The notes under the pieces: model-generated | The model's input: the letters and a program-made list of their open reading frames with translations, nothing else | The model's database searches: none | What the model was told of the DNA's origin: nothing | In this document: in pieces, positions 1-64,000 of the stretch | Numbering within the stretch: the first letter of the stretch is position 1 | Layout of the letters: every line of letters starts with the position of its first letter | Made by a program: the position numbers and the translations under genes | NCBI GenBank assembly: GCA_963676565.1 | Contig: OY781089.1 | Span: 1,952,001-2,016,000 of the forward strand | Reading direction: 5' to 3' | Source: Halarcobacter sp. | Lineage (GTDB): Bacteria; Campylobacterota; Campylobacteria; Campylobacterales; Arcobacteraceae | Length of the DNA stretch: 64,000 nt

Positions 1-1040
1 AAAAGCATATTTAGTGTTGGAATATTTTCAAGTTTTCCTAAAAGAATAGATTTCATATTCTCTTCAAGTAAAGCAAGGGTTAACTTATCAACCCTTAACA
101 TTCTAAGAAGTTGATTTTTCTTTAGTTGGTCTATATATTTTTTCTTCCCAACTATAATTCCTGCTTGGACACTTCCTAAAAGCTTATCTCCTGAAAAGCT
201 CAGAAGAGATGGCTTAGCTTCCATATATTTTAAAACAGATGGTTCACTTTGGTCAAGTCCATAAGGTAAATCAATTATATGACCACTTCCCATATCATAG
301 TAATCAATCACATCATGTTCTTTTGCCACCTCTATAATCTCTTTAAATGAAACCTCTGAAGAGAAACCTTCAATTGAATAGTTTGATTTATGTACTTTCA
401 TTAACATTGAAGTGTTTTCATTTATTGCATTAATATAGTCTTTTAGATGTGTTTTATTTGTTGTTCCAATCTCTTTGAGTGTTGCGCCACTGCTACCCAT
501 AACATCAGGAACTCTAAAACTACCACCTATTTCAACTAGTTCACCACGACTAACAACAACCTCTTTGTTTTTTGCAAAGGTATTTAGTATCAAAAAAACT
601 GCACTTGCATTGTTATTTACAATTAATACATCTTCACACCCAAGTAATTTTTTTACAACAGTTGAGATATGAGAATACCTTTCTCCTCTTTTTCCTAATT
701 CTAAGTTATATTCTAAGTTATTATAAGAAGTTGCTATTTGTTTAACAGCATCAAAAGTTTTACCATCAATTAAACTTCTACCTAAGTTTGTATGAACAAT
801 AACTCCTGTTGCATTGATTACTTTTTGAAGCGAAGGTTTTGTAATCTCTTCATATTTACTTATTACTTCTTGAATAAGTTTAGTTTCATCTATTTTTTCA
901 ATATTTTCTTTTAAGATATTATCTCTTAGATTATTGATAACATTTTTTGCAATTGATAATATTAGAGGTTTTGACATCTCTTCAAAAGCTTTGTTTGAGA
1001 CAAACTTGTCTACCTTTGGAATTGATTTCAGTAAATCCAT
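1..1040 (-). CDS. selA: L-seryl-tRNA(Sec) selenium transferase (selenocysteine synthase), 3' end runs off the window
   Basis: Not in the ORF track. Manual minus-strand translation from ATG at 1040 gives MDLLKSIPKVDKF...VINATGVIVHTNLGRS...NNNASAVFL...VSRGELVEIGGSFRVPDVM...KVHKSNY...DMGSG...SFSGDKLLGSVQAG (PLP lysine motif). Lies next to tRNA-Sec. Confidence 0.95.
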   Translation of the reverse strand, partial: MDLLKSIPKVDKFVSNKAFEEMSKPLILSIAKNVINNLRDNILKENIEKIDETKLIQEVISKYEEITKPSLQKVINATGVIVHTNLGRSLIDGKTFDAVKQIATSYNNLEYNLELGKRGERYSHISTVVKKLLGCEDVLIVNNNASAVFLILNTFAKNKEVVVSRGELVEIGGSFRVPDVMGSSGATLKEIGTTNKTHLKDYINAINENTSMLMKVHKSNYSIEGFSSEVSFKEIIEVAKEHDVIDYYDMGSGHIIDLPYGLDQSEPSVLKYMEAKPSLLSFSGDKLLGSVQAGIIVGKKKYIDQLKKNQLLRMLRVDKLTLALLEENMKSILLGKLENIPTLNML

Positions 1041-1075
1041 TTTTAACCTTTTGGAAATTTTAAATAAAGATGTTG

Positions 1076-1081
1076 TATAAT
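1076..1081 (+). promoter_or_regulatory. Putative sigma70 -10 box (TATAAT) for selC
   Basis: Perfect TATAAT 14 nt upstream of the tRNA-Sec 5' end. Confidence 0.55.
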
Positions 1082-1095
1082 TTCAACCTTGATTT

Positions 1096-1194
1096 GGGGG
1101 GTATGTGACCCTGGTGGGCACCACAGGCTTCAACCCTGATTGGCGGTTTATGTGTATACGCCGCGGTAGGTTCGATTCCTACACCTTCTCGCCA
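1096..1194 (+). tRNA. selC: tRNA-Sec (anticodon UCA)
   Basis: GC-rich island. Anticodon arm CAGG-CTTCAAC-CCTG with TCA at 1130-1132, D loop TGGT, long variable arm, T arm GTAGG-TTCGATT-CCTAC, 3' GCCA. Adjacent to selA. Confidence 0.95.
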
Positions 1195-1424
1195 TACCTC
1201 AAATCTATACAAAATCTTCAAATATAAAATAAAATATCGTGCCTTATTTCACTTAATTTTAGCTATTTCAATGTTTTATAAGTTTAGATTATAACTAATT
1301 TTAAATCAGTAAAGTCTTAATTTGTAAAAAAAATTTTACTAAAAATCGTCATAGTTAAGTTATAATTGAATACTTATTCAATATAATAATATTAGGTTTT
1401 TTATTATTTTAAAAGGGAAAGATT

Positions 1425-1811
1425 GTGAAAAAAATTTTAGTTGTTGATTATGATAATTATATCTCTTCTTATAATTTTTTAAATAGATTAACAACTTATA
1501 AAATTGAGTATGTAAACTGTTATTCAGAATTTAAATTAAAATTTAAAAATAAAAAATATGATTTATGTATTTTAAGTATTGAAGATAACATAGAAAAAGA
1601 CTTTCTTGTATATGATATTTTAGCTTTAGACAAGTATCAAAATATCTTACAATTAGTAAGATCTGACTCTCAGTGTTTTTTTGATAAAGATTGTAAAAGC
1701 TGCGAAAAATATAATATTAAAACTATATTTAGTGATAACGAAGAAAAAATTATAAAGTATATAATAAGCTTTGAAACTTCACTATGTGAGTTTACAAAGC
1801 TTAATATTTAG
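1425..1811 (+). CDS. Atypical single-domain receiver (CheY-like) protein
   Basis: KKILVVDYD start and YDLCILS where the phosphoacceptor Asp is normally found; GTG start with AAGGG RBS. Confidence 0.55.
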   Translation: MKKILVVDYDNYISSYNFLNRLTTYKIEYVNCYSEFKLKFKNKKYDLCILSIEDNIEKDFLVYDILALDKYQNILQLVRSDSQCFFDKDCKSCEKYNIKTIFSDNEEKIIKYIISFETSLCEFTKLNI

Positions 1812-3100
1812 AACTCTTTTATAACAACTTTATTTCTACCTGTATTTTTTGCATTGTATAAAGCTTCATCTGCTCTTTTTATACTATCTTTTATATCTTC
1901 GTTTAAAGAGTGAATAGTTCCACCACAAGAACAAGTTAATTTTATATCATTAGTAAAAGTTGAATTTTCAATATTTTTTCTTAATTTCTCAAGGCTTATT
2001 TCTAAATCGTTATAATTTTTTATCTTTAAGATAAATATAAACTCTTCTCCGCCCCATCTAATAAGATAATCATCCATTCTAGAATATTTTTTTATTATTT
2101 TTACAAAATCGATTAAAACATCATCTCCCACATCATGTCCGTAGGTATCATTGATATTTTTAAAAAAGTCGATATCTAAAATAGCAATACCAAAATTATA
2201 GGTTTCATCCACAAATTTTGATATTAGTTTTCCATAATTATCCTCAAAATACTCTCTGTTAAATGCACCAGTTAATTTATCATGAATAGTTTTATCTTTA
2301 AGTTGAAGTTGTTTTAAAAATGTTTCACTAATATCTGTAAAAGTTAATACTATTGTCTCTTCGTGTTGTGCAATAGTGACTTTAAAAGCTTTTATATTCA
2401 TAGTTTTATGACATAAAATAGATACTATTCTCTCTGACTCAGTTAAGCTTTTTAAACTTTCAATCCAGTTTTCATTTTCATTTACTTTTCCTAAATGGAA
2501 GTAGTTTTCGTTTTCTATAAAGCTTTTTTCAATAGAAGTGTATTCTTTTTTTAATTCATCTAACTTTTCACATGCGTAAAAGTCTAATAGTGTTTTATTA
2601 GCAAATGTGATTTCTAAATTTTTATTATATAAAGCTATCATTGTTGCTTGTGTATTTAAAATCATATGTAAAAAGTCATTTTGCTTTGAGATCTTTTCTT
2701 GAAGTTTTTCTACTTTTCTTTTGATATTTAAAACTTCAAGAGTTTTTTCTAAAACATCCTCTAATATATCTAAATCAATAGGTTTAATAATATACCTATC
2801 TACTTTATATTTAATTGATTCTAGTAAGTATTGGGTGTCATTATGGGCAGAACAAACAATAATAGGGATAGCCTTATTTTTTTCTCTAATTGTCTTGATT
2901 AATTCTAAACCATCAAGATTTGGCATTCGAATATCAGTTAAAATTATGTCAACTTTTTTCTTTTCATATATATTTAATGCCTCTTGTCCATCTTTAGCCA
3001 CATAAACACAATTAAAATAATCTTCTAATACAGAGCTTAACATCTGTGATACTAGTTGGTCATCCTCTGCGTATAAAATTGAAAGTTGAGACTGTTTCAT
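1808..3100 (-). CDS. Response regulator-diguanylate cyclase (REC-PAS-like-GGDEF)
   Basis: ILYAEDD...DIILTDIRMP...KP receiver; HDKLTG, DIDFFK and RWGGEEF cyclase motifs. Confidence 0.9.
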   Translation of the reverse strand: MKQSQLSILYAEDDQLVSQMLSSVLEDYFNCVYVAKDGQEALNIYEKKKVDIILTDIRMPNLDGLELIKTIREKNKAIPIIVCSAHNDTQYLLESIKYKVDRYIIKPIDLDILEDVLEKTLEVLNIKRKVEKLQEKISKQNDFLHMILNTQATMIALYNKNLEITFANKTLLDFYACEKLDELKKEYTSIEKSFIENENYFHLGKVNENENWIESLKSLTESERIVSILCHKTMNIKAFKVTIAQHEETIVLTFTDISETFLKQLQLKDKTIHDKLTGAFNREYFEDNYGKLISKFVDETYNFGIAILDIDFFKNINDTYGHDVGDDVLIDFVKIIKKYSRMDDYLIRWGGEEFIFILKIKNYNDLEISLEKLRKNIENSTFTNDIKLTCSCGGTIHSLNEDIKDSIKRADEALYNAKNTGRNKVVIKEF

Positions 3101-6100
3101 TTTTCATCCTTGTTTTCTAGAGGAATTTCGATTGTAAAAACTGTAATATTATCTTGTACTTTAACATTTATTTTTCCTGATATAGAATCTTCTATTATTA
3201 ATTTTGACATATATAATCCTAATCCTGTACCATTTTTTTCCTCTTTTGTAGAAAAGTATGGTTCAAAAATATTTTCTATTATATTTTGAGGTATTCCCCC
3301 AGCATTATCTTCAATTTTAATTATTAGCTTTTCATTTTCTAATAAATTATATATTTTTATATAAAAGTTTGGATTCTCTTTATTTAATGCTTCTATACTA
3401 TTATTAAGCATAGTTAATAAAACTTGTAACAATTCATTTTTAAAAGTATATATTTTTAGTTTTTGTAAATTATTATATTCAATAATAAGATTATCAACTC
3501 TATTACTTATAAGAACTTTCAAACTTCTATAAAATTCTTCTAATAAAAAAAACTCTTTTTTCTTATCTGGTTTATAAAAATTACAAAAATCATCTATAGT
3601 TTGTGATAGGTGTTTAATAATATCATTTGTTGTATTTTTGTAAAAAATAAATTCATCTTTTTGAGCTACACTAGGCTCTACTTTTCTAATGAACATTTGA
3701 GTTAAAACAGATAATTGATTTAAAGGTTGTCTCCATTGGTGTGCTATCATATTTAACATTTCACCTTGAAGTGCCAATTTACTTTGTTTTTGTAGTAAAA
3801 ATGCCTGTTGTATTCTCTCTTTTTCATTTAAAACTTTTTCTGTAACATCTTGGATTGTTGCTATTGTTTTTATTGGTTTATTGTTAATATCGTGAATTAT
3901 TTTCCAATAAAGTATCATATATTTAACTTTTTTAGTTGGTGTTACTATTCTTAATTCAGTATTATGTTCTTTGTCAGTGTTATAAGAGTTGAAAAGTTTT
4001 TCCCTAAACTCTTCTTTTTCATCAGGATGAATAAATTTAAACAAGATATCTCTACTTATTTTTGGATAATCTTTTTGAGAAATTTCAAAAATATCATAAA
4101 TAGAATCATCTATCTCTTCATAATAGTCTTTAGATAAATCATTTACAAAGGAACTAATTTTTGCCATTTTACGGGCTTGTTTTAAACTATCTGTTAGTTG
4201 CTTTTCTTTTTCTCTTTTTTTATCAAGTATTTTTATATATCTAAATTGAAGAAGGGCAATAATAATCAATAATATAAATAAAACATACCATAACCATTCA
4301 TAGCTTTTCTCAATTACATATTTAGATATTCTGTAATTTGATGCGAAATTATTTAACTCTTCTTTAGAAAAATTACTTATAGTTTTATCAATTGATGAGT
4401 GTAAAAGAGGGTATTTATTATTTACCAAAATTGCACCATTTGCCTTTAAGCTATCAAAAATATCATCAATCTTAAATTTATCAGGTCCATATTTTCTTAT
4501 TATTTCGTCAGCAGTATATGTTGTAAGAATAAAATGAGATTTTGAATCTTTTTTTATTATGTTCATAATCTCATCAATATTTGAATTAACAATTACTTTT
4601 GCTTTAGGATATCTTTCTAGAAATTGACTTTTAAATATTTTATCTTTTACATAAAATGTATGATTATCTAACTGGCTTAAATTTGAAATATATGGATTAT
4701 TTATAGACCCAACTGAAACATAAAACTGATTAAGTATAGGTTTTGTAAACTTAAAATTTTTAAATCCTGTATAGGTGTTTTTTATAATTGAAATGAGATC
4801 ACATCTATTTTTATTTATATTTTCTTCAAACTCTTTTAGGCTATTTGAGGCTATGGGAGTAAACTTAATATTTAGTTTTTTTGATATCTCATCATAAATT
4901 TGACCAGAAATACCAATTAGTTTACTATCTTCAACTCCATCTATTGGATAGTGTTTATATCTTGAACATACTGTAAACTCATTTTTTGTTTTTAAAAAAT
5001 CTATCTCTTCTTTTGTTAGCTGATTATTTTTATCTTTTTGTGAATCATCTCCCAACCATTTTCTTAAAATTGTATTTTTTTCTTCTAAACTTAAGGAGTT
5101 AATACTTTTATTTATAATTGATTGAAGTATTTTGTTATTTGGTTCAACAGCTGCAATTGTATTTGGGGAGAACTCTTTTATTGTATGACTTGAATGGATA
5201 TCTTTAATTCCATACTTCGCTAGAATATGTTTATCCCTGTGAAAAGTGATTACTGCATCAACCTTTCTATTCTCAAGTAGAAAAAAAGTTTCTAAGGTTG
5301 TTTTTTGACCTCTAATTTCTATTTTATCTTTATATTTTTCAAAGGAGTTTTTTAAAGACAAAATATTTTGGTTGTAAGCAACTTTTTTCCCATATAAATC
5401 TTTTATTGAATCTATTTTGAAGGAATTTGAATCTTTAGTAAATATACTATATGAGGACCTTGATAAAGGTTCTGCTTCAAGTAAGTTTTCTTTTTTTGCA
5501 ATATTTTTATTAATTGCAGGTATTACATCTATATTTCCATTTTTTAAATCATTGATTATCTCTTTCCATGATTTGTCTATAAATTCAACTTCAAACCCAA
5601 GGTTTTTACTTAAGGTTTTATAGGTATCTATAATTATTCCATTTAAATTTCCACTACTATCTTTAAAAAAAAGTGGTTCAAATACAGATGAGTGACCCAC
5701 TTTAATAATTGGATTTTCTTTTAAATATTTAATTTCTTCATCAGTAAAAAGATTGTTATACTTATCTATTTGGGTATCATCAGAAATGTTCATATTCCAC
5801 TTTAGTCTTAACTCTTTTAAAGTTTCTTCTGAAATTGTTTTTAAACCCTTTTCAAAGATACTAATTGCCTCGGGGTATTCTTTTATAATACCTATAAACA
5901 CTGGAATTTGTTTGTGATATAAATTTGTATCATGAACTGCTGGTAAAGATTTTTTTGACAAGAGATAATTTACACCATTGACTGTTGGAATAATATCTAT
6001 TAAACCATTAGATAATTTTTCATAACCATCAGCTAAATTATTAATGTAAACAATATTTTTTATGTTTAGTTTATTAATAATATTTTGATGAGTTATTTGA

Positions 6101-6540
6101 TTTTTTTCTATACCTATAGTAAGGTTTTTTAAATCACTATTAGTGAAGTTATTTTTATTTTTGTAATTTGTAGATAAAGAATATTCAATAATTGTATAGG
6201 GCGATGAAAAGTTTAAAAAATCTTCTCTTTGAGGTGTTTTTACAATATTGATAAGACCATCAATTTTTTTATTTTTTACTTGCTCTTGTATTTTAGTCCA
6301 GTCTCCAACAACTAATTGAAAGTTTGCTCCTGTTGCTTTATTAATAAGTTCAAGTATATCTGCATCAACTCCAGTTATTGTTCCATTTTCATTAACAATA
6401 TTTGAAGGTTCCCATCCTGCTCCCGTACCAAGTGTAATTGTATTATGAGATTTTAAAAAGTTTTTTTCTTCTAATGTAAGTTCTATATTACTTGAAAGTA
6501 AAGAAATCGAAAAAAAAATCAAATAAAGAAAAAGTTTCAA
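3097..6540 (-). CDS. BvgS/EvgS-like sensor histidine kinase (signal peptide, three periplasmic-binding-protein domains, TM, PAS, HisKA/HATPase)
   Basis: Three repeats beginning L/FTxEExxF/YLK; IAHQWRQPL H-box; DNAGG, FEPYFSTK and GTGLGL boxes; overlaps the downstream regulator by 4 bp. Confidence 0.9.
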   Translation of the reverse strand: MKLFLYLIFFSISLLSSNIELTLEEKNFLKSHNTITLGTGAGWEPSNIVNENGTITGVDADILELINKATGANFQLVVGDWTKIQEQVKNKKIDGLINIVKTPQREDFLNFSSPYTIIEYSLSTNYKNKNNFTNSDLKNLTIGIEKNQITHQNIINKLNIKNIVYINNLADGYEKLSNGLIDIIPTVNGVNYLLSKKSLPAVHDTNLYHKQIPVFIGIIKEYPEAISIFEKGLKTISEETLKELRLKWNMNISDDTQIDKYNNLFTDEEIKYLKENPIIKVGHSSVFEPLFFKDSSGNLNGIIIDTYKTLSKNLGFEVEFIDKSWKEIINDLKNGNIDVIPAINKNIAKKENLLEAEPLSRSSYSIFTKDSNSFKIDSIKDLYGKKVAYNQNILSLKNSFEKYKDKIEIRGQKTTLETFFLLENRKVDAVITFHRDKHILAKYGIKDIHSSHTIKEFSPNTIAAVEPNNKILQSIINKSINSLSLEEKNTILRKWLGDDSQKDKNNQLTKEEIDFLKTKNEFTVCSRYKHYPIDGVEDSKLIGISGQIYDEISKKLNIKFTPIASNSLKEFEENINKNRCDLISIIKNTYTGFKNFKFTKPILNQFYVSVGSINNPYISNLSQLDNHTFYVKDKIFKSQFLERYPKAKVIVNSNIDEIMNIIKKDSKSHFILTTYTADEIIRKYGPDKFKIDDIFDSLKANGAILVNNKYPLLHSSIDKTISNFSKEELNNFASNYRISKYVIEKSYEWLWYVLFILLIIIALLQFRYIKILDKKREKEKQLTDSLKQARKMAKISSFVNDLSKDYYEEIDDSIYDIFEISQKDYPKISRDILFKFIHPDEKEEFREKLFNSYNTDKEHNTELRIVTPTKKVKYMILYWKIIHDINNKPIKTIATIQDVTEKVLNEKERIQQAFLLQKQSKLALQGEMLNMIAHQWRQPLNQLSVLTQMFIRKVEPSVAQKDEFIFYKNTTNDIIKHLSQTIDDFCNFYKPDKKKEFFLLEEFYRSLKVLISNRVDNLIIEYNNLQKLKIYTFKNELLQVLLTMLNNSIEALNKENPNFYIKIYNLLENEKLIIKIEDNAGGIPQNIIENIFEPYFSTKEEKNGTGLGLYMSKLIIEDSISGKINVKVQDNITVFTIEIPLENKDEK

Positions 6541-6620
6541 ATTGTAGCCTTATATTTTATTATTTTATTGTATCAAAATAAATAAAATTATAAAAACATT
6601 GATAATAATATGCTTCTTAT

Positions 6621-7655
6621 TTAATAAATCATAATAGGACTTGCTCCTCTTGGAATAACTTCACCTATAATAGAAGCATAACCAAAACTTAATTCTTCTA
6701 TAACCTTTATATACTCTTTTGCATCTTCTTCTTTCATGGCTATTAATAGACCTCCTGATGTTTGAGCATCACAATATTGTAAATAACAATCATCAGTTGA
6801 ACACATTATTGTAGTTTTATCTTTTAGAAATTGCATGTTCTTTTTTGTACCACCAGGAAAAATTCCTTGATTAGCTAACTCTATAGCTTCATTGATAATT
6901 GGTACTTCTCCACAATGAATTGCAAATGAATTAAAATTATTTGTAGATTCTAAAGCATGACCTAAAAGACCAAACCCAGTCACATCTGTAACTGAACTAA
7001 CATCATAATCTCTTAAAATTTTTGAAGGTAAATAGTTTAAAGCCTCTAAGATTTTTACAGTTTCATTTTTTGTACTTTCATCTAATAAATCTTTTTTTAT
7101 TGCAGTTGTTAGAATACCCATACCAAGAGGTTTAGTTAAAACTAAGACATGTCCAATTTTTGCTGTATTATTTTTATATATTTTTTTAGGATGAACCATT
7201 CCTGTTACAGAAAGACCATAAAACATCTCTGGAACTTCAATTGTGTGACCACCCATTAAAAGCCCTCCACACTCCTGAATCTTTTCATTCCCACCTCTTA
7301 GCATCTCTTTTAAGACTTCTGTCCCGTGATTTTTTCTATCAAAACCAACAATATTTAATGCAGTTTTAACATTTGCACCCATTGCAAAAACATCTGAAAG
7401 TGAATTTGCAGCAGCAATTTTTCCATAAATATAAGGATCGTCAACTACAGGAGTAATAAAATCTAAGGTTTGGACTATTGCTTCTTCATCATTAATTTTA
7501 TACACAGAAGCATCGTCATTGTTTTCAAATCCAACAAGAACACGACCATCACATGGAGATAGGCTAATTATAGATTGTTTTAGGTCTCCCGGACCCATCT
7601 TAGCTGCTCAACCTGCGGCACGAACGAATTTTGTTAGTTTATATTCTTCATTCAT
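6621..7655 (-). CDS. selD: Selenide, water dikinase (selenophosphate synthetase), selenoprotein, Sec16
   Basis: The ORF-track start (7598) is internal. In-frame upstream sequence reads MNEEYKLTKFVRAAG-TGA(7610-7608)-AAKMGPG; DDASVY, DFITP, GGHT and DAQTSGGLL motifs. Confidence 0.95.
7581..7597 (-). promoter_or_regulatory. Bacterial SECIS of selD copy 1
   Basis: UGGGUC-CGGGA-GACCUA hairpin beginning 10 nt after the UGA. Confidence 0.8.
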
Positions 7656-7844
7656 AAATTCTCTTTTAGCTAGTTACTATAAGCTTAAATTATAATATAT
7701 AAAAATATTTTTAATTAAATTAATATTTGATTAAATTTTACAATTAATGTAGTTAAAATTAGATTAATATATTAGTTATACATATAAGCAATAATTTTAT
7801 TTAAGAAATAATTAATTAAAAAAGCAATATAGTTTCATATTATA

Positions 7845-7904
7845 AGCATTGCCTAAGGTTTAGGCTAGACATAAAAAATTCTTTTTTACTTGACTACTTA
7901 TGCT
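7845..7904 (+). promoter_or_regulatory. Conserved leader element copy 1 (hairpin GCCTAA-GGT-TTAGGC inside an AGCAT...ATGCT stem)
   Basis: Sequence and structure shared with copies at 7911, 10243 and 39619. Confidence 0.7.
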
Positions 7905-7910
7905 GTTTAT

Positions 7911-7983
7911 CGTCTAAGGTTTAGACGCACATGATTTAAAGACAGTACTTACAAAAAATATTCTTCTTTTTCTCATGTATTAC
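7911..7983 (+). promoter_or_regulatory. Conserved leader element copy 2 (CGTCTAA-GGT-TTAGACG followed by ACATGA...TCATGT stem)
   Basis: Tandem second copy with compensatory flanks. Confidence 0.65.
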
Positions 7984-8007
7984 AAAAATTATACAAAGGA
8001 AAATAAA

Positions 8008-9330
8008 ATGGGTGTTGCAGAACATAAAAAACTACTTTCAGATATTGGTGTTGATGTTGACAGACATGCTCAAATGATGAGTATGGGATTAGAATCTTAT
8101 GAGGCACAATTTAAGTCTCAAAATAACAGACCTAAGGGTATGGAATACTTTGATTGGTTTATGAGTGAGATTCAAGGTCAAAGAATTGCAGAGATTAATA
8201 AATTAAGAGCAGAAAATAAGCCTGCAGTTGGTACATTTTGTATTTTTGTTCCTGAAGAGATTATTGTAGGTGCTGGTGGGGCATGTTTTGGATTGTGTGG
8301 TGGAAGTCCTGCTACAATTGCCGATGCTGAAACTGAACTTCCTAGAAATATTTGTCCACTAATTAAATCAGCCCATGGTTTTAAACTTCAAAGAACATGC
8401 GCATATACACAAAGTTCAGATTTTATTTATGGCGAGACAACATGTGAAGCTAAGAAAAAAACTTGGGAAATCTTAAACAAACATCATCCTGTACATGTTA
8501 TGAATATCCCACATATGAAAAGGGAAAAAGATCTTAAAATGTGGCAAGAAGAGATTGTTGAATTTAAAGAGCATATAGAAGAAGTTGCAGGGAAAAAACT
8601 AAGTTTAGAAGAGATGATTGAAGGAACAAAAATCATTAATGAAAAAAGAAAAGCAATGCAAAGACTTGATGCTTTAAGGGGAATGGACCCAGATGTTGTT
8701 CCTATCTCTGGTAAAGATGCACTTTTTATTAATCAAATGGGATTTTTAGATGACCCAAAAAGATACACTCAAAAAGTAAATGAATTGTGTGATGAATTGG
8801 AAAAAAGAGTAGAAGAAAAAAATTCTGTGTTTGAAGAAGATACTCCAAGACTTATGGTTTTAGGAACTCCTATTGCTCCACCAAACTGGAAACTTCATAC
8901 TGCTGTTGAAGGTTCAGGTGGTGCTATTATAAATGAAGAATCATGTATCGGTCACAGATATTATAAAGATAATGTTGATTTAGATAGTGTTAAGAGTGAA
9001 GAGGATTTAATGAAACAATTAATGCAAAGATATAGTGCAGTTGATTGTGCTTGCTTTACACCAAATACACCAAGAATTGATAAAATTTTAAAAATGTATG
9101 AAGATAGATGTGCTGATGGAGTTATTTATTATACTTTATCTTTCTGTCATACATATAATGTTGAATCTCATCTAGTAACAGAAGCACTTGAAGCTGCTGG
9201 AATCCCATGTTTAGTTATTGAATCAGATTATTCACCTGAAGATGCAGGTCAAATTAAAACTAGAGTTGAAGCATTTTTAGAGTCAATCTCTTTTAAGAAA
9301 AAAGCAAAAAACTTTAAAAATAAAGACTAA
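8008..9330 (+). CDS. Double-cubane [8Fe-9S] cluster-type anaerobic reductase (2-hydroxyacyl-CoA dehydratase family, DCCP-like)
   Basis: GTFCIFVPEE, GLCGG, LPRNICPLIKS, GETTCEAKKK, EESCIG, CACFTPN, FCHTY and IESDYS motifs. Start moved to 8008 because of the AAGGA RBS. Paired with an activator gene. Confidence 0.8.
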   Translation: MGVAEHKKLLSDIGVDVDRHAQMMSMGLESYEAQFKSQNNRPKGMEYFDWFMSEIQGQRIAEINKLRAENKPAVGTFCIFVPEEIIVGAGGACFGLCGGSPATIADAETELPRNICPLIKSAHGFKLQRTCAYTQSSDFIYGETTCEAKKKTWEILNKHHPVHVMNIPHMKREKDLKMWQEEIVEFKEHIEEVAGKKLSLEEMIEGTKIINEKRKAMQRLDALRGMDPDVVPISGKDALFINQMGFLDDPKRYTQKVNELCDELEKRVEEKNSVFEEDTPRLMVLGTPIAPPNWKLHTAVEGSGGAIINEESCIGHRYYKDNVDLDSVKSEEDLMKQLMQRYSAVDCACFTPNTPRIDKILKMYEDRCADGVIYYTLSFCHTYNVESHLVTEALEAAGIPCLVIESDYSPEDAGQIKTRVEAFLESISFKKKAKNFKNKD

Positions 9331-9332
9331 AT

Positions 9333-10094
9333 ATGTTTTGGGGAGTTGACGTTGGTTCCACATATACTAAAATATGTGGAATTGATGAACAAAAACAGAT
9401 TATTGATACAATAGTTATTCCAACAATTGTAAATCAAGATGAGATAGTAAAAGATTACTTAAGTAATAAAAATGTTGAGATGTTAGTTTCAACTGGATAT
9501 GGAAGGCATATGATTGAAGACACCTTTTCATGTCCAGTAATTTCAGAAATAAAAGCCCATGCCAAAGGTGCATACTATTTTGCCCAAGAATCTCAAATGG
9601 TAATTGATTTAGGTGGTCAAGATAGCAAAGTTATTATGTTAGATGGAAATGGCGGTTTTGTAGATTTTAAAATGAATGATAAATGTGCCGCTGGAACTGG
9701 AAAATTTTTAGAAATAGCTTCAAGTAGAATGGGACTTACTCTTGAAGAGTTTTCAAAAATTGGCTTTGAAGCCAATAAAGAACTAAGTATCTCAAGCATG
9801 TGTGCAGTTTTTGCAGAATCAGAAGTGATATCTTTAATTGCAAAAAAGGAGAGTGCCGCAAATATTTGTTATGCTGTTCATGATTCCATTGCCTCAAGAC
9901 TTGCCTCAATGGCAAGAAAATTTGCTATCAAAAGTGATGTAATTTTATTTACAGGAGGAGGGGCATTAAATGGTTTTTTACTTCATCTTCTATCAAAAAA
10001 ATTAGAAAAAAATGTAATTAGTGTTGGTTATCCTCAATTAACAGGGGCTATAGGTGCTGCTTTATCTGGTTTTGAAGTTTGTAAAGAACTGTAA
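9333..10094 (+). CDS. ATP-dependent activator (acyl-CoA dehydratase activase / DCCP-R, ASKHA ATPase with [4Fe-4S])
   Basis: GVDVGST, STGYGR, DLGGQDSK, MNDKCAAGTG and SMCAVFAESE motifs. Confidence 0.9.
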   Translation: MFWGVDVGSTYTKICGIDEQKQIIDTIVIPTIVNQDEIVKDYLSNKNVEMLVSTGYGRHMIEDTFSCPVISEIKAHAKGAYYFAQESQMVIDLGGQDSKVIMLDGNGGFVDFKMNDKCAAGTGKFLEIASSRMGLTLEEFSKIGFEANKELSISSMCAVFAESEVISLIAKKESAANICYAVHDSIASRLASMARKFAIKSDVILFTGGGALNGFLLHLLSKKLEKNVISVGYPQLTGAIGAALSGFEVCKEL

Positions 10095-10164
10095 GAAAAA
10101 AAGTTAATTTTGTTCATTAAATAACAAAGAATATATTAAACTAACTTAAATCATTATTTTTAAC

Positions 10165-10182
10165 GGTAAATTTTTTTTTACC
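10165..10182. promoter_or_regulatory. Palindromic operator GGTAAA-N6-TTTACC
   Basis: Perfect copy; also at 19750 and 27292. Confidence 0.55.
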
Positions 10183-10235
10183 TTTAAGAAAAGATTTATA
10201 TTTAATAGTTTAGTATTACATTTAATATTTAAAAA

Positions 10236-10304
10236 AAGCATCAACCTAAGGTTTAGGTTTGGACATAATTGATATGCGTGAAATTATTATGACTACACAT
10301 GCTT
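10236..10304 (+). promoter_or_regulatory. Conserved leader element copy 3 (AAGCAT / AACCTAA-GGT-TTAGGTT / CATAAT..ATTATG / ACTAC / ATGCTT)
   Basis: Most complete three-stem copy; ends about 10 nt before the GGAG RBS. Confidence 0.7.
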
Positions 10305-10324
10305 CAATACACTTGGAGTAATAA

Positions 10325-11419
10325 ATGAACAGAAGAACTTTCTTAAAAAACACAACAATATTGGCTGCAACTTCTACAGTTATACCTAACTTAGTATTTG
10401 CTAATGAAAATAAAAATCCTTTTGGTATCAAAGAGGGTGTTAGAAAATTTACGATTAACAACAATTTTAAACTTGAATCATCAAAAGAAAAAGCTCAAAT
10501 CTGGATTCCAGTTCCATTAAGTTCTAATTATCAAGAATTAGTTGATATCTCTTATTCTGGAAACTATGAAAAAGCAGAAATCGTAGAAAATGAATACAAT
10601 ACAAAAGTTTTATATGCAACTTGGAAAACTGAAGAAAAAGAACCAACAATTGATGTAAAATTTGAGGTAATGACAAAACAAACTTTTGCAGATTTATCAA
10701 AAGCTAAAAATGACGAAAATTATTCAACAAAAATTAAACAATATCTTGAGCCAACAGCTCATATCCCTGTAAATGACAAACTTAAAGAGTTTACTGCACA
10801 AATTATAAAAGATGCAAAAACTCCTTTAGAAAAAGCTCAAGCTATTTATGACTGGACAGTAACTACTATGTATAGAGACAACTCAGTTATAGGATGTGGA
10901 GTTGGAGATGCAGGTAAAGCATTAGATGAAAAAATATATGGTGGAAAATGTACAGATATTAGTTCTGTGTTTGTTTGTTTATTAAGAAATGCAAATATCC
11001 CATCAAGAGAAGTATTTGGTATTAGAGCTGGTAAATCAAAAATCTCAAAAGTTTGTGGTAAAGCAGACGAAAAAGGTTTTGCAAATATTACTGGTGGACA
11101 ACATTGTAGAGCAGAGTTTTATGTAAGTGGTCTAGGTTGGGTTCCAGCAGATCCAGCAGATGTTACAAAAGTAAGACTTGGTGAAAAATTAACAAATGAA
11201 TCTCAAAAAACAATTGATACAAAAAACTTTATGTTTGGAAATTGGGAAATGAATTGGGTTGCATTTAACTATGCTAGAGATTTTGTTTTAAATCCAAAAC
11301 CAACTCAATATCCTTTAAATATGTTAGGGTATCCGTATGCTGAAATAGGTGAAGATGCACAAAACTACTATGATGCAAAAACTTTTGCATATAGTTATAC
11401 TTCTCAAGAGAGAGTATGA
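10325..11419 (+). CDS. Tat-exported transglutaminase-like (Cys-His-Asp) protein
   Basis: MNRRTFLK Tat signal; GGKCTD, QHCRAEFY and WVPADPAD triad motifs. Confidence 0.85.
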   Translation: MNRRTFLKNTTILAATSTVIPNLVFANENKNPFGIKEGVRKFTINNNFKLESSKEKAQIWIPVPLSSNYQELVDISYSGNYEKAEIVENEYNTKVLYATWKTEEKEPTIDVKFEVMTKQTFADLSKAKNDENYSTKIKQYLEPTAHIPVNDKLKEFTAQIIKDAKTPLEKAQAIYDWTVTTMYRDNSVIGCGVGDAGKALDEKIYGGKCTDISSVFVCLLRNANIPSREVFGIRAGKSKISKVCGKADEKGFANITGGQHCRAEFYVSGLGWVPADPADVTKVRLGEKLTNESQKTIDTKNFMFGNWEMNWVAFNYARDFVLNPKPTQYPLNMLGYPYAEIGEDAQNYYDAKTFAYSYTSQERV

Positions 11420-11745
11420 AAAAAAAGGTAAATTTACCTATTATTGGTGCGGTTTTTACCGCACTATTATCAACACTATGTTGTTTACCAGCATTTTTAT
11501 TTATTTTCTTTGGTATTTCAGGTGGAGTTTTAACTTATTTTACAACACTTGAATATATAAGAATCCCAATGGCTGTTTTAACGGTTGTTTTATTTATCTA
11601 TGGAATTAGAAAGCTAAATAAAAAAATAAAATGTGAATGTACAAAGGCTGAAAAACTTAAAAATTATAGTTTTGTAATATTGTCATTTCTTTTAGTTTTA
11701 TCTATACTTTTATATCCTGAGATAATTCCAATGTTTATGGAGTAG
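11416..11745 (+). CDS. MerT-like small membrane transporter
   Basis: Three hydrophobic segments, STLCCLP in TM1, CxC in the loop; 4-bp overlap with the upstream gene. Confidence 0.75.
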   Translation: MKKKVNLPIIGAVFTALLSTLCCLPAFLFIFFGISGGVLTYFTTLEYIRIPMAVLTVVLFIYGIRKLNKKIKCECTKAEKLKNYSFVILSFLLVLSILLYPEIIPMFME

Positions 11746-11748
11746 TAT

Positions 11749-12030
11749 ATGAAATATTTATTAGTATTAGTTCTTTTCATAAGTTCTATTTTTGCACAAC
11801 AAACTTCAGTTTTTGAAGTTAAAGGTATGCATTGTCCTTTATGTACAACAGCCGTTAAAAAAGCTATTAGAAAACTTGATGGTGTAGAAAAAGTAAGCGC
11901 CCGATTAAACACAAAAAGAGTAACTGTTATACATGATGAAAAAGTTACAATTGACTCAATTTTAAAGGCAATAAAAACTACATCTTATGAAGGTGTAGAA
12001 ATCTCTACAGAAAAAGCTATATCAAAATAA
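11749..12030 (+). CDS. MerP-like periplasmic heavy-metal-associated (HMA) protein
   Basis: Sec-type signal peptide followed by VKGMHCPLC HMA motif. Confidence 0.85.
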   Translation: MKYLLVLVLFISSIFAQQTSVFEVKGMHCPLCTTAVKKAIRKLDGVEKVSARLNTKRVTVIHDEKVTIDSILKAIKTTSYEGVEISTEKAISK

Positions 12031-12173
12031 TAAACTAGTAAATATTTTATTTTCAATAATTGGGAAATAATTTTTTACTTTTTAAACTTCCTTTTAAAAT
12101 AATTTTTATAATATAATTAAATTTATTTATTAAAAATTTAATTTAAATAAATATTCACTTTCAAGGAGAAAAT

Positions 12174-14267
12174 ATGTATGGATTATGGCAGAAGCTTTTT
12201 GGTAATCTCAAAGTTTTTAAAAAAATGTTGTTGGTGTCAATTATATCGTTAATCTCGATGCTTATTTTAACTTGTATCCTTTTGTTAGGACAAGAAGAAA
12301 TGATGGTTCAAGAGAAAAAAACTCAGTTAGTTAATGTAATTGACCTATCCTACAGTTTCGTTGAAAAAGAATATAAAAGATTTAAAGCTGGCGAAATTAC
12401 AGAAGAAGAAGCTAAAAATAATGTAATTGAAGCATATAAAAGTTTAAGATATCAAGGTAATAATTATATTTGGATAAATGATAATAATATAGATTCAGTA
12501 AAAATGATTATGCATCCAATAGATTCAGATTTAGCTGGTAAAGTTATGGATGCTAAAGTTTATAATGCTGCTACAGCAATTGATTTTGGAAAAGATTCAA
12601 AATCAAGTAAAAAATTAGCAAATACTAATATGTTTAAAGCCTTTGTAGAAGCTACACAAGATAATGGTTCAGGTTTTGTTCATTATTCAAGAGTTGATGA
12701 AAAAACAAATAAATTACAAAAAAAGCTTTCTTATGTAAAAGAGTTTGCTCCATGGGGATGGGTTTTTGGTTCTGGGATTTATATTGATGATATAGATGAA
12801 GAGTTTATGCATTCTGCGCAAAAAGCAGCCTTAGTTGTTTTAATCATACTTGCTATTTTGTCTTTTAATTTTAGTATGATTACTAAAGAGATTGTATTTA
12901 AAGTGACAACTATAAATGAAGGTTTAGAAAACTTTTTTGCATATTTAAATAGAGAAACAAATGATGTAGAGATTAAACAAATTATTTGTAGAGATGAGTT
13001 TGGTGCTATGTCAGATTTAATTAATACAAATATTGAAAAAGCTAAAAAAGGTATTCAAGAAGATAGAGAATTAATTGATGAAACAATAACTGTCCTTGGT
13101 GAATTTGAACAAGGTGATTTATGTCAAAGGGTTAATATAAATGTTTCAAATCCAGCAATGCAACAGTTAAAAGAAGTATTAAATAATATGGCTGAACACT
13201 TAGAACATAATATTGATACTGTTTTAGATGTTTTAGAAAAATATTCTAACTTTAATTACCTTGACAAAGTTAATACAAATGGTATTCAAAAAGATTTATT
13301 AAAACTTGCAAATGGAGTTAACACTTTAGGTGATTCAATTACAGCTATGTTAGTTGCAAGTAAAAGAGATGGTTTAAAACTAGATGATAGTTCAGCTTTA
13401 TTATTAGAAAATGTAGAATCTTTAAATAATAATGCCAATGAAGCAGCCTCTTCATTAGAAGAAACAGCAGCATCATTAGAACAGATGACGGGAAATCTTA
13501 GAAGTAATACACAAAATATTGATGAGATGGCTCAAATCTCACAAAAAGTTACTAAATCTGCAAAAGATGGGGAAATTCTAGCAACTCAAACAACAACTGC
13601 AATGGAAGAGATTGATACGCAAGTAAACTTAATCAATGAGTCAATTACTGTAATTGATCAAATTGCATTCCAAACAAATATTCTTTCACTAAACGCAGCT
13701 GTAGAAGCTGCAACAGCAGGTGAAGCAGGGAAAGGTTTTGCAGTAGTTGCACAAGAGGTTAGAAATCTTGCGAATAGGTCTGCAGAGGCTGCAAAAGAGA
13801 TAAAAAATTTAGTTGAAAGTGCAACAAGTAAGGCAAATGAAGGTAAAGAGATTGCTACAAATATGATTAATGGTTATGTGGCATTAAATGAAAATATTAA
13901 TCAAACTATTACTTTAATTAATAATGTTGAAATGTCTAGTAAAGAGCAATTAACAGGAATAGAACAAATCAATCAAGCAGTTGCACAATTAGATACACAA
14001 ACACAAATGAATGCACAAGTTGCTTCTCAAACACAAGAAATAGCCTTAGCAACAGATAAAATTGCAAAAATGGTTGTTGATAGTGCTGATGAGAAAGAGT
14101 TTGTAGGAAAAGAAAAATTAAAAAGAAGAGATAGAACATTACGGAAAACTTACACAGGTGTAGAAAGAAGAGAGCTAGAAAAAATTATTAAACCTTCTCT
14201 TTCAGTAAAAAATGAGAGTATAAAAGCTAAAATTGAAGAAAAAGATGATGAGTGGGAAAGCTTTTAA
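12174..14267 (+). CDS. Methyl-accepting chemotaxis protein with single Cache_2 sensor
   Basis: TM-sCache_2 ([29 protein letters not shown])-[19 protein letters not shown] signalling hairpin; C-terminal EWESF pentapeptide. Confidence 0.92.
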
Positions 14268-14276
14268 AGGTTTTAT

Positions 14277-15710
14277 TTGAATTCAAAATATAAAGTTATT
14301 ATAGTTATTACAAGTTTATTAATAGTTTTATCAATAAGTATATCTTTTATAAATTATGTAGTATCTTTAAATAGTGCTCAAAAGCAATTAAAAGATCAAT
14401 CTCTTCCTTTATCTTTGGATAATATTTACTCTGATATTCAGAAAAATATTATCCAACCTTATTTGGTTTCTTCAATGATGGCAAATGACACTTTTGTTCA
14501 TGATTGGTTATTAAATGAAGAATCAAATGAAAAGAAAATCATCAAGTACCTTGAAGCTATTAAAAACAAATATAATATGTTTAATACCTTTTTGGTTTCT
14601 AATGAAACAAAAAACTATTATACTCCCCATGGAGTTGTTGAAAAAATTAAAAAAGATAATCCAGCAAATAAGTGGTATTTTGACTTTTATAGTTCTCAAG
14701 GTAAACATGAAATAAATTTAGATTTTAATGAACACATGTCAAACAATATGATTATGTTTATTAATTATAAAATTTTTGATAGTGACTTTCACTTTATTGG
14801 TGCAACAGGTGTTGCTATTAAAATATCTTATATTGATGAATTACTTGAGACTTTTAGGACTAAATATAATTTTCAAGTAACATTTTTTAATAAAAATGGA
14901 AAAGTGGTTTTATCTGAAAGAAAATTTTATAAATATAAAACTATAAAAGAAGATGAAACACTTAAAAAATTTGAAAATGTAATAATCTCTAAAAAAAGTA
15001 ATATTATTGAATATGAGCATAATGATTCAAACTATATTATAAATACAAAGTATATACCTGAGCTTGACCTATATTTAACAGTAAAAGCAAATTTAGATGA
15101 TTTTACTGAAGATGTAAAAAATATTTTTTATTTTAATCTGATTATATCTATTTTTATCACCTTTGCAATCTCTTTCATTGTTTTTTATATTATTAAAAAT
15201 TACAGTAGAAAATTAGAGTATTTATCTCAATATGATTCTTTAACTGATCTTTCAAATAGAAGGGATTTTGAAGAGAAATTAAATAGAGAAATTGATTTAT
15301 ACAAAAGAAAACCCCAAAATATATCTTTTGTATTTTTAGATATTGACAATTTTAAATCAATAAATGATAATTATGGTCATGCAAAAGGGGATTTAGTTTT
15401 AAAAGAGATTGCAAATATTTTAAAAAGAAATATTAGAAAAACAGATATAGTTGGTAGATGGGGTGGTGAAGAGTTTGTTATTGCTTTTATTGGTTCATCT
15501 TTAGAAAATACTATGTCAGTTTGTGAAAATATTAGAAAAGAGATTGAATCAAATATAAAAATAAAAAAATTAGTAAGTCTTAATGTAACTGCAAGTTTTG
15601 GTATAACATTATTAAAACAAACAGATAATGTTGATACAATTACTTCAAGGGCAGATGAAGCAATGTATCAATCAAAAAATAATGGAAAGAACCAAATAAA
15701 TAGTTTATAA
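14277..15710 (+). CDS. Membrane sensor (Cache-like) diguanylate cyclase
   Basis: Two TMs flanking a periplasmic domain; DSLT, DIDNFK and RWGGEEF motifs. Confidence 0.9.
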   Translation: MNSKYKVIIVITSLLIVLSISISFINYVVSLNSAQKQLKDQSLPLSLDNIYSDIQKNIIQPYLVSSMMANDTFVHDWLLNEESNEKKIIKYLEAIKNKYNMFNTFLVSNETKNYYTPHGVVEKIKKDNPANKWYFDFYSSQGKHEINLDFNEHMSNNMIMFINYKIFDSDFHFIGATGVAIKISYIDELLETFRTKYNFQVTFFNKNGKVVLSERKFYKYKTIKEDETLKKFENVIISKKSNIIEYEHNDSNYIINTKYIPELDLYLTVKANLDDFTEDVKNIFYFNLIISIFITFAISFIVFYIIKNYSRKLEYLSQYDSLTDLSNRRDFEEKLNREIDLYKRKPQNISFVFLDIDNFKSINDNYGHAKGDLVLKEIANILKRNIRKTDIVGRWGGEEFVIAFIGSSLENTMSVCENIRKEIESNIKIKKLVSLNVTASFGITLLKQTDNVDTITSRADEAMYQSKNNGKNQINSL

Positions 15711-15715
15711 GAAAT

Positions 15716-16210
15716 TTAGATGATTATTTCATCTAAATTTTTATTTCTTACATCATCAATTTGAAAACAAGCATTTGCTATTTTTCTTGCTGTATCATCT
15801 TTGTACTTTTCTACAATAGCTTTAATACATTTTAGTTCATCTTTATCAAACATAGAAGGATCAAAATCCTCTTCCATTTTTAAAAAGTTTAGTTCAATAA
15901 ATTTTTCTTTTGTAAGAATTTCAATATCAATAAAGTCAAGCATATCTGTAATAAAATAAAGTCTTTCGTCATCCTCTTCTAAATCTTCACCATTTGCAAT
16001 AATATCAAAGAGTTCAGCTAAAACAAGAGCTTCTGGGTTTCTTTTTTGTTTTATATATTTATCACCAAAGATTTTTTTACCTGTAGTTTTAAAAAAGTCA
16101 TAATCGATTAAAAATAGTAAAATTAGTAATTTTCTATCATTTAAATGTTTTACATCTTCATCAATCATGTAAATTATTGCATTTGCAACTTTTGTTATAT
16201 CAATATTCAA
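15716..16210 (-). CDS. Panacea/SocA (DUF4065)-like domain protein
   Basis: KVANAIIY...KLLILLFLIDY...GKKIFGDKY pattern typical of DUF4065 N-termini; no toxin gene adjacent. Confidence 0.6.
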   Translation of the reverse strand: MNIDITKVANAIIYMIDEDVKHLNDRKLLILLFLIDYDFFKTTGKKIFGDKYIKQKRNPEALVLAELFDIIANGEDLEEDDERLYFITDMLDFIDIEILTKEKFIELNFLKMEEDFDPSMFDKDELKCIKAIVEKYKDDTARKIANACFQIDDVRNKNLDEIII

Positions 16211-16219
16211 AATATTCCT

Positions 16220-16900
16220 TTAAATTAAATCTAATGATTCTTCATTAAATTTGTATGTTTTATGGGCAACCTTTGTTAAAATCTTTTTTTCTGCCAATTC
16301 TTTAAAAAGCTTAATCAACGTAGGTTTAGAAATTGAGATTTTATCCATAATATCTGAATATGAGGTTACAAGCTCATTGTTACTGTCTAAATTTGAAATA
16401 ACATATTTTATAATTTCAACTTGCTTACTATCTGTAACTGCTGATATTGTTTTTATTACATTAATATTTTTTTGCATCTCATGGGATTGAACAATTGGAA
16501 ATAAAATATCATGCAAGGTATTTAGTAATTCTTTTATATTTATCGGTTTTACAATATAGTTTTCAACTTTTAGTTTTATAGCATCTAAAAGATATTTTGT
16601 ATCTGTATGGGCCGTTGTTAAGATAGTTGGTATATTTATATCTTTTTGTTTTATATCCCTTAAAAAGTCAATTCCATTTTCATTTTCTAATAAAATATCT
16701 GAAATTATAACATCAACTTTTTTATTTTCTAAAACTTCATGTGCTTCTTCTGATGTATTTACAGCATAAACATTTGCAACAAAATCATCTAAAATATCTT
16801 TAGTATGAGTTAGAAGAGATTTGTCATCTTCTAAATACAATATATTAAAGGTTGACAAGATATTAAGGTTTCGCTCTATAGTCATCACTTTGTCCTTCAT
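16220..16900 (-). CDS. Response regulator with C-terminal winged HTH
   Basis: ILYLEDD, DVIISDI and KP receiver; ISKPTLIKLFKEL HTH. Confidence 0.88.
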   Translation of the reverse strand: MKDKVMTIERNLNILSTFNILYLEDDKSLLTHTKDILDDFVANVYAVNTSEEAHEVLENKKVDVIISDILLENENGIDFLRDIKQKDINIPTILTTAHTDTKYLLDAIKLKVENYIVKPINIKELLNTLHDILFPIVQSHEMQKNINVIKTISAVTDSKQVEIIKYVISNLDSNNELVTSYSDIMDKISISKPTLIKLFKELAEKKILTKVAHKTYKFNEESLDLI

Positions 16901-18485
16901 TTTTATTATCTAATGGAATATCCACAATAAAAAGTGCTCCATATTCTAGTTTCTCACTATTTATTTTATTGTAAACATTCTTACACTTTATATTACCATT
17001 CATATGTTTTTCAATAATTTGTTTAGACATATAAAGCCCAATTCCAGTTCCTGCACTTTTATATTTGGTTGTAAAGTATGGTTCAAAGATATGTGGAAGT
17101 ATTTTTTCATCTACTCCACCAGCATTATCATATGTAAGAATTCTTGCTTTTTGTCTATACTCTTTAACAACAATCTTAATAGCTTTTTCCTTATCAAGAT
17201 TTTTTAAAGCATCTTTTGAGTTTGAAATCATATTTAAAACTACATGGGATAATTCATTATAGTATCCATAAATATTTAAGTCATTCATGATGATAATATT
17301 TAATTTAATATTCTCTTTTTCAAGTATATATTTAGATAAATCCGCTGCATGTAAAACACAATCTTTTACTGAAAACTTAACTTTATCTTTATTTGGACTA
17401 AAGAAATTTTGAAAGTCATCTAAGGTGTTTGACATATTTTCTGCAAGAAGTACAGCATCTTTAGTCTTTTGTTCAACAAATTCAAATGATAGCTTTCCAA
17501 ATTCCATTTTTGTCTGAAATGATTGGATAATCATCATTAGTGAACCTAAAGGTTGTCTCCATTGGTGGGCAATATTTCCTAGCATTTCACCTAAACTTGC
17601 AAGTTTTGATTGCTGGAACATAATTAAGTCTTTTTTCCTTGAGTTTGCAACTTCTTTTTTTATTTTTATTTCAAGATAATCATTAAGTTCTTGTAACTCT
17701 TTTGTCTTTTCATTTACTGCATCTTCAAGGTTAAAGTGTAATTTTCTAAAGTTATTGATTAATAAAACTGATAAAATAATTGAAAATAAAAATACAAAAA
17801 TAATAGAATAGATTAAAATAGTAGTTAATAGATTAAAGGTTTTTTGAGTCTCTCTTTTTTCTGTTACTGCTAGATTTAAATCATAGTTTGTAAGGTTTGT
17901 AATATATACATTTACTGAATTTATCTCAAAGTAAAGTTTATCAATAAAAAATATAGCCTCAACAAAGTTGCCCCTTTGAAGAAGTTGAACTATTCTATTA
18001 ATATCTTTATGCAAATCTGAGATTTTTTCATTTATATTAAAAATCAAATTACTTTGTAAAATTTTTTCATTGTCATCTTCTTTGTTTATCTCAAAAAAAT
18101 CATTAATAAAATTAGTAATAAAAGATTTCTCATATTTTTTGTCAATAGTTGCTTTTTTATAGTTGTTCCAACTTTTGTTAATAAGTTGTTGCGCTAATGA
18201 GATAATATCTTTTGCTTGATAAATGGTGATATTTTTTTGTTGAATTTCATAAAATGTATCATAAATATTGATTTTATAGATATCTTTAATATTTTCTAAT
18301 TCAATTATTGGCTTTGTTCTTTTTTCAAATAGGGTATCAAAATCACTTTTCATTGAGTAAACTGATATTTGTGATAAAGCAATAATAGATATCATACCAC
18401 CTGTTATAATAAACAGTAAAATAGAACTTTTATATCTAAATGACAAATTCTCATAATAATGTAGTGTTTTTTTAATCATCTTCAT
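16863..18485 (-). CDS. Sensor histidine kinase (two TMs, four-helix-bundle-like periplasmic domain)
   Basis: IAHQWRQPL, DNAGG and GTGIGL motifs. Confidence 0.9.
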   Translation of the reverse strand: MKMIKKTLHYYENLSFRYKSSILLFIITGGMISIIALSQISVYSMKSDFDTLFEKRTKPIIELENIKDIYKINIYDTFYEIQQKNITIYQAKDIISLAQQLINKSWNNYKKATIDKKYEKSFITNFINDFFEINKEDDNEKILQSNLIFNINEKISDLHKDINRIVQLLQRGNFVEAIFFIDKLYFEINSVNVYITNLTNYDLNLAVTEKRETQKTFNLLTTILIYSIIFVFLFSIILSVLLINNFRKLHFNLEDAVNEKTKELQELNDYLEIKIKKEVANSRKKDLIMFQQSKLASLGEMLGNIAHQWRQPLGSLMMIIQSFQTKMEFGKLSFEFVEQKTKDAVLLAENMSNTLDDFQNFFSPNKDKVKFSVKDCVLHAADLSKYILEKENIKLNIIIMNDLNIYGYYNELSHVVLNMISNSKDALKNLDKEKAIKIVVKEYRQKARILTYDNAGGVDEKILPHIFEPYFTTKYKSAGTGIGLYMSKQIIEKHMNGNIKCKNVYNKINSEKLEYGALFIVDIPLDNKNEGQSDDYRAKP

Positions 18486-19620
18486 TTATCTTTTTAAAAG
18501 TTGAATCTTCGTATTTAAATAAATAAACATTGTTTGATAGTTGATCTTTTTTATGGTCAAGTTTAATACCTCTTAACATCTCATTTGGAAGTTTATTCCA
18601 TTCTTTTAAGAAAGCACTTCTAGTTAATGTACCTTTTACATTTTTAATTGATTCAACAACACTTTTCGCAACAAGAAAGGCTTCCAGGGAGATAAAACCT
18701 AATGATTCTTTAGGATAATATCTTCTCATCATATATTTATACTCCCTAACAATTTCAATTTTAAAATTATCAAAACTTGGAACTACTTGAGAAAAAATTA
18801 CATTTTTTGTTTCATACTTTAGCTCTTTTACAATAGCACTTGCATCACCAAAGGAGATATTACAAAAAATTGAATTTTCTAATAAAGGGTCTAACTTGGC
18901 TTTTTTTATAAATAATGCATTTGCTTTATATGCACCCACCATAATAATAGCTTCAGGGTTTGAATCTCTAATTTCACTAAATGCATGCTTTATTGATAAG
19001 GTATTTCTTTTATACATACCCTCACCACTTAAAGTTAAACCTCTATTTCTAAGAGATTTTATAGTTGAAACAAAACCCTCTTCACCATAATCATCATTTT
19101 GATAAAAAACAGCAAATCTTTTTATATTTTTTTTAGTATTTAAATACTCAATTATTCTATCAATCTCTTCATAATAAGAAGCTCTAAAGTTTACAATGTT
19201 TTGTTTATTTTTATCCCTTAAAAAAGAAGCCCCAGTAAAAGGAGCTATAAATGGTATAGAGTTGTTTTCTATAATAGGTAATATTTTTTTTACTGTAGGG
19301 GTACCAACATAACCATAAAATGCAAATAAATCTTTTCTCTTTAATAGTTTATTTGTATTTTCAATTGTTAGATTTGGCTCATATTTGTCATCTAGTGAAA
19401 CTAAAGATATTTTTTTCTTATTTGGTAAAATACTTTTTTCATTAACATATTTAAAGTAGGCATTTGTACCAATCTCTACATTATGTCCCCAGTCTTTCAT
19501 AATACCAGTTTTAGGTAATGAAGCCCCAAGTATTATATTGTTGCTATAATATTTTTGATCATTGAAAAAATAAACAAGAGAGGTAAAAATAATAAAAAAT
19601 GCAATTAAAATTTTTTTCAA
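18472..19620 (-). CDS. Periplasmic binding protein (type I, LivJ-like), probable accessory sensor for the adjacent kinase
   Basis: LDDKYEP, GYVGTPT, APFTGA, NFRASY and YQNDDYG motifs; no permease or ATPase nearby. Confidence 0.85.
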   Translation of the reverse strand: MKKILIAFFIIFTSLVYFFNDQKYYSNNIILGASLPKTGIMKDWGHNVEIGTNAYFKYVNEKSILPNKKKISLVSLDDKYEPNLTIENTNKLLKRKDLFAFYGYVGTPTVKKILPIIENNSIPFIAPFTGASFLRDKNKQNIVNFRASYYEEIDRIIEYLNTKKNIKRFAVFYQNDDYGEEGFVSTIKSLRNRGLTLSGEGMYKRNTLSIKHAFSEIRDSNPEAIIMVGAYKANALFIKKAKLDPLLENSIFCNISFGDASAIVKELKYETKNVIFSQVVPSFDNFKIEIVREYKYMMRRYYPKESLGFISLEAFLVAKSVVESIKNVKGTLTRSAFLKEWNKLPNEMLRGIKLDHKKDQLSNNVYLFKYEDSTFKKINEDD

Positions 19621-19749
19621 TAATTCTCCTTAAATAAATAATTATACCATAATAGTAAACTTAAATTTAACAAAAATTAAAAAGTTATATAAATTTAGTA
19701 AAAAAAACTTAACTAATTAAGCTTTGATAAAGTTTAAACATTTTAAAAT

Positions 19750-19767
19750 GGTAAAATATTTTTTACC
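19750..19767. promoter_or_regulatory. Palindromic operator GGTAAA-N6-TTTACC
   Basis: TGGTAAAATATTTTTTACCA, 15 nt before the ferredoxin start. Confidence 0.55.
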
Positions 19768-19782
19768 AATAAGGCATAGGTT

Positions 19783-21486
19783 ATGCAAGAGTATATTTAC
19801 TACAACAAACAAAACTTAGATTTTCCATTATCTGAAAAGATTTTAGTGACTAACAATATGATTGAATATAAAGATTCAGATTTTATTGTTTCAAATACAA
19901 ATCTTTTTAATGCAGAACTAGTTGCTGATGAAATCGACTTTTATATTAGAAACTCACAAGATACAATAGCTAATAAAATTAAAAATGTTGAAAAACTTTA
20001 TGACTTAAATGAAGTAAGGTTTGACAATGCACAAGATATGACATTTAGTCAAGATGTACAGAAAAAAGTTTTATTAATTTGTGATGAGTCATGGAAAAAA
20101 GAGTTTATTAAAAAAATAGTCTCAAATGAATTCGATCTTTTTCATATAAATGAAAATATTTTAAAATCAATTGATGGTTCAATTGGAAATTTAAATGTAA
20201 TAGTAGATGATGAGAATAAAGATGTAACTTTAAATGTAGACCAAATTATATGGTTTGACATGAAAGATGAAGGTAAAAAACAAAGTGGTTGTTTTGATCC
20301 TCTTGAAACTTCTATTGATGATGTTTTAGCTCAAGTAAGAGCGAATATTTCAAATTATGAATATAGAAAATTTTTAACTTATGATAAAACTATCTGTCAA
20401 TATCACGAAAGAAGAGAAGAAACTTGCGCTAAGTGTGTAGACGTTTGCCCAACAACTACAATTATTAAAGATGATAAAAATAAACATTTACACTTTTCTC
20501 AAATTGATTGTCATGGATGTGGCGGTTGTATCTCAGTATGTCCAAGTGGTGCTTTAGATTATACACCATCAAATAGAGAGTCTATTTATTCAATGAGTAA
20601 ATTTTTCGATGGACATATCCCTTTGATTGTTCCACATAAAATGAATATCTCATCTTTAGAAGTATCCTTAAAAGAGAATGTTTTACCATTTAAAATAGAA
20701 GGTGAGAAATTTTTACATGAATCAACTTTATTAACATTATTGCAAGAATCAGGTTCACAAGTAGTTTTTTATACTGACTTTTTATCTAAAGGAACAATTG
20801 ATTCTATTTCTATATTAAATCAAATTTATCAAGCAAAATATCAAAAAGATGCAATTATCGTTGTAATGAATAAAGAAGAGTTGATTGATGCTTTAGAAAA
20901 AGCAGATTTTATTGATGGGTCTAAATATAAATTAAATGATATGAGTTTAAGAAAAAGAGAAAATTTTGCAATAAGACTTTCAAAAATTGTTGGTGAATAT
21001 GATTATGGTGAAGTACAAACAGGACCAAATGTTCATTATGCAAAGGTTGAAGTAAATGAAGCAAATTGTACTTTATGTTTATCATGTGTTGGTGCATGTA
21101 ATGTAAATGCAATCTTTGCAGATGCTAAAGACAATACTTTAAGATTAAATCCTTCTTTATGTACATCATGTGGATATTGTGAAGCATCTTGCCCTGAAGC
21201 AGACTGTTTAACAATAAAAAGAGACGTAATTGAATTACAACCTATGTGGTTTAAAGAAAATATTTTAGCAAAAGATTCACTTTTTGCCTGTGTTGAGTGT
21301 GGTAAAGAGTTTGCTACAACAAAATCAGTTGAAAAGATTGCAAAAATCATGTCTCCTATCTTTGCTAAAGATCCAATCAAAGAAAGAACACTTTATTGTT
21401 GTGAAACATGTAAACCAAAAATTATGATGAAAAGTTATATGGAAAATAAAGATGCATATAATAATCCACAAGGTGTAAGTTTATGA
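19783..21486 (+). CDS. FDH-associated polyferredoxin (multiple 4Fe-4S)
   Basis: Motifs CAKCVDVCP, CHGCGGCISVCP, CTLCLSCVGAC, CTSCGYCEASCP, CVECGK and CCETC. Confidence 0.88.
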   Translation: MQEYIYYNKQNLDFPLSEKILVTNNMIEYKDSDFIVSNTNLFNAELVADEIDFYIRNSQDTIANKIKNVEKLYDLNEVRFDNAQDMTFSQDVQKKVLLICDESWKKEFIKKIVSNEFDLFHINENILKSIDGSIGNLNVIVDDENKDVTLNVDQIIWFDMKDEGKKQSGCFDPLETSIDDVLAQVRANISNYEYRKFLTYDKTICQYHERREETCAKCVDVCPTTTIIKDDKNKHLHFSQIDCHGCGGCISVCPSGALDYTPSNRESIYSMSKFFDGHIPLIVPHKMNISSLEVSLKENVLPFKIEGEKFLHESTLLTLLQESGSQVVFYTDFLSKGTIDSISILNQIYQAKYQKDAIIVVMNKEELIDALEKADFIDGSKYKLNDMSLRKRENFAIRLSKIVGEYDYGEVQTGPNVHYAKVEVNEANCTLCLSCVGACNVNAIFADAKDNTLRLNPSLCTSCGYCEASCPEADCLTIKRDVIELQPMWFKENILAKDSLFACVECGKEFATTKSVEKIAKIMSPIFAKDPIKERTLYCCETCKPKIMMKSYMENKDAYNNPQGVSL

Positions 21487-22190
21487 TAGATAATCAGAAG
21501 TTAAACAAAGCAAGAGTTCTTTATTATGGACTCTTCTCTTCTGTATTCTCTTTTATTAATAGTAAAAGTGATTATGAGAAGGTTATACATACTATTGAAT
21601 TTTTAAGTCAAAATCCAATTGATGAAAATAGTAAAGTTGCTTTCGCAAGTATTAAAGACTTTTTCGAAAAAAAGGGTTTTGAAGGTTTAAAAGAAGAAAA
21701 CAATAATCTTTTTTTTAGTCCAAGTACTTCATTTATTCCAGTTACAGCTTCTTTTTATGAAGAGGATAGGGATGATGGACAAAAAAGAGTTGAAATGTCA
21801 GGATATGTTTTAAAATCTAATTTTAGAAAAAATAATGAAAGTTTTAAAGAATCAGAAGATCATATATCTTTTATTTTTGCATTTTTACAAAAAGTTATAG
21901 AACAAGATATAAAAAATGATAAAAACCAATTAGTACTGGATGTTTTTTCTAACATTCTAAATACTATAGTTGATAGATTTATTGAAAATGTTTATTTCCA
22001 TGAAAGTAGTGTTTTTTATAAAAATATTGCAGTTATATTAAAAGTTTTTATTGAGTTAGAAAGAGTTTATTTAGATGTTAAAAAAGTTGAAACTACAAAT
22101 ATTAGAGTTCAACAGGAATTATTTCATCAAAAGAAAAAAGGTTTTACAAAAAGAGCAAAAAGAAACTTTGACGAAGTTACAAGTTTATAG
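21483..22190 (+). CDS. TorD/DmsD-family formate dehydrogenase chaperone (copy 1)
   Basis: TASFY and ESEDHI motifs; upstream of fdh; paralog of 27387. Confidence 0.85.
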   Translation: MIDNQKLNKARVLYYGLFSSVFSFINSKSDYEKVIHTIEFLSQNPIDENSKVAFASIKDFFEKKGFEGLKEENNNLFFSPSTSFIPVTASFYEEDRDDGQKRVEMSGYVLKSNFRKNNESFKESEDHISFIFAFLQKVIEQDIKNDKNQLVLDVFSNILNTIVDRFIENVYFHESSVFYKNIAVILKVFIELERVYLDVKKVETTNIRVQQELFHQKKKGFTKRAKRNFDEVTSL

Positions 22191-22209
22191 TTCATTTTTT
22201 TTAATTTTA

Positions 22210-22230
22210 AATATGCATTTATTGCATATT
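22210..22230. promoter_or_regulatory. Operator AATATGC-N7-GCATATT (copy 1)
   Basis: Exact palindrome, extends to TTTTAAATATGCA..TGCATATTTAAAA. Confidence 0.65.
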
Positions 22231-22265
22231 TAAAAAATGTTTCAAAATAATATCACATTATTCGC

Positions 22266-22306
22266 TCTTTTTTATAATATGCAAAATTTGCATATTATAA
22301 AAAAGA
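22266..22306. promoter_or_regulatory. Operator AATATGC-N7-GCATATT (copy 2) embedded in a 17-bp-arm inverted repeat
   Basis: TCTTTTTTATAATATGC-AAAATTT-GCATATTATAAAAAAGA. Confidence 0.65.
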
Positions 22307-22377
22307 TACCAGAGAAAAACTATTTTTTTGTGGTATCTCTTTTAAATGAAGGAGAAATTTTAGCTTGGAGGAGAGCA

Positions 22378-22584
22378 ATGAAAGAACAAAGAAGAAGTTT
22401 TATCAAAAAAACTCTTGGTGCAAGTGCTTTGGTAGCAGCAGGTGCTGCAACAACGGCAATTGCTAATAGTGATAGTAAAAATTTCACTAGTTCAAATGGT
22501 GTAGTAGTTGGAAAATCTAATAAAAAAGAGATTTTATATAAAGAAACTGCAGAATGGGAAGCTTTTTACAAAGCTAGTTATTAA
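22378..22584 (+). CDS. Small Tat-signal FDH accessory protein (copy 1)
   Basis: GGAGGAG RBS, MKEQRRSFIKK Tat motif, NGVVVGKS..KEILY...W..FY. Confidence 0.8.
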   Translation: MKEQRRSFIKKTLGASALVAAGAATTAIANSDSKNFTSSNGVVVGKSNKKEILYKETAEWEAFYKASY

Positions 22585-22607
22585 TTGTATTATTAAGGAG
22601 AAGATAA

Positions 22608-25448
22608 ATGGGTAGTAATTTACTCAATGATTTATCTTTGAAAATGGGAAGAAGAAACTTTCTTAAACTTGCTTCTATTGGAGCAGGGGTTGGTGCTACA
22701 TCTATGTTTGCATCAAGTAATAGTGTAAGAGAAGCAACACAAGAGGAAGTTAAAAATCCATTTCCTGGATCAAAGAGAGTCAAAACAATATGTAGTATAT
22801 GTTCTGCTGGCTGTGGAATTATTGCAGAAGTACAAAATGGTGTTTGGGTAAGACAAGATGTTGCACAAGACCATCCTATTAGTGAGGGTAGTCATTGTTG
22901 TAAAGGGATTGACCAAATAGATTTGGTTAAAAGTAAACAAAGGGTTAAATATCCTTTAAAAAAAGTAAATGGAAAATGGGAAAGACTTTCTTGGGAAACA
23001 GCCATTAAAGAGATTTCAGAAAAGATGCTTAAGTTAAGAGCAGAAAATGGTCCGGATGTGGCTATGTTCTTAGGTTCTGCAAAATTTAATTTACAACAAG
23101 CTTTTTATTTTAGAAAATTTGCTGCTTTATGGGGTACGAATAACATAGATCACGTAGCAAGAATTTGACATAGTGCAACAGTCGCTGGTGTGGCGAATAC
23201 ATGGGGTTATGGTGCTATGACAAATCATTTTGGTGATGTTGTTGGAAACTCAAAAGCAATTTTTATGATTGGTGCAAACTCAGCAGTTGCAAATCCTATT
23301 GGATTTAAACATATGCTGCAAGCAAAAGATAGAAATAATGCAAAACTTATTGTCGTGGATCCTGTATTCACAAAATCTGCTGCAAAAGCGGATCATTATT
23401 TAAGAATTAGAACCGGTACAGATGTAGCTTTTATCTATGGATTATTGCATGTTATTTTCAAAAATGGCTGGGAAGATAAAAACTTTATTGAAAGTCGTGT
23501 ATATGGAATGGATGAAGTTAGAGAAGAAGCAAAAAAATGGACACCGGAAGAGACTTCCGATGTAACTGGTATTCCTGCATCTCAAATTGTTCAAATTGCT
23601 ACTTTATTAGCAAAAACTAAACCTGCTACCGTTGTATGGGCACTGGGAATTACTCAACACAGTACAGGTACATCAAATACAAGAATACTTCCTATTTTAC
23701 AATTAGTTCTTGGAAATATGGGTAAAAAAGGTGGAGGATGTAATATTATTAGAGGACATGATAATGTTCAAGGTTCTACTGATATGTGTTGTCTTGCTGA
23801 TAGTTTACCTGGATATTATGGTTTAGGTGAAGCTTCTTGGAAATATTATGCAAAAGCTTGGGGCTTAGATTATAACTGGCTTCAAAACAGATTTGCAGCT
23901 CCTAAATGGATGAATGAAAAAGGTTTCTCTCTTGCTAAATGGTGGCAAGGTGTACTTCAAGAAGAAAAAACTTACTCTTCAAGTCCAATTAGAGCTTTAT
24001 GGGTTCAAGGTACTGGTATTACATCTATGGCTCAAACTGCAAAAGTGCAAGAGGCGTTAGATAAATTAGATTTATTAGTTGTTGCAGAACCATTTGTAAA
24101 TGAAGCTGCTGTTATTACAAGTAAAAAGGATAATATCTATATTTTACCTGTTGCTACACAGTTTGAAAACGAAGGAAGTGTAACAGCTACAAACAGATCT
24201 TCTCAATGGAGAAGTAAAGTTGTTGACCCATTATATGAATCAAAAACTGACCACGAAGTGATGTTTGAATTTGCAAAACAGTTTGGTTTTTATGATGAAT
24301 ATACTAAAGCCATGAAAATGGATGTTGTTGATGGTGAATATAAACAAGTTAAAAATGAGTTTAATTGGCCAGATGATGCATCAAATGAACTTGCAAGAAC
24401 AGTTAAAACTATTGGTCTTGGTGGTTGGACTGCAAAAAGACTTAGAGAACATCAAGAAAATTGGCATCTGTTTGATCCTATTACTTTAGAAGGACGTGGA
24501 AAATACAAAGGTGAATATTATGGTTTACCTTGGCCTAGTTGGGATACTAAACATCCTGGAAGTCCTATTTTATATGATGTTGATACTCCTGTTAGCCAAG
24601 GTGGTATGGGATTCAGAAATAGATTTGGTTTAGAACATGATGGGGTTTCACAATTACCAGATGAAGGTCTAAGTGTAAAAGGCTCAGATATTAAAGGTGG
24701 ATACCCAGAAATTACAAAAGCAAATATCGAAGAGGTTTTAGGAATAAAACTTACAGATGAAGAAAAAAGAAAAATGGGTGCAAACTGGAAAGTTGATTTA
24801 AGTGGAATTATTCAAGAAAAATGTAATGAAAAAGGTGTTTGTGTTTATGGAAATGCAAAAGCAAGAGCTAAAGTATGGACATTCCCTGACCCTGTTCCAA
24901 AACATAGAGAACCAATCCACTCTCCAAGAATGGATTTAGTAAGAAAATATCCAACTTATGAGGATCAAACAAATAACTTTAGAGTTGATGTTAGATTTAA
25001 ATCTGAGCAAACTGCCCAAGATTGGTCAAAAGAGTTCCCAACTATGCTTGTTACAATGAGAGTTGTAAATTTAAGTGGGGCTGGTATGCTTGAGCGAACA
25101 AGTAAATATCTTTCTCATATTACTCCTGAAATGTTTGCTCATATTAATCCAGAATTAGCAGCTGAACATGGACTAAGAGATGGTGATATGATGTGGTTAC
25201 ATTCTCCACAAGGAACAAAGATTAAGGTTCAAGCACAATACAGTGATAGAGTTACTCCTGATAGAATCTCTTTACCATACAACTTTGCTGGTGTTATGCA
25301 AGGTGTAGATATGAGTGCAAACTATCCAGAGGGAACAAAACCTTATGCAATAGGGGAAAGTTCAAATACTATTACAAACTACGGGTTTGATATTATCACT
25401 CAGATACCAGAGTTCAACGCTGGTTTATGTAGAATAGAAAAAGCATAG
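22608..25448 (+). CDS. fdhA: Formate dehydrogenase alpha subunit 1 (Mo/W-bisPGD selenoprotein; Sec at TGA 23166-23168)
   Basis: The two track ORFs join in frame via ...DHVARI-TGA-HSATVAG; RRNFLK Tat signal, CSICSAGC, RGHDNVQG. Confidence 0.95.
23181..23194 (+). promoter_or_regulatory. Bacterial SECIS of fdhA1
   Basis: GUCGC-UGGU-GUGGC hairpin 12 nt after the UGA, nearly identical in fdhA2. Confidence 0.7.
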
Positions 25449-25457
25449 GAGAAGAAG

Positions 25458-26039
25458 ATGAGTGAAATGTCAAGAATGAAGTTTTTTTGTGATGAAGATA
25501 GATGTATAGAGTGTTTTGCTTGTGAAGTTGCTTGTGCTGAAGCACATGAGTTACCAGCAGGTATCAATAGAAGAAAAGTAATTACAATGAATGAAGGTAT
25601 TGAAAACCTTGAGTATTCATTATCAATTGCTTGTATGCATTGTACAGATGCACCTTGTGAACAAGTATGTCCAGTAGATTGTTTCTACATTAGAGAAGAT
25701 GGGATTGTTTTACACGATAAAGAAAAATGTATAGGTTGTGGTTATTGTTTATACGCTTGTCCTTTCGGCGCTCCTCAATTTCCACAAGATGGTGCATTTG
25801 GTACTAAAGGTGCTATGGATAAATGTACAATGTGTGCTGGTGGTCCGCTTGAAACAAATAGTGAACATGAAAGAGAACTTTATGGGCAAAATAGAATTGC
25901 GGAAGGTAAAGTTCCTATGTGTGCTGCTGTTTGTGCAACAAATGCTTTACTTGTAGGGGATTCTCAAAAAGTGTCTGAAATATATAGACAAAGAGTGTTA
26001 TCTAGAGGGCATAATCATACAAAACCTCAGACAATGTAA
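25458..26039 (+). CDS. fdhB: Formate dehydrogenase iron-sulfur (beta) subunit 1
   Basis: Four ferredoxin motifs (CIECFAC, CMHC..PC..VCP, CIGCGYC..ACP, KCTMC). Confidence 0.95.
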   Translation: MSEMSRMKFFCDEDRCIECFACEVACAEAHELPAGINRRKVITMNEGIENLEYSLSIACMHCTDAPCEQVCPVDCFYIREDGIVLHDKEKCIGCGYCLYACPFGAPQFPQDGAFGTKGAMDKCTMCAGGPLETNSEHERELYGQNRIAEGKVPMCAAVCATNALLVGDSQKVSEIYRQRVLSRGHNHTKPQTM

Positions 26040-26049
26040 AAGAGTTAAA

Positions 26050-26949
26050 ATGAAAACGAAATATATAGTTTTAACTCTATTGACACTATCAGCATTAGCC
26101 TTTGGAGCTAATGCAGATAGCGCAATATGGGGGAAAGACTTAGTACCCAACATTTTAGGTTATGATAAAGAGGGTTCATTGCATCTTGGACCTTTATTTA
26201 CACTTTTACAAGGTAAATATTTTTCAATTGCATTTTTAGCGATTTTGTTTGGTGTACCTGCAGTTTTCGCTATACACTATTTTATTATTGGACCTAAAAT
26301 ATTTTCTCATGATAGAAAAAAGATTAAAGTATTCAATATGTTTCATAGATTGATTCACTGGATTGCTGGATTTTCATTTTTAGTACTTATCCCAACAGGA
26401 TTTGTAATGATATTTGGTTCAGTATTTGAAGGTGGAACTTTTGTTAGAATCTGTAAAGAGTTACATGCAATTTCAACAGTGTTCTTTGCTATTTCTGTTA
26501 TTCCAATGACAATCATGTGGATAAGAGAGATGTTACCAACAATGGACGATGTAAAATGGATGATGATTCTAGGTGGATACTTAAGTAAAGTAAAAAGACC
26601 AATTCCTGCAGGTAAATTTAATGCAGGTCAAAAAATGTGGTTTTGGGTTTGTACATTTGGTGGGATTTTAATGATTCTAACTGGTGCAGCAATGTATTTT
26701 CAGGACTTCACTCTTCCTGTGCTTGCTACATATGGTATAACACAAATCGATTTTTTAAGAGCATGCGCAATTATTCATAATGTAATGGGAATGGCTGTAG
26801 CAGCATTATTTTTTACTCACGTATATATGTCAATGTTTGCAATTAAAGGTGCAATTCATTCGATGATTAGTGGGTATAAAGAGGAAGAAGAGATAGAAAT
26901 TCTTCACAGCTCTTATTACAAAAAGTTAAAAAAACAGAAAAAACTTTAA
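26050..26949 (+). CDS. fdhC: Formate dehydrogenase cytochrome b (gamma) subunit 1
   Basis: Multi-TM; heme-ligand His residues (RLIHW, ELHA, IIHN, THVYM); GKFNAGQK. Confidence 0.93.
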   Translation: MKTKYIVLTLLTLSALAFGANADSAIWGKDLVPNILGYDKEGSLHLGPLFTLLQGKYFSIAFLAILFGVPAVFAIHYFIIGPKIFSHDRKKIKVFNMFHRLIHWIAGFSFLVLIPTGFVMIFGSVFEGGTFVRICKELHAISTVFFAISVIPMTIMWIREMLPTMDDVKWMMILGGYLSKVKRPIPAGKFNAGQKMWFWVCTFGGILMILTGAAMYFQDFTLPVLATYGITQIDFLRACAIIHNVMGMAVAALFFTHVYMSMFAIKGAIHSMISGYKEEEEIEILHSSYYKKLKKQKKL

Positions 26950-26976
26950 AAAATCCTCTCGAAAAGAGAGGATTTT
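26950..26976 (+). terminator. Intrinsic terminator after fdhC1
   Basis: AAAATCCTCTC-GAAAA-GAGAGGATTTT. Confidence 0.8.
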
Positions 26977-27080
26977 ATTATATTAATAAAAAAAATTAAA
27001 AAAAATTAGAAAGTTTTTTTTAATTTTAAATCTATCATTTATAACAATAAAAAAATATTTTTATTTAAAAAAAAATTTTT

Positions 27081-27101
27081 AATATGCGAAAAATGCATAT
27101 T
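27081..27101. promoter_or_regulatory. Operator AATATGC-N7-GCATATT (copy 3)
   Basis: AATATGC-GAAAAAT-GCATATT upstream of FDH operon 2. Confidence 0.65.
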
Positions 27102-27121
27102 TTTAAAACAATGAATTTTAG

Positions 27122-27309
27122 GGTAAAGTAAAATTTAGTTTTTCATTGTTAATAACTTTTATTACCTTTAGGTAAATAAAAATTTACATATTTTAGTTAT
27201 TTATTTTCATTTAAAAATTTTCTAATGCTCGTAAATATGGATGTTTTTCAGAAATGATTAATCTATATTTAAAGTTATATGTTTAAAATTAGGTAAATAA
27301 AAATTTACC
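27122..27309. promoter_or_regulatory. Three GGTAAA-N6-TTTAC-type sites (27122, 27171, 27292)
   Basis: One perfect and two near-perfect copies upstream of FDH operon 2. Confidence 0.55.
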
Positions 27310-27386
27310 ATAATTATTTCATAGCATACTCTATGAAATAGAATTGAAGTAAATTATTACTTACTTTTAAAAGGAAAGAGGAAGTT

Positions 27387-28160
27387 ATGAAATATCAGGA
27401 GATTAATAAAGCAAGAGCTTTATATTATGCAATGTTTTCTAGATTTTTTGTTTTTACAACAGATAACAATAGATATCTAGAATTAATTACATTAATTGAC
27501 TCTTTAAAACAAAATCCTTTAGATGAATCTACAAAAGAGGCATTTGAAAATATTAGAGCTGTTTTAAAATCTGATTCAAATATTGCATTTATGAATGAAT
27601 TTGATGAGATTTTTCACTCACCACGTACAAAAACAGTTAGAACAACTGCATCATATTTTGATGAGAATATTGAAAGTGGTAAAAAAAGAGTTGAGATGCA
27701 AAACTTCTTAGGAAAAACAAAAATAAGAAGAGATGAATCTAAATACACTGATTATGAAGATCATATAGGTTTTATATTTACAGTTATGGCTGAATTATGT
27801 GAACTTCAAGCAGAAGGTCACGATGAGTATTCAAATACTATTCACTGTATCTTCGCACAAATTTTAAATGAATTTGTAGATGAATTTTCACAAGAATTAT
27901 ATGAGCATGAAAGTGCAGATATTTTTAAAAATGTAATTGTTTTATTAAAAGCATTTGTTGAGTTTGAAAGAATCTATTTAGAAGTTTCAAAACCAAACAT
28001 TGTTTCAAAACCTTCAAAAACAAAAGTTTCTGAAGAGATTTCAGATGAAGAAAAAGCTAGACGTGCAAGAAATAAAGCGATGAAAGCAAATGGACCTAAG
28101 AAAAAAGATGATGAATCTTGCCCTGTATTCGTAACTTACGATGTGGAAGATGGAATCTAA
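27387..28160 (+). CDS. TorD/DmsD-family FDH chaperone (copy 2)
   Basis: TTASYF and YEDHIGF motifs. Confidence 0.85.
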   Translation: MKYQEINKARALYYAMFSRFFVFTTDNNRYLELITLIDSLKQNPLDESTKEAFENIRAVLKSDSNIAFMNEFDEIFHSPRTKTVRTTASYFDENIESGKKRVEMQNFLGKTKIRRDESKYTDYEDHIGFIFTVMAELCELQAEGHDEYSNTIHCIFAQILNEFVDEFSQELYEHESADIFKNVIVLLKAFVEFERIYLEVSKPNIVSKPSKTKVSEEISDEEKARRARNKAMKANGPKKKDDESCPVFVTYDVEDGI

Positions 28161-28169
28161 ATAAAATCA

Positions 28170-28228
28170 CCCCTTATGTGGCTTAAGTAAAGAAATGTCT
28201 TTTCTTTATTTAAGTCTCATTTTTGGGG
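28170..28228 (+). other. Long intercistronic hairpin
   Basis: CCCC..ATGTGGCTTAAGTAAAGAAA-TGTCT-TTTCTTTATTTAAGTCTCAT..GGGG. Confidence 0.55.
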
Positions 28229-28252
28229 CTAATCACAAAAAAAGGAGCAACT

Positions 28253-28459
28253 ATGCAAGAAAGTAGAAGAAATTTTGCTAAAAAAACTGCAATAGTTGTT
28301 GGTGCTACTGCTGTTGGTACCACGGTGTTAGCATCAGCTAACAATTCTACAAAGGCTGACGTAGAATCAAATGGTGTTGTTGTAGGGAAATCTCCTAAAA
28401 AAGAGATTCTTTACAAAAAATCAAAAGCTTGGGAAGATTTTTACAAACAAGCTTTATAA
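28253..28459 (+). CDS. Small Tat-signal FDH accessory protein (copy 2)
   Basis: AAGGAG RBS; MQESRRNFAKK; paralog of 22378. Confidence 0.8.
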   Translation: MQESRRNFAKKTAIVVGATAVGTTVLASANNSTKADVESNGVVVGKSPKKEILYKKSKAWEDFYKQAL

Positions 28460-28474
28460 GAAGGAGAAGTAAGT

Positions 28475-31306
28475 ATGTCACAAAGTACATATGATGCACT
28501 CAAAGCAAAAATAGGTAGAAGATCATTTATTAAAATGGCTGCCGTTTCTGCTGCTGCTGGTGCAACAAGTGCTTTTGCTAATGATGGAGTTACTAGAGAA
28601 GCAACTAGTGAAGAGGTTAAAAATCCTTTTCCAGGTTCTAAAAAAGTAAAAACTATCTGTACTGCGTGTTCTGTTGGATGCGGTATTATAGCTGAAGTAC
28701 AAAACGGAGTTTGGGTTAGACAAGAAGTAGCTCAAGATCATCCAATTTCATTAGGTGGGCACTGTTGTAAAGGTGCTGATATGATTGATATGGTTAGATC
28801 AGAAGTTAGGTTAAAACACCCAATGGTAAAAGAAGCTGGAAAATGGAAAAGAATTTCTTGGGATGAAGCTTATACAAGAATTTCTGACAAAATGAATGCA
28901 TTGCATAAATCTGTTGGAGCTGATTCAGTTCAGTTCTTAGGTTCAGCAAAAATGAGTACGGAGCAAGCTTATTACTTCAGAAAATTTGCAGCAATGTATG
29001 GAACAAATAATATAGATCACCAAGCTAGAATTTGACATAGTGCAACAGTCGCCGGTGTGGCGAATACATGGGGTTATGGCGCTATGACTAACTCACTTGG
29101 AGATATCCAAAATGCTAAAGCTATTATTATATTTGGAGCAAACCCAGCGGTTAATCACCCTGTAGGTTTTGGACATTTCTTAAAAGCTAAAGAGAGAAAC
29201 AACGCTAAGATTATTGTTGTTGATCCAGTATTTACTAAAACAGCTGCAAAAGCTGATCATTATTGCAGAATTAGACCTGGTACAGATATTCCATTTATGT
29301 ATGGAATGTTAAACCTTATATTCCAAAATGGATGGCAAGATGATAACTTCATCAATGACAGAGTTTATGGAATGGAAGATATTATGGAAGAAGCTAAAAA
29401 GTGGACTCCAGAAAAAGTTGAGGACGTTACAGGCGTTCCTGCAGAACAATTAATGCAAATTACTAGATTGTATGCTAAATCTACTCCAGGTACATTAATT
29501 TGGGCTATGGGTCTTACTCAACACACAATTGGTTCTTCTAATACAAGAATGGCACCAATTTTACAACTTGCACTTGGAAACATGGGTGAAGAAGGTGGTG
29601 GAACAAACATCTTAAGAGGTCATGATAATGTTCAAGGTGCAACAGATATGTGTTGTTTATCTCATACATTACCAGGTTATTATGGACTTGCTGATGGTTC
29701 ATGGAAATACTTCGCAAAATCTTGGGGTGTTGACTATGAATGGTTAAAAGGAAGATTTAGAGCAAAAGAATGGATGAATAAACCAGGATTTACACTATCT
29801 AGATGGTGGGCTGGTGTTCTTGATGGAAAAGATGGTAACGATAAAGTAACTAATGGTGGAACAAACCTTAAAATGTTATTTGTTATGGGTAATGGTATTA
29901 CTTCAGTTGCACAACAAGCAAAAATCAAAGAGGGTCTAGACAATCTAGAAATGCTTGTACTTTGCGATCCTTTTGTAAATGAAGCTGCTATTTTAACAGA
30001 TAAACAAGATGACGTATTTATTTTACCAAGTGCAACACAATTTGAAACAAGTGGTTCAGTAACAGCAACAAACAGATCTGTTCAATGGAGAACAAAAGTT
30101 GTTGAGCCAATGTATGAATCTAAAACTGACCATGAAGTTATGTTTGAGTTAGCTAAAAGACTAGGATTCTATGAGCAGTTTACTGCTGGAATGAAAATCA
30201 AAGATAACAAAAAAGATTTCACTTGGCCAGAAGATGCAACTAATGAGATTGCAAGAATCATAAAAACTATTGGTTTAACAGGTTGGACAGCAGAAAGAAT
30301 CAAAAAACATACTGAAAATTGGCATATGTTTGATCAAATTTCAGGGCGTGGATATGGTGCTATGAAGGGCGAATATTATGGATTACCATGGCCATGTTGG
30401 ACGGAAAAACACGGTGGAAGCCCAATTTTATATAACATCAACAGAAGTGTAGTTGATGGAGGTATGGGATTTAGAAATAGGTTTGGATTAGAACACGATG
30501 GTGTATCTCAATTAGCTGGAATGGGAAGTGCTCCAAAAGCTTCATCTAATAAAGATGGATACCCAGAAATCACTAGAGATAACATTGAAGAGGTTCTAGG
30601 AATCACTTTAAGCGCTGATGAAAAAGCAAAAATTGGTAAAAACTGGAAAGTTGATACTTCTAATATTATTGCTGAAAAATGTATGGAAAGAGGAATTGCT
30701 CCTTATGGAAATGCAAGAGCAAGAGCTAAAGTATGGACATTCCCTGATCAAATTCCAATGCACAGAGAGCCATTACACTCTCCAAGAGCTGATTTAGTTA
30801 AAAAGTATCCAAGTTATGCTGATAAAGCAAATCACTATAGAGTTGATACTAAATATGCTTCAAAACAGTCAGAAAAAGATTGGTCTAAAGAGTTCCCAAT
30901 TAACTTGGTAACAGGAAGACTTGTAAATATGAATGGTGCAGGTATGGAAAATAGAGCAAGTAAATATCTTGCTGCATTAACTCCAGAAATGTTCTGTGAA
31001 ATTAATCCTAATTTAGCTGGTAAACTAGGAATTAGAGATGGTGCTATGATGTGGGTTCACTCACCAGAAGGTACTAAAATTAAAGTTAAAGCTAAGTATT
31101 CATTTAGTGTTAGTGAAGATAGAGTGTTTATGCCATTCCACTTTGCTGGTGCATTCCAAGGGGAAGATATGTCGCACAAATACCCAGCAGGTACAAAACC
31201 TTATGCTACTGGTGAGAGTGCAAATACAATTACAAATTACGGTTACGACATCATTACTCAGATTCCTGAGACAAAAGGTGGTTTATGTCGAATCGAGCTT
31301 GCCTAA
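28475..31306 (+). CDS. fdhA: Formate dehydrogenase alpha subunit 2 (selenoprotein; Sec at TGA 29033-29035)
   Basis: In-frame join DHQARI-TGA-HSATVAG; RRSFIK Tat, CTACSVGC; SECIS GUCGC-CGGU-GUGGC at 29048-29061. Confidence 0.95.
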
Positions 31307-31316
31307 GGAGTTGTAG

Positions 31317-31931
31317 ATGAGTAATAGTGAAAACGCTAGATTAAAATTTTACTGCGATGAACAAAGATGCATCGCATGTGATGGTTGTTCCGTAGCTTGT
31401 GCTGAAGCACATGAGTTACCAGCAGGTATCAATAGAAGAAAAGTAATTACAATGAATGAAGGTATTGAAAACCTTGAGTATTCATTATCAATTGCTTGTA
31501 TGCATTGTACAGATGCACCTTGTGAACAAGTATGTCCAGTAGATTGTTTCTACATTAGAGAAGATGGGATTGTTTTACACGATAAAGAAAAATGTATAGG
31601 TTGTGGTTATTGTTTATACGCTTGTCCTTTCGGCGCTCCTCAATTTCCACAAGATGGTGCATTTGGTACTAAAGGTGCTATGGATAAATGTACAATGTGT
31701 GCTGGTGGTCCGCTTGAAACAAATAGTGAACATGAAAGAGAACTTTATGGGCAAAATAGAATTTCTGAAGGTAAAGTTCCTGTTTGTTCAGCTATGTGTT
31801 CGACAAAAGCACTATTAGTTGGTGACTCTCAAGAGGTGTCTAAAATCTATAGACAAAGAGTGTTATCAGCTGGACATGGTGCTAAAGTTCAACCATATGG
31901 ATGGTCAACAGCATATAATTCAAATATATAA
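31317..31931 (+). CDS. fdhB: Formate dehydrogenase beta subunit 2
   Basis: Four Fe-S motifs; central part identical to fdhB1. Confidence 0.95.
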   Translation: MSNSENARLKFYCDEQRCIACDGCSVACAEAHELPAGINRRKVITMNEGIENLEYSLSIACMHCTDAPCEQVCPVDCFYIREDGIVLHDKEKCIGCGYCLYACPFGAPQFPQDGAFGTKGAMDKCTMCAGGPLETNSEHERELYGQNRISEGKVPVCSAMCSTKALLVGDSQEVSKIYRQRVLSAGHGAKVQPYGWSTAYNSNI

Positions 31932-31946
31932 TAAGGTAGATAGAGA

Positions 31947-32846
31947 ATGAAAACGAAATATATAGTTTTAACTCTATTGACACTATCAGTATTAGCCTTT
32001 GGAGCTAATGCAGATAGCGCAATATGGGGGAAAGACTTAGTACCCAACATTTTAGGTTATGATAAAGAGGGTTCATTGCATCTTGGACCTTTATTTACAC
32101 TTTTACAAGGTAAATATTTTTCAATTGCATTTTTAGCGATTTTGTTTGGTGTACCTGCAGTTTTCGCTATACACTATTTTATTATTGGACCTAAAATATT
32201 TTCTCATGATAGAAAAAAGATTAAAGTATTCAATATGTTTCATAGATTGATTCACTGGATTGCTGGATTTTCATTTTTAGTACTTATCCCAACAGGATTT
32301 GTAATGATATTTGGTTCAGTATTTGAAGGTGGAACTTTTGTTAGAATCTGTAAAGAGTTACATGCAATTTCAACAGTGTTCTTTGCTATTTCTGTTATTC
32401 CAATGACAATCATGTGGATAAGAGAGATGTTACCAACAATGGACGATGTAAAATGGATGATGATTCTAGGTGGATACTTAAGTAAAGTAAAAAGACCAAT
32501 TCCTGCAGGTAAATTTAATGCAGGTCAAAAAATGTGGTTTTGGGTTTGTACATTTGGTGGGATTTTAATGATTCTAACTGGTGCAGCAATGTATTTTCAG
32601 GACTTCACTCTTCCTGTGCTTGCTACATATGGTATAACACAAATCGATTTTTTAAGAGCATGCGCAATTATTCATAATGTAATGGGAATGGCTGTAGCAG
32701 CATTATTTTTTACTCACGTATATATGTCAATGTTTGCAATTAAAGGTGCAATTCATTCGATGATTAGTGGGTATAAAGAGGAAGAAGAGATAGAAATTCT
32801 TCACAGCTCTTATTACAAAAAGTTAAAAGAGCAAAAACAATTATAA
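31947..32846 (+). CDS. fdhC: Formate dehydrogenase gamma subunit 2
   Basis: Near-identical to 26050-26949. Confidence 0.93.
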   Translation: MKTKYIVLTLLTLSVLAFGANADSAIWGKDLVPNILGYDKEGSLHLGPLFTLLQGKYFSIAFLAILFGVPAVFAIHYFIIGPKIFSHDRKKIKVFNMFHRLIHWIAGFSFLVLIPTGFVMIFGSVFEGGTFVRICKELHAISTVFFAISVIPMTIMWIREMLPTMDDVKWMMILGGYLSKVKRPIPAGKFNAGQKMWFWVCTFGGILMILTGAAMYFQDFTLPVLATYGITQIDFLRACAIIHNVMGMAVAALFFTHVYMSMFAIKGAIHSMISGYKEEEEIEILHSSYYKKLKEQKQL

Positions 32847-32851
32847 AAGGG

Positions 32852-32884
32852 AAACTCTCCATATAGCATCAAAATGGAGAGTTT
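32852..32884 (+). terminator. Probable terminator after fdhC2
   Basis: AAACTCTCCAT...ATGGAGAGTTT followed by a T-rich tract. Confidence 0.65.
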
Positions 32885-32904
32885 TTCTATTTTTTTTAAT
32901 TTTA

Positions 32905-32925
32905 AATATGCTAAATTTGCATATT
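32905..32925. promoter_or_regulatory. Operator AATATGC-N7-GCATATT (copy 4)
   Basis: Immediately upstream of the fdhD RBS. Confidence 0.65.
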
Positions 32926-32939
32926 GAAGAAGGTAGAAT

Positions 32940-33728
32940 ATGGATAATTCAAGATATTTAAAAAAGATTATCATTGATAAAGTAAATGGTGATGAAGTAA
33001 GAGAAGTAGAAGATGTAACAATTGAAGAAGCTAGATTAAATGTATATTTAAATGGTGAAAAAGCTATATCAATGATGTGTATACCAATAGATCAAGATGC
33101 TCATGCTATTGGTTTTTTAATGAGTGAAAATGTAATCTCTTCTATAGATGATGTTCAAGAAATCACTTTAGGTGAAGATGGATTAAGAGTTGATATAACA
33201 GCAAAAATTGACGAAAATTCATTAACTAATCTTTATAAAGAAAAAACATTAGTAAGTGGTTGCGGTGGTGGAGTAACTGGAAATATAGCAGGGAACGTTG
33301 AAGTTCCTTTCAACCAAACAAATTTTGTGATTAGTCCAGAAGTTATTAGCCGTGAAGTAGCCATTTTCTATAGAGATAGTGAACTTTATAAATTAACAGG
33401 TTGTGTTCATAAAGCGATGCTTTATTTAGAGGATGGAACAACTGTAACATCTGAAGATATAGGAAGACATAATGCCATTGATAAGGTAGTTGGGAAATGC
33501 AAGCTAAAAGGCTTGGATACTGCAAAATCAGTGCTTTTTGTAAGTGGTAGATTAAGTTCTGAAATGGTTGTAAAAGCAGTTATGCATAAAGTACCAATTG
33601 TAGTTTCAAGAACTGCACCAACACATTTAGGTGTTACGACGGCACATACACATGGAGTTACACTTATTGGTTTTGCTAGAGGCAAAAAAATGAATGTATA
33701 TACACATAGTGGAAGAGTTATAGGATAA
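32940..33728 (+). CDS. fdhD: Formate dehydrogenase accessory sulfurtransferase
   Basis: SGCGGG, TGCVH, EDIGRHNAIDK, SGRLSSEMV and GFAR motifs. Confidence 0.93.
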   Translation: MDNSRYLKKIIIDKVNGDEVREVEDVTIEEARLNVYLNGEKAISMMCIPIDQDAHAIGFLMSENVISSIDDVQEITLGEDGLRVDITAKIDENSLTNLYKEKTLVSGCGGGVTGNIAGNVEVPFNQTNFVISPEVISREVAIFYRDSELYKLTGCVHKAMLYLEDGTTVTSEDIGRHNAIDKVVGKCKLKGLDTAKSVLFVSGRLSSEMVVKAVMHKVPIVVSRTAPTHLGVTTAHTHGVTLIGFARGKKMNVYTHSGRVIG

Positions 33729-33732
33729 TACA

Positions 33733-34152
33733 ATGGGAAAAATGCAAAAAGAGATTAATTTAGATGAAACTCAAAAAGAATTACTTCTTAGCAATTTAGA
33801 CGAAGATGGGAAACTATCTTGTCTAAAGGCTTTTAAAGTAGCAAGATTAATTGGTGTAGAGCCAATTGATATGTCTGATGCTTGTAAGAGTGAAAACATA
33901 AAAATTACAAATTGTGAATTAGGTGTATTTGGAAAAATACAATTTCATGACGCCGAAGATGCAATCTATAATAAAATAGCAAAAAATTTCACACAAGATA
34001 AAGATGTTACCTGTAAGATTTTATGGGAATTAGCAAAGGAATCAAGCTTAAGAAGAGTAGGTTCAACAGTTAAATTTACTGATGTAGAAGTAACAAATTG
34101 CCAACTTGGGTGTTTTAGGACAAGAAAGGGACATCGTGAAATCAAAAATTAA
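33733..34152 (+). CDS. Hypothetical protein with two tandem Cys-containing repeats (C..A/L.....TNCxLGxF)
   Basis: LSCLKAF...ITNCELGVF and VTCKILW...VTNCQLGCF; overlaps the modE-like gene. Confidence 0.7.
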   Translation: MGKMQKEINLDETQKELLLSNLDEDGKLSCLKAFKVARLIGVEPIDMSDACKSENIKITNCELGVFGKIQFHDAEDAIYNKIAKNFTQDKDVTCKILWELAKESSLRRVGSTVKFTDVEVTNCQLGCFRTRKGHREIKN

Positions 34153-34498
34153 AATCTGGATTGAAGATGATAACAATAATCTAATATTTGGTGGTGGGAA
34201 AACACAAATATTAGAACTTATTGATGAAACTGGTTCAATTGCAGAAGCATCAAAAAGAGCAGGGATGAACTATAAAAAAGCATGGAGTCATATAAAAATA
34301 CTTCAAAAGTATATTGATGATGAACTTGTTATTGTTCAAAAAGGTAGAAATAGTGGTGGTACAAGATTAACACCAAAAGCAAAAGAGTTAGTTGAGAATT
34401 TCAAAAAATTAAAAGAAGATGTAAAAGCTTTTAGTGATGAAAGATTTACCCAACTTTTTTTAGACAAAAAAATGATTAATTGTGCTAAGGAAGATTAG
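34136..34498 (+). CDS. ModE-type winged-HTH regulator (N-terminal domain only)
   Basis: IFGGGK...ETGSIAEASKRAGMNYKKAW...GGTRLT; GTG start after AAGGG; no TOBE domains. Confidence 0.85.
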   Translation: MKSKIKIWIEDDNNNLIFGGGKTQILELIDETGSIAEASKRAGMNYKKAWSHIKILQKYIDDELVIVQKGRNSGGTRLTPKAKELVENFKKLKEDVKAFSDERFTQLFLDKKMINCAKED

Positions 34499-35473
34499 AT
34501 GATAAAGTTAAATTCCCTTCAATTTTCAAATGTATTACCATTAGAATATGACAAAGAACAAACTCTAAATCCATTAAAAAATAACGAAAATATTGAAAAT
34601 AAAATCAAAGAGTTTTCATCAAAATTTGGATTTAAAAATCTTAAAACTTTTAAGTTTAATAAAGATGGTTTTATCTCTTTAATGCTTTCTTTAAAAGGAA
34701 AAATTAGTGTTAGTGTAGGGGAGAGTGAAGCTATTGTTCAAGCTGCTAATTTCTTAATAGAAAAAGGTTATGAAATAGATTTAATCCCACTTACAAAAGA
34801 GGGCTTTGTTGATATGACTAAGTTATCTAAATGCGACTATATTTTTTGCTCTTCATATGTAATGGATACATATGTTAAAACTAATTTAGATGAAGTAAAA
34901 CAAAAAACTCAAGCTACAATTATCTCTAATATTAGTGCAACATTATCTAGTATTGGTGCAGATATTGCATTGTTAGATGCATATAAACTAACTGGATATT
35001 CTTTAGACTCAATACTCTTATACAATGATGAATTTGAAGAGAGTGTAATCTCTGAAATTTCAACAATTTCAATCTATCAAATAGAAAAAAATATTAAAAA
35101 AATTAATTATGAAACAACTATAAAAAATAGTTTTCTGGAAACTCTTAACGGGGAGTTTAAGACTAACATTTTCTATTTTGTAAACCCTAAAGATACTTTA
35201 GAGTATACACTTCACTTTGGTTTAAAGGGTATAAAAGCAAGGGAAATAATTAGAACCTTAGCCTTAGAAAACATTCTTGTTACAAATGGAGAAGGTTGTT
35301 CTCTTGGTTTTTCTAAACCGTCAAGAATTATACAGGAAATGTCTTATACAGAAAGTGAATCTAGATGGGCATTGAGTTTAGATTTTAGTGAATATTTAGA
35401 TGATGAAACTATTTTAAAAGTAGTTAAAAAAATCTCTAAAAAATATAGACAAATTTTACTTTTAAATTCATAG
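34499..35473 (+). CDS. Divergent class-V PLP enzyme (cysteine desulfurase/selenocysteine lyase-like)
   Basis: DAYKL (candidate PLP Lys) and NGEGCS (GSAC-like catalytic Cys loop); otherwise degenerate. Confidence 0.6.
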   Translation: MIKLNSLQFSNVLPLEYDKEQTLNPLKNNENIENKIKEFSSKFGFKNLKTFKFNKDGFISLMLSLKGKISVSVGESEAIVQAANFLIEKGYEIDLIPLTKEGFVDMTKLSKCDYIFCSSYVMDTYVKTNLDEVKQKTQATIISNISATLSSIGADIALLDAYKLTGYSLDSILLYNDEFEESVISEISTISIYQIEKNIKKINYETTIKNSFLETLNGEFKTNIFYFVNPKDTLEYTLHFGLKGIKAREIIRTLALENILVTNGEGCSLGFSKPSRIIQEMSYTESESRWALSLDFSEYLDDETILKVVKKISKKYRQILLLNS

Positions 35474-35482
35474 GAGAATATT

Positions 35483-36727
35483 TTGAAAAAAGAGTTTTTA
35501 GATTTTGAACTTGCTGTTGAAAAATCATTGGAAAATGCAAAAGCTACAACTTTTACTGAGATTGTAAATATTGAAGATGCATTAAATAGAATCATTGCAA
35601 AAGATATTTTATGTAATAAAAATCTCCCTTCTTTTAATAACTCAGCAATGGATGGTTTTGCAGTTAAATTTAGTGATGCAGGGAAATCTCTAAAGGTTAA
35701 AAAAATAATTTTTGCAGGTGAAAAAGTTGAAGCCTGCTTAGATGCAAATGAATGTTATAAAATTATGACTGGAGCACAAGTTCCAAATGATGCTGATACT
35801 ATTATTCCAATTGAAGATGTAGTAAGTTTTGAAGATGATATTGTAACAATTCCAGAAAATATTAAAAAGGGTTCTTCTTTGAGATTAAAAGGTGAAGAGA
35901 AAGCCATTGATGATATTTTGTTTAAAAAAGGTGAAACTATAAACTCTTCAACTCTTGCAGTTTTAGCATCACAAGGGATTACTAAGATTACAGTTTATAA
36001 GAAAATATCTATTGCTGTAGTGTCAACAGGGAATGAGCTTAAAGAGCCTTGGGAAGAAGCAAGTGATGATGAGATATATAATTGCAATTCATATGCTATT
36101 AGTACACTTCTTGAAGAAAAAGGTTTTGATTCTACGTATATTGGCGTTATCCCAGATAATTTGGAGCAATCTATTGAGTTTATCTCTAATTTAAGTTGTT
36201 ATGACGTTGTTATTACAACAGGAGGTATCTCTATGGGTGATGCTGATTTTATGGCAGATGCCTTTAAGCAAAATGGTTTAAAAACAATTTTTCATGGGGT
36301 TAATATAAAACCAGGGCGTCCTATTATGATGGGTGTCATAGAAAAAGAGTTAAATAATTGCTTTGTTATGTGTTTACCTGGTAATCCATTAACAGCAATG
36401 GTAAATATGCATCTATTTGCAATACCTGTATTAAATAAGATTCAAGGAGGAAATTCTATTTATCAAGATATTTGTTTAGCCGTAAACAAAGAAAATTTTA
36501 AAACAAAAACTGGTCGTGTAAATGTTGTATTAGGAACAGTTAAAAATGGTGAATTTAAAGTTACTAAAAAGAATAAATATGGTTCAGGGATGATTACAGT
36601 ACTAAATGAAAGTAATGCAATTGTTGTTACAAAACCAACTAGAGATACAACTGCTACAGGTGAGTTTCTAAGAGTGATTAGATTCTCTTGCTTATATTTA
36701 GAAACTAAAACAGAAATATTTAATTAA
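35483..36727 (+). CDS. moeA: Molybdopterin molybdo/tungstotransferase
   Basis: SAMDGFA, IMTGA, STGNEL, GGISMGDAD, KPG and LPGNP motifs. Confidence 0.93.
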   Translation: MKKEFLDFELAVEKSLENAKATTFTEIVNIEDALNRIIAKDILCNKNLPSFNNSAMDGFAVKFSDAGKSLKVKKIIFAGEKVEACLDANECYKIMTGAQVPNDADTIIPIEDVVSFEDDIVTIPENIKKGSSLRLKGEEKAIDDILFKKGETINSSTLAVLASQGITKITVYKKISIAVVSTGNELKEPWEEASDDEIYNCNSYAISTLLEEKGFDSTYIGVIPDNLEQSIEFISNLSCYDVVITTGGISMGDADFMADAFKQNGLKTIFHGVNIKPGRPIMMGVIEKELNNCFVMCLPGNPLTAMVNMHLFAIPVLNKIQGGNSIYQDICLAVNKENFKTKTGRVNVVLGTVKNGEFKVTKKNKYGSGMITVLNESNAIVVTKPTRDTTATGEFLRVIRFSCLYLETKTEIFN

Positions 36728-36763
36728 AAAACATAAAAATAAACTTTATATTAGGAGAAAAAA

Positions 36764-37579
36764 ATGGTTAAAAAAACTTTATTAGGATTAGGATTAGGTG
36801 CTATGTTAGCATCATCAATGATGGCTCAAGATTTAATGATGGCAACAACTACAAGTACAGATAATACTGGATTATTAGATTACTTAGCACCAAAATTCGA
36901 AAAAGATACTGGTGTAACTTTAAAATGGGTAGCAACAGGAACAGGAAAAGCACTTAAAATGGGTGGAAACTGTGATGTTGATATTTTATTTGTACATGCA
37001 CCTGCATCTGAGAAAAAATTTATTGCAACTGGATTTGGTGTTGATAGACAACAAGTTATGTATAACGATTTTGTAATTATTGGACCAAAAGAAGATCCAG
37101 CAAAAGTTTCTGGAATGGCACCAAGCGTTGCTTTTAATACTATTAAATCTCAAGAAGCTAAATTTTTCTCAAGAGGCGATAATTCTGGGACTAATAAAAA
37201 AGAACTTTCTTTATGGAAAAATGCAAAAGTTGATACAAAAGAGGCTTCAACTTGGTATATTCAAACTGGTCAAGGTATGTTAAGAACTATTAATATGGCA
37301 TCAGAAAAAGCTGGGTATACAATGACAGATAGAGGTACTTGGATTAAATATATGTCTCAACAAGGCGACAAAAATCCAATGAAAATTGTTGTTGAAGGTG
37401 ATAAAACACTATTTAATCAATATTCTGTAGTTTCTATCAATAAAGAAAAATGTTCAAATGTAAAACCTGAATTAGCTAAAAAGTTTACTAACTGGGTTGT
37501 TAGTCCAAAAACACAAAAAACAATTGCTGATTTTAGACTTTTAGGTCAAGCATTATTTATTCCAAACGCAGGAAAATAA
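36764..37579 (+). CDS. tupA: Tungstate ABC transporter substrate-binding protein
   Basis: ATTTS tungstate signature, GTGKAL, SRGDNSGT. Confidence 0.92.
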   Translation: MVKKTLLGLGLGAMLASSMMAQDLMMATTTSTDNTGLLDYLAPKFEKDTGVTLKWVATGTGKALKMGGNCDVDILFVHAPASEKKFIATGFGVDRQQVMYNDFVIIGPKEDPAKVSGMAPSVAFNTIKSQEAKFFSRGDNSGTNKKELSLWKNAKVDTKEASTWYIQTGQGMLRTINMASEKAGYTMTDRGTWIKYMSQQGDKNPMKIVVEGDKTLFNQYSVVSINKEKCSNVKPELAKKFTNWVVSPKTQKTIADFRLLGQALFIPNAGK

Positions 37580-37592
37580 GGACTTTTAGAGA

Positions 37593-38288
37593 ATGAATCT
37601 ATTTACTGATGGTTTCAAAGAGGCTATAGAGTTACTAACTTCTGGTAATGAGAGTGTATATTCTGCAATTACTACGACTATAACTGTATCTTCATGGTCT
37701 TTGATAATTAGTTTAATTATTGGACTACCTTTAGGATTTCTCCTTGGGTATTATAACTTTAAAGGTAAGGCTGTAGTAAAAACAATTGTTGATACACTTT
37801 TAGCCTTACCAACAGTTGTAATTGGTTTAATTGCATATACTATGTTATCTCAAGTTGGACCATTTGGTAAATACGATTTACTCTTTTCACAACAAGCAAT
37901 TATTATTGGTCAAGTTGTGTTAGGACTTCCAATCATAATTGCTTTAACAGCTGCTGTTGTAGAAGCAGTTGACAAACGCCTTTATGTATCTTTAAAAGGA
38001 CTAGGAGCAAAACCTAGACAGATTATGTTCGCTACATTAGAAGAAGCTAGATTTGGTCTTATGACTGCTGCAATGACTGCGTATGGAAGAATAATTACAG
38101 AAATTGGTATCTCTATGATGGTTGGTGGAAATATCAAATATCATACTAGAACTGTTACAACTGCAATTGCACTAGAAACAGGAAAAGGTGAATTTGTAAC
38201 AGGTATTGCATTAGGTCTTGTTCTTTTTGCAGTTGCATTAATAGTAAATATAAGTTTATCCCTACTTAAAAGGAAATGGACACAATGA
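37593..38288 (+). CDS. tupB: Tungstate ABC transporter permease
   Basis: LPTVVIGL, GRIITEIG and GGNI...TR.TTAI motifs. Confidence 0.9.
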   Translation: MNLFTDGFKEAIELLTSGNESVYSAITTTITVSSWSLIISLIIGLPLGFLLGYYNFKGKAVVKTIVDTLLALPTVVIGLIAYTMLSQVGPFGKYDLLFSQQAIIIGQVVLGLPIIIALTAAVVEAVDKRLYVSLKGLGAKPRQIMFATLEEARFGLMTAAMTAYGRIITEIGISMMVGGNIKYHTRTVTTAIALETGKGEFVTGIALGLVLFAVALIVNISLSLLKRKWTQ

Positions 38289-39307
38289 GTACACTTTATG
38301 AATTAAGAAACATAGAACAGTACTATGATGATAAAAAAGTTCTTAGTGTAGAGAATTTAAAGCTAGAAGAAAATCAAATTATTGGTTTTTTTGGACCAAA
38401 TGGTAGTGGTAAATCAACTTTATTTTCTTTATTGTCTTTTATAAATAAACCTACAAATGGATATTTAAACTATAATGGAATAGATAATAAAAAAATAGAT
38501 AATGAAACAAAGATGAGTATTGTTATGGTACCGCAAAATCCATATCTACTAAAAAGAAGTGTTTTTGAAAATATTTCATTTGGTTTAAAACTTAGAAATG
38601 AAACAAATAATATGGAAGAAAAAGTTGAAGAAGCTTTATCTTTAGTAGGTCTTGATAGTTCATTTAAATATAGAAAATGGAGTCAATTATCTGGTGGAGA
38701 AGCTCAAAGAGTTGCATTAGCTGCTAGACTTATTTTAAAACCAAAGGTTTTAATACTTGATGAACCAACAACAGGTGTTGATACAAATTCTGCTCAACTT
38801 ATAAAAGAAGCAATTTTAAGTGCAAAACAAAAATGGAATACAACTATACTAATCTCAAGTCATGACCATAATTGGTTAAATAAAATCTGCGACAAAAAAG
38901 TAGCACTTTATCAAGGACGTTTAATAGAAAGTGGTAATGTAAATTTACTATTTGCTCCATGGGAAAAAGATGAAAGTGGTAATTTAGTTAAATTTTTTCT
39001 TGATGGTCAATTTCTTAGTATTGAAAATAGTGAATCAAAGAAAAAAGACTCTGTTGCTTTAATAGATTCAAATGATATAACTATTTGTAGAAAAGATTGT
39101 GATAATATGTTTAATGAAAATACACTAATAGGACTTGTTTCTTCAATTTCACAACAAGATTCAATTGATTATTTATTAGTTGAATTTTCAATAGGTGGAA
39201 TCTCTTTTTCATGCCGAATTAGTAGAAATATGATGGAAGAACAAAGGTTTTTACCTGGAGATAGAATATATGTGAATATAGAAACTTCAAATATTCATTG
39301 GATATAA
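38285..39307 (+). CDS. tupC: Tungstate ABC transporter ATPase
   Basis: GPNGSGKST, LSGGE, ILDEPT. Confidence 0.88.
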   Translation: MSTLYELRNIEQYYDDKKVLSVENLKLEENQIIGFFGPNGSGKSTLFSLLSFINKPTNGYLNYNGIDNKKIDNETKMSIVMVPQNPYLLKRSVFENISFGLKLRNETNNMEEKVEEALSLVGLDSSFKYRKWSQLSGGEAQRVALAARLILKPKVLILDEPTTGVDTNSAQLIKEAILSAKQKWNTTILISSHDHNWLNKICDKKVALYQGRLIESGNVNLLFAPWEKDESGNLVKFFLDGQFLSIENSESKKKDSVALIDSNDITICRKDCDNMFNENTLIGLVSSISQQDSIDYLLVEFSIGGISFSCRISRNMMEEQRFLPGDRIYVNIETSNIHWI

Positions 39308-39326
39308 ATTTTAGAAAGGAGAAAAA

Positions 39327-39518
39327 ATGTTTATAAAACTAAATGATAGAGTTTATCTTAATATGGCAAAAATCACTAGAATGAAAATTGACCATGTTGA
39401 AGATGGGATTAGAGTTAGATTTTATGAGTGTCAAGATCAAGTTGCCAAATCAAAAAAATTTGAAACAACTGATGAAGCGTCAGCTTGGATTGAAGAACTT
39501 TTAAAACAAGTAAAATAG
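39327..39518 (+). CDS. Small conserved hypothetical protein (63 aa)
   Basis: Strong AAGGAG RBS; coding-like composition; followed by a terminator. Confidence 0.7.
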   Translation: MFIKLNDRVYLNMAKITRMKIDHVEDGIRVRFYECQDQVAKSKKFETTDEASAWIEELLKQVK

Positions 39519-39578
39519 TATAGCTCTTGCTATACTGTTTTTTAATGGCATTTAGTTAAAATTAATGCCATTAAAAAA
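39517..39578 (+). terminator. Tandem hairpins ending the fdhD-tup operon
   Basis: AGTATAGC-TCTT-GCTATACT + T-run, then TTTTTTAATGGCATT...AATGCCATTAAAAAA. Confidence 0.65.
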
Positions 39579-39618
39579 TAGAATATTATTCTTAGTTTCT
39601 TAAGTATCTTAAAATAAC

Positions 39619-39633
39619 ACCTAAGGTTTAGGT
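39619..39633 (+). promoter_or_regulatory. Conserved leader element copy 4 (ACCTAA-GGT-TTAGGT)
   Basis: Same 11-nt core, upstream of yedF-selD2. Confidence 0.65.
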
Positions 39634-39684
39634 TATAAAACTTCACAAACTATAAATATGATTAAAAAATTATCGGAGAAAATT

Positions 39685-40281
39685 ATGAATTTAGATTGCA
39701 AAGGTTTAGTTTGTCCAGAACCTGTTTTAAAAACTAAAAAAGCTTTAGAAGAGTTAGAAGAAAACTCTGTCTTAGAAGTATTAGTAGACAATATTGCCTC
39801 ACAGGAAAATGTAGTTAGATTTGCCACAAAACAAGGCTTTAGTTCTGAAGTTGAGGATTTAGGTAATAATGAGTTTAAAGTAACTATTGTAAAAGGTTAT
39901 GAGTGTAGTGTTGCAACAAAAGACTCTTTAGGTGAATCGAAATTTTTAAATAAGACAGTATTTATAAAAGATGACAAAGTAGGTGAGGGTGAATTAGGTA
40001 GTATGCTTGTAGTTGGCTTTTTGAAAAGTATGCTTGAATTACCAAAATTACCAAAAACTATTATTTGTGTAAATAAAGGTGTCTTACTAACAACAGCAGA
40101 TGAAAATAGTGATATCATTGAAATATTTAAAAACTTAGAGGAAAAAGGTGTAGAGATTTTTTCTTGTGGAGTTTGTTTAGAGTTTTATGAAGTTGCCAAT
40201 AATCTTAAAGTTGGTAAAATAGGAAATGCCTACGCAACAGTAGAGACATTATTAAACAGTGAAGGAACTATAAGTTTATAA
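39685..40281 (+). CDS. yedF: Selenium metabolism sulfurtransferase-like protein YedF (TusA + DsrE domains)
   Basis: LDCKGLVCPEPV TusA motif, GEGELG and SCGVCL DsrE-like motif; GGAG RBS; abuts selD. Confidence 0.85.
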   Translation: MNLDCKGLVCPEPVLKTKKALEELEENSVLEVLVDNIASQENVVRFATKQGFSSEVEDLGNNEFKVTIVKGYECSVATKDSLGESKFLNKTVFIKDDKVGEGELGSMLVVGFLKSMLELPKLPKTIICVNKGVLLTTADENSDIIEIFKNLEEKGVEIFSCGVCLEFYEVANNLKVGKIGNAYATVETLLNSEGTISL

Positions 40282-41313
40282 ATGAATAACCAACATAAAT
40301 TAACTAAATATGTAAAAGCCGCAGGTTGAGCAGCCAAATTAGCTCCGGGGGAGCTATCACATTTACTTGGTAAGCTTGAATGCGACGATGAAAGATTAAT
40401 TGTAGGAATTGATAGTAGTGATGATGCAACTGTATTTGTACTAAATGAAAATCAAGCAATGGTACAAACAGTTGATTATATTACTCCAGTTATTGATGAT
40501 CCATTTTTATATGGACAAATAGCTGCTGCAAATTCACTTAGTGATATTTTTGCTATGGGAGCTGATGTTTTAACAGCTATGAACCTAGTAGGATTTGATG
40601 GTTGTCATCATCCCAAAGAGGTTTTAGCAGAAATCTTACAAGGTGGCTTAACAAAAGTTAAAGAGTGTGGAGGTGTTCTTGCTGGTGGACATACCATTGA
40701 AGCTCCTGAGATGACATATGGTTTAAGTGTAAGTGGAACTGTTCATCCAAAAAAAGTATTTAGAAATAATACACCAAGAATTGGAGATGTTTTAATACTT
40801 ACTAAACCTATTGGAATAGGAGTTTTAACAACTGGAATAAAAGCAGATATGCTAGATGATAAAGTGATATTAAAAGGTGCATCTATAATGGCACAATTAA
40901 ATCATAAAGCTTCATTATGTGCTAGAGAGTTTGATGTTAGTGCTTGTACAGATATTACAGGATTTGGTTTAGCAGGGCATGCTTTAGAGATGGCATCAAA
41001 AAATGTAAGCCTTGAGTTTGATTTTGAAAAGATTCCAATAATAGAAGAATCAATTGAATTAGCCTCAATGGGGATTATCCCTGGTGGGACATATAATAAT
41101 AGGGCCTATGTAAAACCAAATGTAGAAGTACAAAGAGATTTTGAAAATGAGATTTTCTTTTATGATGCTCAAACTTCAGGAGGACTTTTAATAAGTGTAT
41201 CTCAAGAAGATGCACCAAAATTATTAGATAGGCTTAAAAGTGAAGGCTATGAGTATAGCTCAATAATTGCCACTGTAAAACAAAAACAACAAAAGAGTTT
41301 AATACTCAAATAG
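40282..41313 (+). CDS. selD: Selenide, water dikinase copy 2, selenoprotein, Sec16
   Basis: ATG at 40282: MNNQHKLTKYVKAAG-TGA(40327-40329)-AAKLAPG..., in frame with track ORF 40459. Confidence 0.95.
40340..40356 (+). promoter_or_regulatory. Bacterial SECIS of selD copy 2
   Basis: UAGCUC-CGGGG-GAGCUA, 10 nt after the UGA; covaries with the selD1 SECIS. Confidence 0.85.
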
Positions 41314-41394
41314 TATAAGCTGTAGTTATTTTAACCTTGAATTTAAGAATTATATTTTATTATATATTATTAAATTTGAGGGAGAAATAAGACA

Positions 41395-42186
41395 ATGTTA
41401 GATCCAGAAGAAGCATACTATAAGTTACTAGAAGTATATGGTCAAAATGTAATTGCGTCAAAGACTGATTTAAAAGGAAACATTGTCTATGTATCCGATG
41501 CATTTTGTAAAATAAGCGGTTACACTAGAAAAGAGTTAATGGGACAACCACATAGTATAGTAAGACATCCTGATACTCCAAGTTCAGTATTTAAAGAGCT
41601 TTGGGATGCCATAAAAAATTCAAAAACCTTTAAAACCCAAATTAAAAATAGAAAAAAAGATGGGTCATTTTATTGGGTTGATATGACTATATCTCCAATA
41701 TTAGATGAGTTTAACAATATTGTTGGGTATACTGCAATAAGACATGATATCACCACACAAAAAGAGCTTGAAGAGCTTAACTTTGAACATCAGAAACTAA
41801 TTGAATCATTCAGTAAAAATGTTATTGCATCAAAAACTGATTTAAAAGGGAATATAACTTATGTTAGTGAAGCTTTTTGTAAAATAAGTGGTTATTTAGA
41901 AGATGAACTTCTTGGAAAAGCACATAACATTATTAGACACCCTGATATGGGTAAAACTTTTTATAAAAATATGTGGGAAACTTTAAAAAGTGGTAAAGAG
42001 TTTAAAGGTGTTATAAAAAACAAAAAGAAAAATGGTGAAGCTTATTGGGTAGATGTTATTATTTCATGTGATTATGACAAAGACAAAAATCATATTGGTT
42101 TTACATCAATTAGAAAAGAGATTACAAAGCAAAAAGAGCTTGAAGAAAAATTAAAAGAACTTACAAATGATAAAAAGGAGAGCTAG
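41395..42186 (+). CDS. Stand-alone tandem PAS-PAS (Aer-like) protein
   Basis: Two SKTDLKGNI.YVS.AFCKISGY...RHPD repeats; no output domain. Confidence 0.85.
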   Translation: MLDPEEAYYKLLEVYGQNVIASKTDLKGNIVYVSDAFCKISGYTRKELMGQPHSIVRHPDTPSSVFKELWDAIKNSKTFKTQIKNRKKDGSFYWVDMTISPILDEFNNIVGYTAIRHDITTQKELEELNFEHQKLIESFSKNVIASKTDLKGNITYVSEAFCKISGYLEDELLGKAHNIIRHPDMGKTFYKNMWETLKSGKEFKGVIKNKKKNGEAYWVDVIISCDYDKDKNHIGFTSIRKEITKQKELEEKLKELTNDKKES

Positions 42187-42204
42187 TAAAACTAGCCTCT
42201 TTTT
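42172..42204. terminator. Bidirectional terminator between convergent genes
   Basis: AAAAAGGAGAGCTAGT-AAA-ACTAGCCTCTTTTT. Confidence 0.65.
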
Positions 42205-43178
42205 CAACTATACTCTTCTGTCATTTTATTGTAAAATTTAACATAATCAGTATCACCAGTATCTCTAGCTTTCATAGCAGCTCTTGGGTGTTCATTTAAA
42301 TGACCACTAATGATATAAGGAACACTACATCCCCAATCCAATTCTTTTTCTAATGGTACAATATACTCTTGGATAAATTTTAATACAGGAGCATATTTGT
42401 ATTTAGGGTTTTTCAAGAATCCTAGTAAAAGTTCCATAGCACAGTTTCCTGCACCTCTTCCTAATCCTGAAACAGTAACATCTAAATAACTTGTTCCATA
42501 AACCATAGCTTCAAGTGTATTTGCATAAGCTAGTGATAGATTATTGTGTGCATGAATACCAACTTTTTTGCCAGCTGGTCTTGCAACATCTAAATATTTA
42601 TCTGTTAATTTATTAATTTGTTCAGGGTAAAAAGAACCAAAACTATCAGCAATATAAATTACATCAACATTTGATTTAGCAACCTGTGCTAAAACTTCAT
42701 CAAGTTCATTGTCAAATGATTTAGAAATTGCCATGATATTACACGTTGTTTCATAACCTTTTGCGTGGAAGTCTTCAATCAATTCTAATGCTTCTGGAAT
42801 TTGATGAATATAAGTTGCAACTCTAATCATATCAACTACTGATTCATCTGAATGAGGAATCTCTTCTTTAATAGTTCTTCCAACATCAGCCATAGTAGCA
42901 ATTTTTAGTTTTGTGTTGTTTTCACCAACAATACTTCTAATATCTTCTTCTTTACAGAAGTTCCATTTTCCATATTCATCTTCACTCATAACTGTAGGAG
43001 ATACATTTTTCCCAATCTCCATATAATCAATTCCAGCATTTACACACATATCATATAAAGCTTTTACAAACTCATCTGAAAAGTGATAGTTATTTACAAG
43101 TCCACCATCTCTGATTGTACAATCAAAAACTCTTAAATCTTCTCTAACTGAAAGGATGCTTCCCTCTTTTTGTAACAT
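42204..43178 (-). CDS. DRE-TIM metallolyase (HMGL-like / 4-hydroxy-2-oxovalerate aldolase-like)
   Basis: DCTIRDGG, ADSFG, GIHAHNN and GLGRGAGN motifs. Confidence 0.85.
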   Translation of the reverse strand: MLQKEGSILSVREDLRVFDCTIRDGGLVNNYHFSDEFVKALYDMCVNAGIDYMEIGKNVSPTVMSEDEYGKWNFCKEEDIRSIVGENNTKLKIATMADVGRTIKEEIPHSDESVVDMIRVATYIHQIPEALELIEDFHAKGYETTCNIMAISKSFDNELDEVLAQVAKSNVDVIYIADSFGSFYPEQINKLTDKYLDVARPAGKKVGIHAHNNLSLAYANTLEAMVYGTSYLDVTVSGLGRGAGNCAMELLLGFLKNPKYKYAPVLKFIQEYIVPLEKELDWGCSVPYIISGHLNEHPRAAMKARDTGDTDYVKFYNKMTEEYS

Positions 43179-43264
43179 ATTAATTCCCTGTTTAAATTTT
43201 GTATTATGATACTAAAAAGTACTTAAATAGGGTATAAAAGAGCTATAAAGCTCCCTTATAATTT

Positions 43265-44569
43265 TTAGTCTTCCCTTTTTTCTTTCCCTTGATAGTTTCT
43301 ATTAGTGTTTTCATCTCTAATTTGAATAGAGTCTTTTCCAACAAATTGAGATTTTGATATTAGTTCAACATTATTGTTAGCAATTTTAGACATTTGTGAT
43401 GAAATTATTCTAACATTTTCTGCAACTTGTGCATTTTTTTGAGTTAGTGTATCTATTTGGGCAACGGTATTATTTATCATAGAAATACCTAATTCTTGCT
43501 CTTTTGAGGATTGAACAACCTGTTCAATTAGTGAAGTAGTACTATTTATTTTTGCACTTAGGTTTTCATAACCTAATATCATATCATCAGCAATACCTTT
43601 ACCTTCATTAGCCTTAATTGATGCAGATTCAACCAAATTTTTTATCTCTTTTGCTGCATCAGCACTTCTGTTTGCTAGATTTCTAACTTCCCCCGCTACT
43701 ACTGCAAACCCTTTTCCAGCTTCTCCTGCCGTTGCTGCTTCAACTGCTGCATTTAAAGAAAGGATATTTGTTTGAAAAGCAATTTGGTCAATCATATCTA
43801 AAGCTTCATGAACATCCTTTGTTGAATTATTAATTTCATTCATTGCTGTAACTGTTTTTGTTGCTAGAGATAAACCACTTGAAATAGAATTAGTTACTTC
43901 AGCCCCATAGTTTTCCATTTCATTTGCCATATTAGTATTATTTTTGATTGTACTTGTTATCTCTTCAATAGCTGCAGATGCTTCTTCTAATGAAGCAGCT
44001 TGTGTTGTAGTTGATTGAGATAAGTTTGATGAAATATCAAGTAAGTCAGTAGATTCTTTTTGTAAAACTAAACTTGTTCTATATGTACTTTCTAATTGTT
44101 TAGTTATCTCTTTTTTTAGAAAATTAATCCCTTGGGTCATTTTTTTAAAATCCCCACCTCTAAACATTGTTTCATCAATTTCATGTAAAAAGTTTTGTTG
44201 AGAGTATTCATTTAATATCTTTTCAATATTTGCCAATGCTTTTTGAAGCTTTTCAGACATAACATTCATTGTCTTTGCAATATAGTTAAGTTTATTATTT
44301 GAACTTTCTTTTGTAACTCTATCTTCTGTAAAACCATCTGATAGTTTTTCTGCACAAAGCATTATTTCACCATAGATAGTTAAATCTTCAGTATTTTTAC
44401 TTTGAATTAAATTGGAAATATTTAAAATCTTTTCCATAATAAGCTTATCTGTACCACTACAAGTATTATCAGATTGTTCAATTTTATTGATATCCTCTTT
44501 TATGTAATCTTCTATAGTATCTAAAGCTTTTAATATATCATTTGAGTCTTGATTATTTTTAAAAAACAT
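43265..44569 (-). CDS. Soluble methyl-accepting chemotaxis protein (no clear TM)
   Basis: [17 protein letters not shown]; co-oriented with the upstream PAS gene. Confidence 0.88.
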   Translation of the reverse strand: MFFKNNQDSNDILKALDTIEDYIKEDINKIEQSDNTCSGTDKLIMEKILNISNLIQSKNTEDLTIYGEIMLCAEKLSDGFTEDRVTKESSNNKLNYIAKTMNVMSEKLQKALANIEKILNEYSQQNFLHEIDETMFRGGDFKKMTQGINFLKKEITKQLESTYRTSLVLQKESTDLLDISSNLSQSTTTQAASLEEASAAIEEITSTIKNNTNMANEMENYGAEVTNSISSGLSLATKTVTAMNEINNSTKDVHEALDMIDQIAFQTNILSLNAAVEAATAGEAGKGFAVVAGEVRNLANRSADAAKEIKNLVESASIKANEGKGIADDMILGYENLSAKINSTTSLIEQVVQSSKEQELGISMINNTVAQIDTLTQKNAQVAENVRIISSQMSKIANNNVELISKSQFVGKDSIQIRDENTNRNYQGKEKRED

Positions 44570-44578
44570 TTTATGGCC

Positions 44579-44962
44579 TTAGTCTAAAGTTTTATACAGT
44601 TCTTCTGCATTTTTAATCTCTTCATCTGTTGGCTTTACCCTAACAGAGATATATCTTAAGTTACCATTTACATCTTTAGAAGGAAATGCCGTTGCATTTA
44701 CCCAATAATACTCACCACTTTTTGTTTTATTCTTAACAATCCCATTCCATATTTTACCAGCTTGTATAGTTTCCCACAAATCCTTAAATGCAGCCTTTGG
44801 CATATCAGGATGTCTTACGTAATTATGTGGTTGACCTATTAATTCTTCTTTTGTATATCCTGCAATTTTACAAAAATCTTCGTTCGCATAAATAATTATT
44901 CCCTTTGAATCAGTCTCAGAAACAATCATTGTTTCCTTACTAAGTTTAACTTCCCCACTCAT
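44579..44962 (-). CDS. Stand-alone Aer/CetB-like PAS protein
   Basis: IVSETDSKG.IIYAN..F...HNYVRHPDMP..F..LW...W.G.VKN. Confidence 0.88.
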   Translation of the reverse strand: MSGEVKLSKETMIVSETDSKGIIIYANEDFCKIAGYTKEELIGQPHNYVRHPDMPKAAFKDLWETIQAGKIWNGIVKNKTKSGEYYWVNATAFPSKDVNGNLRYISVRVKPTDEEIKNAEELYKTLD

Positions 44963-45123
44963 TATTTTCCCTTTCAAAAGTTAAAAATAATATAATTATC
45001 CCCAGTATACAATAAAAGTGTATCTAAAATGTCTCTTTTTTCTAAAAAGTATCATTTCGTGTGAGTATTTTGTTGCTTTTTTTACTTATATTTCATTTAT
45101 AATAAATTGGATATAATCCGCCA

Positions 45124-47322
45124 ATGAATGAGATATTAAAGAAATTAGACTTAAGTGATTATATAGATTCATTTTCTAAATTATTAGCTAGAGAAAAATC
45201 TATAATCCTAGAAGGGGATATAAACCTTCACCATAGACTTATTAGTGAATTATCAAAATTTGATTTAAAAGAACCAACAAAAGTTGCAAATCTTGACAAT
45301 GCATTGTTACATATACAAAAGCAAGGTATATTAAAAATATATGATATTTATGAGTTCATAAAAATCATTAAATATTTTAACTATTTAAAAAAGTTCAACT
45401 TTGAAGGAAAACTTGCTGAATGGATAGATAGAATTATAATTCCAACAGAGATTAACAAAATATGTGATTACTTTGACGAAAAAGAGAATTTAAGACAAGG
45501 TGTTAATGAAGATTATGATGCAATTAAAGGTGCAATTTATAATAATAAGCAAGAGATAAAACAAAGCCTTTATAAACTAATCAATAACACAAAACTAAGA
45601 AGCTATTTAGTTGATTCACAAGTTCACTATGTAAATGGTGAAGAGTGTTTATTAGTTCGTGGTGGCTTTAACCATGTTATAAAAGCAACTGTTTTAGATA
45701 GATCAAACTCTGGATTTTTTTATGTCTTACCCCATAGTGTTAGTAACTTAAAACAAAAACAAAGTGATTTAATAAATAAGCAAGAAGAGATACTTCTTAA
45801 AGTGTGTAAAGAGATAAGTTCTCTTTTTGAAAAGAATTTACTATTTTTAAAATTTATTAATAAAGAGTTTGATAGATTTGATCATTATCAAGCAAGAATA
45901 TTCTTTTCAAAAATAGGGGATAAGAATTTTATATTACCTAATAAGAAAGGTAAAAACAAACTAGTAGAGTTTAAACATCCAGCATTAAGTGATGCAAAAG
46001 CTATAAGTATAGATTTTTCAAAATCAGTAGTTATGATTACTGGGGTAAATGCTGGTGGTAAAACTATGATGTTAAAATCAATTCTATCAGCTGTATTTTT
46101 ATCAAAATACCTTTTACCATATTATACGCACCATACAAGTGAAGTTGGAACCTTTAAAGAGATTGCTGCTGTATTAGATGATCCTCAAAGTGTTAAAAAT
46201 GATATCTCAACTTTTGCAGGACGTATGGTAGAGTTTTCTAAACTATTTTCTTCAAAAAGTGCAATTGTAGGTGTAGATGAAATAGAACTAGGAACAGATT
46301 CAGATGAAGCAGCTAGCTTGTTTAAAGTTATAATAGAAGAGTTAATTCAAAAAGATATAAAAATCATCATAACAACACACCATAAAAGACTAGCTTCTCT
46401 TATGGCTTCAAATGAAAATGTAGAATTAATAGCTGCACTTTATGATGAAGAGAATCAAAAACCAACTTATGAGTTTTTACAAGGTACCATTGGAAAGTCT
46501 TATGCCTTTGAAACTGCTTCAAGATATGGAATACCACATAATGTAATTAAAAAAGCAAAAGTAGTATATGGTGAAGATAAAGATAGGTTAAATGAACTAA
46601 TAGAAAGAAGTAGTGCCTTAGAAATAGAGTATAAACAAAAGATTAAAAAACTTGAAGAAGAGCAAGAGAGATTTGAAAGATTAAATAAAAATCTAAAAGA
46701 GGCTAAAGAGAGTTTAGATGAACATATTTATGAAGAGAAATCAAAACTTCATAAAGAGTATAAAGATGCAAGAGAAGAAGCAAAGAAAGCTATTAAAGCA
46801 AAAATAGCTGTAGGGCATCAACATCTAAATGTAGCCCATGCAAAAGCTCAATCAATAAAAACTGAAAAAGTTCAAGAAAAAGTTGAACTTAAAGTAGGAG
46901 ATAGAGTTAAATATAGAAGTTCAAAGGGTGAGATTATATCTATAAAAGGGAAAAAGGCTTTTATAGAAAATGATATGGGGATGAAGATGCAAGTCTTACT
47001 TTCAGACTTACAAAGAAGTGGAAACCCACCTGAGATAAAAGCAAAACCAAAAGCTAGTGTAAATGTTCAAAGACCAGACTCTGGACATGTAAAATTAGAC
47101 CTACATGGACAAAGAGCAGATGAGGCAATAGAAAATTTAGATAAGTTTTTATCTGATGCACTAATTGCAGGCTTTGATGAGGTATTAGTTTATCATGGAA
47201 TTGGTACAGGAAAGCTATCATATGCTGTAAAACAGTTTTTAGATAAACATCCACGGGTAAAATCATATGAGGATGCCCATCCATCTTCTGGCGGCTTTGG
47301 AGCTAAAGTTATTAAACTTTAA
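45124..47322 (+). CDS. mutS2: Endonuclease MutS2
   Basis: ITGVNAGGKT, STFAG, DEIELGTD and TTH motifs; C-terminal Smr domain (LDLHG, HGIGTG). Confidence 0.93.
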   Translation: MNEILKKLDLSDYIDSFSKLLAREKSIILEGDINLHHRLISELSKFDLKEPTKVANLDNALLHIQKQGILKIYDIYEFIKIIKYFNYLKKFNFEGKLAEWIDRIIIPTEINKICDYFDEKENLRQGVNEDYDAIKGAIYNNKQEIKQSLYKLINNTKLRSYLVDSQVHYVNGEECLLVRGGFNHVIKATVLDRSNSGFFYVLPHSVSNLKQKQSDLINKQEEILLKVCKEISSLFEKNLLFLKFINKEFDRFDHYQARIFFSKIGDKNFILPNKKGKNKLVEFKHPALSDAKAISIDFSKSVVMITGVNAGGKTMMLKSILSAVFLSKYLLPYYTHHTSEVGTFKEIAAVLDDPQSVKNDISTFAGRMVEFSKLFSSKSAIVGVDEIELGTDSDEAASLFKVIIEELIQKDIKIIITTHHKRLASLMASNENVELIAALYDEENQKPTYEFLQGTIGKSYAFETASRYGIPHNVIKKAKVVYGEDKDRLNELIERSSALEIEYKQKIKKLEEEQERFERLNKNLKEAKESLDEHIYEEKSKLHKEYKDAREEAKKAIKAKIAVGHQHLNVAHAKAQSIKTEKVQEKVELKVGDRVKYRSSKGEIISIKGKKAFIENDMGMKMQVLLSDLQRSGNPPEIKAKPKASVNVQRPDSGHVKLDLHGQRADEAIENLDKFLSDALIAGFDEVLVYHGIGTGKLSYAVKQFLDKHPRVKSYEDAHPSSGGFGAKVIKL

Positions 47323-49483
47323 GATATTTTTTTCTAATCTCATCTTTACATAATGGTTTAGAAAATAAATATCCTTGTACATAATTAGCATTTATATCCT
47401 TTAGCCATTGAAGGCTTTCATTGGTTTCCACCCCTTCAATTACAATGTCACAGTTTAATCCCTGTGTCATGGAAATCATTGAAGTTACCATCTTTCTAGC
47501 TTGTTCATCTTTATCAATTCTAAAAGTAAAAGATTTGTCAACTTTTACTACATCTATTGGGAGGTTATGTAACTGTGATAATGAGGCATACCCTGTCCCA
47601 AAATCATCTAAATAGATTCTTGAACCTTTTTTTGATAATTGATTTAGTTGAAAGTTTAAACTTTCAAGATTTTCCATTGTACTTGTTTCTGTTATCTCAA
47701 AATTAAAATTTTTTAGTTGAAGTGCATGTTTCAATGCGATAGATTCAAAATTCTCTATAAAACTCTCTTTCATTAGTTGTAATACAGAAAGATTTACAGC
47801 AATTGGTAGATTCTTAAGATTATTTTCTTTGTTAAATTTATAAAAGATACAAACTTCATTGAAAATAAGTTCCCCAAGTTCTGTTATCAAACCTTCTGAT
47901 TCTGCAATTGAAATTATATTTTCAGGATTAATAAATTCCTCATCATCATTTTTTACTCTTAAAAGTGCTTCTAATGAGTTGATTTCATTATTTTTCGTAT
48001 TAAAAATTGGTTGGTAGAAAACCTCTAAATATTTTGATGGATTTTTTAATGTTTTTAATAAAATATTTTTAAAACTATCTTTTTCTAAAATATATTTTTC
48101 ATCCTCCTCTTTAAATATAGAAACTTGATTTCTTCCTGCATTTTTTGATCTATACATTGCTGAATCAGCTCTACTCATTAATTCTGCTGTAGTTGTTCCA
48201 TGATCAGGGTAAATAGATACACCAATTGATGTACCTATATTGTGTTCATTATTATTTATAAAAAAAGGTTTTCTAATCTCCTTTATTAAAGACTCTGCAA
48301 TTTTTAATATAATCTTCTCATCTTGAATTCTAGATAATATAATTACAAACTCATCTCCCCCAATCCTTGCTACAATATCATTTGTTCTAACTTTTGATAA
48401 TATTCTTTGTGCAGTTTCTTGAAGAAGTAAATCACCTTCGTGGTGTCCATATATGTCATTTACTTGTTTAAAATGATCTAAATCTAAAAATAAAACAGCA
48501 TTTTTTGTTTTTTTTCTTTTTGAGTTTTCAAGTAAATTTGAGAAATTAATATTTAAAAAATGTCTATTAACAAGTCCAGTTAATACATCATAGTGAGCTA
48601 ATCTATCTAATTCATATTGTCTTTTCTTTCTATCAGTAATATCTGAAAAAATTGCTATATAAAACATTTTTTTAGTTACAGGTTCAATAACTCTGTTTAT
48701 TTGTAACCACTCTGGAAAAATATTATTATTTTTTCTTTTGTTCCAAACCTCACCAGCCCACCAACCATGGTGTGTTATAGATTTCCAGATATCACTGTAG
48801 AAATCTTTCGTATGTCTTCCTGATTTAAGTATACTTGGAGTTTTTCCTAGTACAAAGTCTTGGGAATAACCTGTTATTTCTGTAAATGCACTGTTGACTT
48901 TTAAAATTTTAGCTTCTTCATTTGTAATTATTACACCATCTTTTAATTGATCTAATACTAAATGAGATAGATAATTAGAGCTTTGTGAACCATCAGAATC
49001 ATATGGCAAGATTACACCCATAATTAGTATACCTCTTTCATAGTTTTGAACATCTAGTTTTTTTAATGATAAACTAAAACTTTTTTGATTTTTTAATAAT
49101 AAAAAATGGAAATTCATAGATTTTTGAGAGGTGTCTTTTAGAAATGTTTGAAATTTTGAAGTATATTCCATAAAAACAGATTGATCAAGAAACGTTCTGA
49201 AGTTTTGTTCTAAAATATTAAATTTCCCATTTTCAAAAAAGTTAATAGCAGTTTCATTAAGTTTTTTAATTTTACCAAACTTATCAATTATTACTAGTAT
49301 ATTTGGCGATTGTTCAAAATAGGTACTATAATCTTTTTCTATATTTATCCCACTATATAATAAGTCATTTTCTAATATTTGACAGTCTTGTTTTTGTTTA
49401 AAAAGTTCCTGTTGTAAATCAACAATTATTTGATTTAAACTAGAAATTTGTTCTTGATATGCTCTTATTTCTTCATCAAACAT
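47312..49483 (-). CDS. Coiled-coil-PAS-PAS-GGDEF-EAL c-di-GMP enzyme
   Basis: RIGGDEF intact; EALLR and DDFGTGY intact. Confidence 0.92.
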   Translation of the reverse strand: MFDEEIRAYQEQISSLNQIIVDLQQELFKQKQDCQILENDLLYSGINIEKDYSTYFEQSPNILVIIDKFGKIKKLNETAINFFENGKFNILEQNFRTFLDQSVFMEYTSKFQTFLKDTSQKSMNFHFLLLKNQKSFSLSLKKLDVQNYERGILIMGVILPYDSDGSQSSNYLSHLVLDQLKDGVIITNEEAKILKVNSAFTEITGYSQDFVLGKTPSILKSGRHTKDFYSDIWKSITHHGWWAGEVWNKRKNNNIFPEWLQINRVIEPVTKKMFYIAIFSDITDRKKRQYELDRLAHYDVLTGLVNRHFLNINFSNLLENSKRKKTKNAVLFLDLDHFKQVNDIYGHHEGDLLLQETAQRILSKVRTNDIVARIGGDEFVIILSRIQDEKIILKIAESLIKEIRKPFFINNNEHNIGTSIGVSIYPDHGTTTAELMSRADSAMYRSKNAGRNQVSIFKEEDEKYILEKDSFKNILLKTLKNPSKYLEVFYQPIFNTKNNEINSLEALLRVKNDDEEFINPENIISIAESEGLITELGELIFNEVCIFYKFNKENNLKNLPIAVNLSVLQLMKESFIENFESIALKHALQLKNFNFEITETSTMENLESLNFQLNQLSKKGSRIYLDDFGTGYASLSQLHNLPIDVVKVDKSFTFRIDKDEQARKMVTSMISMTQGLNCDIVIEGVETNESLQWLKDINANYVQGYLFSKPLCKDEIRKKYLKV

Positions 49484-49500
49484 AATTATTTCCTATTAAA

Positions 49501-52320
49501 CTATTTAAAAAATAAAATTCTATCAGGATATAAAGGATCAGGACATTTTTCATGTTTATATTTAACAACATTTCTATTTTTATATTTATCTAAAATTGTA
49601 ATACTACTCCAACCATCACTATCGATTGTATTATTTTTAAAGATGGTATTTTCAATTTCATTTTTAGTAATATTTAAAAAAAGTTTTTCTAAACTTAATT
49701 CTTTTAACTCTCTAGCACTATAATTGAAAAGTTTTTCAGCTAAAAAGTTTGTATGAATTATATTAGAATTTGTATCTACACAAATTATTGGATATTTAGA
49801 ATAAGAACCTAATAGTCCTATAAATTTTTCATGTAATTGATCTGATAAGTAAGTTCTATCTTTTACTTTTTCAAAAAATAGTATTGCACCTACAACCTCT
49901 TTATTATCAAATTTATAAGGAACAATTCTAAGGTCATGATTAATTCTTCTACTCCTTAGATTTATTACAGATTCTTTTTCTAATTCTATTACATTTAAAA
50001 GTTCTGTTCTTAGATTTGGAATATCCATGGTAAAGCCAAATGAAGTTACAACTTGTCCAATGTCATCATGGATTAGTTCAAATAATTTCCCTGCTTTATT
50101 TGTATATCTTTGAAGTCTTAATCTGTTATCAACAAATAAAATATTTTCATCTATTGAACTTAACATTGCAGATAAATCATTGTTTACTTTTCCTAATTCA
50201 AAAGATTTGACTTCTAATTCCTCATTAACCGTTGAAAGTTCTTCATTTGTTGATTGAAGTTCTTCATTAGCAGTTTGAAGCTCTTCATTTGCAGATTGAA
50301 GTTCCTCATTTGCAGATTGAAGTTCTTCATTTGTTGATTGAAGTTCCTCATTACTTGTTTCCAAATCTTGAATAGAACTTTGTAATCTTTCTCTAAAAAT
50401 CTCAATCTCTTGTTTTAATTTATTTTTACTTAGTTCATCAATATCTTTATGATTAACACTAATTGCTGATTCATCAGATAATTCTATTTCTAAAAAAGCA
50501 ATAACAAACAAATCATCTTCTGATGGAGTAATTTCCTCTATAATAATATAAAGTATTCTTTTTTTATCTTTAGAATTGAAGAATAAAGCTTGAGAAGCAG
50601 CATGCTTCTCTTTTTTTGCCTGTTGTAAAAGAGACCTTATATCAATTTTTAAATCATCTTTTGCCATATTAAAAATATTTGTTTCTACTCTTCCTTGCGG
50701 AAATTCAAGGTACTCATTGATATTTCCTTTTATATGTAACATTTCACCCAATGAATTTATTACAATAGAAGCAGGCAAAACTCTATCATTTAAGATTTTA
50801 TTCATTTTATCTTCTAAGCTAACTTCTTCATCTAATTTCATTTTGGTTTTAGTACTAATAGTTTTTTGATTTTTTACTAGTTTTTTTGCACCTTTTACAT
50901 AGTCCAAATTAAAAGATATATCTGTTTTTTTTCTTTTAAATAGTTGGGATTTATTTGTGGAAACATCATATAGTTCAGGAGCTGTGTTTACAGCAGATTC
51001 AGATTTTCCTAAAAACAGATAACTATTTGGTCTTAGGGAATAGTGAAAAGTTTGAAAAATCTTTTTTTGTGTTTCATTGTTAAAGTATATTAGAACATTT
51101 CTACAACTAATTAAGTCTATATTAGAAAAAGGTGGATCCATAATTACGTTTTGTTTTGCAAAAACAACATGATCCCTAAGGGATTTATTTACTATATAAG
51201 AGTTATCATTTTCTTGAAAGTATCTTTTTAACAAAGCTTGATTAATCTCTTTTACTTGAGATGCAGAATATACAGCTTTTCTAGCTAAATTAAGCGCATA
51301 ATCATCAATATCTGTTGCAAATATTTGAAATGAGACAGGTTTATCTTGTTTTCTTTTTGCTTCTTCAAATAATATTGCAATAGAATAAGCTTCAGCTCCA
51401 TTTGCACAACCCGTAACCCAAACTCTAATAGGATCTTTTAAATCTCTTTTTTTAACAATATTATCGACTACTATTTTTAGGTCGTCAAATGCTTCTTTAT
51501 CCCTAAAAAAGTCTGTAACTGAGATAAGTAAGTCTTTAAATAAGGCTTCAACTTCAGAAGAAGAACTATTTAAGAGATTAATATAATCTTCTAAAGCAAC
51601 TATTTTATTAACCACCATTCTTCTTTGAATTCTTCTTTGAATTGTTTTTAATTTATAGCCACTAAAATCATATGAGGTTTGATCAAATATTGATTGAAAT
51701 ATTTTTTCTAAATTAGTTCTTATTTTTGGTTCAGTAACTTTATATTGATACTCTTCCGTTGTATTTATTAGTTTAGGAAGTTCAATTGCAATCTCATTTG
51801 CAGGAAGAATTAAATCAACAAAACCAGTTTCAATTGCAGATTTAGGCATACCAGAATATTTTGCACTTATTTCATCTTGCGCTATTGTTATTCCACCAGC
51901 TGCTTTTATAGCTGTGATTCCAACAGAACCATCACTTCCAGTACCAGATAAAACTATACCTATACTATAATCTTTTAATTCATCCGCCATAGAGCTAAAT
52001 AGTTCATTTATTGAAGGTTTTGGCCCAATTAATGCTGCAGGAGATAATTTTATCTCTTCATCCTTAATTGAAGCATTATGTCCAGGAGCAATAATATAAA
52101 TTGAACCTTTTTCAGGTTTAATATCTTTTTCTACCATATGAATAGGTAGATTTGTAACCCGTGCTAATAAATCTTTTAGAATAGTTGGATGGGTTGGGTC
52201 AAGATGTTGTGCAATTATATAAATTGCATCACTAAACTCTAGGTTTTTTAAAAACTCTTTTATTGCATCTAGTCCCCCAGCACTAGCACCGATTCCTATC
52301 CAGAAATTTTTCTTTTTCAT
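49501..52320 (-). CDS. CheB methylesterase-CheR methyltransferase fusion with coiled coil and PAS domains
   Basis: GIGASAGG, QHL and SGTGSDG (CheB triad); RVWVTGC, ATDID and SCRNVLIYF (CheR); (LQSxNEE)n. Confidence 0.92.
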   Translation of the reverse strand: MKKKNFWIGIGASAGGLDAIKEFLKNLEFSDAIYIIAQHLDPTHPTILKDLLARVTNLPIHMVEKDIKPEKGSIYIIAPGHNASIKDEEIKLSPAALIGPKPSINELFSSMADELKDYSIGIVLSGTGSDGSVGITAIKAAGGITIAQDEISAKYSGMPKSAIETGFVDLILPANEIAIELPKLINTTEEYQYKVTEPKIRTNLEKIFQSIFDQTSYDFSGYKLKTIQRRIQRRMVVNKIVALEDYINLLNSSSSEVEALFKDLLISVTDFFRDKEAFDDLKIVVDNIVKKRDLKDPIRVWVTGCANGAEAYSIAILFEEAKRKQDKPVSFQIFATDIDDYALNLARKAVYSASQVKEINQALLKRYFQENDNSYIVNKSLRDHVVFAKQNVIMDPPFSNIDLISCRNVLIYFNNETQKKIFQTFHYSLRPNSYLFLGKSESAVNTAPELYDVSTNKSQLFKRKKTDISFNLDYVKGAKKLVKNQKTISTKTKMKLDEEVSLEDKMNKILNDRVLPASIVINSLGEMLHIKGNINEYLEFPQGRVETNIFNMAKDDLKIDIRSLLQQAKKEKHAASQALFFNSKDKKRILYIIIEEITPSEDDLFVIAFLEIELSDESAISVNHKDIDELSKNKLKQEIEIFRERLQSSIQDLETSNEELQSTNEELQSANEELQSANEELQTANEELQSTNEELSTVNEELEVKSFELGKVNNDLSAMLSSIDENILFVDNRLRLQRYTNKAGKLFELIHDDIGQVVTSFGFTMDIPNLRTELLNVIELEKESVINLRSRRINHDLRIVPYKFDNKEVVGAILFFEKVKDRTYLSDQLHEKFIGLLGSYSKYPIICVDTNSNIIHTNFLAEKLFNYSARELKELSLEKLFLNITKNEIENTIFKNNTIDSDGWSSITILDKYKNRNVVKYKHEKCPDPLYPDRILFFK
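50218..50352 (-). repeat. In-frame 21-bp tandem repeat encoding NEELQS[T/A] heptads
   Basis: About 6 imperfect copies of a 21-nt unit (e.g. TTCATTTGCAGATTGAAGTTC). Confidence 0.85.
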
Positions 52321-53795
52321 ACTTTCCCTTCAATAATTTTAAAAAACTGATTTGTGAACTTTAAGGCAGCTAATTCTTCTTGACTATGAAATTTATTACA
52401 AAACCCATGTTTTTCTTCAACAAATCTTTCAAATGACCTTCTAGGAGATAATCTAAAAACTCCTTTATGTTCTACAATAGATTTATTAGGATTTCCTGCC
52501 CAAGTTAGTTTTTCAGAAATTTCATTTCTAAACCAGTAAGATCTTAGTGCTGAGTTTTGAGATTCTAGTTTGATCCCTAAAACTCCAACTGGTCCTATAA
52601 AGTTCAAATCAAAATCTTTTGATATAGAGTTTGAAACTATTTTATTAGAATTTGAATTTAAAAAGTATTCATCTAAGTTTCTTAATGAATTGTTTTCAGG
52701 TATTGAACCTATTGCCCATATTTGAGAGTTATAAATTATAATTAAACCATCGCTGTTTAATAGTTGTAAAAAATGATTTTTATTCTCTTGTATTTGTATT
52801 TCGAAATTATTTAAATCAGAGATAGTATTTAATAAAGAGTTTATTTTATGCTCAACTAAATCTAAATAGGCAATTTTTTCTTTTGCAAAGAAGTTTTGTA
52901 AACCTAGTGAAAACTGTTGGATAAGATTAAGTATATTATTTCTTTGTAAAGGATCTATTCTTTTATATGTGAAGTTATGGCAAGCTAACAGCCCCCAAAG
53001 CTTGTTTGCAATTATAATTGGGATTGATAAAGATGTTATAACTCCCATATTTTTTAAATATTCAATATGAACGGGGGAAACACTTCTTATATCTGAAAAA
53101 GTTAAATCTGGTTTACTCCCATCTATTGTTAAGATATCTATATCTTTTGAGTTTACATCAGCAATTAATCTGTAGGGATTAATCATATACATATCCCTTG
53201 CAATTTTAGGAATATCTGATGCAGGGAACATCAATCCTAGATAACTATCAGCACCTTCATTTGAAACTTTTTCTGCAATCACTTTTCCTGACCAATCATC
53301 TTGAAATTGATATATTAAAATTCTGTCAAATTTCAGTTGATTATCTATAAGTTCTAAAAATGTATTTTTATAGTCATTGTATTCAATATCATTACAAGGA
53401 GCAATTGTAAGTTCTGTATTGTACTTAATAGTTTTACTTAAAAATTCTTCTTTAATCTTTTGAATATCTATAACTATTGAATTATCAATTTTAGATAACT
53501 TAAGTAAAAGTTTTTCTTTTTTTAAAGTTTTATAAAAAAAATTTACATCTTCATCATCTAATTTATATTCATCTAAAAGTTTGTAAAAATCTTTTAAGAG
53601 ATTTTTTATATTTTTTCCTAGCAAATCTTTACAATCAATTGATAAAAAATCTTTGATATTTTCAGAAACGTGGCTTATTATAAAACTTTCACTATCAAAT
53701 ACTAAAAGTGAGGAAAAAGATTGAATCATTCCAGTTAAGTGAAGTTGCTCTTGTTCACATGTTTTTAATAATTCATCAATATCATAGTTTTGCAT
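52317..53795 (-). CDS. Bacteriophytochrome photosensory core only (PAS-GAF-PHY), no kinase or other output domain
   Basis: Biliverdin-attachment Cys13 (TCEQEQLHLTGMIQ), PASDIP, RSVSPVH..YL, LWGLLACH, WFR, WAGNP, LSPRRSF; stop follows PHY. Confidence 0.9.
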   Translation of the reverse strand: MQNYDIDELLKTCEQEQLHLTGMIQSFSSLLVFDSESFIISHVSENIKDFLSIDCKDLLGKNIKNLLKDFYKLLDEYKLDDEDVNFFYKTLKKEKLLLKLSKIDNSIVIDIQKIKEEFLSKTIKYNTELTIAPCNDIEYNDYKNTFLELIDNQLKFDRILIYQFQDDWSGKVIAEKVSNEGADSYLGLMFPASDIPKIARDMYMINPYRLIADVNSKDIDILTIDGSKPDLTFSDIRSVSPVHIEYLKNMGVITSLSIPIIIANKLWGLLACHNFTYKRIDPLQRNNILNLIQQFSLGLQNFFAKEKIAYLDLVEHKINSLLNTISDLNNFEIQIQENKNHFLQLLNSDGLIIIYNSQIWAIGSIPENNSLRNLDEYFLNSNSNKIVSNSISKDFDLNFIGPVGVLGIKLESQNSALRSYWFRNEISEKLTWAGNPNKSIVEHKGVFRLSPRRSFERFVEEKHGFCNKFHSQEELAALKFTNQFFKIIEGKV

Positions 53796-53800
53796 AATAT

Positions 53801-54385
53801 CTAGCTTTCAAAGTGTTTTTTTAGTACTATAAATGTTTCTGTGGCACCTAAAGTTGTTTCATATTTATCAATTTCTACTTCATCTAACCACTTTGAAAAA
53901 CTTAACCATTTATTCATGGTATCCTGTTTATATGATTGATAATATCTATTTGGTACATTGTTCTTAAAGTTTTTTTCTATCATTTTAACTATTTGCATCC
54001 CACCCATAGTTGAACCCTCTAATACATAAAGTGCACCAACTACAGAAGCGAAATTATTTAATGTTTTAAATTCTATATTTTTTTTAATATTTAAATTGTC
54101 AATTTCTACATTTAAATAGTTTAAATCTTCAATTAACCATTTCGTTTTTTCAAGTCTTTTTTCTATATCTTCAAGCTTTTTTTCCACAAATTCATTTTTA
54201 TGGTTTTTAATAATTAATTCGATTATACTAAAAAAAGAATAAAGTTTTTTTAATAAAAAAATATACTCCTCTTCAGACAAATTATTTTTTTTGATTTTTT
54301 CGAATAAATAGAATTCTTCTAGCCATTCATGGAGTGGATAAGTAGCATTTTTTAGATGGTTTTTCAGTGAATCGTTATTTTTCAT
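53801..54385 (-). CDS. bphO: Biliverdin-producing heme oxygenase (BphO-type)
   Basis: LKNAT...H heme ligand, GALYVLEGSTMGG; directly upstream of the phytochrome. Confidence 0.88.
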   Translation of the reverse strand: MKNNDSLKNHLKNATYPLHEWLEEFYLFEKIKKNNLSEEEYIFLLKKLYSFFSIIELIIKNHKNEFVEKKLEDIEKRLEKTKWLIEDLNYLNVEIDNLNIKKNIEFKTLNNFASVVGALYVLEGSTMGGMQIVKMIEKNFKNNVPNRYYQSYKQDTMNKWLSFSKWLDEVEIDKYETTLGATETFIVLKKHFES

Positions 54386-54458
54386 AAATTAATATCTCCC
54401 CTAGTAATAATTTATTTTATCTTATTATTAATAAATTAATATAATTTTTATATACGGT

Positions 54459-56831
54459 TTATATATTTTTTGGATTTTCAAAAGGGGGACTAAATAAGTA
54501 TCCTTGTGAGTAATCAATTCCTAACTCTTGTACCTTTTTTAAGATTGATTCATTTTCAACAAATTCTGCAATTGTTTTCATCCCTAAATCTTTCGCAAAA
54601 TTCACTATATTTTTACAAACTTTTTCACTAAGAATATCTTTATCAATATTTTTTATTAAAGAACCATCTATTTTTATAAAATCTGCTTTTAGTTTTAAAA
54701 GATATTCAAAATTACTATAACCAGTACCAAAATCATCAATAGCAATTCTACACCCAAAAGATTTAACTTTTTTAATAAAATTTAAAACAATTTCAAAGTT
54801 TTCAATTGATTCAGATTCAACTATCTCAAAAACAACTCTTTTACCAACTTGTGAGTCTGATAGTATTTTATAAATAAACTCTTTTATCTCAACATTTAAA
54901 ATATCTTCAATTGTTAAATTTATAGAAAAATTATATTCAAGGTCTTTGAATTTTTCTATGGTTTTTTCTATCATAATTTTTGTAATTTGATTGTAAAATT
55001 TAGTTTTCTTTGAAATTTCTAGAAAAAAGTAGGGTGATATTAATTTATCTTTTTTCCTCATCCTAACTAAAGCTTCATATTTTTCAACCTTTAAAGTTTT
55101 GTTATTTATAATTGCTTGATATACTGGTAGAATATTGTCTTTTTCTATTGCATCTTTAATGGATTTAGTCCATTTTATATTATTTTCATACTCTTTGTCT
55201 AAAGATATATCATCTTTGTAAACTAAGATATCTTTATTGTGTTGCTTTGCAATTTTAATAGTCATTGTTGCTGTGTTTAAAATTCTATTTTTTTCTTCAA
55301 AGGAGATTCCAATGGTAAAATTTAAATTGATAAAGTCTTCACTATCAATATAAAAATTTTCTTTTTTTAGTTGGGTGTTTATAGAGTTAATTTTTTGCAA
55401 AAAAAGATCAGTACTTATATCTTCATAAAAAATTACAAATTCATCACTATGTAAACGATAAATGTTACAACTATTTGAATCTTTTATAATGTTTAGTTTT
55501 TCTGCAAATCTTTTAAGTATCTTGTCACCAATTATATATCCATAAAAATCATTTATTTCAGAAAACCTATCAATATTTATAATTGCTAATGCAGGCTTAG
55601 TGCTTTTGTTTATATCATTTATAAGTTTATATCTATTTCCTAAGTTTGTTAGAATATCAGTATTAACAATAGTATCTAATCTTTCTTGTTGTTCAATAGT
55701 TTTAGTTATATCATGTCTTATTCCAATATATTCATTTATATTGTTTTTATCATCAAGAATAGGGACTATTGTAATATCTACCCAATAATAATTTCCATCT
55801 TTAGTGATATTTTTTAATGTTTTTTTCCAAACTCTTTTTGATCTAATCGTTGTCCACAACTCTTCAAAAATAGATTTTGGATTATCTGGATGTCTAATAA
55901 TATTATGGGGTTTACCAATTAATTCCTCTTTTGTATAGCCACTTATTTTACATAAGTTATCATTTACATAAGTAATATTACCTGCTAAGTCTGACTTTGA
56001 AACGATACTTGATTTATCCATCGCAATTTTGTAACTTTCAAATAAAGATATAGTCCTTTTTAATTCATATTCTATCTCTTTTATTTGACTTATATCTTGA
56101 ACTGTCCCAACAGACCTATATGGATTACCATCTTTGTCAAAGTAATTATCACATTTTTCTTCAACATATTTTATTCTTCCATCTTTCATTTTTAATCTAT
56201 GTTGAATAGCATAAGGTTTTTTTGTTTTAAGTGAATTTAAATATGCATTATTTACCATCTCTTTATCTTCTGGATGAATTGCATTTAAAAAATATTCATA
56301 AGAAGGTTCAAATTTAGATTTATCTATTTCGAAAATCTTATATATTTGATCAGACCAAAAGAGATTATTATTGATAATGTCATACTCCCAGTTACCAATA
56401 TTTGCTAACCTTTGAGCTGTATTCATTTTTTTTGTTATTTCAACTTCTCTTGTGACATCTTTTTGAATACCTAAAAAAAACTGTAGTTTATTGTTTTCGT
56501 CAAAAATTGGAGTTATTGTTAATTCACAGTAAACAATTTCACCATTTTTTTTCTGATTTTTAACAATAGTAGTTATTGATTTTTCTTCTTTTATTGCCTT
56601 TCTTATTTCATCTATTGATTTTTGTTCTTTATTACTTGTTTGTAGGAATCTACAGTTTTTACCCAAAACTTCATCCTCTTTATAATCAAACATTTTATAA
56701 AAACTTTTATTTGCGTAAATAATAGGATTATCGTCTTTTTTAGGATCAGTAATTAGTATTCCGTTTACTGCTTGGTCTATGATTTTTGAGAGAAAAATAT
56801 TTAAGTTTTCATCTAAATAATCTTCTCCCAT
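54459..56831 (-). CDS. LOV-PAS-PAS-degenerate GGDEF-EAL phosphodiesterase (blue-light sensor)
   Basis: DNPIIYAN...GKNCRFLQ...GIQKDVT LOV signature; GGDEF replaced by HSDEF; EALVR and DDFGTGY intact. Confidence 0.88.
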   Translation of the reverse strand: MGEDYLDENLNIFLSKIIDQAVNGILITDPKKDDNPIIYANKSFYKMFDYKEDEVLGKNCRFLQTSNKEQKSIDEIRKAIKEEKSITTIVKNQKKNGEIVYCELTITPIFDENNKLQFFLGIQKDVTREVEITKKMNTAQRLANIGNWEYDIINNNLFWSDQIYKIFEIDKSKFEPSYEYFLNAIHPEDKEMVNNAYLNSLKTKKPYAIQHRLKMKDGRIKYVEEKCDNYFDKDGNPYRSVGTVQDISQIKEIEYELKRTISLFESYKIAMDKSSIVSKSDLAGNITYVNDNLCKISGYTKEELIGKPHNIIRHPDNPKSIFEELWTTIRSKRVWKKTLKNITKDGNYYWVDITIVPILDDKNNINEYIGIRHDITKTIEQQERLDTIVNTDILTNLGNRYKLINDINKSTKPALAIINIDRFSEINDFYGYIIGDKILKRFAEKLNIIKDSNSCNIYRLHSDEFVIFYEDISTDLFLQKINSINTQLKKENFYIDSEDFINLNFTIGISFEEKNRILNTATMTIKIAKQHNKDILVYKDDISLDKEYENNIKWTKSIKDAIEKDNILPVYQAIINNKTLKVEKYEALVRMRKKDKLISPYFFLEISKKTKFYNQITKIMIEKTIEKFKDLEYNFSINLTIEDILNVEIKEFIYKILSDSQVGKRVVFEIVESESIENFEIVLNFIKKVKSFGCRIAIDDFGTGYSNFEYLLKLKADFIKIDGSLIKNIDKDILSEKVCKNIVNFAKDLGMKTIAEFVENESILKKVQELGIDYSQGYLFSPPFENPKNI

Positions 56832-57092
56832 AAATATCCTTTTAAATTTTATAATTTTGTTACATTATTATAACATAACTTTTTTATAATAATCAAGTTG
56901 AAAAAACTTTTTCACAGACAAAATTATTTTATATAAAAAGTATTATAAGTTTCTTATTTTTAGGGATTTTTTTTTAAATAAATTATTATTATAAAGAGTG
57001 ATTGTTTTTTTGTATATTTTATTTAAGACTAGGGATAAAATAGTAATTTTTTGAAATTATAAACTTTCTAGTTAAGAAAAGACTAGTTTAAA

Positions 57093-57479
57093 CTAGCCTT
57101 TTAGTGATTTAATCATCTCTTCCATGATTACATTTGCTTGTTCATTTGGCGCTTCTAAAAAGTTTACTACAAACATATCTTCTAGTTCACAAACACCTAT
57201 TGCTCTTGGTCTTACAGCTAAAACCTCAGGAGTTGGTATCTCTTTACCAAAACAAAATATAATATTTTTAGCATCTTTAATATCTTCTCTTATAACTCCA
57301 TCTACTCTCTTTGTTTGTGAAAACTGATCAAATGTTGAAATATAAGCTATCACAGGATGTGCATCAATTTTGTCTTTTAGCGCTGCTAATATCTCATTCA
57401 CATTTTTGAATTTTAATTCATCTTTTGAAAATTCAATTTCAAAAATGTGGTATTTATCTTTAAAAGTTTTTTGTTTCAT
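57093..57479 (-). CDS. Conserved hypothetical protein (DUF6858-like)
   Basis: IFCFG..IP.PEVLAVRPRAIGV; family assignment recalled, not verified. Confidence 0.6.
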   Translation of the reverse strand: MKQKTFKDKYHIFEIEFSKDELKFKNVNEILAALKDKIDAHPVIAYISTFDQFSQTKRVDGVIREDIKDAKNIIFCFGKEIPTPEVLAVRPRAIGVCELEDMFVVNFLEAPNEQANVIMEEMIKSLKG

Positions 57480-57492
57480 TTAATGTTCCTTT

Positions 57493-58041
57493 TTATTTTT
57501 TTAATGTTATAAACGATTTAATGACACAATCCATTCTTTCAGGGATATCGCTAGTATCCATATTCATATAATCAGTTTGTATCTTATAAATTAGTTTATT
57601 GTCAAGTTTAAATTCAAAGACTAGGTACCCAGCATAAAGTTTACATTTTGTTCCTTTTTTTCCCTTGTCTTCTTTATCATTTTCAAGTATGTAATAATCA
57701 ATTAAAAGTTTTTTATCCTTTAGTTTTTTGTCTTTTACATACTTATTTATAGTTTCATTTAAATATTCATTTGCTTTCTCTTCACATATATGTTTATCAA
57801 TTTGTGATTCCATATATACAGATTTTTCGATTCTAGATTTAATAATATAATTAGAAGTTTCAAGAAGCTCAATAGCCTCTTGTGCAAGTTGTTTATTCGA
57901 TATTTTTTCAAAGGTTGTAGTTTTTGTTTGACAGGTTAGTCTTTTTTCTTTTTTTATGTGGTCATTTGATTCTTTAGTTAGTAAACCATAAGAGAAAAAT
58001 CCAACAATAAAAATTAATATAAAAATAAAAAATTTGTTCAT
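57493..58041 (-). CDS. Hypothetical membrane-anchored protein
   Basis: N-terminal TM segment, 182 aa ORF with RBS. Confidence 0.7.
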   Translation of the reverse strand: MNKFFIFILIFIVGFFSYGLLTKESNDHIKKEKRLTCQTKTTTFEKISNKQLAQEAIELLETSNYIIKSRIEKSVYMESQIDKHICEEKANEYLNETINKYVKDKKLKDKKLLIDYYILENDKEDKGKKGTKCKLYAGYLVFEFKLDNKLIYKIQTDYMNMDTSDIPERMDCVIKSFITLKK

Positions 58042-58135
58042 AGTATTCCCTTTTGTTAAGTTAAATAGAATACTAACGTAATAATTATTATAAGTAAATT
58101 AAATAAATGTATTATAATTTATAGTTATAATACAT

Positions 58136-61100
58136 TTATTTTGTAGAGACATCGAAGTTAAATACTGCCCATTTGTTTTTCTCATCTTCTTGTTTTGTAA
58201 TGTCATCTATAATAATAGATTCTTTTGGAACTTTTTTCATGTTAAATAAGTAATTTTTAATATTTTCTATTCTTTTTTTAGTAATTGAAATCAATTCTTT
58301 TTCTGAAACATTTTGTTTAGAAGCAAGGAAATCTCTTAAGTATTCTGTATACGCATCAATTTGAAAATACTCTTTTCCATTTTTATCTTTTTTATAATAT
58401 GTTTCTTTTATTTTATCTAAGTCTTTTACATCTTTTAACTCATTATAAAACTCTTCTAAAGCTTCTTTATAATCATCCCCTTCAGGTATCTTTTCCATTC
58501 TTTTTAATACAAATTGTTCAAATTTTATATCTTGAAGAGCTTTTTTATCTTTTTGAGGATTATAAATTGGTTTTATCTTTATTGCAAGTCTAGGTTTTTT
58601 TGATAAAAGTTTTGCAATACTATCTAAGGTCTCTTTTTCAGAAGGTACAATATCACTTTTACCAAACTCAAAATCCATACTTTTTATCTTATCTTCATCA
58701 ATTCCTAACATTGCCCCAAGTAAGGCAAATGGTGAAGTGATTGCTTTAACTATTAAGTTTGTGAATACTTTCCAAACAATAGGTGCAATTGAAAATTGAG
58801 GATCATCAACATTACCTGAAATAGGTAAATCAATATCTATAATTCCATCTGAATCTTCTAGTAATGCAATAGCTAGTTCTAATGGAAGATTAACTGCGTC
58901 TGGACTTTCTACTTTTTCACCCAATTTAATATCACTAATGATAACTGAGTTTTGGGCACTTAAATCAGATTTTTTGATATTATATTTTAAATCTAGATTT
59001 AATTTACCACTATCGATTTTTCTTCCTATAAATTTACCTGAATATGGTGTGAAATTTTTAATTGCTATATTTTTAAATAATAAATTTGTATCTGTTAATA
59101 ATTTAATATCATTAATATCTACAGTTCCAACAATTTTTGTATAACCATATTTATCAACTTTACCTTCCAATTGGAGTTTTGTTGGTTTTGAATTACTTGA
59201 GTTTAATCTTGAAAAACTACCTTGTAGTTCATTTATATTTGTTTTAAATGGTATTGGAAGATTTTTATCTTCAAAAGTCATCTTCATATTTTTTATTTTT
59301 ACTGGACCTACATCAAATTTAAAATCACTTTTTTCTTTTGAAGCTTTTTTAACTGTTTCTTCTTCAACTTTTTTGTCTTGTGATTTTTCTTTTTTCCCTA
59401 GTGTAATTGATACATAGGGTTTATTTATATCTGAAGATTGAACTTTTAAATTATTGTTAGCAAAAGAGATTTTATTTACATTTATGTTAATATTTTTTGC
59501 AAGAATATCAGTTTTTGCTTTTTTATCTTTTATATTTGTATTTGGATTATATAAATTTAAACTAGAAATTGAAATTGCACCTTTATTACTAATTAGATCA
59601 TTCAATTTCAAACTGATGTTTCTTGCAACAATATTTTGATCATTTTTATTATCAACAAAATAAATTGAAGGCTTAGCTAATCTAATTGTTTTAATATTTA
59701 GTTTTTCATCTTTTAGTGTTGTATTTAAAGCACTTAGATTTAAGCTTTTTGTTGTGATATTCATTTTACTTTTTTTATCATTGAATTTTATAGTTGGAAT
59801 ACTTAATTTTGTTTCATCAAGAGCTATATCATTTCCATTTAGGCTAAAGTTTTTAGCGGTGATAGTATTTGAGTTAGCTACAACATTCATAGAACTTTTC
59901 TTATCTAAAAAATAAATAGATGGGTTTGTTAGTTTTATATTTGAGATAGTTGTGCTTTCATTTTCTTTTTTGATATTAGCGATATTTAAATCAGTTTTTT
60001 TACTAAATATTGTGGTTTTATTTTTTAAGTCTTCAAAATCTAAAGAACTATTTTTTATATTTAATTCATCAAGTAAGATATTTGAATTTGAAAAAGAGAA
60101 ATTATTTGCATCTATTTCTAACTCTTTATTTAAAATTGATAAATTGTTGTTTTTATTGTCAATTGTAATATTAGGTTTTGACAAAAGTAAATTGGCTAGT
60201 GTAATATCACTACCATCAACTTTTAAATCTTTTAAAGTAATATTTAAATCATCTGTTTTTGTAAAAAGTTTGCTTGATAAATCATCAAATTTTATATTTG
60301 ATTCTTTTAAATCAAAGTTTTTTAAAGAGATAGTCCATTTGTTACTTTCTTCTTGTTTTTGTGAAGCATTTGTTTCAATTTCAGTATTTATAGGCTCTTC
60401 AACTTTTTCTTCATTATTTGCAATTAAATTTGCAAAATTAATTTCACCTTTTTCATCTACTATTGCATTAAGATTTAGTTGATTTAAAACTATCGCTTCT
60501 ATATCAATATTGTTTTTTGGATATTGAAGATTTATATTATCTATTGCAAAATTTTCTAAAGAAGTTAGTGTTTTTTCATCTTTTGATATATTAAGTTTAT
60601 TTAATGCTAAATAACCATCATTTAAAATGACACTCAACTTATTTTCTGTATCAACTTTATAACCAATTTTTAAATCAATAAAAGTCTCTTCACTTAAATC
60701 AAAGTTTACTAAATCTTTTTTGTAGTTTAAAAACTGTTTTGGTCTAATATTTTTTAGCTCTACATTTCCATACATTTTAAATGGAGCAAGTCTTAAACCT
60801 CCGTTTATTTCTAACTCACTATTTTGATTGATTAACATTCTTAATGAGTGTGAAGCTAAAATATTTCTAAATGTACCCATATCATAAAATGTATAATCAA
60901 ATTTACTAATATTTAATTTATATGGTTCATCATCTTTATTTAATTTTGTGAAGTTAATAGAAGCATTATCTAAAATAGTTCTATATATTTGGAATTTTAT
61001 ATCTGAACTAGTTGTTTTTGTTTCCTCTTTAGTTTTTTCCTCTTTCTTTTCTTTTAAAAGTTTTTGTAGGTTAAAGGTTCCATCTTCATATTCAATAATA

Positions 61101-61420
61101 TTTAGATAAGGGTTTACAAGTTTTAAATCTTTAAAAGCTATATGAAGTTCATCAATTGACCTTAAAACAGCAAAATCAATATAAATATTATCTATCTTTG
61201 CTGTTGTTTCTTTATCATTGTAAATCTCTAAGTTTTGTAAAGATAGTTTTAATAAAAAAGGATTGAATTCTATTTTCTCTAATCTAGCTTTTTGAGTAAT
61301 ATTCTCATTAATAATTTTTTCTATTTGTGGTTTAGCAATTTTGGGAATAGCTATGAAACCAATAATAGTATAAATTAAAAGAATCGACGATATTGTTATA
61401 AGTAGTTTACCATTTTTCAT
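58136..61420 (-). CDS. DUF748 (AsmA-like) domain protein with internal beta-repeats
   Basis: N-terminal TM, FNPF.L, G.VDKYG, FTPYSGKF, LPLELAIALLED and DLPISG.VDDPQFS motifs. Confidence 0.82.
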   Translation of the reverse strand: MKNGKLLITISSILLIYTIIGFIAIPKIAKPQIEKIINENITQKARLEKIEFNPFLLKLSLQNLEIYNDKETTAKIDNIYIDFAVLRSIDELHIAFKDLKLVNPYLNIIEYEDGTFNLQKLLKEKKEEKTKEETKTTSSDIKFQIYRTILDNASINFTKLNKDDEPYKLNISKFDYTFYDMGTFRNILASHSLRMLINQNSELEINGGLRLAPFKMYGNVELKNIRPKQFLNYKKDLVNFDLSEETFIDLKIGYKVDTENKLSVILNDGYLALNKLNISKDEKTLTSLENFAIDNINLQYPKNNIDIEAIVLNQLNLNAIVDEKGEINFANLIANNEEKVEEPINTEIETNASQKQEESNKWTISLKNFDLKESNIKFDDLSSKLFTKTDDLNITLKDLKVDGSDITLANLLLSKPNITIDNKNNNLSILNKELEIDANNFSFSNSNILLDELNIKNSSLDFEDLKNKTTIFSKKTDLNIANIKKENESTTISNIKLTNPSIYFLDKKSSMNVVANSNTITAKNFSLNGNDIALDETKLSIPTIKFNDKKSKMNITTKSLNLSALNTTLKDEKLNIKTIRLAKPSIYFVDNKNDQNIVARNISLKLNDLISNKGAISISSLNLYNPNTNIKDKKAKTDILAKNININVNKISFANNNLKVQSSDINKPYVSITLGKKEKSQDKKVEEETVKKASKEKSDFKFDVGPVKIKNMKMTFEDKNLPIPFKTNINELQGSFSRLNSSNSKPTKLQLEGKVDKYGYTKIVGTVDINDIKLLTDTNLLFKNIAIKNFTPYSGKFIGRKIDSGKLNLDLKYNIKKSDLSAQNSVIISDIKLGEKVESPDAVNLPLELAIALLEDSDGIIDIDLPISGNVDDPQFSIAPIVWKVFTNLIVKAITSPFALLGAMLGIDEDKIKSMDFEFGKSDIVPSEKETLDSIAKLLSKKPRLAIKIKPIYNPQKDKKALQDIKFEQFVLKRMEKIPEGDDYKEALEEFYNELKDVKDLDKIKETYYKKDKNGKEYFQIDAYTEYLRDFLASKQNVSEKELISITKKRIENIKNYLFNMKKVPKESIIIDDITKQEDEKNKWAVFNFDVSTK

Positions 61421-61489
61421 AAGTAATCCTTTTCATATATCTACGATTATAACACATCAAAGTTAATAAAAAATAATAATTCTTGTATA

Positions 61490-62368
61490 TTATATATTTT
61501 TAATAAGTTGCGATTCTATAAAATCTTTAAAGGTAAGAAATAGTTTATTTTTGTTTTTGCTTTTATTATAAATAAGATGAAATTCCCTTTTAAAATCTAT
61601 ATTTTTTAGTTTTATTTGAAAAAGTTGTTTAGTTTTTAGTTCCTCTTCCACCGCAACTTTTGATATAGCTGTTATCGTATCTTTATTTTTTATTAAAATC
61701 TTTTTTATCTCATCAAATTCATAAAGTTCCATAAATATATTTATATCTTTTGCTAAATCTCCTAATTTATTTATAAATATGTCTCTTGTACCTGAACCAC
61801 TCTCTCTTAAAATCCATTTTTTATCTATTGTATCTATAAAACACTCTTTGGGAGCATTTTTATCACTAGTTACAATAATAAGTTCATCATCTATAAGTTT
61901 CTCTTTTATAATATTTGTATTATCAAAAGAGGTTTCTATAAGACCTATATCTAGTTTACCATTTAGTATTTGCTCTACAATTATAGAAGAGTTAAGCGAG
62001 TTTATATCAAGTTTTACATCTTTGTATTTAGATAAAAAAGTGTAATAAATATTTGGCATCATATAGTTTGCAATAGTTTTACTTGCAGCTATATTTAGTT
62101 TACCAGCAAGTTTATTTTTTTTGAATATATTTTTTGAATCTGTAATTGCTATAAAATGTTCATAGGTAAGTTCTTTAAAGTATTTACCTCTTTCATTTAA
62201 AATAAGTTTTTTACCAACTCTATCAAATAAACTCTCACCTAATTTTCCTTCTAAAGATTTTATAGCTAGTGAAATTGCTGACTGACTTATATTTATCTCA
62301 TTTGCTATTTGACTTATATTTGGATTATCACATAGTTTATAAAAAAAGTTTAGTTCTTTGAGTGTCAT
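61490..62368 (-). CDS. LysR-family regulator (YeiE/CysL-like)
   Basis: N-terminal HTH (ISQSAIS..IK.LE..LG..LFDR), LRESGSGTR; divergent from a yeiH-like gene. Confidence 0.9.
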   Translation of the reverse strand: MTLKELNFFYKLCDNPNISQIANEINISQSAISLAIKSLEGKLGESLFDRVGKKLILNERGKYFKELTYEHFIAITDSKNIFKKNKLAGKLNIAASKTIANYMMPNIYYTFLSKYKDVKLDINSLNSSIIVEQILNGKLDIGLIETSFDNTNIIKEKLIDDELIIVTSDKNAPKECFIDTIDKKWILRESGSGTRDIFINKLGDLAKDINIFMELYEFDEIKKILIKNKDTITAISKVAVEEELKTKQLFQIKLKNIDFKREFHLIYNKSKNKNKLFLTFKDFIESQLIKNI

Positions 62369-62473
62369 AATTTATCCTTATTGAAAATATTTATTATTAT
62401 ATTAAAAATAATATATTTTACAAATAAAATCCTTAGTGATATACTTTGGTTTATAAAATTTAGAGGATTTATT

Positions 62474-63502
62474 ATGTTTAATAAAGAGAATAGAAAAGAT
62501 ACATTTAGCGGGATTTTATTTGTTGCACTTTTTGCTTGTGCAGCTACATTTTTATCAGAGTTTTATATTTTTAAATCTTTGGGTATTAGTCCACTTATTA
62601 TAGGTATAGTTCTTGGTATGATATATGCTAATACTTTAAGAAATAAACTTCCACAACAATGGCATGCAGGGATTGTTTTTTCTACAAAAACTATATTAAG
62701 AACAGGGATAGTTTTATATGGGTTTAGATTGACTTTTCAAAGTATAGAAGAGGTTGGTATAAATGGTATTATTATAAGTTTTTTAATAGTTTCACTAACC
62801 TTTATAATTGGCTACATTGTAGGAGTTAAATTTTTAAAACTAGATAAAGAAACAACAATCTTAACAAGTGCCGGAAGTTCTATATGTGGAGCGGCAGCTG
62901 TACTTGCAACTGAACCGGTGATAAATGCAAAACCATATAAAAGTGCAATTGCTGTGTCAACTGTTGTGTTATTTGGAACTATAGCTATGTTTTTATACCC
63001 TTTTTTATATAAAGCAGGATTAATACCTTTTGATGAATCTACAATGGGAGTTTATATAGGGGCAACTATACATGAAGTAGCACATGTGGTTGCCGCTGGA
63101 AATGCTATTGGAAGTGTTGCAAGTTCTGATGCTATAGTTGTTAAGATGATTAGAGTTATGATGATTGCTCCTTTTTTAATAGTATTATCTATTTGGTTGG
63201 CAAAAAGTGCAAAAAATACAACAAGTAAAACAAAAGCTAAGATAACTATTCCTTGGTTTGCTGTTTTATTTATAGTTGTAGTTGGTTTAAACTCATTAAA
63301 TCTTTTATCACTAACTACAATAAATACTATAAATGCAATAGATACTTTTGCTCTTACTATGGCTATGAGCGCATTAGGTATGGAAACAAGTATTGATAAG
63401 TTTAAAAATGTAGGAGCAAAACCTATATATTTAGCGTTTATTTTATTTTTATGGTTAATATTTGGAGGGTTTTATTTAGTAAAGTTTGCTATTACTTTAT
63501 AA
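62474..63502 (+). CDS. YeiH family (UPF0324) membrane protein, putative sulfur-oxyanion exporter
   Basis: LRTGIVLYG, GSSICGAAAV, GATIHEVAHV and VKMIRV motifs; start placed at ATG 62474 after the GAGGA RBS. Confidence 0.88.
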   Translation: MFNKENRKDTFSGILFVALFACAATFLSEFYIFKSLGISPLIIGIVLGMIYANTLRNKLPQQWHAGIVFSTKTILRTGIVLYGFRLTFQSIEEVGINGIIISFLIVSLTFIIGYIVGVKFLKLDKETTILTSAGSSICGAAAVLATEPVINAKPYKSAIAVSTVVLFGTIAMFLYPFLYKAGLIPFDESTMGVYIGATIHEVAHVVAAGNAIGSVASSDAIVVKMIRVMMIAPFLIVLSIWLAKSAKNTTSKTKAKITIPWFAVLFIVVVGLNSLNLLSLTTINTINAIDTFALTMAMSALGMETSIDKFKNVGAKPIYLAFILFLWLIFGGFYLVKFAITL

Positions 63503-63543
63503 GAAAAGAAGTGATACTATAATCCTTTTTATTAGGATTGTTT

Positions 63544-64000
63544 ATGTTAGGTTTTGAATCAATTTTACTTTATATTTTATTAGGTTGTTTTGTGGGCGTA
63601 GCAGCAGGTTTGCTTGGTGTTGGAGGTGGTGGAATTATAGTGCCATCTCTAACTGTAATATTTTTAATGCAAGGTATGTCAACAGATGAGCTTATGCATA
63701 TGGCATTAGGAACTTCCATGGCAACTATAGTTATAACTTCAATCTCAAGCTTTAGAGCCCACAATAAAAAAGGTGGTGTTCTTTGGGATGTGTTTAAGAT
63801 GATGGCTCCTGGGATTATAATAGTAACATTTTTAGCTACCTTTTTAGCCTCAATTTTAAGCTCTTTTTATCTAGCTATATTTTTCTCAGTATTTATGGCT
63901 TATGTTTCATTGCAGATGTTTTTAAATAAAAAACCAAAACCAAGTAGAAAATTAGCTAATTCAAAAATACAGTTTGGTGCAGGAACTATTATAGGTGCAA
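63544..64000 (+). CDS. TauE/SafE-family sulfite exporter, runs off the window
   Basis: Not in the ORF track. MLGFESILLYILLGCFVGVAAGLLGVGGGGIIVP...HMALGTSMA. Confidence 0.85.
   Translation, partial: MLGFESILLYILLGCFVGVAAGLLGVGGGGIIVPSLTVIFLMQGMSTDELMHMALGTSMATIVITSISSFRAHNKKGGVLWDVFKMMAPGIIIVTFLATFLASILSSFYLAIFFSVFMAYVSLQMFLNKKPKPSRKLANSKIQFGAGTIIGA

Follow-up and report, generated by a model that had tools for sequence, protein, structure and literature searches.

A recurrent hairpin module in the leaders of selenium-related operons: evidence for a candidate cis-regulatory RNA family in Halarcobacter sp. and other Campylobacterota

The window, that is, the whole 64,000-nucleotide stretch of Halarcobacter sp. 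DNA that we analysed, carries four copies of a short leader hairpin (Table 1). Copies 1 and 2 stand in tandem before the genes for a double-cubane-cluster reductase and its activase, copy 3 precedes the genes for a transglutaminase-like protein and for MerT- and MerP-like proteins, and copy 4 adjoins the predicted 5' end of the yedF-selD2 mRNA; the downstream genes are thus those named in the initial annotation. The MerT/MerP-like set also gave weak NCBIfam matches, namely to the MerT/CopZ selenoprotein and UxxU metal-binding families. For the double-cubane reductase gene, the most likely start is ATG 8008 (MGV..., a start also seen in relatives) and not 7975, and yedF probably starts at 39685, with a Shine-Dalgarno site GGAG at 39676-39679. 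The leader of selD1 lacks the variant hairpin that is present in the selD leaders of many relatives. A hairpin in the selA leader (UCAAGGUUGA, window positions ~1083-1092) was dropped because it is not conserved in genomes G013 or G033.

Table 1. Positions of leader elements and neighbouring genes in the window
Feature	Position	Strand	Basis or remark
selD1 (Sec-TGA)	6621-7655	-	divergent from copy 1
Copy 1, three-way-junction element	7844-7905	+	R1 62.3 bits; minimum-free-energy fold
Copy 1 helices	P1 7844-7849/7900-7905; P2 hairpin 7851-7865; P3 7868-7894	+	
Exact 11-mer matches	7853-7863, 7914-7924, 10246-10256, 39621-39631	+	
Second module, double-cubane leader	7906-8007	+	conservation in relatives; fold
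Copy 2 hairpin CGUCUAAGGUUUAGACG	7911-7927	+	
Conserved ACAUGAUUUAAAGACAGUA downstream of copy 2 hairpin	7929-7947	+	
Stem ACAUGA/UCAUGU, second module	7929-7934 with 7973-7978	+	
Shine-Dalgarno AGGA, double-cubane leader	7997-8000	+	
Double-cubane-cluster anaerobic reductase	8008-9330	+	NF040772 453.8 bits; Pfam HGD-D
ATP-dependent activase of double-cubane reductase	9333-10094	+	TIGR00241; Pfam BcrAD_BadFG
Palindrome GTAAA-N6-TTTAC, then TTTAAG -35-like box	10166-10188	+	upstream of copy 3
Copy 3, three-way-junction element	10236-10304	+	R1 73.6 bits; fold; covariation
Copy 3 parts	P1 10236-10241/10299-10304; P2 10243-10259; P3 10262-10293; J3/1 10294-10298	+	
Predicted expression platform, copy 3 leader	10301-10327	+	fold prediction
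Sequestor hairpin GCUUCAA/UUGGAGU	10301-10307 with 10313-10319	+	masks Shine-Dalgarno GGAG 10315-10318
Tat-signal transglutaminase-like protein	10325-11419	+	Pfam
MerT-like protein	11416-11745	+	Pfam
MerP/HMA-like protein	11749-12030	+	Pfam
Copy 4, hairpin-only ACCUAAGGUUUAGGU	39619-39633	+	sequence; R1 24.9 bits, E 0.23
yedF	39685-40281	+	TIGR03527 210.7 bits
selD2	40283-41313	+	in-frame TGA 40328-40330

The 11-mer CTAAGGTTTAG matched the window exactly four times, always on the + strand, as against 0.06 matches expected, and none of 100 shuffled windows reached four; the four copies reported earlier were all recovered, whereas the positions given for them proved 2-3 nt too low. Throughout the 3.34-Mb genome, the 11-mer occurs four times in forward and never in reverse orientation, with no match outside the window copies. 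By itself it is not specific (matches in 32 of 61 relatives' genomes, with a similar result for a reversed control), so that specificity is supplied by the flanks together with the covariance model. In the window, the flanks of all four copies pair (GC/GC, CGT/ACG, AAC/GTT and AC/GT), and copies 1 and 3 share AAGCAU...AUGCU, GACAUAA, a variable third stem and UGACUAC, both as first described. In correction of the initial annotation, the three-stem architecture holds for two of the four copies, 1 and 3, whereas copies 2 and 4 are hairpin-only. Consistently, copies 1 and 3 each fold alone into a three-way junction as their minimum-free-energy structure; taken in isolation, the elements have ordinary folding energies (z of -0.3 and -0.95, not significant), so that the structural support is comparative only. 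The R1 covariance model scored copy 3 highest, followed by copy 1 and copy 4 (Table 1), and copy 2 was absent from its matches.

Leaders homologous to that of the double-cubane operon, in which copy 1 lies, were found in four other genomes. The second module, with the copy 2 hairpin, is kept in the leaders of G003, G004, G014 and G022, and in G012 as a hairpin-only form. According to its sequence, UGCUGU (7901-7906) can pair with ACAGUA (7942-7947), in competition with P1 of copy 1. The context of copy 4 is kept only in the close relatives G010 and G014.

Comparison of homologous leaders defined the conserved module as a 6-7-bp hairpin (consensus CCUAAGGUUUAGG) with a GGN loop and with ACAUAA 2-4 nt after it. 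Most commonly, this hairpin forms the P2 arm of a ~65-nt three-way junction. In the sequences seen, the 6-7 bp of P2 are uninterrupted, without a bulged U. The P2 stem sequence is nearly invariant, while P3 is free to vary; the P2 triloop is mostly GGU, with GGA, GGC, GUU, GGG and AAA variants. Conservation extends to the junction, i.e., to J2/3 (UUGG), a GACAUAA/UUAUGAC helix with an A-A mismatch, and J3/1 (UACAUA). Five of the six P2 pairs are compensated (RNAalifold, MAFFT-only alignment of 24 sequences). In the three-helix model, 13 of 20 pairs are changed on both sides, a value that 0 of 500 shuffles reached, and 88.5% of cells are paired versus 24-47% with the partners slid. The compensatory changes first noticed among the window copies thus recur in homologous leaders, and they support all three predicted helices, the covariation of P1 resting essentially on one divergent sequence (L084). 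Covarying hairpin-only forms (GCUAUGGAAUAGC, CCUAUGGAAUAGG and GCCUAAGUUAUUAGGC) also stand directly before ribosome sites, and in such minimal leaders the hairpin lies 8-12 nt before the Shine-Dalgarno site.

R1 matched 47 of the 151 genomes analysed from the family to which Halarcobacter sp. belongs. A pattern scan over all species genomes gave 47 matches, 38 of which were confirmed by R2; all 38 are Campylobacterota records, 7 from Sulfurimonas and 2 from Sulfurovaceae among them. An order-level R2 search of 140 genomes from 25 other families returned no match, in a sample that did not hold the Sulfurimonas and Sulfurovaceae found by the pattern scan. The hosts are bacteria of marine and sediment habitats. 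Each of the 65 unique elements checked is in sense orientation and upstream of one of four gene types, encoding a TIGR04553-type putative selenate ABC binding protein (47), a Tat transglutaminase-like protein (12), the double-cubane reductase (5) or a YedE-like protein (1), and the Tat transglutaminase-like genes under the element come with MerT/MerP-like genes. Likewise, the window copies are all on the + strand in untranslated leaders, in line with the sense, intergenic placement given in the initial annotation. Variants with the same hairpin and ACAUAA precede selD (19 loci) and DsrE-like genes, and in relatives the hairpin heads selD, followed by selA and selB on the same strand. SelB scored above the cut-off in 45 of the 47 element-bearing genomes, the two exceptions being assemblies that are 86% and 90% complete. 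Conversely, the covariance model did not find the element in 43 of 88 selB-positive genomes of the family, nor, even with filters off, in G247, a genome outside the family in which the TIGR04553 gene is present.

At the gathering threshold, Rfam detected only tRNA-Sec in the window and matched no element. Scans against Rfam 15 at E<=10 of positions 7660-8010 and 10095-10330 gave chance-level matches only, and a scan at E<=1 of the loci of three relatives gave nothing at the elements. Together with the comparative evidence, these negative scans uphold the proposal of a new cis-regulatory RNA that is sense-oriented, covarying and tied to a selenium regulon.

The core of the element is also an inverted repeat just downstream of a conserved promoter architecture, and the palindrome CCTAA-N3-TTAGG could on that account be a DNA operator, placed after the promoter and recognised by a dimeric repressor. 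We regard this as very improbable. All 65 main-type elements are in sense, and their asymmetric GG is never on the other strand; covariation of P1 and P3 is seen at variable distances; different sequences preserve the complementarity to the Shine-Dalgarno site; and one genome (L040) carries two compensated hairpin versions side by side, the main-type CCUAAGGUUUAGG and the selD-type CCUAUGGAAUAGG. Moreover, a better operator candidate, GTAAA-N6-TTTAC, already lies upstream of the -35 box. The palindrome upstream of copy 3 is the sole match in the genome to GTAAAN{5,9}TTTACNNTTAAG, and of 63 elements, 48 have GTAAA..TTTAC and 41 have TTYAAG upstream; the palindrome is probably a separate, candidate transcription-factor operator. 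A response regulator is encoded in its neighbourhood (16220-16900). A sigma-70 promoter scan was uninformative in this AT-rich DNA (12 sites versus 14.9 expected), and four RNA runs with the species label of a DNA run that contains the locus gave 0 reads, a result uninformative about expression.

To what follows the element we turn with the copy 3 leader, in which the sequestor overlaps the 3' strand of P1 by GCUU and the start codon is at 10325; when 10236-10330 is folded, the predicted structure contains the sequestor but no longer P1. As P1 (AAGCAU/AUGCUU) and the hairpin that buries the Shine-Dalgarno site share GCUU, the two are mutually exclusive, and the element is accordingly read as a translational switch. 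Among 59 leaders, minimum-free-energy folds had the Shine-Dalgarno site fully paired in 57 and P1 present in 1, whereas with P1 enforced the site was fully paired in 0 and had at most 1 nt paired in 38; the predicted cost of enforcing P1 was about 3.9 kcal/mol (median). The leader of the YedE class has a different yet complementary sequestor (CUUUUUAU/AUAAAAAGG). We consider it very probable that the element is a cis-acting translational RNA switch for the selenium regulon.

Several other ways in which such a leader could act were weighed. An AUG inside the conserved UUAUGACUAC would allow for a leader peptide or a UGA-recoding upstream ORF. On reading the sequences, however, the frame and stop of the short ORF differ among relatives, some variants have no AUG, and in copy 1 the UGA of UGACUAC has no in-frame start ahead of it, leaving this explanation a next to negligible probability. 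A true SECIS was rejected, as all window copies lie in untranslated leaders and no conserved upstream ORF was found. A T-box-like tRNA sensor was likewise rejected: the UGA of UGACUAC is lost in many members (UCUCUAC, UUUCAUA), and J2/3 is not a conserved UGGN.

The reading that we favour, with a probability of roughly 0.5, is that a new leader-RNA family sets translation initiation of genes for selenium acquisition and assimilation, and that a trans-acting factor would read selenium status. The hairpin module would be bound by this factor, most likely a protein, and SelB, which would take the module for a SECIS, is the leading candidate. In the E. coli selAB leader, a SECIS-like element is bound by SelB-GTP-Sec-tRNASec and translation is repressed. 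In three-way-junction leaders, binding would stabilise the junction and P1 and free GCUU from the sequestor, turning translation on. In selD-type leaders, the hairpin would compete with a long-range helix, and its formation would tend to occlude the ribosome site, turning translation off; in minimal leaders, the bound hairpin would sit at the short distance from the Shine-Dalgarno site given above. For a single effector, these predicted polarities are opposite (main type on, selD type off), which is physiologically awkward.

The chances that the effector is a protein seem about even. The hairpin-only forms beside ribosome sites favour a trans-acting protein over a small-molecule aptamer; the near-invariant P2 stem next to a variable P3 points the same way, while the conserved junction of the three-way form, which looks like a ligand pocket, speaks against a protein, SelB included. 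That SelB is this protein is possible, if rather unlikely. The fdhA SECIS of the window (GU[C/U]GCC-GGUGU-GGC[G/A]A) have loops of the YGGU type, as previously observed (GUCGC[U/C]GGUGUGGCGA), and the GG(U) loop of P2 resembles their GGUGU. Against SelB, P2 has a triloop whose third base varies (U, A, C, G) versus the SECIS pentaloop GGUGU, and it has no bulged U, whereas a bulged U 5' of the upper stem is a defining feature of the SECIS-like SelB operator. Real SECIS stems have no sequence in common with P2, so that SelB leaves the invariant P2 stem and ACAUAA unexplained. An RNA-level constraint on the ACA after the SECIS stem was also considered and set aside: in all of the 12 fdhA sequences compared, Thr is encoded by ACA at this place, but Thr is usually encoded so there anyway.

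The leaders could also be targets of a general RNA-binding regulator. CsrA, for one, binds GGA both in hairpin loops and at Shine-Dalgarno sites; here the loops of many variants read AUGGAA or AAGGA, and GGA is part of the Shine-Dalgarno site. This is extremely improbable, however, since main-type loops are mostly GGU and not GGA, CsrA would not require such conservation of the stem sequence and of ACAUAA, and the motif occurs at selenium genes only (4 of 4 copies in this genome).

Alternatively, the junction could be an aptamer for selenide, selenite, selenophosphate or another selenium metabolite; ligand binding would close P1 and release the Shine-Dalgarno site, i.e., the leader would be a small-molecule or ion riboswitch of the ON type. 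Conserved junction nucleotides, a variable distal P3 and a P1 overlapping the expression platform make up a classic riboswitch architecture; two general marks of riboswitches, a covarying conserved structure (13/20 pairs; P2 5/6) and a platform exclusive with P1 (57/59 versus 0/59, by fold prediction), were both found. Ligand binding could plausibly pay the switching cost of about 4 kcal/mol, the regulon combines a transporter and a pathway for one nutrient, and elements are arranged in tandem before the double-cubane operon. Nevertheless, the functional-looking hairpin-only variants are too small for aptamers, the P2 stem does not vary in sequence, an ON switch would be an uncommon way to control importers, and no precedent for RNA recognition of selenium species was found in the literature; we hold this alternative to be doubtful. 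Under either the favoured protein-read model or the aptamer, one may tentatively suppose that a single hairpin module, whether a SelB-read SECIS mimic or a selenium-ligand aptamer core, wires the regulon to selenocysteine supply.

If true, the module would be the first RNA sensor of selenium status, switching uptake genes and selD in opposite directions within a regulon of the putative selenate ABC importer, YedE, the transglutaminase-like and MerT/MerP-like proteins, the double-cubane reductase, DsrE-like/YedF proteins and SelD. The selenium regulatory network of bacteria is described as not understood, with only a LysR-type factor predicted (Lin et al. 2015, PMC5322559), no selenium-specific transporter is said to be known in any organism (Funkner et al. 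2024, PMC11097638), and the link of the double-cubane reductase to SelD is noted only statistically (Haft 2022). The leader RNA offers an experimentally tractable handle on selenium sensing and possibly a selenium-responsive genetic part, and it groups the TIGR04553 transporter, the transglutaminase-like/MerT/MerP-like set, the DsrE-like proteins and the double-cubane reductase by regulatory evidence, not by neighbourhood alone. Either SECIS mimicry, with its single precedent in E. coli, would be found to serve a multi-operon regulon, or the element would represent a new class of riboswitch.

Our literature search found no selenium-responsive RNA of this kind, and the element differs from each of its nearest counterparts. 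Like the fdhA and selD SECIS of the window, the leader hairpin has a short covarying stem with GG in the apical loop, but unlike bacterial SECIS it does not follow an in-frame UGA, and its stem is AU-rich and sequence-conserved. The Moco/Wco riboswitch (RF01055) is likewise a cis-regulatory RNA, which precedes cofactor- and formate-dehydrogenase-related genes in the same metabolic neighbourhood; its sequence, structure and gene set differ, and it was not detected in the window. The E. coli precedent is the SECIS-like hairpin of the selAB leader, which lies 3 nt from the Shine-Dalgarno site (10.64898/2026.03.03.709296), versus 8-12 nt in the minimal variants here. Both are GG(U)-loop hairpins in the 5' UTR of selenium-pathway genes with control, here predicted, of translation initiation, whereas the hairpin described here usually lies within a three-way junction with its own Shine-Dalgarno sequestor, has a triloop with a variable third base, no bulged U, a conserved stem and a 3' ACAUAA, and would govern transporters and reductases, not sel genes alone. 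The three-way junction, the conserved junction nucleotides and the covarying stems recall thiM TPP- and purine-type riboswitches, from which the element differs in having no Rfam match in the scans described above, no conserved loop-loop contact and one stem that is sequence-invariant and also recurs alone; as in translational three-way-junction riboswitches, the 3' strand of P1 is predicted to compete with the pairing that masks the Shine-Dalgarno site.

The 11-mer CTAAGGTTTAG occurs four times on the + strand of the window (copies 1 to 4; exact starts 7853, 7914, 10246, and 39621) versus 0.06 expected, a count attained by 0/100 shuffles, and the whole genome (3,340,668 bp) holds 4 forward and 0 reverse matches, i.e., no copies beyond these. 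The initial annotation was thus correct on the four sense copies, its coordinates being 2 to 3 nt too low, and also on the pairing flanks, since the hairpin of each copy is lengthened by differing yet complementary bases. The leader architecture that it described as shared applies to copies 1 (7844-7905) and 3 (10236-10304), which can be aligned (AAGCAU, hairpin, GACAUAA, variable stem, UGACUAC, AUGCU) and each of which, folded alone, has a three-way junction as its minimum-free-energy structure, with unexceptional fold energies (z -0.95 and -0.29); copies 2 and 4 have the hairpin in common only. We term this ~65-nt leader RNA the element, with closing helix P1, hairpin arm P2 (carrying the 11-mer), and variable arm P3.

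Covariation, noted earlier for the window's copies, was upheld across homologous leaders. From 24 diverse members aligned with MAFFT, without fitting to any model, RNAalifold predicted P2 with 5/6 pairs compensated. In the three-helix model, 88.5% of cells were paired, versus 82.7% in shuffles and 24-47% with slid partners, and both sides had changed in 13/20 pairs, which 0/500 shuffles attained. By helix, such changes affected 6/7 (P2), 4/8 (P3), and 3/5 (P1) pairs, those in P1 having essentially a single-sequence origin (locus L084, GUUCA/GAAC). Apart from variants such as CUUAAGGUUUAAG, GCUAAGGUUUAGC, and CCAUAGGUUAUGG, the P2 stem is near-invariant; P3 is free in length and sequence.

A first covariance model (R1), built from 16 distinct same-architecture leaders found in the flanks of relatives' 11-mer matches, detected the element in 47/151 Arcobacteraceae genomes and 8/22 genera. 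In a sample of 140 genomes representing 25 further families of the order, the rebuilt model (R2) detected 0 elements. When all species genomes were scanned for the exact pattern, 47 loci emerged, of which R2 upheld 38 at >=36 bits. All 38 have Campylobacterota labels (Arcobacter, Halarcobacter, Poseidonibacter, 7 Sulfurimonas, and 2 Sulfurovaceae), and the 9 matches from other phyla did not fit R2 and were rejected. These tallies are lower bounds, because a divergent copy spotted by eye (L157), from a genus undetected by the model, escaped it. Rfam scans, which the initial annotation had suggested, gave no family matching the element, either for the window or for relatives' loci. The first gene downstream was of one of four types for 65/65 unique three-way-junction elements: a PhnD-like binding protein (47 elements; the single member scanned scored 365 bits on TIGR04553, "putative selenate ABC transporter"), a Tat transglutaminase-like protein (12), a double-cubane reductase (5), or a YedE-like protein (1).

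The window forms an island of selenium and formate-dehydrogenase genes. Both selD paralogues carry their in-frame TGA (Sec) near the N-terminus and were shortened by automatic ORF calls. The longest double-cubane ORF begins at 7975; the ATG at 8008 (MGV...) is favored by relatives and by an AGGA Shine-Dalgarno site. In genomes G013 and G033, selD, antisense tRNA-Sec, selA, and selB are contiguous, with selA and selB on selD's strand; by this comparison, the GGDEF/histidine-kinase block lying between selD1 and the tRNA-Sec/selA region looks like an insertion. The SocA/Panacea-like protein, between the GGDEF gene and a two-component system, has no relation to the element.

Features of the window and their coordinates
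Feature	Position	Strand
selA	3-1040	-
tRNA-Sec	1096-1190	
GTAAA-N6-TTTAC palindromes	1324-1339, 10166-10181, 19751-19766, 27172-27187, 27293-27308	
GGDEF response regulator, large hybrid histidine kinase	1808-6540	-
selD1, in-frame TGA	6621-7655	-
Double-cubane reductase (NF040772), activase	8008-10094	
Tat transglutaminase-like, MerT-like, MerP-like genes	10325-12030	
SocA/Panacea antitoxin-like domain protein	15716-16210	-
Periplasmic-binding-protein, histidine-kinase, response-regulator set	16220-19620	
Two fdh operons with Sec-fdhA	22608-25448, 28475-31306	
fdhA SECIS	23166-23200, 29034-29068	
fdhD, ModE-like, moeA	within 32940-36727	
tupABC	36764-39307	
Inverted repeat AATGGCAT-N13-ATGCCATT	39542-39570	
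yedF (TIGR03527), selD2 (TGA)	39685-41313	
selD2	40283-41313	+

Elements are preceded, 5' to 3', by a GTAAA-N5-9-TTTAC palindrome (48/63), TTYAAG (41/63), and a TATAGT-like box 12-20 nt ahead of P1. This conserved promoter architecture indicates that the element is close to the predicted transcript 5' end and that the predicted transcription-factor site is distinct from it. GTAAAN{5,9}TTTAC has 7 matches in the window versus 1.5 expected; palindrome sites lie ahead of each fdh operon, of the transglutaminase-like operon, and of the ORF adjoining tRNA-Sec, and a selenium/formate transcription factor may use GTAAA-N6-TTTAC as its operator. Flanked by the terminator on the tupC side and by the promoter region of copy 4, the inverted repeat is conserved in G010 and, apart from a single change, in G014; it could be a hairpin or a further operator.

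On the 3' side of P1, main-type (three-way-junction) leaders carry GCUUCAA(AA), a loop, and (UU)UUGGAGU or UUGAGG, a predicted sequestor hairpin burying the Shine-Dalgarno site; the YedE-class leader has a different complementary pair, CUUUUUAU/AUAAAAAGG. Of 61 leaders folded, two double-cubane rows without a valid Shine-Dalgarno call were omitted, leaving 59. The four-base Shine-Dalgarno core was fully paired in 57/59 minimum-free-energy folds, with P1 present in 1/59; when P1 was enforced, at a median cost of ~3.9 kcal/mol (all 61 rows), the core was fully paired in 0/59 and had at most 1 nt paired in 38/59. From these two sets of folds, we infer that P1 and the sequestor are mutually exclusive and that the default state is OFF; judging by the predicted energies, whatever stabilizes the junction would turn translation ON. 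Many P3 loops contain AUGC(A/G)UG (e.g., 10272-10278), a duplicate of the P1 3' strand, which formed an alternative P1 with the P1 5' strand in 4/21 minimum-free-energy folds and may contribute to the OFF state.

The hairpin recurs in variant leaders. In the selD type (19 selD leader loci, some identical, with ..ACAUUAACCUAUGGAAUAGGUGUACAUAAAUGU..), a downstream segment, UACACCU(AU)UCCAUA, is complementary to the hairpin loop, the hairpin 3' strand, and the junction, and this long-range helix covaries (GGUGUA/UACACC versus GGUAUA/UAUACU). Among 15 folded, the hairpin was in the minimum-free-energy structure in 0/15 and the Shine-Dalgarno site was unpaired in 13/15; enforcing the hairpin paired at least 3 of 4 Shine-Dalgarno bases in 10/15, the Shine-Dalgarno calls being rough. 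In these folds, polarity looks opposite to that of the main type. The window's own selD1 leader is without the variant hairpin. The minimal type consists of a covarying hairpin, AUACA(U)AAA, and a Shine-Dalgarno site 8-12 nt on, at DsrE-like genes (matching the C-terminal half of YedF) adjoining element-bearing operons. These small genes (~116 aa) form divergent pairs with those operons, and each has a minimal hairpin leader of its own (L162, L164-L167, L157); their products may be a further selenium-trafficking component. In the tandem type, represented by the double-cubane leaders, a full junction is accompanied by another hairpin module. By sequence comparison, the hairpin plus ACAUAA is the unit common to all forms.

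The literature searched contained nothing relevant on selenium riboswitches or leader RNAs. The available part of Haft 2022 ties double-cubane proteins to SelD statistically, leaving RNA unmentioned, and in that of Lin 2015 (PMC5322559) a LysR-type regulator is the sole prediction. Stav 2019 included Arcobacter sp. L among the genomes screened; "selen" is absent from the main text of that study, and none of the 14 rows in Table S1d is a selenium-gene intergenic region, although the PDF supplements may bear on an overlap between unnamed Arcobacter motifs and the element.

As to the effector, a small molecule still has a good argument in the main type's conserved junction, but we consider it less likely given that lone 13-17-nt hairpin variants are too small for a specific pocket. 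A trans-acting macromolecule is more economical for that reason, and we put the probability that the effector is a protein at about 0.5. SelB, as the protein acting on the hairpin module, is the leading candidate, though a tentative one: the loop is a triloop with a variable third base, the hairpin has no bulged U, and SelB would leave the invariant stem and ACAUAA unexplained, although selB is present in 45/47 element-positive genomes and the GG(U) loop resembles the GGUGU loops of the fdhA SECIS. In the latter (the window's two and L168-L189), stem changes are compensatory (C-G to U-A, GUC..GCG versus GUU..GCA) and fall at synonymous sites across the family, and the GGUGU loop is invariant (12 distinct sequences). 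A precedent for SelB is the SECIS-like element of the E. coli selAB leader, as described in 10.64898/2026.03.03.709296.

Follow-up and report, generated by a model that had tools for sequence, protein, structure and literature searches.

Organization of the Operon and Features of Its Proteins

The window (the whole 64-kb stretch of DNA analyzed here) carries a tightly coupled three-gene operon at 10325–12030 on the forward strand, and its reading frames were confirmed at the positions given in the original prediction. The first gene (10325–11419, + strand) codes for a Tat-signal protein of 364 aa with a transglutaminase fold and Cys-His-Asp residues (hereafter, the enzyme), which begins with MNRRTFLK, a twin-arginine motif. 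Its stop is overlapped by 4 nt by the start of a gene (11416–11745, +) for a three-helix membrane protein of 109 aa that matches Pfam MerT, and 3 nt past the end of that gene is the start of the third (11749–12030, +), encoding a MerP-like periplasmic HMA protein of 93 aa with a signal-peptide-like N-terminus and the motif GMHCPLC (C29-P-L-C32). The three genes are referred to below as the triad.

The enzyme scored 73.6 bits against Pfam Transglut_core (PF01841, cut-off 23), and its AlphaFold2 model (mean pLDDT 91.5) has a papain-like transglutaminase core fold. The best solved fold found by Foldseek was 3isr, a putative cysteine protease (TM 0.58/0.71, E 5e-17), and the model also matched TgpA and TG2/TG3. 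Among 79 triad-linked relatives and 29 others, C209, H260 and D276 never vary, and neither do C191 and C261, so the extra cysteines mentioned in the original prediction are real. The fold and the Cys-His-Asp residues are shared with transglutaminase-like cysteine proteases (3isr and the periplasmic domain of TgpA, 6g49), but identity to 3isr is 14%, and the enzyme is set apart from both by two additional invariant cysteines, its Tat signal, an N-terminal beta-sandwich and, in most lineages, an obligate pairing with MerT- and MerP-like proteins. Both solved relatives are themselves without a known substrate. Homologues with UGA at the cysteine positions, a search for which had been proposed, were not found in a limited look: P0130 and other shortened representatives appear to be frameshifts or fragments with no UGA at a cysteine, and in 13 Campylobacter matches flagged for one internal TGA, that codon ends an upstream frame and lies before the start codon. 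One representative (P0121) is a 676 aa tandem form of the enzyme family.

The MerT-like protein lies right at the Pfam MerT threshold (33.0 bits, cut-off 32.9; orthologues 24–50 bits) and well below that of the NCBIfam equivalog NF010314 (31.4 bits, cut-off 150). Cys22-Cys23 are in its first hydrophobic stretch, and Cys73/Cys75 are in the cytoplasmic loop ahead of the third one; MerT likewise has a CC pair in transmembrane helix 1 and two cysteines in its cytoplasmic loop. C22-C23 is found in 66 and C73 in all of the 67 orthologues, while the second loop cysteine occupies this position in 29/67, and TusA-fused forms (see below) use another spacing. It is the only MerT-like copy in the genome. 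The MerP-like protein matches Pfam HMA (PF00403) with 54.1 bits (cut-off 24.8), falls below the cut-off of the equivalog TIGR02052 (47.7 bits, 92.55 required), and retains C29 and C32 in 66/66 orthologues. Matches of the triad proteins also include the CopZ and MerP family models.

The original prediction reported no mercuric reductase or MerR in the window, and this holds for the entire 3.34 Mb genome, where the best match to the MerA model reached 299.6 bits (cut-off 454) and the best match to Hg-type MerR 45.1 bits (cut-off 150.85), so that merA is not found elsewhere either. Neither was present in the annotated related loci. MerP and MerT import Hg(II) by thiol relay, which is harmful without MerA, and the known relay runs inward, from MerP to MerT to the N-terminal domain of MerA. 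The triad shares with that relay its adjacent, coupled genes, an HMA protein that is periplasmic and has a signal peptide and CxxC, and a membrane protein of three helices, with CC in the first and one or more cysteines in the cytoplasmic loop. It differs in that merA, merR and other mer genes are absent from the genome, the MerT and MerP equivalog cut-offs are not reached, a transglutaminase-fold enzyme heads the operon, the cytoplasmic partner in seven loci is a fused TusA domain, and there is linkage and co-regulation with selD and yedF.

Gene Neighborhood and TusA Fusions

To the left of the triad are selD1 (6621–7655, − strand), coding for selenophosphate synthetase with an in-frame UGA near the N-terminus, and the genes for a double-cubane-cluster reductase (7975–9330, +; NF040772, 453.8 bits) and its ATPase activase (9333–10094, +; TIGR00241, 224.8 bits). 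In most relatives, selD directly adjoins the triad. Further along the window are yedF (39658–40281, +; TIGR03527, 210.7 bits, cut-off 110) and a second copy of selD (selD2, about 40294–41313, +), again with an in-frame UGA, and there are also two operons for periplasmic Sec-formate dehydrogenases.

In Arcobacteraceae, the triad was intact and selD was within 6 kb in all 20 fetched loci. Among 13 loci of other Campylobacterota families the triad was found in 12, with selD on the same stretch in seven, and in seven of the 13 the MerT-like protein carried an N-terminal TusA domain (Pfam PF01206, 38–73 bits, cut-off 28.6) with a CPxP cysteine motif. Such loci often form one run with yedF, selD and the double-cubane reductase, as in L114, where the order on one strand is reductase, activase, yedF, enzyme, TusA~MerT, MerP and selD. 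These fusions came from the genome loci, and a protein search for longer MerT-like relatives found none. Being N-terminal on MerT, the TusA domain is cytoplasmic, and it identifies the acceptor as a sulfur/selenium carrier rather than a metal reductase. In Campylobacter, Helicobacteraceae, Sulfurovum and Enterobacterales the triad is surrounded by unrelated genes, and in two Desulfobacterota loci, MerT-less relatives of the enzyme adjoin rhodanese genes.

A Leader Palindrome Common to Three Operons

A palindrome able to form a hairpin (AACCTAA-GGT-TTAGGTT) is found at 10243–10259 (+), 75 nt before the start codon of the enzyme. Two copies (7851–7865 and 7911–7927, +) lie ahead of the double-cubane reductase gene and another (39619–39633, +) ahead of yedF. 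The genome contains the 11-mer CTAAGGTTTAG at exactly four positions, all of them on the + strand: two precede the reductase gene, one the triad and one yedF-selD2. The leader element that the original prediction described as common to the triad and yedF-selD2 is therefore real, and it also precedes the reductase. A related palindrome is located before the first of the Sec-formate dehydrogenase operons in the window.

Of 30 Arcobacteraceae loci, 28 have the leader palindrome ahead of the enzyme gene, as do all three loci of Sulfurospirillaceae. Its stem shows compensatory changes in five of six pairs, with 99.4% of cells paired and a conserved G-G-U loop, figures obtained from the best hairpin of each upstream region, a choice that favors pairing. 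In four Sulfurospirillaceae genomes, where the triad, reductase and yedF-selD operons are on separate contigs, there were 10 exact palindrome sites, all preceding these three operon types apart from one at a contig end with a reductase-type flank, while the reversed pattern, used as a control, gave no matches. Generic 5-bp hairpins with GGT/GGA loops were not in excess (278, compared with 278–322 for control loops), and since they are as common as the controls only the specific palindrome is meaningful. The triad, the reductase and yedF-selD would thus make up a small regulon for selenium, marked by a cis element of its own.

The element may be an RNA hairpin or a DNA operator. A short hairpin with a G-G-U loop ahead of selenium-metabolism genes is also the form of the SECIS-like element in the E. 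coli selAB 5'UTR, which binds SelB according to the available text of PMC13449736; the leader element differs in that it may be an operator in the DNA, and in having no Rfam match, either at gathering scores across the whole window or at E values up to 10 within 7650–10330. In many loci a −35-like TTGACA directly follows the palindrome, which makes a DNA operator possible. A role as class II activator site was rejected, as the palindrome is about 20–50 nt before the start codon in yedF operons. An AT-rich palindrome (GGTAAA-T9-TTTACC, 10165–10182, +) is a further candidate operator or promoter element, and related loci have a similar palindrome some 150 nt ahead of the enzyme gene; sites of the form GTAAA-W3-10-TTTAC number 17 in the genome, five of them inside the window. 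A scan for promoters and terminators gave results not above those of shuffled sequences.

Distribution of the Enzyme Gene and selD

The triad occurs in at least ten Campylobacterota families and in Enterobacterales, and its carriers include marine and vent Campylobacterota as well as bacteria of the mouth, gut and mucosa (the Campylobacter concisus group, and Enterobacterales with genomes of about 2 Mb, possibly Pasteurellaceae). In four partly overlapping samples, every genome with the enzyme gene also had selD: 40/40 in Arcobacteraceae (selD in 75/121 overall), 47/47 in Campylobacteraceae (93/121), 17/17 in Enterobacterales (87/251) and, by reading two tables against each other, 94/94 across the phylum (190/251). 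Conversely, no selD-negative genome of these samples yielded a copy (0/46, 0/28, 0/164 and 0/61, respectively), so in this material the triad is not, as might have told against a selenium function, common in genomes that lack selenium traits. Among further genomes reached via loci, 5/5 and 28/30 agree with this pattern. The raw counts overstate this nesting, because selD is common in these lineages (62–77% in the three Campylobacterota samples) and related genomes are not independent. The stronger part of this evidence comes from the Enterobacterales sample, where 35% have selD, and from variation within genera. Inside single genera (g12, 4/11; g18, 6/8) and small families (f4, 2/6; f5, 4/6), the enzyme gene and selD share presence or absence genome by genome.

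The genome has no YedE/FdhT (NF033796) match at E 1e-20. YedE is itself almost confined to selD-positive genomes (29/29 in Arcobacteraceae, 29/30 in Campylobacteraceae) and, like the triad, pairs a membrane part with a TusA-like carrier, YedF, whose gene is in the regulon of the triad. However, YedE and the MerT-like protein belong to unrelated membrane families with no sequence similarity, and YedE has no periplasmic partners. In Campylobacteraceae the two systems are mostly mutually exclusive, with both present in four selD-positive genomes, the enzyme alone in 43, YedE alone in 25 and neither in 21 (odds ratio 0.078), whereas in many Arcobacteraceae they are present together, more commonly than expected (23/40, odds ratio 6.5). 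Within the genus to which the window belongs, YedE is in none of six enzyme-positive and four of five enzyme-negative selD-positive genomes. Replacement of YedE by the triad thus fits Campylobacteraceae and this genus but fails in other genera of Arcobacteraceae, and was rejected as a general explanation. Many selD-positive genomes have neither triad nor YedE (29/75 in Arcobacteraceae, 21/93 in Campylobacteraceae), and selenium use therefore does not depend on the triad. According to the available text of Lin et al. (2015), many selenium users are without any of the proposed transporter candidates, YedE is proposed as a candidate only, and fdhTU, as cited there, control the biogenesis of selenium-dependent formate dehydrogenase in C. 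jejuni.

Predicted Complex of the Enzyme and the MerP-like Protein

A model of enzyme residues 30–364 with MerP-like residues 18–93 gave a complex score of 0.71, compared with 0.06 for the best of three controls; 116 of 157 solved complexes attain that mark, as do two of 215 mismatched pairs, counts that apply only roughly here because the alignments were home-made. The runs agreed in 100% of contacts, with a partner pLDDT of at least 86. In the modelled interface, the CxxC loop of the MerP-like protein (residues 28–31, 33–34 and 37) contacts residues 193 and 195 of the enzyme, beside C191, and its conserved loops 326–332 and 343–349. Residues 50–54 of the MerP-like protein also belong to the predicted interface. 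The MerP-like protein is thus predicted to dock on the enzyme through its CxxC loop.

Proposed Function and Alternatives

The triad most likely imports selenium, because it is found only in selenium-using bacteria and has a control element in common with selenium-activating genes. The proposal that it is a repurposed thiol-relay importer for selenium species is supported by this restriction to selD-positive genomes, by adjacency to selD, the TusA fusions, the shared regulon and the modelled complex. While the selenium reading is well supported, it is not proven, and we infer that selenium is the substrate, that transport is inward and that each transfer step occurs. With these qualifications, the triad is probably a selenium-acquisition relay of MerP-MerT design that runs inward to TusA/YedF and SelD. 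The Tat-exported enzyme would capture or release periplasmic selenium on activated cysteines, probably as a cysteine-bound selenotrisulfide or perselenide, with selenite or thiol-selenium conjugates such as selenodiglutathione as the source. The MerP-like protein could then accept the selenium on its CxxC cysteines and hand it on to the helix 1 CC pair of the MerT-like protein. By way of a cysteine in the cytoplasmic loop of the latter, it would reach a TusA/YedF-type carrier and finally SelD, the co-regulated double-cubane reductase possibly making selenide.

The enzyme and its MerP- and MerT-like partners might instead move periplasmic sulfane sulfur (persulfide or polysulfide) to TusA-type carriers, the link to selD being indirect, through habitats or carriers. 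MerT-fused TusA, and the rhodanese neighbors in two Desulfobacterota loci, are classical sulfur-transfer components, and as TusA and rhodanese carriers handle sulfur and selenium alike, the sequence cannot tell the two apart. Yet sulfur use is universal, and the enzyme gene is in no sampled selD-negative genome; it adjoins selD, selA and yedF, and its cis element is common with yedF-selD and not with sulfur-assimilation genes, all of which makes a sulfur relay unlikely. A system for thiophilic metals (Hg(II), Cu(I), Ag(I) or Cd(II)), serving detoxification or the metallation of periplasmic enzymes in the manner of MerP/MerT or CopZ, would account for the MerT, HMA, CopZ and MerP family matches and for the conserved CC and CxxC motifs. 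It is very improbable given that MerA and Hg-type MerR are missing from the genome, that scores are far under the MerT and MerP equivalog cut-offs, that the fused cytoplasmic partner is TusA and not an HMA domain, and that the regulon partners are yedF-selD and the reductase; the restriction to selD-positive genomes would also be left unexplained.

Selenium might also be handled in the opposite sense, by export, by detoxification in the periplasm, or by salvage for or from periplasmic Sec-formate dehydrogenases. An export role for YedE was considered by Lin et al. (2015), in the text available. The two periplasmic dehydrogenase operons of the window, the first with its related palindrome, would suit such a role, and the direction of transport is not readable from sequence. 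However, cells insert selenocysteine in the cytoplasm and so need their selenium there, and the known Mer relay is inward. The fusion to TusA and the arrangement of the operon with yedF and selD also put the acceptor side in the cytoplasm. All this leaves little likelihood for an outward or purely periplasmic role.

Returning to inward selenium transport, a more elaborate scheme is possible but rather doubtful. It would be the first pathway dedicated to importing selenium in several steps, in which a periplasmic transglutaminase-fold 'selenium capturase' forms a selenotrisulfide that is passed by the MerP/MerT-like proteins to TusA/YedF, an ATP-driven double-cubane reductase frees selenide for SelD, and a SECIS-like hairpin that reports Sec-tRNA/SelB status switches the regulon. 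The bacterial route for specific acquisition of trace selenium is still unsettled, and no description of the triad as a selenium route was found in print. If the import reading is correct, the triad would represent a second selenium route, mechanistically unlike YedE, that combines a mercury-import scaffold with a new enzyme, and it would provide a function for a widespread, uncharacterized transglutaminase-like family. A 'transglutaminase-like enzyme' was linked to YedF by STRING in Slackia (Lin et al. 2015, Table 1).

Genomic setting of the operon

The host genome is complete (3.34 Mb, 28% G+C) and belongs to the family Arcobacteraceae, with the closest named homologues coming from Halarcobacter, Malaciobacter and Arcobacter. 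The window is an island of selenium and formate dehydrogenase genes. It carries selA and tRNA-Sec, a Sec-containing selD (6621–7655, minus strand), two formate dehydrogenase operons with one in-frame UGA each, moeA with an ABC transporter, and yedF with a second Sec-containing selD (selD2). A double-cubane-cluster reductase (NF040772, 453.8 bits) and its activase (7975–10094) lie between the first selD and the three-gene set described below (the triad). Adjoining the selenium genes are a histidine kinase and a response regulator with a GGDEF output (1808–6540, minus strand), and pairs of similar type occur shortly 3' of merP in 15 or more of 20 Arcobacteraceae loci.

The three genes and their proteins

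Three ORFs follow one another on the plus strand (10325–12030), the second overlapping the first by 4 nt and the third starting 3 nt past the second, which bears out the tightly coupled operon of the original prediction. The first encodes a protein of 364 aa with the N-terminus MNRRTFLK and a match to Pfam Transglut_core (73.6 bits), hereafter the enzyme. Its Cys-His-Asp residues (C209, H260 and D276) and the two extra cysteines that had been claimed for it (C191 and C261) show no variation across the relatives compared (79 triad-linked and 29 others), and 62 of the 79 retain the twin arginine. The AlphaFold2 model (pLDDT 91.5) is nearest in fold to 3isr, an uncharacterised putative cysteine protease, and to the periplasmic domain of TgpA. 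The other two proteins, described earlier as a CC-containing 3-TM protein and a CxxC HMA protein, also stood up to scrutiny. The second (109 aa, hydrophobic) scores 33.0 bits against Pfam MerT, right at the threshold, and its best NCBIfam match is the MerT/CopZ-like selenoprotein model at a score far under the model cut-off; C22-C23 is kept in 66/67 relatives and C73 in 67/67. The third (93 aa) has a signal-peptide-like N-terminus, the motif GMHCPLC and a Pfam HMA match of 54.1 bits, with MerP and CopZ models matched under their cut-offs; C29 and C32 are kept in 66/66. The MerT-like gene is present in a single copy, and the reported lack of mercuric reductase and MerR in the window extends to the whole genome, where no model for MerA or Hg-type MerR was matched over its cut-off.

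The Campylobacter gracilis-like group carries the enzyme gene twice in tandem (L046, 5529–6584 and 7001–8071). Nine sampled genomes have two TAA codons flagged in frame where they match the upstream copy, and the L046 upstream copy itself is an open frame of 351 aa. Another relative, P0121 (676 aa), is a lipoprotein-like tandem duplication in which each half keeps all three cysteines.

A full-text literature search found no paper linking the triad to selenium. The STRING partners of YedF in Slackia listed in Table 1 of Lin et al. 2015 (PMC5322559) include, without comment, a 'transglutaminase-like enzyme', to which P0121 may correspond, as well as 2-hydroxyglutaryl-CoA-dehydratase-like genes and an activase. 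MerT-family selenoproteins are mentioned in the text of the Haft 2022 preprint, and one appears in a table of a 2022 review.

Distribution of the triad and its link to selD

The order enzyme, MerT-like, MerP-like is found in all 20 Arcobacteraceae loci fetched, and recurs in Sulfurospirillaceae, the Campylobacter concisus/gracilis group, Sulfurovum and Helicobacteraceae, in the Enterobacterales (Rosenbergiella, Buttiauxella, Pseudocitrobacter and a set of ~2 Mb genomes), and in Shewanella, Wohlfahrtiimonas and two Alcaligenaceae. A profile search of 91 loci (L002–L092) detected the MerT-like gene in 66 and the MerP-like gene in 65. A shorter Desulfobacterota branch of the enzyme is without both, and in two of its loci a rhodanese gene adjoins the enzyme gene.

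The original prediction raised the co-occurrence of the triad with selenium genes, and in all four genome samples, which overlap in part, the enzyme gene was found in selD-positive genomes only. It was present in 40 of 121 Arcobacteraceae genomes (75 selD-positive), 47 of 121 Campylobacteraceae (93), 17 of 251 Enterobacterales (87, or 35%) and, by manual reading of the enzyme and selD tables, 94 of 251 genomes across the phylum Campylobacterota (190); every carrier had selD (40/40, 47/47, 17/17 and 94/94), and the gene was found in 0/46, 0/28, 0/164 and 0/61 selD-negative genomes, respectively. Further genomes reached via the loci had selD in 33 of 35 cases, the remaining two being metagenome bins. 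Because relatedness makes the sampled genomes non-independent, and because selD is common across Campylobacterota, more weight falls on the Enterobacterales sample and on co-variation inside individual genera and small families, in which enzyme and selD go together genome by genome (genera g12, 4/11, and g18, 6/8; families f4, 2/6, and f5, 4/6).

The two genes are also close neighbours. No more than 6 kb separates selD from the triad in any of the 20 Arcobacteraceae loci; selD is mostly divergent and directly adjacent, and one locus is co-directional (enzyme-merT-merP-selD-selA). Among 13 loci from seven other Campylobacterota families, 12 have the triad and seven have selD within the stretch. 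In one of these families a single strand (L114) reads reductase-activase-yedF-enzyme-TusA~MerT-MerP-selD; the reductase and activase thus recur there with yedF, triad and selD, genes with which they share a palindrome in the window.

Several Arcobacteraceae (L003, L011, L014, L019, L022 and L025) have, between the triad and either selD or the reductase, a short gene that resembles just the DsrE-like C-terminal half of YedF. In a Pseudomonadota bin (L084, 4938–8068), a MerT-less relative of the enzyme adjoins selD and an EgtD-like histidine methyltransferase (Methyltransf_33), an arrangement that recalls selenoneine-type clusters.

TusA fusion and predicted enzyme-MerP contact

In seven of the 13 loci from other Campylobacterota families, the MerT-like protein of the same triad is 185–238 aa long and carries an N-terminal TusA domain (PF01206, 38–73 bits) with the CPxP cysteine motif. 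The accepted topology of MerT places its N-terminus in the cytoplasm, and the fusion accordingly marks a sulfur/selenium carrier as the recipient of inward cargo from MerT.

The best of three controls scored 0.06, and a complex model of the mature enzyme and mature MerP-like protein 0.71; this latter mark was reached by 116/157 solved complexes and 2/215 mismatched pairs, counts that are rough, as our own alignments were used. Contact agreement between runs was 100%, with a partner pLDDT of at least 86. In the model, the MerP CxxC loop (28–31, 33–34 and 37) touches enzyme residues 193 and 195, beside the invariant C191, as well as the invariant loops 326–332 and 343–349. The prediction supports binding between the two proteins.

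Shared palindromes

The palindrome (A)CCTAA-GGT-TTAGG(T) has four genomic copies, all on the plus strand: two 5' of the reductase gene (7851–7865 and 7911–7927), one 5' of the triad operon (10243–10259) and one 5' of yedF-selD2 (39619–39633). The leader element proposed as common to the triad and yedF-selD2 is thus present, and extends to the reductase. A related palindrome, GCATA-GGT-TATGC, stands at the start of the first formate dehydrogenase operon (19774–19786). Palindromes of this type, with varying stems (CCTAA, CCATA, GCATA, CTTAA, GTCTAA and GTCTGA), lie 72–104 nt 5' of the enzyme gene in 28/30 Arcobacteraceae and 3/3 Sulfurospirillaceae loci, and were not found upstream in ten loci of Campylobacter, Sulfurovum and Proteobacteria. 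When 28 sites were aligned, 99.4% of cells paired and changes on both sides were seen in five of six pairs, the rows being the best hairpin per region, a choice that favours pairing.

In four Sulfurospirillaceae genomes the reductase, triad and yedF-selD operons are on different contigs. The pattern GTCTRAGGYTYAGAC has ten exact matches there, all in sense orientation, and its reversed form has none; four precede enzyme-merT, two yedF-selD and three reductase-activase, whose flank is shared by a further site at the end of a contig. A conserved regulon ties the triad to yedF and selD independently of adjacency.

The constant, asymmetric GGT centre, the complementary variation of the flanks within one genome, and the position 20–50 nt before yedF suggest that the palindrome may act as an RNA element, by analogy with the SECIS-like SelB site described for the E. 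coli selAB leader (PMC13449736). A DNA operator is also suggested, because a TTGACA box lies directly 3' of the palindrome in many loci. A G-G-U loop is possible in the organism's own fdhA SECIS region and absent from the selD SECIS regions, and no Rfam family matches the element.

A second, AT-rich palindrome, GGTAAA-W-TTTACC, has 17 sites genome-wide, five of them in the window (1324, 10166, 19751, 27172 and 27293); the triad has such a site upstream, and another immediately precedes the first formate dehydrogenase operon. Most Arcobacteraceae loci have a comparable element some 150 nt 5' of the enzyme gene.

Relation to YedE

YedE (FdhT), the putative selenium transporter paired with YedF, behaves as a selenium-linked gene in our samples, its carriers being selD-positive in 29/29 (Arcobacteraceae) and 29/30 (Campylobacteraceae) cases. 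It is absent from the genome of the window and from five further triad carriers outside Arcobacteraceae. Within the genus of the window the two are complementary, YedE occurring in 0/6 enzyme-positive versus 4/5 enzyme-negative selD-positive genomes, and the 93 selD-positive Campylobacteraceae divide similarly (both 4, enzyme only 43, YedE only 25, neither 21; odds ratio 0.078). Across the whole Arcobacteraceae sample they go together (75 selD-positive genomes: both 23, enzyme only 17, YedE only 6, neither 29; odds ratio 6.5). The triad therefore stands in for YedE in some lineages and supplements it in others, and many selenium users have neither.

A possible selenium relay

The three genes are borne out, and their connection with selenium metabolism, as originally proposed, is strong and in our judgement highly probable, given the selD-only distribution, the gene positions, the TusA fusion and the common regulon. 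The explanation that fits best, and is reasonably probable, is an inward selenium relay, for which we infer the substrate, the direction and every transfer step. The activated cysteine(s) of the enzyme would take selenium from periplasmic species as a selenotrisulfide or perselenide, and thiol exchange would pass it from MerP to MerT, then to TusA/YedF and SelD, with the co-regulated reductase as a candidate for the final reduction. The Mer relay handles two-coordinate Hg(SR)2, and the chemical parallel here would be Se(SR)2. The less probable rivals are a similar relay carrying sulfur, a system for metals, and a function in outward transport or salvage. The inward selenium relay would be a thiol relay of the Mer type, set apart by a regulon of its own and by the new enzyme as a partner.

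A gene for a PepD-like (Xaa-His/Cys-Gly type) M20 dipeptidase lies 3' of merP in the same direction in the Campylobacter concisus/gracilis group (L033, 8669–9946; L036, 8667–9956; L046, 9413–10690), a neighbour compatible with a glutathione-conjugate substrate, though only as a hint.

Follow-up and report, generated by a model that had tools for sequence, protein, structure and literature searches.

An output-less bacteriophytochrome encoded beside a MAC1-type CheB-CheR protein in an accessory cassette of Halarcobacter sp.

We found that a bacteriophytochrome lacking an output domain is encoded next to a MAC1-type protein, in which CheB and CheR are joined to a candidate methyl-accepting coiled coil, in a 64-kb stretch of Halarcobacter sp. 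DNA (the window). This combination, absent from the original prediction, is a more unusual feature than the two-colour layout of the same locus. Judging from sequence and gene neighbourhood, we hold with moderate confidence that the phytochrome controls the MAC1-type unit in trans and thereby sets c-di-GMP turnover. The locus comprises five ORFs, all on the minus strand with intergenic gaps of 73, 5, -4, and 17 bp (Table 1); ORF calls and Pfam agree with the original prediction on the five co-oriented genes and their domain order, and the 11-bp overlap of the last gene, which encodes the 723-aa protein, with mutS2 was likewise recovered. In a second strain the five-gene block lies on a single 15.2-kb contig, which over 12 kb differs by 67 substitutions without any gap (run X2), so the reading frames and the early stop of the phytochrome are not assembly errors. 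Searches of the host genome, which is 99.97% complete, gave no match to photosynthetic reaction centres, in keeping with the presumed non-phototrophic host, and none to PilZ. Pfam identified no chemoreceptor, CheA, or CheW among the five genes; a chemoreceptor gene at 43265-44569 is part of the conserved flank. The promoter scan that returned the site in Table 1 was overall not above shuffles (65 sites vs 74 +/- 10).

Table 1. Features of the locus, in window coordinates.
Feature	Coordinates	Strand	Evidence
LOV-PAS-PAS-GGDEF(degenerate)-EAL, 790 aa	54459-56831	-	Pfam PAS x3-GGDEF-EAL
Heme oxygenase (BphO-like), 194 aa	53801-54385	-	Pfam PF01126 E 8e-14; His19, EGSTMGG
Output-less bacteriophytochrome, 492 aa	52317-53795	-	Pfam PAS_2-GAF-PHY
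CheB-CheR-linker domain-coiled coil-PAS-PAS, 939 aa	49501-52320	-	Pfam CheB-CheR_N-CheR-PAS_10; CheB E 8e-49, CheR E 2e-53
Five EELQxxN heptads, residues 658-692 of CheB-CheR protein	50245-50349	-	Candidate methyl-accepting coiled coil
Coiled coil-PAS-PAS-GGDEF-EAL, 723 aa	47312-49483	-	Pfam GGDEF E 1e-50, EAL E 1e-64
Four-gene accessory cassette (heme oxygenase, phytochrome, CheB-CheR-coiled coil, PAS-GGDEF-EAL)	47321-54460	-	blastn limits, contig forks
Promoter-like site, extended -10 (TGnTATAAT)	56867-56896	-	36 bp before LOV gene; weak evidence

By sequence, the 492-aa protein is predicted to be a biliverdin-binding bacteriophytochrome, with PAS-GAF-PHY architecture, chromophore Cys, DIP Asp, His, and a PRxSF tongue. 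These residues (Cys13, Asp194, His243, and PRRSF) are invariant in 108/108 aligned relatives. The predicted structure (pLDDT 91.8) closes with a helix at residues 471-488, and its best Foldseek matches are phytochrome photosensory modules, the top one being IsPadC (PDB 5LLW). The chain stops directly after PHY at residue 492, and the fused output found in a canonical BphP kinase or a PadC/BphG1-type enzyme is absent: there is no kinase or cyclase. We considered the tail as a CheR-tether pentapeptide and rejected this, as its consensus (KFRxxLLRWL) is unlike the pattern of such pentapeptides. The heme oxygenase gene, 5 bp away, is the sole copy in the host genome (1 match) and its product is the likely biliverdin source; the chromophore would then, very probably, attach at Cys13, given the residues seen and the chemistry of the family.

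The output-less form is a lineage and not the product of damage. The best 107 matches of the phytochrome search, of which the nearest named are Arcobacter, are all ≤509 aa, and the best 60 of a length-free profile search, whose profile was itself built from output-less proteins, are ≤530 aa. A first tree placed the output-less proteins in a single clade (SH 0.999; 89/89 members output-less), and a second recovered the same clade at SH-aLRT 98.3, now including a single fused protein at its base; all trees used here are fast approximations with midpoint roots, and two near duplicates (L106 and L190) and a fragment (L108) were dropped before the tree counts. The four high-scoring long cyanobacterial matches tested fell outside it. 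The alignment scans returned at least 602 and at least 599 stretches, of which 80 loci each were kept, so counts are samples; a genome-contig scan with a single sequence gave no match. Of the 40 plasmid matches listed, the best was 34.6% identical and none was annotated as output-less.

The neighbouring CheB-CheR protein keeps CheB Ser13, His39, and Asp130 and the CheR motifs, and has no receiver domain. EELQxxN-like heptads, which we take to resemble chemoreceptor methylation sites, occur in 60 of the 62 CheB-CheR ORFs read, and the two exceptions stop short of the coil; the coil is a candidate methyl acceptor. The chain carries no output domain of its own: this is supplied by the next gene, whose 723-aa product has intact GGDEF, EALLR, and DDFGTGYAS motifs and no RxxD site. 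Most homologous loci have the output fused, the partner usually being a single CheB-CheR-PAS-GGDEF-EAL protein of ~1,500 aa that is split in two in Halarcobacter sp. Residues 2-759 of the 939-aa protein align at 37% with the front of a 1,502-aa fusion (L107), and residues 172-718 of the 723-aa protein at 38% with its back. These alignments show the 939-aa and 723-aa proteins to equal, together, one protein elsewhere, and the two halves presumably associate. A common C-terminal origin of window-type and fused-type partners was rejected, as four domain trees keep the two apart. Thiomicrospira- and Marinospirillum-type proteins are close relatives of the window CheB-CheR, and CheB-CheR relatives of ~950 aa occur in both of these groups and in Desulfuromonas. 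An uncontrolled structure prediction that combined CheB-CheR residues 1-795 and phytochrome residues 290-492 scored 0.00, which is no answer and counts neither way.

The pairing of sensor and partner recurs across bacteria. CheB/CheR lies ≤4 kb away in 11/25 output-less vs 5/130 fused phytochrome loci. Within a core subclade (support 93.6), 19/24 loci have a MAC1-type gene (CheB-CheR-coiled coil) as their neighbour; the remaining five have <1.5 kb upstream before the contig ends, two of them ending in GGDEF-EAL. The pairing was also predicted beforehand in two evenly drawn genome samples, where 9/10 output-less matches directly followed CheB-CheR. It spans Campylobacterota and Alpha-, Beta-, and Gammaproteobacteria, the two genes lying a few bases apart. 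Of 68 CheB-CheR matches in a Gammaproteobacterial family, the 7 that score best (the query among them) are those adjoining the 7 output-less phytochromes. A CheB-CheR clade of 16 members (SH 0.996) contains 15 that lie beside output-less phytochromes and one beside a kinase-type phytochrome, and none of the 41 CheB-CheR proteins without a phytochrome. Sensor and partner tree distances correlate (rho 0.85 for 14 pairs; rho 0.51 for 20 pairs), an agreement also expected from co-inheritance of neighbours alone. We found no description of the pairing in the literature within reach of our search, beyond which two key papers lay.

The sensor clade also sits beside other MAC1 lineages (those of the window, G092, and L026; of L028; and of L030, where the output is a kinase), which leaves the CheB-CheR-coil core as the element in common. 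Conversely, 61 of the 68 MAC1-type genes of the Gammaproteobacterial family have no output-less phytochrome beside them, and the MAC1 unit must thus work without one. The basal grade of the clade mostly lacks CheB-CheR (1/8 loci have one; L283 also lacks it). Phytochrome and MAC1 unit are coupled in the genome; we regard a functional coupling as likely and give a slight preference to direct contact between them.

An alternative, which we judge unlikely, is that the phytochrome docks directly on the PAS-GGDEF-EAL half, as a relic of a split phytochrome-PAS-GGDEF-EAL protein, and that CheB-CheR is a separate input to the same enzyme. The sole fused clade member found, P0167 (1,321 aa, phytochrome-PASx3-GGDEF-EAL), lies at the clade base and points to the cyclase half as the target; most loci have the EAL end directly next to the sensor gene, L279 (Magnetospirillum) has retained the PAS-GGDEF-EAL half alone next to the sensor, and basal L194 and L124 have GGDEF-EAL genes and no CheB-CheR nearby. 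However, the placement of P0167 inside the clade has a support of only 34.8. Core member L030, and likewise L066 outside the clade, lie beside a CheB-CheR histidine kinase with no GGDEF-EAL, and the sensor of the window, like that of G092, adjoins CheB-CheR and not the cyclase. Against control through CheB-CheR, no phytochrome-CheB/CheR fusion was present among 120 listed of 227 long matches, which weighs little.

In the reading that we prefer, control of the MAC1-type unit in trans, biliverdin made by the heme oxygenase would load the phytochrome, which, having no output domain, would act on the adjoining unit, here made of two polypeptides (CheB-CheR-coiled coil-PAS and coiled coil-PAS-GGDEF-EAL). 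CheR and CheB may methylate and demethylate the EELQxxN glutamates and so tune or reset the signal with no need of a chemoreceptor, CheA, or phospho-CheB, a step for which we see even chances. The bifunctional GGDEF-EAL protein would then shift c-di-GMP between red and far-red light. More tentatively still, the phytochrome clade could be free-standing light receptors for MAC1, whose light-dependent binding shifts coil methylation to give an adapting, chemoreceptor-free sensor with c-di-GMP or kinase output.

Comparison with relatives indicates that the five-gene block is two units, the LOV gene and a separately inherited four-gene cassette, because one related genome (G106) has the LOV gene (88%) at the mutS2 locus without the other four, and another (G092) has all four (51-75%) and no LOV gene at another position. 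Blastn to G106 covers only 44001-47330 and 54462-59000, and to G092 47321-54364 at 72.6%. In run X3, contigs fork at both cassette ends (47190-47219 and 54490-54518), and the cassette lies on contigs of depth 11-15, mutS2 and the LOV gene on contigs of depth 29-31, which is suggestive only, as depth is not cell share. The original prediction of an accessory insertion thus stands in part: synteny in related genomes supports the mutS2-DUF6858 interval as a variable cargo site, but the cassette would be the four genes alone, which entered between mutS2 and the LOV phosphodiesterase gene already resident there. Cassette genes have 24-27% GC vs 28.4% for the genome; a foreign composition was rejected, as they fall within the genome's gene distribution (percentiles 22-37, three long genes). 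Window-type CheB-CheR (75% identity, all other family CheB-CheR being ≤43%) is found in two of 184 family genomes, the very two that have the output-less sensor, a distribution that marks the cassette as mobile and patchy, and the output-less form occurs in 1/401 genomes of a phylum sample. This patchiness, together with basal clade members that persist without CheB-CheR, would fit a phytochrome whose signal goes elsewhere or whose main role is bilin storage, and whose adjacency to MAC1 reflects joint transfer or shared regulation; we consider this improbable, since the pairing holds across four lineages even after exchange of the MAC1 partner, and none of the residues needed for the photocycle varies, the PHY tongue motif among them.

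The LOV gene is, on this comparative evidence, a neighbour with its own history, and probably encodes a blue-light phosphodiesterase. Its product has the LOV motif GKNCRFLQ (Cys60) and signalling Gln123, so that both chromophore cysteines of the locus are kept as predicted, and a degenerate GGDEF motif (HSDEF). The best solved match is YtvA (E 3e-27). In the alignment Cys102 replaces the flavin-binding, second-strand Asn of YtvA, which is present in 14/15 other LOV domains read in Arcobacteraceae; flavin-binding residues elsewhere in the domain (Asn41, Arg61, Gln64, Arg77, and Asn92) are kept, and the exchange is common to the orthologues in G086 and G106. A paralogue in the same genome that lacks LOV matches residues 208-783 at 54% identity. 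LOV is not rare in the family (NC[RK]FLQ in 18/30 loci read, from 35/184 genomes with a match). A frequent placing of LOV genes ahead of MAC1 genes in the family was considered and rejected: most such candidates proved to be PAS domains without the Cys, as did those beside fused phytochromes in G179 and G068.

Motifs and Pfam bear out the claim that this non-phototrophic member of the Campylobacterota has a blue and a red photoreceptor that look intact and are linked to c-di-GMP enzymes, and the LOV protein would be an independent blue-light input to the same c-di-GMP pool. The further claim of one integrated, co-conserved two-colour circuit is not supported: the shared strand, the 73-bp gap without a terminator-like site between the LOV and heme oxygenase genes, the presence of all five genes in the second strain, and the c-di-GMP enzymes at the end of both branches favour it, but each unit is found without the other, depth and forks in run X3 suggest the same division, no true LOV gene was found near the other fetched output-less loci, and sharing c-di-GMP is unspecific because 49 GGDEF-like and 10 EAL-like motif matches occur genome-wide, which leaves a co-transcribed five-gene circuit integrated by design very doubtful.

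MAC proteins are common and were described in 2022 as experimentally untouched (bioRxiv 10.1101/2022.05.07.491037), partly because no input was known. If the more tentative, clade-wide reading is true, the phytochrome would be the first defined input for this uncharacterised class, in at least four proteobacterial-type lineages, and a sensor able to move between MAC1 lineages. A partner switched by red/far-red light would give a clean on/off handle on MAC self-methylation and adaptation, and the split form in the window would let each half be assayed alone. A natural phytochrome core with light-dependent partner binding would be useful for near-infrared optogenetics. More modestly, Campylobacterota gain LOV proteins, which are fairly common, and phytochromes, which are rare.

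Core-clade proteins of 496 aa, 34-35% identical to the window phytochrome and with Cys14, Arg240, and His246, occur in five of 21 genomes of the genus Magnetospirillum. The same residues are reportedly named in the abstract of the study on MmBphP from Magnetospirillum magneticum, which makes MmBphP probably a member of the output-less clade; because of this match, photoswitching has probably already been shown for one clade member. In four of the five genomes, the phytochrome gene follows a single 1,510-aa CheB-CheR-PAS-GGDEF-EAL gene, whereas in the window the partner is split and the host belongs to Arcobacteraceae. A review table gives MmBphP as PAS, GAF, and PHY only, and the title cited there has phototactic behaviour affected (Chen et al. 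2020, FEMS Microbiol Lett 367:fnaa142; PMC12941744). If our reading holds, it would explain the route from the output-less MmBphP to motility.

MAC1 (methyl-accepting coiled-coil; Wuichet and Zhulin 2010) is a class defined from genomes, for which MiST has a profile (PMC6943060; bioRxiv 10.1101/2022.05.07.491037); like it, the window protein fuses CheB and CheR to a glutamate-pair coiled coil, and unlike it, the GGDEF-EAL output has a gene of its own and the locus also encodes a dedicated photoreceptor. Unlike a Wsp/ACF-type chemosensory pathway, the five-gene module has no chemoreceptor, CheA, or CheW. BphG1 of R. sphaeroides is a single chain with a coiled-coil linker. As in BphG1 and IsPadC, red light would be linked to c-di-GMP; unlike in the single-chain IsPadC-type enzymes with their coiled-coil linker, the window sensor ends after PHY and methylation enzymes are present. 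The LOV protein resembles YtvA and LOV-GGDEF-EAL enzymes in its photoactive Cys motif and signalling Gln, differs from YtvA at Cys102 and in its degenerate GGDEF, and is an ordinary new member of the bacterial LOV proteins. RpBphP1 of Rhodopseudomonas palustris signals by light-dependent binding of a partner, PpsR2 (PMC8707292); it has extra C-terminal parts, including the HOS motif, and a repressor target, whereas the window phytochrome has nothing after PHY.

The five minus-strand genes stand in the order and with the gaps (73, 5, -4, and 17 bp) of the original prediction; the domain content of all five agrees, and the 11-bp overlap of the last gene with mutS2 was borne out. The whole block also lies on a single contig of an independent strain, with 67 substitutions and no gaps. 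Both chromophore cysteines are kept: the LOV domain retains Cys60 and Gln123, and the phytochrome retains Cys13, Asp194, His243, and PRRSF. CheB keeps Ser13, His39, and Asp130. The GGDEF of the LOV gene is degenerate, and that of the last gene and both EAL domains are predicted to be active. The Cys at LOV residue 102 may alter the photocycle rate. The window's own genome (G000) has one heme oxygenase, two photolyase-family matches, and no match to a photosynthetic reaction centre; its GGDEF-like motifs number 49, the EAL-like ones 10, and the HD-GYP-like ones 5, and PilZ has no match.

Features of the window and of loci compared with it
Feature	Location	Remark
LOV-PAS-PAS-GGDEF-EAL	window 54459-56831	
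LOV residue 102	window 56526-56528	Cys in place of flavin-binding Asn; same in its two orthologues
Heme oxygenase	window 53801-54385	
Phytochrome	window 52317-53795	
CheB-CheR	window 49501-52320	
PAS-GGDEF-EAL	window 47312-49483	
Stand-alone PAS gene	window 44579-44977	split Aer-like pair with the next, kept in relatives
Soluble chemoreceptor gene	window 43265-44569	follows the PAS gene
Tandem four-gene set	window 22608-26949	186/752/193/299 aa
Tandem four-gene set	window 28475-32846	186/749/204/299 aa
Cassette site in G106	L018:11300-13480	transposase-like fragments and cold-shock-like ORF (named by eye)
Stand-alone LOV protein	L245:1453-1893 (G141:C71)	146 aa, Cys motif; ~60 bp separate its end from a CheB-CheR fusion gene
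Output-less membrane Cache-PAS sensors	L229:289-1716, L230:6506-7933	directly upstream of CheB-CheR kinase genes

The last PHY helix closes the phytochrome at residue 492, and the protein has no output domain; its modelled fold is that of an ordinary photosensory module. PHY domains occur in eight of 184 family genomes, in this short form only in G000 and G092; of the other six, five contain longer open frames (765-1,398 aa) and the sixth is truncated at the edge of a contig. The PHY search was positive in two of 401 genomes of a phylum sample, G000 being one. The best 107 database relatives (named Arcobacter, Rheinheimera, Alteromonas, Skermanella, Magnetospira, and Methylococcales) are all ≤509 aa, and the top 60 proteins of a length-free profile search are all ≤530 aa. 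One tree, built from 228 sequences, contains a clade (SH 0.999) whose 89 members are all output-less; this clade was recovered again (98.3) in a second tree (84 sequences, best long matches added), with a single fused phytochrome-PAS-GGDEF-EAL protein at its base, weakly supported. Clade-typical residues are concentrated at the N-terminus and in PHY. Phytochrome-heme oxygenase single-chain fusions of ~910-935 aa were also seen (P0425, P0428, P0432, P0461, and P0439), one also with GGDEF-EAL (precomputed Pfam).

The gene adjoining the output-less phytochrome is MAC1-type, with CheB and CheR fused to a coiled coil, and the window has a split form of the pairing: the front of one fusion aligns with its CheB-CheR gene (37%), the back with its PAS-GGDEF-EAL gene (38%). 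In a sample of 160 loci, 11 of 25 output-less phytochromes have CheB/CheR no farther than 4 kb away, versus 5 of 130 fused ones (4/8 versus 3/72 where both flanks are at least 5 kb). Evenly drawn samples (400 Gammaproteobacteria and 251 genomes of one family) gave ten output-less loci, nine directly after CheB-CheR; at eight of these the partner is one gene (CheB-CheR-coil-PAS-GGDEF-EAL, ~1,500 aa). A further output-less locus, the eleventh, came from a separate search and is not behind CheB-CheR. Within the core subclade (93.6) the partner is present at 19 of 24 loci, the remaining five having <1.5 kb of upstream sequence, and in the basal grade at just one of eight. Basal output-less phytochromes with no CheB-CheR nearby (L032, L033, L071, L117, L124, L186, L194, and L283) include several from purple phototrophs. 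Five closely related Magnetospirillum-genus genomes hold four intact pairs and one cyclase half only, and equal-sized contigs imply three further co-locations (P0005/P0258, P0006/P0259, and P0007/P0261).

Fifteen partners fall in a CheB-CheR clade of 16 (SH 0.996), which includes none of 41 phytochrome-free CheB-CheR proteins, and over 14 pairs the distances in the sensor tree correlate with those in the partner tree (rho 0.85, Mantel p 0.0002), as expected from joint inheritance. The four domain trees agree in placing the partners from the window, from G092, and from L026 in another lineage, of split type. Those of L028 and L030 belong to two additional lineages, the L030 output being a kinase. 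At L066, a sensor outside the clade is also output-less and adjoins a CheB-CheR kinase. At five Bacteroidota loci (L047, L073, L082, L119, and L150), a CheB-CheR kinase (~1,215 aa) is followed by a kinase-type phytochrome, a response regulator-like gene, and heme oxygenase, possibly a precursor state of the output-less pairing.

That the same type of neighbour persists when partners are exchanged is the best indication of function, and it points to the CheB-CheR-coil core. We consider it probable that the biliverdin-loaded phytochrome would act in trans on the MAC1 unit, where CheB and CheR, both without a receiver, would modify the EELQxxN heptads, thereby biasing output from GGDEF-EAL. The analysis establishes anatomy, residues, the limits of the cassette, the clade, and co-occurrence; for this scheme we infer photocycle, contact, methylation, direction of c-di-GMP change, and phenotype. 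Docking of the phytochrome on the cyclase half is unlikely, and co-location without interaction is more improbable still.

The original prediction of one integrated two-colour (red/far-red and blue) c-di-GMP circuit was right in its observation and partly supported in its interpretation: the block is two separate units, each of which occurs without the other. At mutS2-DUF6858, the close relative G106 (mutS2 97%) keeps the LOV gene and lacks the four cassette genes, matching the window at 44001-47330 and 54462-59000 (LOV gene 88%) with different cargo between. G092 matches only at 47321-54364, at a different locus, and its mutS2 directly adjoins DUF6858. G104 and G105 carry still other cargo at this site. 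In G086 the LOV gene is present and PHY was not matched, but the assembly breaks at that spot. In sequencing run X3, contigs over 47190-54518 have a depth of 11-15 and both flanks 29-31, which suggests, without proving, a mixture of strains with and without the cassette. Of the 184 family genomes, 35 have LOV matches, and 18 of the 30 loci read carry the Cys motif; the back two thirds of the window's LOV gene are 54% identical to a paralogue within G000. No true LOV gene adjoined any of the other output-less phytochrome loci examined for one. A common circuit of all five genes is improbable, and their arrangement is most likely a recent juxtaposition.

Other sensors also lie beside CheB-CheR genes. 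The stand-alone LOV protein of L245 is a possible blue-light counterpart of the phytochrome/MAC1 pairing, and in G096 and G097 LOV genes lie no more than about 8 kb from the CheB-CheR fusion gene. The Cache-PAS sensors, found in several Arcobacteraceae, suggest that MAC1 proteins accept other free-standing sensors too. Elsewhere in the window, the tandem four-gene sets are apparently a duplicated operon.

In the full texts searched, one search taking in 25 of its 449 matches, we found no report of a phytochrome in Arcobacter and no description of the pairing, which may nevertheless have been mentioned before; passages covered included those of PMC6943060, PMC8707292, PMC8846402, and PMC8396549. 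Passages of PMC9321776 mention neither phytochrome nor MAC, those of PMC6532209 do not mention CheB/CheR, and PMC4844311 did not match the terms searched. MAC proteins are described as uncharacterised in a preprint (bioRxiv 10.1101/2022.05.07.491037), and a table entry gives the domains of MmBphP as PAS, GAF, and PHY (PMC12941744). Both parts, the output-less phytochrome and the MAC1 protein, are known already; their pairing is widespread and apparently undescribed.

Follow-up and report, generated by a model that had tools for sequence, protein, structure and literature searches.

A core-only bacteriophytochrome gene in one operon with genes for a CheB-CheR scaffold protein and a predicted c-di-GMP enzyme in Halarcobacter

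Genes and features of the locus

The DNA analysed here, called the window below, is a stretch of 64,000 nucleotides from a Halarcobacter genome. On its minus strand lies a tight operon of four genes, which follow each other in the order bphO, bphP, cheBR and PAS-GGDEF-EAL. The features of the operon are the following:

54386..54458, minus strand: spacer upstream of bphO, 73 nt, AT-rich (from the sequence)
53801..54385, minus strand: bphO, heme oxygenase (HO) of 194 aa (Pfam Heme_oxygenase PF01126, E 8.3e-14)
52317..53795, minus strand: bphP, core-only bacteriophytochrome of 492 aa (Pfam PAS_2, GAF and PHY)
52317..52320, minus strand: overlap of the bphP stop with the cheBR start, ATGA (TGA over ATG)
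49501..52320, minus strand: cheBR, REC-less CheB-CheR scaffold of 939 aa (Pfam, PDB alignments, AlphaFold2 model)
51763..52302, minus strand: CheB methylesterase domain of CheBR, residues 7-186 (PDB alignment and Pfam)
50932..51714, minus strand: CheR methyltransferase of CheBR, residues 203-463, helical N-domain and SAM-binding domain (PF03705, PF01739)
50482..50817, minus strand: PAS-like middle domain of CheBR, residues 502-613 (secondary structure of the AlphaFold2 model only, no Pfam match)
50218..50370, minus strand: acidic heptad run of CheBR, residues 651-701, a candidate methyl-accepting coiled coil
49867..50154, minus strand: PAS_10 domain of CheBR, residues 723-818 (Pfam PF13596, E 4e-12, and model)
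49507..49788, minus strand: C-terminal PAS domain of CheBR, residues 845-938 (weak Pfam PAS_9 match, and model)
47312..49483, minus strand: gene of the PAS-PAS-GGDEF-EAL protein, 723 aa (Pfam, motifs)

The gap between bphO and bphP measures 5 nt, and the one between cheBR and the GGDEF-EAL gene measures 17 nt and contains AGGAAA. The TGA of bphP overlaps the ATG of cheBR, as the initial annotation of this DNA had described, and GAAGGGAAAG precedes this ATG. The same annotation took cheBR for a complete gene rather than the product of a simple frameshift. This is borne out, as cheBR is full-length and has its own start codon and homologs, and a frameshifted kinase gene was rejected on these grounds. 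The 73-nt spacer holds a GGGGAG ribosome-binding site before bphO and is likely to be the promoter region of the operon. A scan for promoters and terminators was of no help here, the DNA being AT-rich (64 promoter-like sites versus 70.9 expected by chance). In each of four raw-read RNA runs with a shared species label, between 0 and 4 reads fitted in part, too few to serve as a test of expression. A congener (G092) has the identical four genes in the identical order between different flanks, which indicates that the arrangement is not due to chance.

No CheA, CheW or MCP is encoded within the operon block according to Pfam, in agreement with the initial annotation. The nearest MCP gene lies, together with a PAS gene (44977-43265), past the oppositely oriented mutS2 and is outside the operon. 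This unrelated gene (43265-44569) is the only one in the window with the MCP signalling domain PF00015, a domain that Pfam did not find in CheBR, BphP or the GGDEF-EAL protein. Elsewhere in the genome, outside the window, CheW-domain genes occur at 1.28, 1.59, 1.68 and 2.21 Mb, and a canonical cheB/cheR/cheA cluster is found about 200 kb from the operon. The presence of this separate cluster indicates that the CheBR fusion is not the housekeeping adaptation enzyme.

The phytochrome core and the CheB-CheR protein

BphP consists of PAS_2 (residues 13-111, PF08446), GAF (146-294, PF01590) and PHY (319-489, PF00360), and Pfam finds no other domain and no output module on the chain. Its top match among solved structures is the phytochrome core 4r6l (E 1.4e-52), and Cys13 is aligned to the Cys of 4r6l. 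Among 26 core-only relatives, Cys13, D194-I195-P196, H243 and H273 are invariant, as are W432-A433-G434 and P451-R452-R453-S454-F455. We take Cys13 to be the biliverdin site, the DIP and His residues to belong to the chromophore pocket, and W(G/A)G and PRxSF to be the tongue motifs. Judged by its sequence, BphP is proposed to bind biliverdin and then to photoconvert between Pr and Pfr. The chain ends 37 residues after PRRSF (451-455) with no output domain; the early end noted in the initial annotation, about 40 residues after this motif, is thereby confirmed.

That close homologs might all carry a C-terminal kinase had also been considered there. They do not: 116 of the 120 best homologs have PAS_2, GAF and PHY alone. 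A length of 470-535 aa is found in 93 of the 150 best clusters at 50% identity, and the top 68 of these 150 are all at most 530 aa long. In the tree, 82 core-only rows are split from five kinase-type rows (SH-aLRT 97), and the nearest kinase-type or longer phytochromes share at most 33% identity with BphP (best 120 longer proteins). A recent truncation was rejected, since both the homologs and the clusters are predominantly of the core-only kind. The core-only state of this phytochrome clade is old and conserved.

It could be argued that BphP descends from a kinase-type BphP, is decaying and has lost its signalling. Such a remnant would have no output domain, and in one relative (L055) bphP is indeed divided into two ORFs of 453 and 93 aa. 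The explanation is nevertheless extremely improbable, as the core-only length recurs in the 93 clusters, all functional residues are invariant and an HO gene is retained alongside bphP. Among the related loci, bphP has this gene as its immediate downstream neighbour in 31 of 80 cases and at most 5 kb away in another 10; the profile used did not find it in the other 39.

The Pfam matches of CheBR are CheB_methylest (8-180), CheR_N (204-252), CheR (268-448), PAS_10 (716-817) and a weak PAS_9 (844-895), and its AlphaFold2 model has a mean pLDDT of 76.9. The methylesterase begins at residue 7-8 and Pfam gives no Response_reg match, which means that the protein has no REC domain. In the alignment with 1a2o_A, Ser13, His39 and Asp130 fall on positions 164, 190 and 286, the Ser-His-Asp catalytic triad of CheB, and all three are invariant in 26 partners. 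Residues 204-448 align with the CheR structures 5ftw (E 5e-31) and 1af7 (E 2.5e-24).

A long helix of CheBR carries six or seven copies of the heptad N-E-E-L-Q-(S/A/T)-(T/A). No other segment of the protein is as conserved as this run: a mean of 0.82 of the rows share the commonest residue, versus 0.63 in CheB and 0.61 in CheR, and 25 of its 51 columns reach 0.9 or more. The 55 residues around the run include 17 acidic residues versus one basic residue, and conservation of the glutamate pairs is complete or at least 90%. The available part of a study of chemoreceptors gives the methylation consensus as [ASTG][ASTG]xx[EQ][EQ]xx[ASTG][ASTG], with the methylated residue at heptad position c (PMC6829392). 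The second Glu of the CheBR heptad falls at this position, because Asn occupies a and Leu occupies d. The strict 10-position consensus has no match in CheBR, versus two in the window's own MCP. The half consensus [EQ][EQ]xx[ASTG][ASTG] is matched five times in tandem, all within residues 658-691, and has no match in the rest of the protein. The sequence suggests that the CheBR scaffold probably methylates its own coiled coil, in which case the heptads would be the substrate of both CheR and CheB.

Methylation might instead be directed at BphP, where modified glutamates would tune the photochemistry or the choice of partner. The tight translational coupling of bphP and cheBR and one QEELAA stretch in the C-terminal helix of the window BphP are consistent with this. 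The strict consensus site is absent from 80 of the 82 core-only phytochromes, for which reason BphP was rejected as the methyl acceptor. The glutamate pair at the C-terminal end of BphP does not recur in the consensus of the family, and the conserved pairs sit in the partner. An effect of this kind on BphP is very unlikely.

The 723-aa protein encoded last in the operon contains the RxxD I-site and the GGDEF, EAL and DDFGTG motifs, and is predicted to be a c-di-GMP enzyme of the PAS-PAS-GGDEF-EAL type.

Linkage, fusion and fission in other bacteria

Related loci were compared using gene calls based on a choice of ORFs with priority to BLAST-labelled ones. Within three genes of the core-only bphP, a CheR-containing gene was found in 65 of the 80 nearest loci, so that the co-conservation of the BphP core with cheBR, raised as a check in the initial annotation, is strong. 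These linked loci span Alpha-, Beta- and Gammaproteobacteria and Campylobacterota, and both gene orders occur. The candidate substrate helix is kept in cis in 62 of the 65 CheR-containing partners. The usual form of the partner, seen in 54 of the 80 loci, is a CheB-CheR-PAS10-PAS-GGDEF-EAL fusion of about 1500 aa, encoded immediately upstream of bphP on the same strand. Among the 63 partners encoded upstream on the same strand, 35 have a gene that overlaps bphP and 22 more have one at most 40 nt away. In the fused partners, GGDEF is intact in 54 of 56, the I-site in 53 and EAL in 50.

Residues 6-801 of the window CheBR align with residues 34-818 of one such fusion (L012), and residues 58-711 of the window GGDEF-EAL protein align with its residues 859-1509; the latter protein is the counterpart of the C-terminal half in fused relatives. 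The initial annotation had connected CheBR with the GGDEF/EAL enzyme, and this connection is supported both by the single polypeptide in the majority of loci and by the end-to-end alignment of the window pair with the fusion. The split form is common to G092, L002 and L024, which are grouped together in both trees, and in split forms the C-terminal PAS of CheBR lies outside the portion that aligns with the fused relatives. The window operon is a derived, split and reordered variant of the fused arrangement.

The output of the partner is variable, being GGDEF-EAL, HisKA-HATPase, or a kinase with REC, and the CheB-CheR-helix-PAS10 part is constant. The phytochrome therefore goes with the scaffold and not with any particular output. 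This variability also limits the proposal, made in the initial annotation, of a wiring free of phosphorylation: the window operon indeed encodes no kinase or receiver, but the wiring is not universal, as three phytochrome-linked partners (L020, L042 and L080) end in a histidine kinase.

In nine of the 80 loci the flank is long enough, yet no CheBR accompanies the core-only bphP. No phytochrome-CheBR fusion was seen among the 120 best longer proteins, none of which has a CheB or CheR domain, and this is weak evidence. The phytochrome-linked CheBR proteins do not form one clade (AU p 1.2e-5, in a test chosen after the tree had been viewed). A long CheBR-type match was found in 16 of 401 Campylobacterota genomes, with any phytochrome match in only two of these 16; in one of these two (G068), the phytochrome is of the long type and lies on a separate contig. 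The CheBR scaffold is much more widespread than its link to a phytochrome, and mostly occurs without one.

Some other phytochromes that act in trans signal to unlinked partners such as a transcription factor. The neighbourhood might likewise reflect co-expression only, with BphP signalling to a partner encoded elsewhere and CheBR-GGDEF-EAL answering another cue through its own PAS domains. The nine loci lacking CheBR, the many scaffolds lacking a phytochrome and the three or four PAS domains on the scaffold are in line with this. We regard it as quite unlikely, since the linkage is kept over four classes, both gene orders, gene fission and different CheBR lineages, and since start/stop overlaps or gaps of at most 40 nt are found in 57 of the 63 upstream partners.

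A further explanation is that CheBR acts on ordinary chemoreceptors. The phytochrome would then tune the balance between methylesterase and methyltransferase, light would shift the adaptation of the MCP array and so modulate chemotaxis, and c-di-GMP would be a side output. The catalytic residues of CheB and CheR are intact, and strict methylation sites occur in MCPs of this genome, including one encoded 3 kb away. That near MCP, however, is separated by the opposite-strand gene, a canonical CheB and CheR are already present in the genome, and there is no conserved MCP, CheA or CheW near the phytochrome in the 80 loci. The covalent joining of CheBR to GGDEF-EAL and the retention of a candidate substrate in cis also speak against this explanation, which we consider unlikely.

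A proposed route from light to c-di-GMP

Taken together, the four genes probably constitute one light-to-c-di-GMP unit made up of a trans-acting BphP, a self-methylating CheBR scaffold and a GGDEF-EAL output. BphO would make biliverdin, which the core-only BphP would bind at Cys13 before photoconverting. Having no output domain, BphP would serve the CheB-CheR scaffold as a detachable input acting in trans, and the PAS - long helix - PAS10 region of the scaffold would control the PAS-PAS-GGDEF-EAL enzyme. The tethered CheR would add methyl groups to the paired glutamates of the acidic heptad helix and the REC-less CheB would remove them; methylation may set the stability of this helix and thereby the gain of the output or its state of adaptation. 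The initial annotation placed the methylation switch in the relay from light to the enzyme, but methylation may instead serve feedback or adaptation. We infer that BphP binds the scaffold, as well as the location of binding and the direction of signal flow. A complex prediction without controls, from alignments of full-length BphP with CheBR 465-939, gave no answer (score 0.00 against a mark of 0.32).

The textbook phytochrome is a one-chain photoreceptor in which the sensor is fused to its output. BphG1 of Rhodobacter sphaeroides is reportedly a phytochrome-GGDEF-EAL photoreceptor, and a 1321-aa PAS2-GAF-PHY-PAS-PAS-PAS-GGDEF-EAL protein (P0294) is of the same type. In this type, as proposed here, a biliverdin phytochrome core governs c-di-GMP turnover through PAS-GGDEF-EAL, but the core is fused to the output, whereas in the window it is separate and a CheB-CheR-helix-PAS10 module is interposed. 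The canonical BphP kinase systems (bphO-bphP-bphR) also have a heme oxygenase gene adjoining bphP and share the Cys, DIP, W(G/A)G and PRxSF core; the window BphP differs in having no HisKA/HATPase, and the operon has no response regulator.

With the adaptation system of MCP, CheR and CheB-REC, the window proteins share homologous CheR and CheB domains and heptad-spaced helical Glu pairs with the second Glu at c. Unlike that system, they include no MCP domain, CheA or CheW, their CheB has no REC, a single chain carries CheB, CheR and the putative substrate, and this substrate departs from the strict consensus. Wsp is the name of a chemosensory pathway that controls c-di-GMP. Such pathways likewise couple methylation enzymes to a diguanylate cyclase output, but they use phosphotransfer from CheA to REC-GGDEF, for which the window operon has neither kinase nor receiver.

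Proteins with the same kind of scaffold are annotated as 'Histidine kinase with CheB and CheR'. Eight loci of this kind (L101-L108) share CheB-CheR-heptad helix-PAS10 with the window protein at 33-43% identity. They differ in that seven of the eight end in a kinase, five of the eight are followed by REC-linked c-di-GMP enzymes, and no phytochrome is nearby in any of the eight. The available part of an Azospirillum survey lists the CheB methylesterase and MeTRC as sensing domains of histidine kinases in its Table 3 (PMC4618731). No functional study of the CheB-CheR histidine-kinase family was found in the literature. Subscription-only papers being outside its scope, the same search found no description of a core-only phytochrome linked to CheB-CheR, nor of the heptad run; both are absent from the available parts of PMC8846402, PMC5812497, PMC2890560, PMC8396549, PMC6532209, PMC2756591, PMC6829392, PMC4618731 and PMC12471899. 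The recurrence of a core-only phytochrome with CheBR in unrelated bacteria points to an undescribed route of light signalling.

More tentatively, and with some doubt on our part, CheB-CheR-heptad helix-PAS10 may be a receptor-free methylation device into which output-less sensors plug in trans. CheR and the REC-less CheB, tethered to their own acidic Asn/Leu coiled coil with six to seven glutamate pairs, would form an adapting signalling scaffold with no need of MCP, CheA or CheW. The core-only phytochrome clade would be one portable input among several output-less sensors, and would allow non-phototrophic bacteria to sense changes in red/far-red light, and not its absolute level, via c-di-GMP. 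Output-less PAS sensors are encoded directly upstream of CheBR-kinases in two of the eight loci L101-L108. A generic docking feature would fit both these sensors and the distribution of linked scaffolds over more than a single clade.

The output-less phytochrome clade is large, with at least 93 clusters at 50% identity in four bacterial classes, and the protein consistently encoded beside it unites both chemotaxis adaptation enzymes, an apparent substrate helix of their own and a c-di-GMP output. Should the two proteins indeed act jointly, phytochromes would have a new way of signalling, and the uncharacterised 'CheB-CheR sensor' proteins would for the first time become accessible to functional study. 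That methylation can bring about adaptation outside chemoreceptor arrays would then also be a possibility to consider. The system is small and soluble and lends itself to reconstitution, and it could serve in optogenetics as a red-light module that adapts by itself.

Organization of the operon and integrity of the phytochrome

Gene calls and Pfam domains place four tightly spaced minus-strand genes at 47312-54385.

Genes of the operon, in order (all minus strand)
First gene: heme oxygenase, 194 aa
Second gene: phytochrome (BphP), 492 aa; PAS_2, GAF and PHY only
Third gene: CheBR, 939 aa; CheB methylesterase, CheR_N, CheR and PAS_10
Last gene: PAS-GGDEF-EAL protein, 723 aa

The intergenic spacers are, in the same order, 5 nt, minus 4 nt (ATGA) and 17 nt. 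An AT-rich gap of 73 nt lies upstream of the first gene, and the last gene is convergent with mutS2 at its end. The initial annotation described this block correctly in each detail checked.

Several neighbouring genes were also recorded.

Neighbouring genes (all minus strand)
54459-56831: directly upstream; 790-aa protein; three PAS domains, GGDEF site degenerate (HSDEF), EAL intact; not in the cassette of the congener genome G092
57093-61420: upstream; DUF6858 (128 aa) and a 1094-aa DUF748/YhdP-like protein, of no relation to the finding
43265-44977: a stand-alone 132-aa PAS protein, then a 434-aa protein with an MCP signalling domain and two sites (residues 191 and 198) that match the methylation consensus strictly; separated from the operon by the opposite-strand mutS2

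Because its GGDEF site is degenerate and its EAL intact, the 790-aa protein is probably a phosphodiesterase.

Decay of the phytochrome gene is one rival reading of the missing output domain. The 3.34-Mb one-contig genome, from an Arcobacter-like member of the Campylobacterota, has a single PHY domain, that of BphP. BphP is 87% identical to a protein attributed to Arcobacter arenosus. Twenty-six core-only relatives, 30-87% identical to BphP, were aligned with it, and Cys13, DIP, His243, His273, W-A-G and P-R-x-S-F are invariant. In a phytochrome core of solved structure (E 1.4e-52), the residue aligned with Cys13 is the Cys of the chromophore region. Judged from these alignments, the phytochrome is whole and not broken. 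In a collection of 5.8 billion proteins, PAS_2, GAF and PHY occur alone in 116 of the 120 best homologs (374-509 aa), and the first kinase-bearing homolog appears at rank 108 with 31% identity. A length-restricted search of longer proteins found no homolog above 33% identity among its best 120 matches. Among 1.84 billion cluster representatives, 93 of the 150 best profile matches are 470-535 aa long, and the top 68 are all at most 530 aa. A quick maximum-likelihood tree with a small outgroup sample split 82 core-only rows from five kinase-type rows (SH-aLRT 97). The homologs, their length distribution and the tree split together indicate that the output-less state is an old, maintained condition. 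A recent truncation, the outcome that would have gone against the initial annotation, is not what these close, kinase-free homologs suggest.

Conservation and splitting of the CheBR partner

When one genome of each prokaryotic species was scanned, 213 stretches encoding BphP relatives were found, and the best 80 were used. Homology stops within 38 aa of the ORF end in all 80. The co-conservation of bphP and cheBR proposed at the outset holds, as a CheR-containing gene lies within three genes of bphP in 65 of these 80 loci.

CheR-containing partners at the 65 linked loci (best 80 of 213)
54 loci: single protein of ~1500 aa, CheB-CheR-PAS10-PAS-PAS-GGDEF-EAL, same strand, immediately upstream
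2 loci (L023, L018): the same fusion, downstream of bphP
4 loci (L004, L006, L041, L063): fusion in pieces, upstream of bphP
3 loci (L020, L042, L080): scaffold C-terminus HisKA-HATPase, with or without REC, replacing GGDEF-EAL
2 loci (L002, a Campylobacterales MAG; L024, Hydrogenovibrio halophilus): window-like CheBR (943 or 952 aa) and a separate PAS-GGDEF-EAL protein (764 or 729 aa)

Overlap with bphP occurs in 35 of the 63 partners that are encoded upstream on its strand, some of the large overlaps being an artefact of over-long ORF starts; another 22 leave a gap of at most 40 nt. In 31 of the 80 loci the gene that immediately follows bphP encodes a heme oxygenase; in a further 10 one lies within 5 kb. 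CheBR is missing from 15 loci: in four the sequence extends less than 1.1 kb beyond bphP on the upstream side, one has an upstream GGDEF-EAL ORF cut at the contig end, and one (L013) carries a CheB remnant joined to PAS10-PAS-PAS-GGDEF-EAL; unrelated genes stand beside a core-only bphP in the other nine. Mere co-expression is a rival reading of the neighbourhood, to be weighed with these nine loci on one side and the 65 linked loci on the other. That phytochrome and scaffold form one functional unit, a bipartite photoreceptor, is considered probable.

Two loci deserve separate mention. In L020 (Rhodospirillales MAG), whose CheBR partner ends in GAF-HisKA-HATPase-REC, a full-length 931-aa phytochrome kinase ORF (9495-12290) begins 21 nt after the core-only bphP; its end scores as heme oxygenase, so that it may be two genes read as one. 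In L025, on a contig labelled Klebsiella pneumoniae MAG, a core-only bphP and a heme oxygenase gene have a gene for a Ser/Thr kinase at their side, and CheBR is missing; the taxonomic assignment may reflect faulty binning.

Residues 6-801 of CheBR align with 34-818 of the fused protein of the Sulfurospirillum relative L012, and residues 58-711 of the GGDEF-EAL protein with 859-1509; this puts the break after PAS10 and before the PAS domain that follows. In the split forms, CheBR carries an additional C-terminal PAS and the cyclase an additional N-terminus of ~57 aa. On sequence comparison, the window's arrangement is a derived form. The phytochrome tree unites the four split-form rows (window, G092, L002, L024) at 98 and makes L012 their sister at 97. 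G092 has the four genes in identical order with differing flanking genes, its CheBR being 75% and its BphP 52% identical to those of the window; the scaffold is also the closer of the two in L002 (57% vs. 39%) and L024 (44% vs. 34%). The core-only type was found in just two of 184 Arcobacteraceae genomes, and the distribution of the cassette is therefore patchy.

The heptad helix and a putative methylation switch

An AlphaFold2 model of CheBR was obtained with a mean pLDDT of 76.9 and a pTM of 0.36.

Segments of CheBR in the AlphaFold2 model
6-186: CheB
203-463: CheR
502-613: PAS-like fold
628-722: helix, short break at 653-657
726-818: PAS10
822-840: helix
845-938: PAS

The CheB of CheBR lacks a receiver domain. 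Its Ser13, His39 and Asp130 align with Salmonella CheB positions 164, 190 and 286 and are invariant among 26 partners. The long helix contains six or seven N-E-E-L-Q-(S/T)-(A/T) heptads; in the same alignment, the glutamate pairs 658/659, 672/673, 679/680 and 693/694 are invariant, with 90% or higher conservation at 665/666 and 686/687. No other part of CheBR is as conserved as this run of 51 residues, in which the commonest residue occupies 0.82 of rows on average (CheB 0.63, CheR 0.61, PAS10 0.42). Across a 55-aa segment that includes the run, 17 residues are acidic and one is basic. A narrow heptad pattern is present in 62 of the 65 partners, 60 of which have two or more matches.

The chemoreceptor methylation consensus has the second half [EQ][EQ]xx[ASTG][ASTG], and methylation falls at heptad position c, as described in PMC6829392. 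Two less likely rival readings have CheBR act on ordinary MCPs or on BphP itself. The strict consensus has no match in CheBR and two in the window's own MCP. The consensus half has five tandem matches in the CheBR heptads and none elsewhere in the protein, and a register with Asn at a and Leu at d puts the second Glu at c. Action of CheR and CheB on CheBR's own heptad helix fits the data and stands at roughly even chances.

In the proposed mechanism, the holo-phytochrome core, presumably a dimer, would dock on the scaffold. Photoconversion would alter the acidic coiled coil that lies between the PAS domains, and the state of this coil would set how GGDEF activity is balanced against EAL activity. 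The helix would then be reset as CheR methylates the glutamate pairs and CheB, which is unregulated, demethylates them. The chemoreceptor CheR and CheB have opposite substrate-conformation preferences; if the same applies here, such preferences by themselves would let the system adapt to steady light. The functional unit is the firmer part of this scheme, whereas scaffold self-methylation could equally turn out right or wrong.

Scaffolds without phytochrome and known systems

A CheBR-like match was found in 34 of 401 Campylobacterota genomes, extending past the heptads in 16, the window's genome included; only two of the 401 have any phytochrome match. Eight scaffolds without phytochrome (L101-L108) were taken for a closer look. 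Seven end in a histidine kinase and one (L105) in PAS like the window's CheBR; REC-GGDEF, REC-GGDEF-EAL or REC-HD-GYP genes flank five. All eight have three to seven heptads. An output-less PAS sensor gene lies directly upstream in two of them, L104 (476 aa) and L107 (242 aa), which hints that trans-acting inputs may be general for the CheBR scaffold.

Features at the phytochrome-free loci
L104:9714-11144: sensor domain plus PAS (476 aa), and L107:6204-6932: PAS protein (242 aa); each 3-8 nt upstream of a CheB-CheR-kinase gene
L102:12176-13351: S-adenosylmethionine synthetase, after a CheB-CheR-kinase gene and its REC-GGDEF-EAL regulator; may be a local methyl-donor supply or a coincidence
L105:6084-9044: 986-aa CheB-CheR-PAS10-PAS protein without output domain, resembling the window's CheBR in domain composition, in a phytochrome-free genome; pilin-like genes adjoin

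A tree of the CheBR part placed the window's clade with phytochrome-free Campylobacterota scaffolds (98) and 19 fused phytochrome-linked rows in a separate clade (100). A single clade of phytochrome-linked scaffolds was rejected (AU p 1.2e-5), in a test run after the tree was seen, on a quick tree of heterogeneous composition. Tree and test point to either repeated phytochrome loss from scaffold loci or movement of the core between scaffold lineages. Both would fit a phytochrome module that recognises a generic scaffold feature through a putative contact.

The system has parts in common with several known ones. Unlike phytochrome-GGDEF-EAL fusions, such as BphG1 and the homolog P0294, its phytochrome has no fused output; unlike canonical BphP kinases, it has no kinase; and unlike the chemoreceptor adaptation system, it has no MCP signalling domain. 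Chemosensory pathways feeding c-di-GMP are described in PMC8846402, but the window's system is without CheA or CheW. No description of the phytochrome-CheBR pairing or of the heptads was found in the full-text literature, most subscription journals lying outside the search, and the only trace of the scaffold family found there is a table line in an Azospirillum survey (PMC4618731). On a broader reading, the scaffold would methylate itself, need no receptor and take plug-in sensors; if confirmed, this would be a categorically new kind of system.
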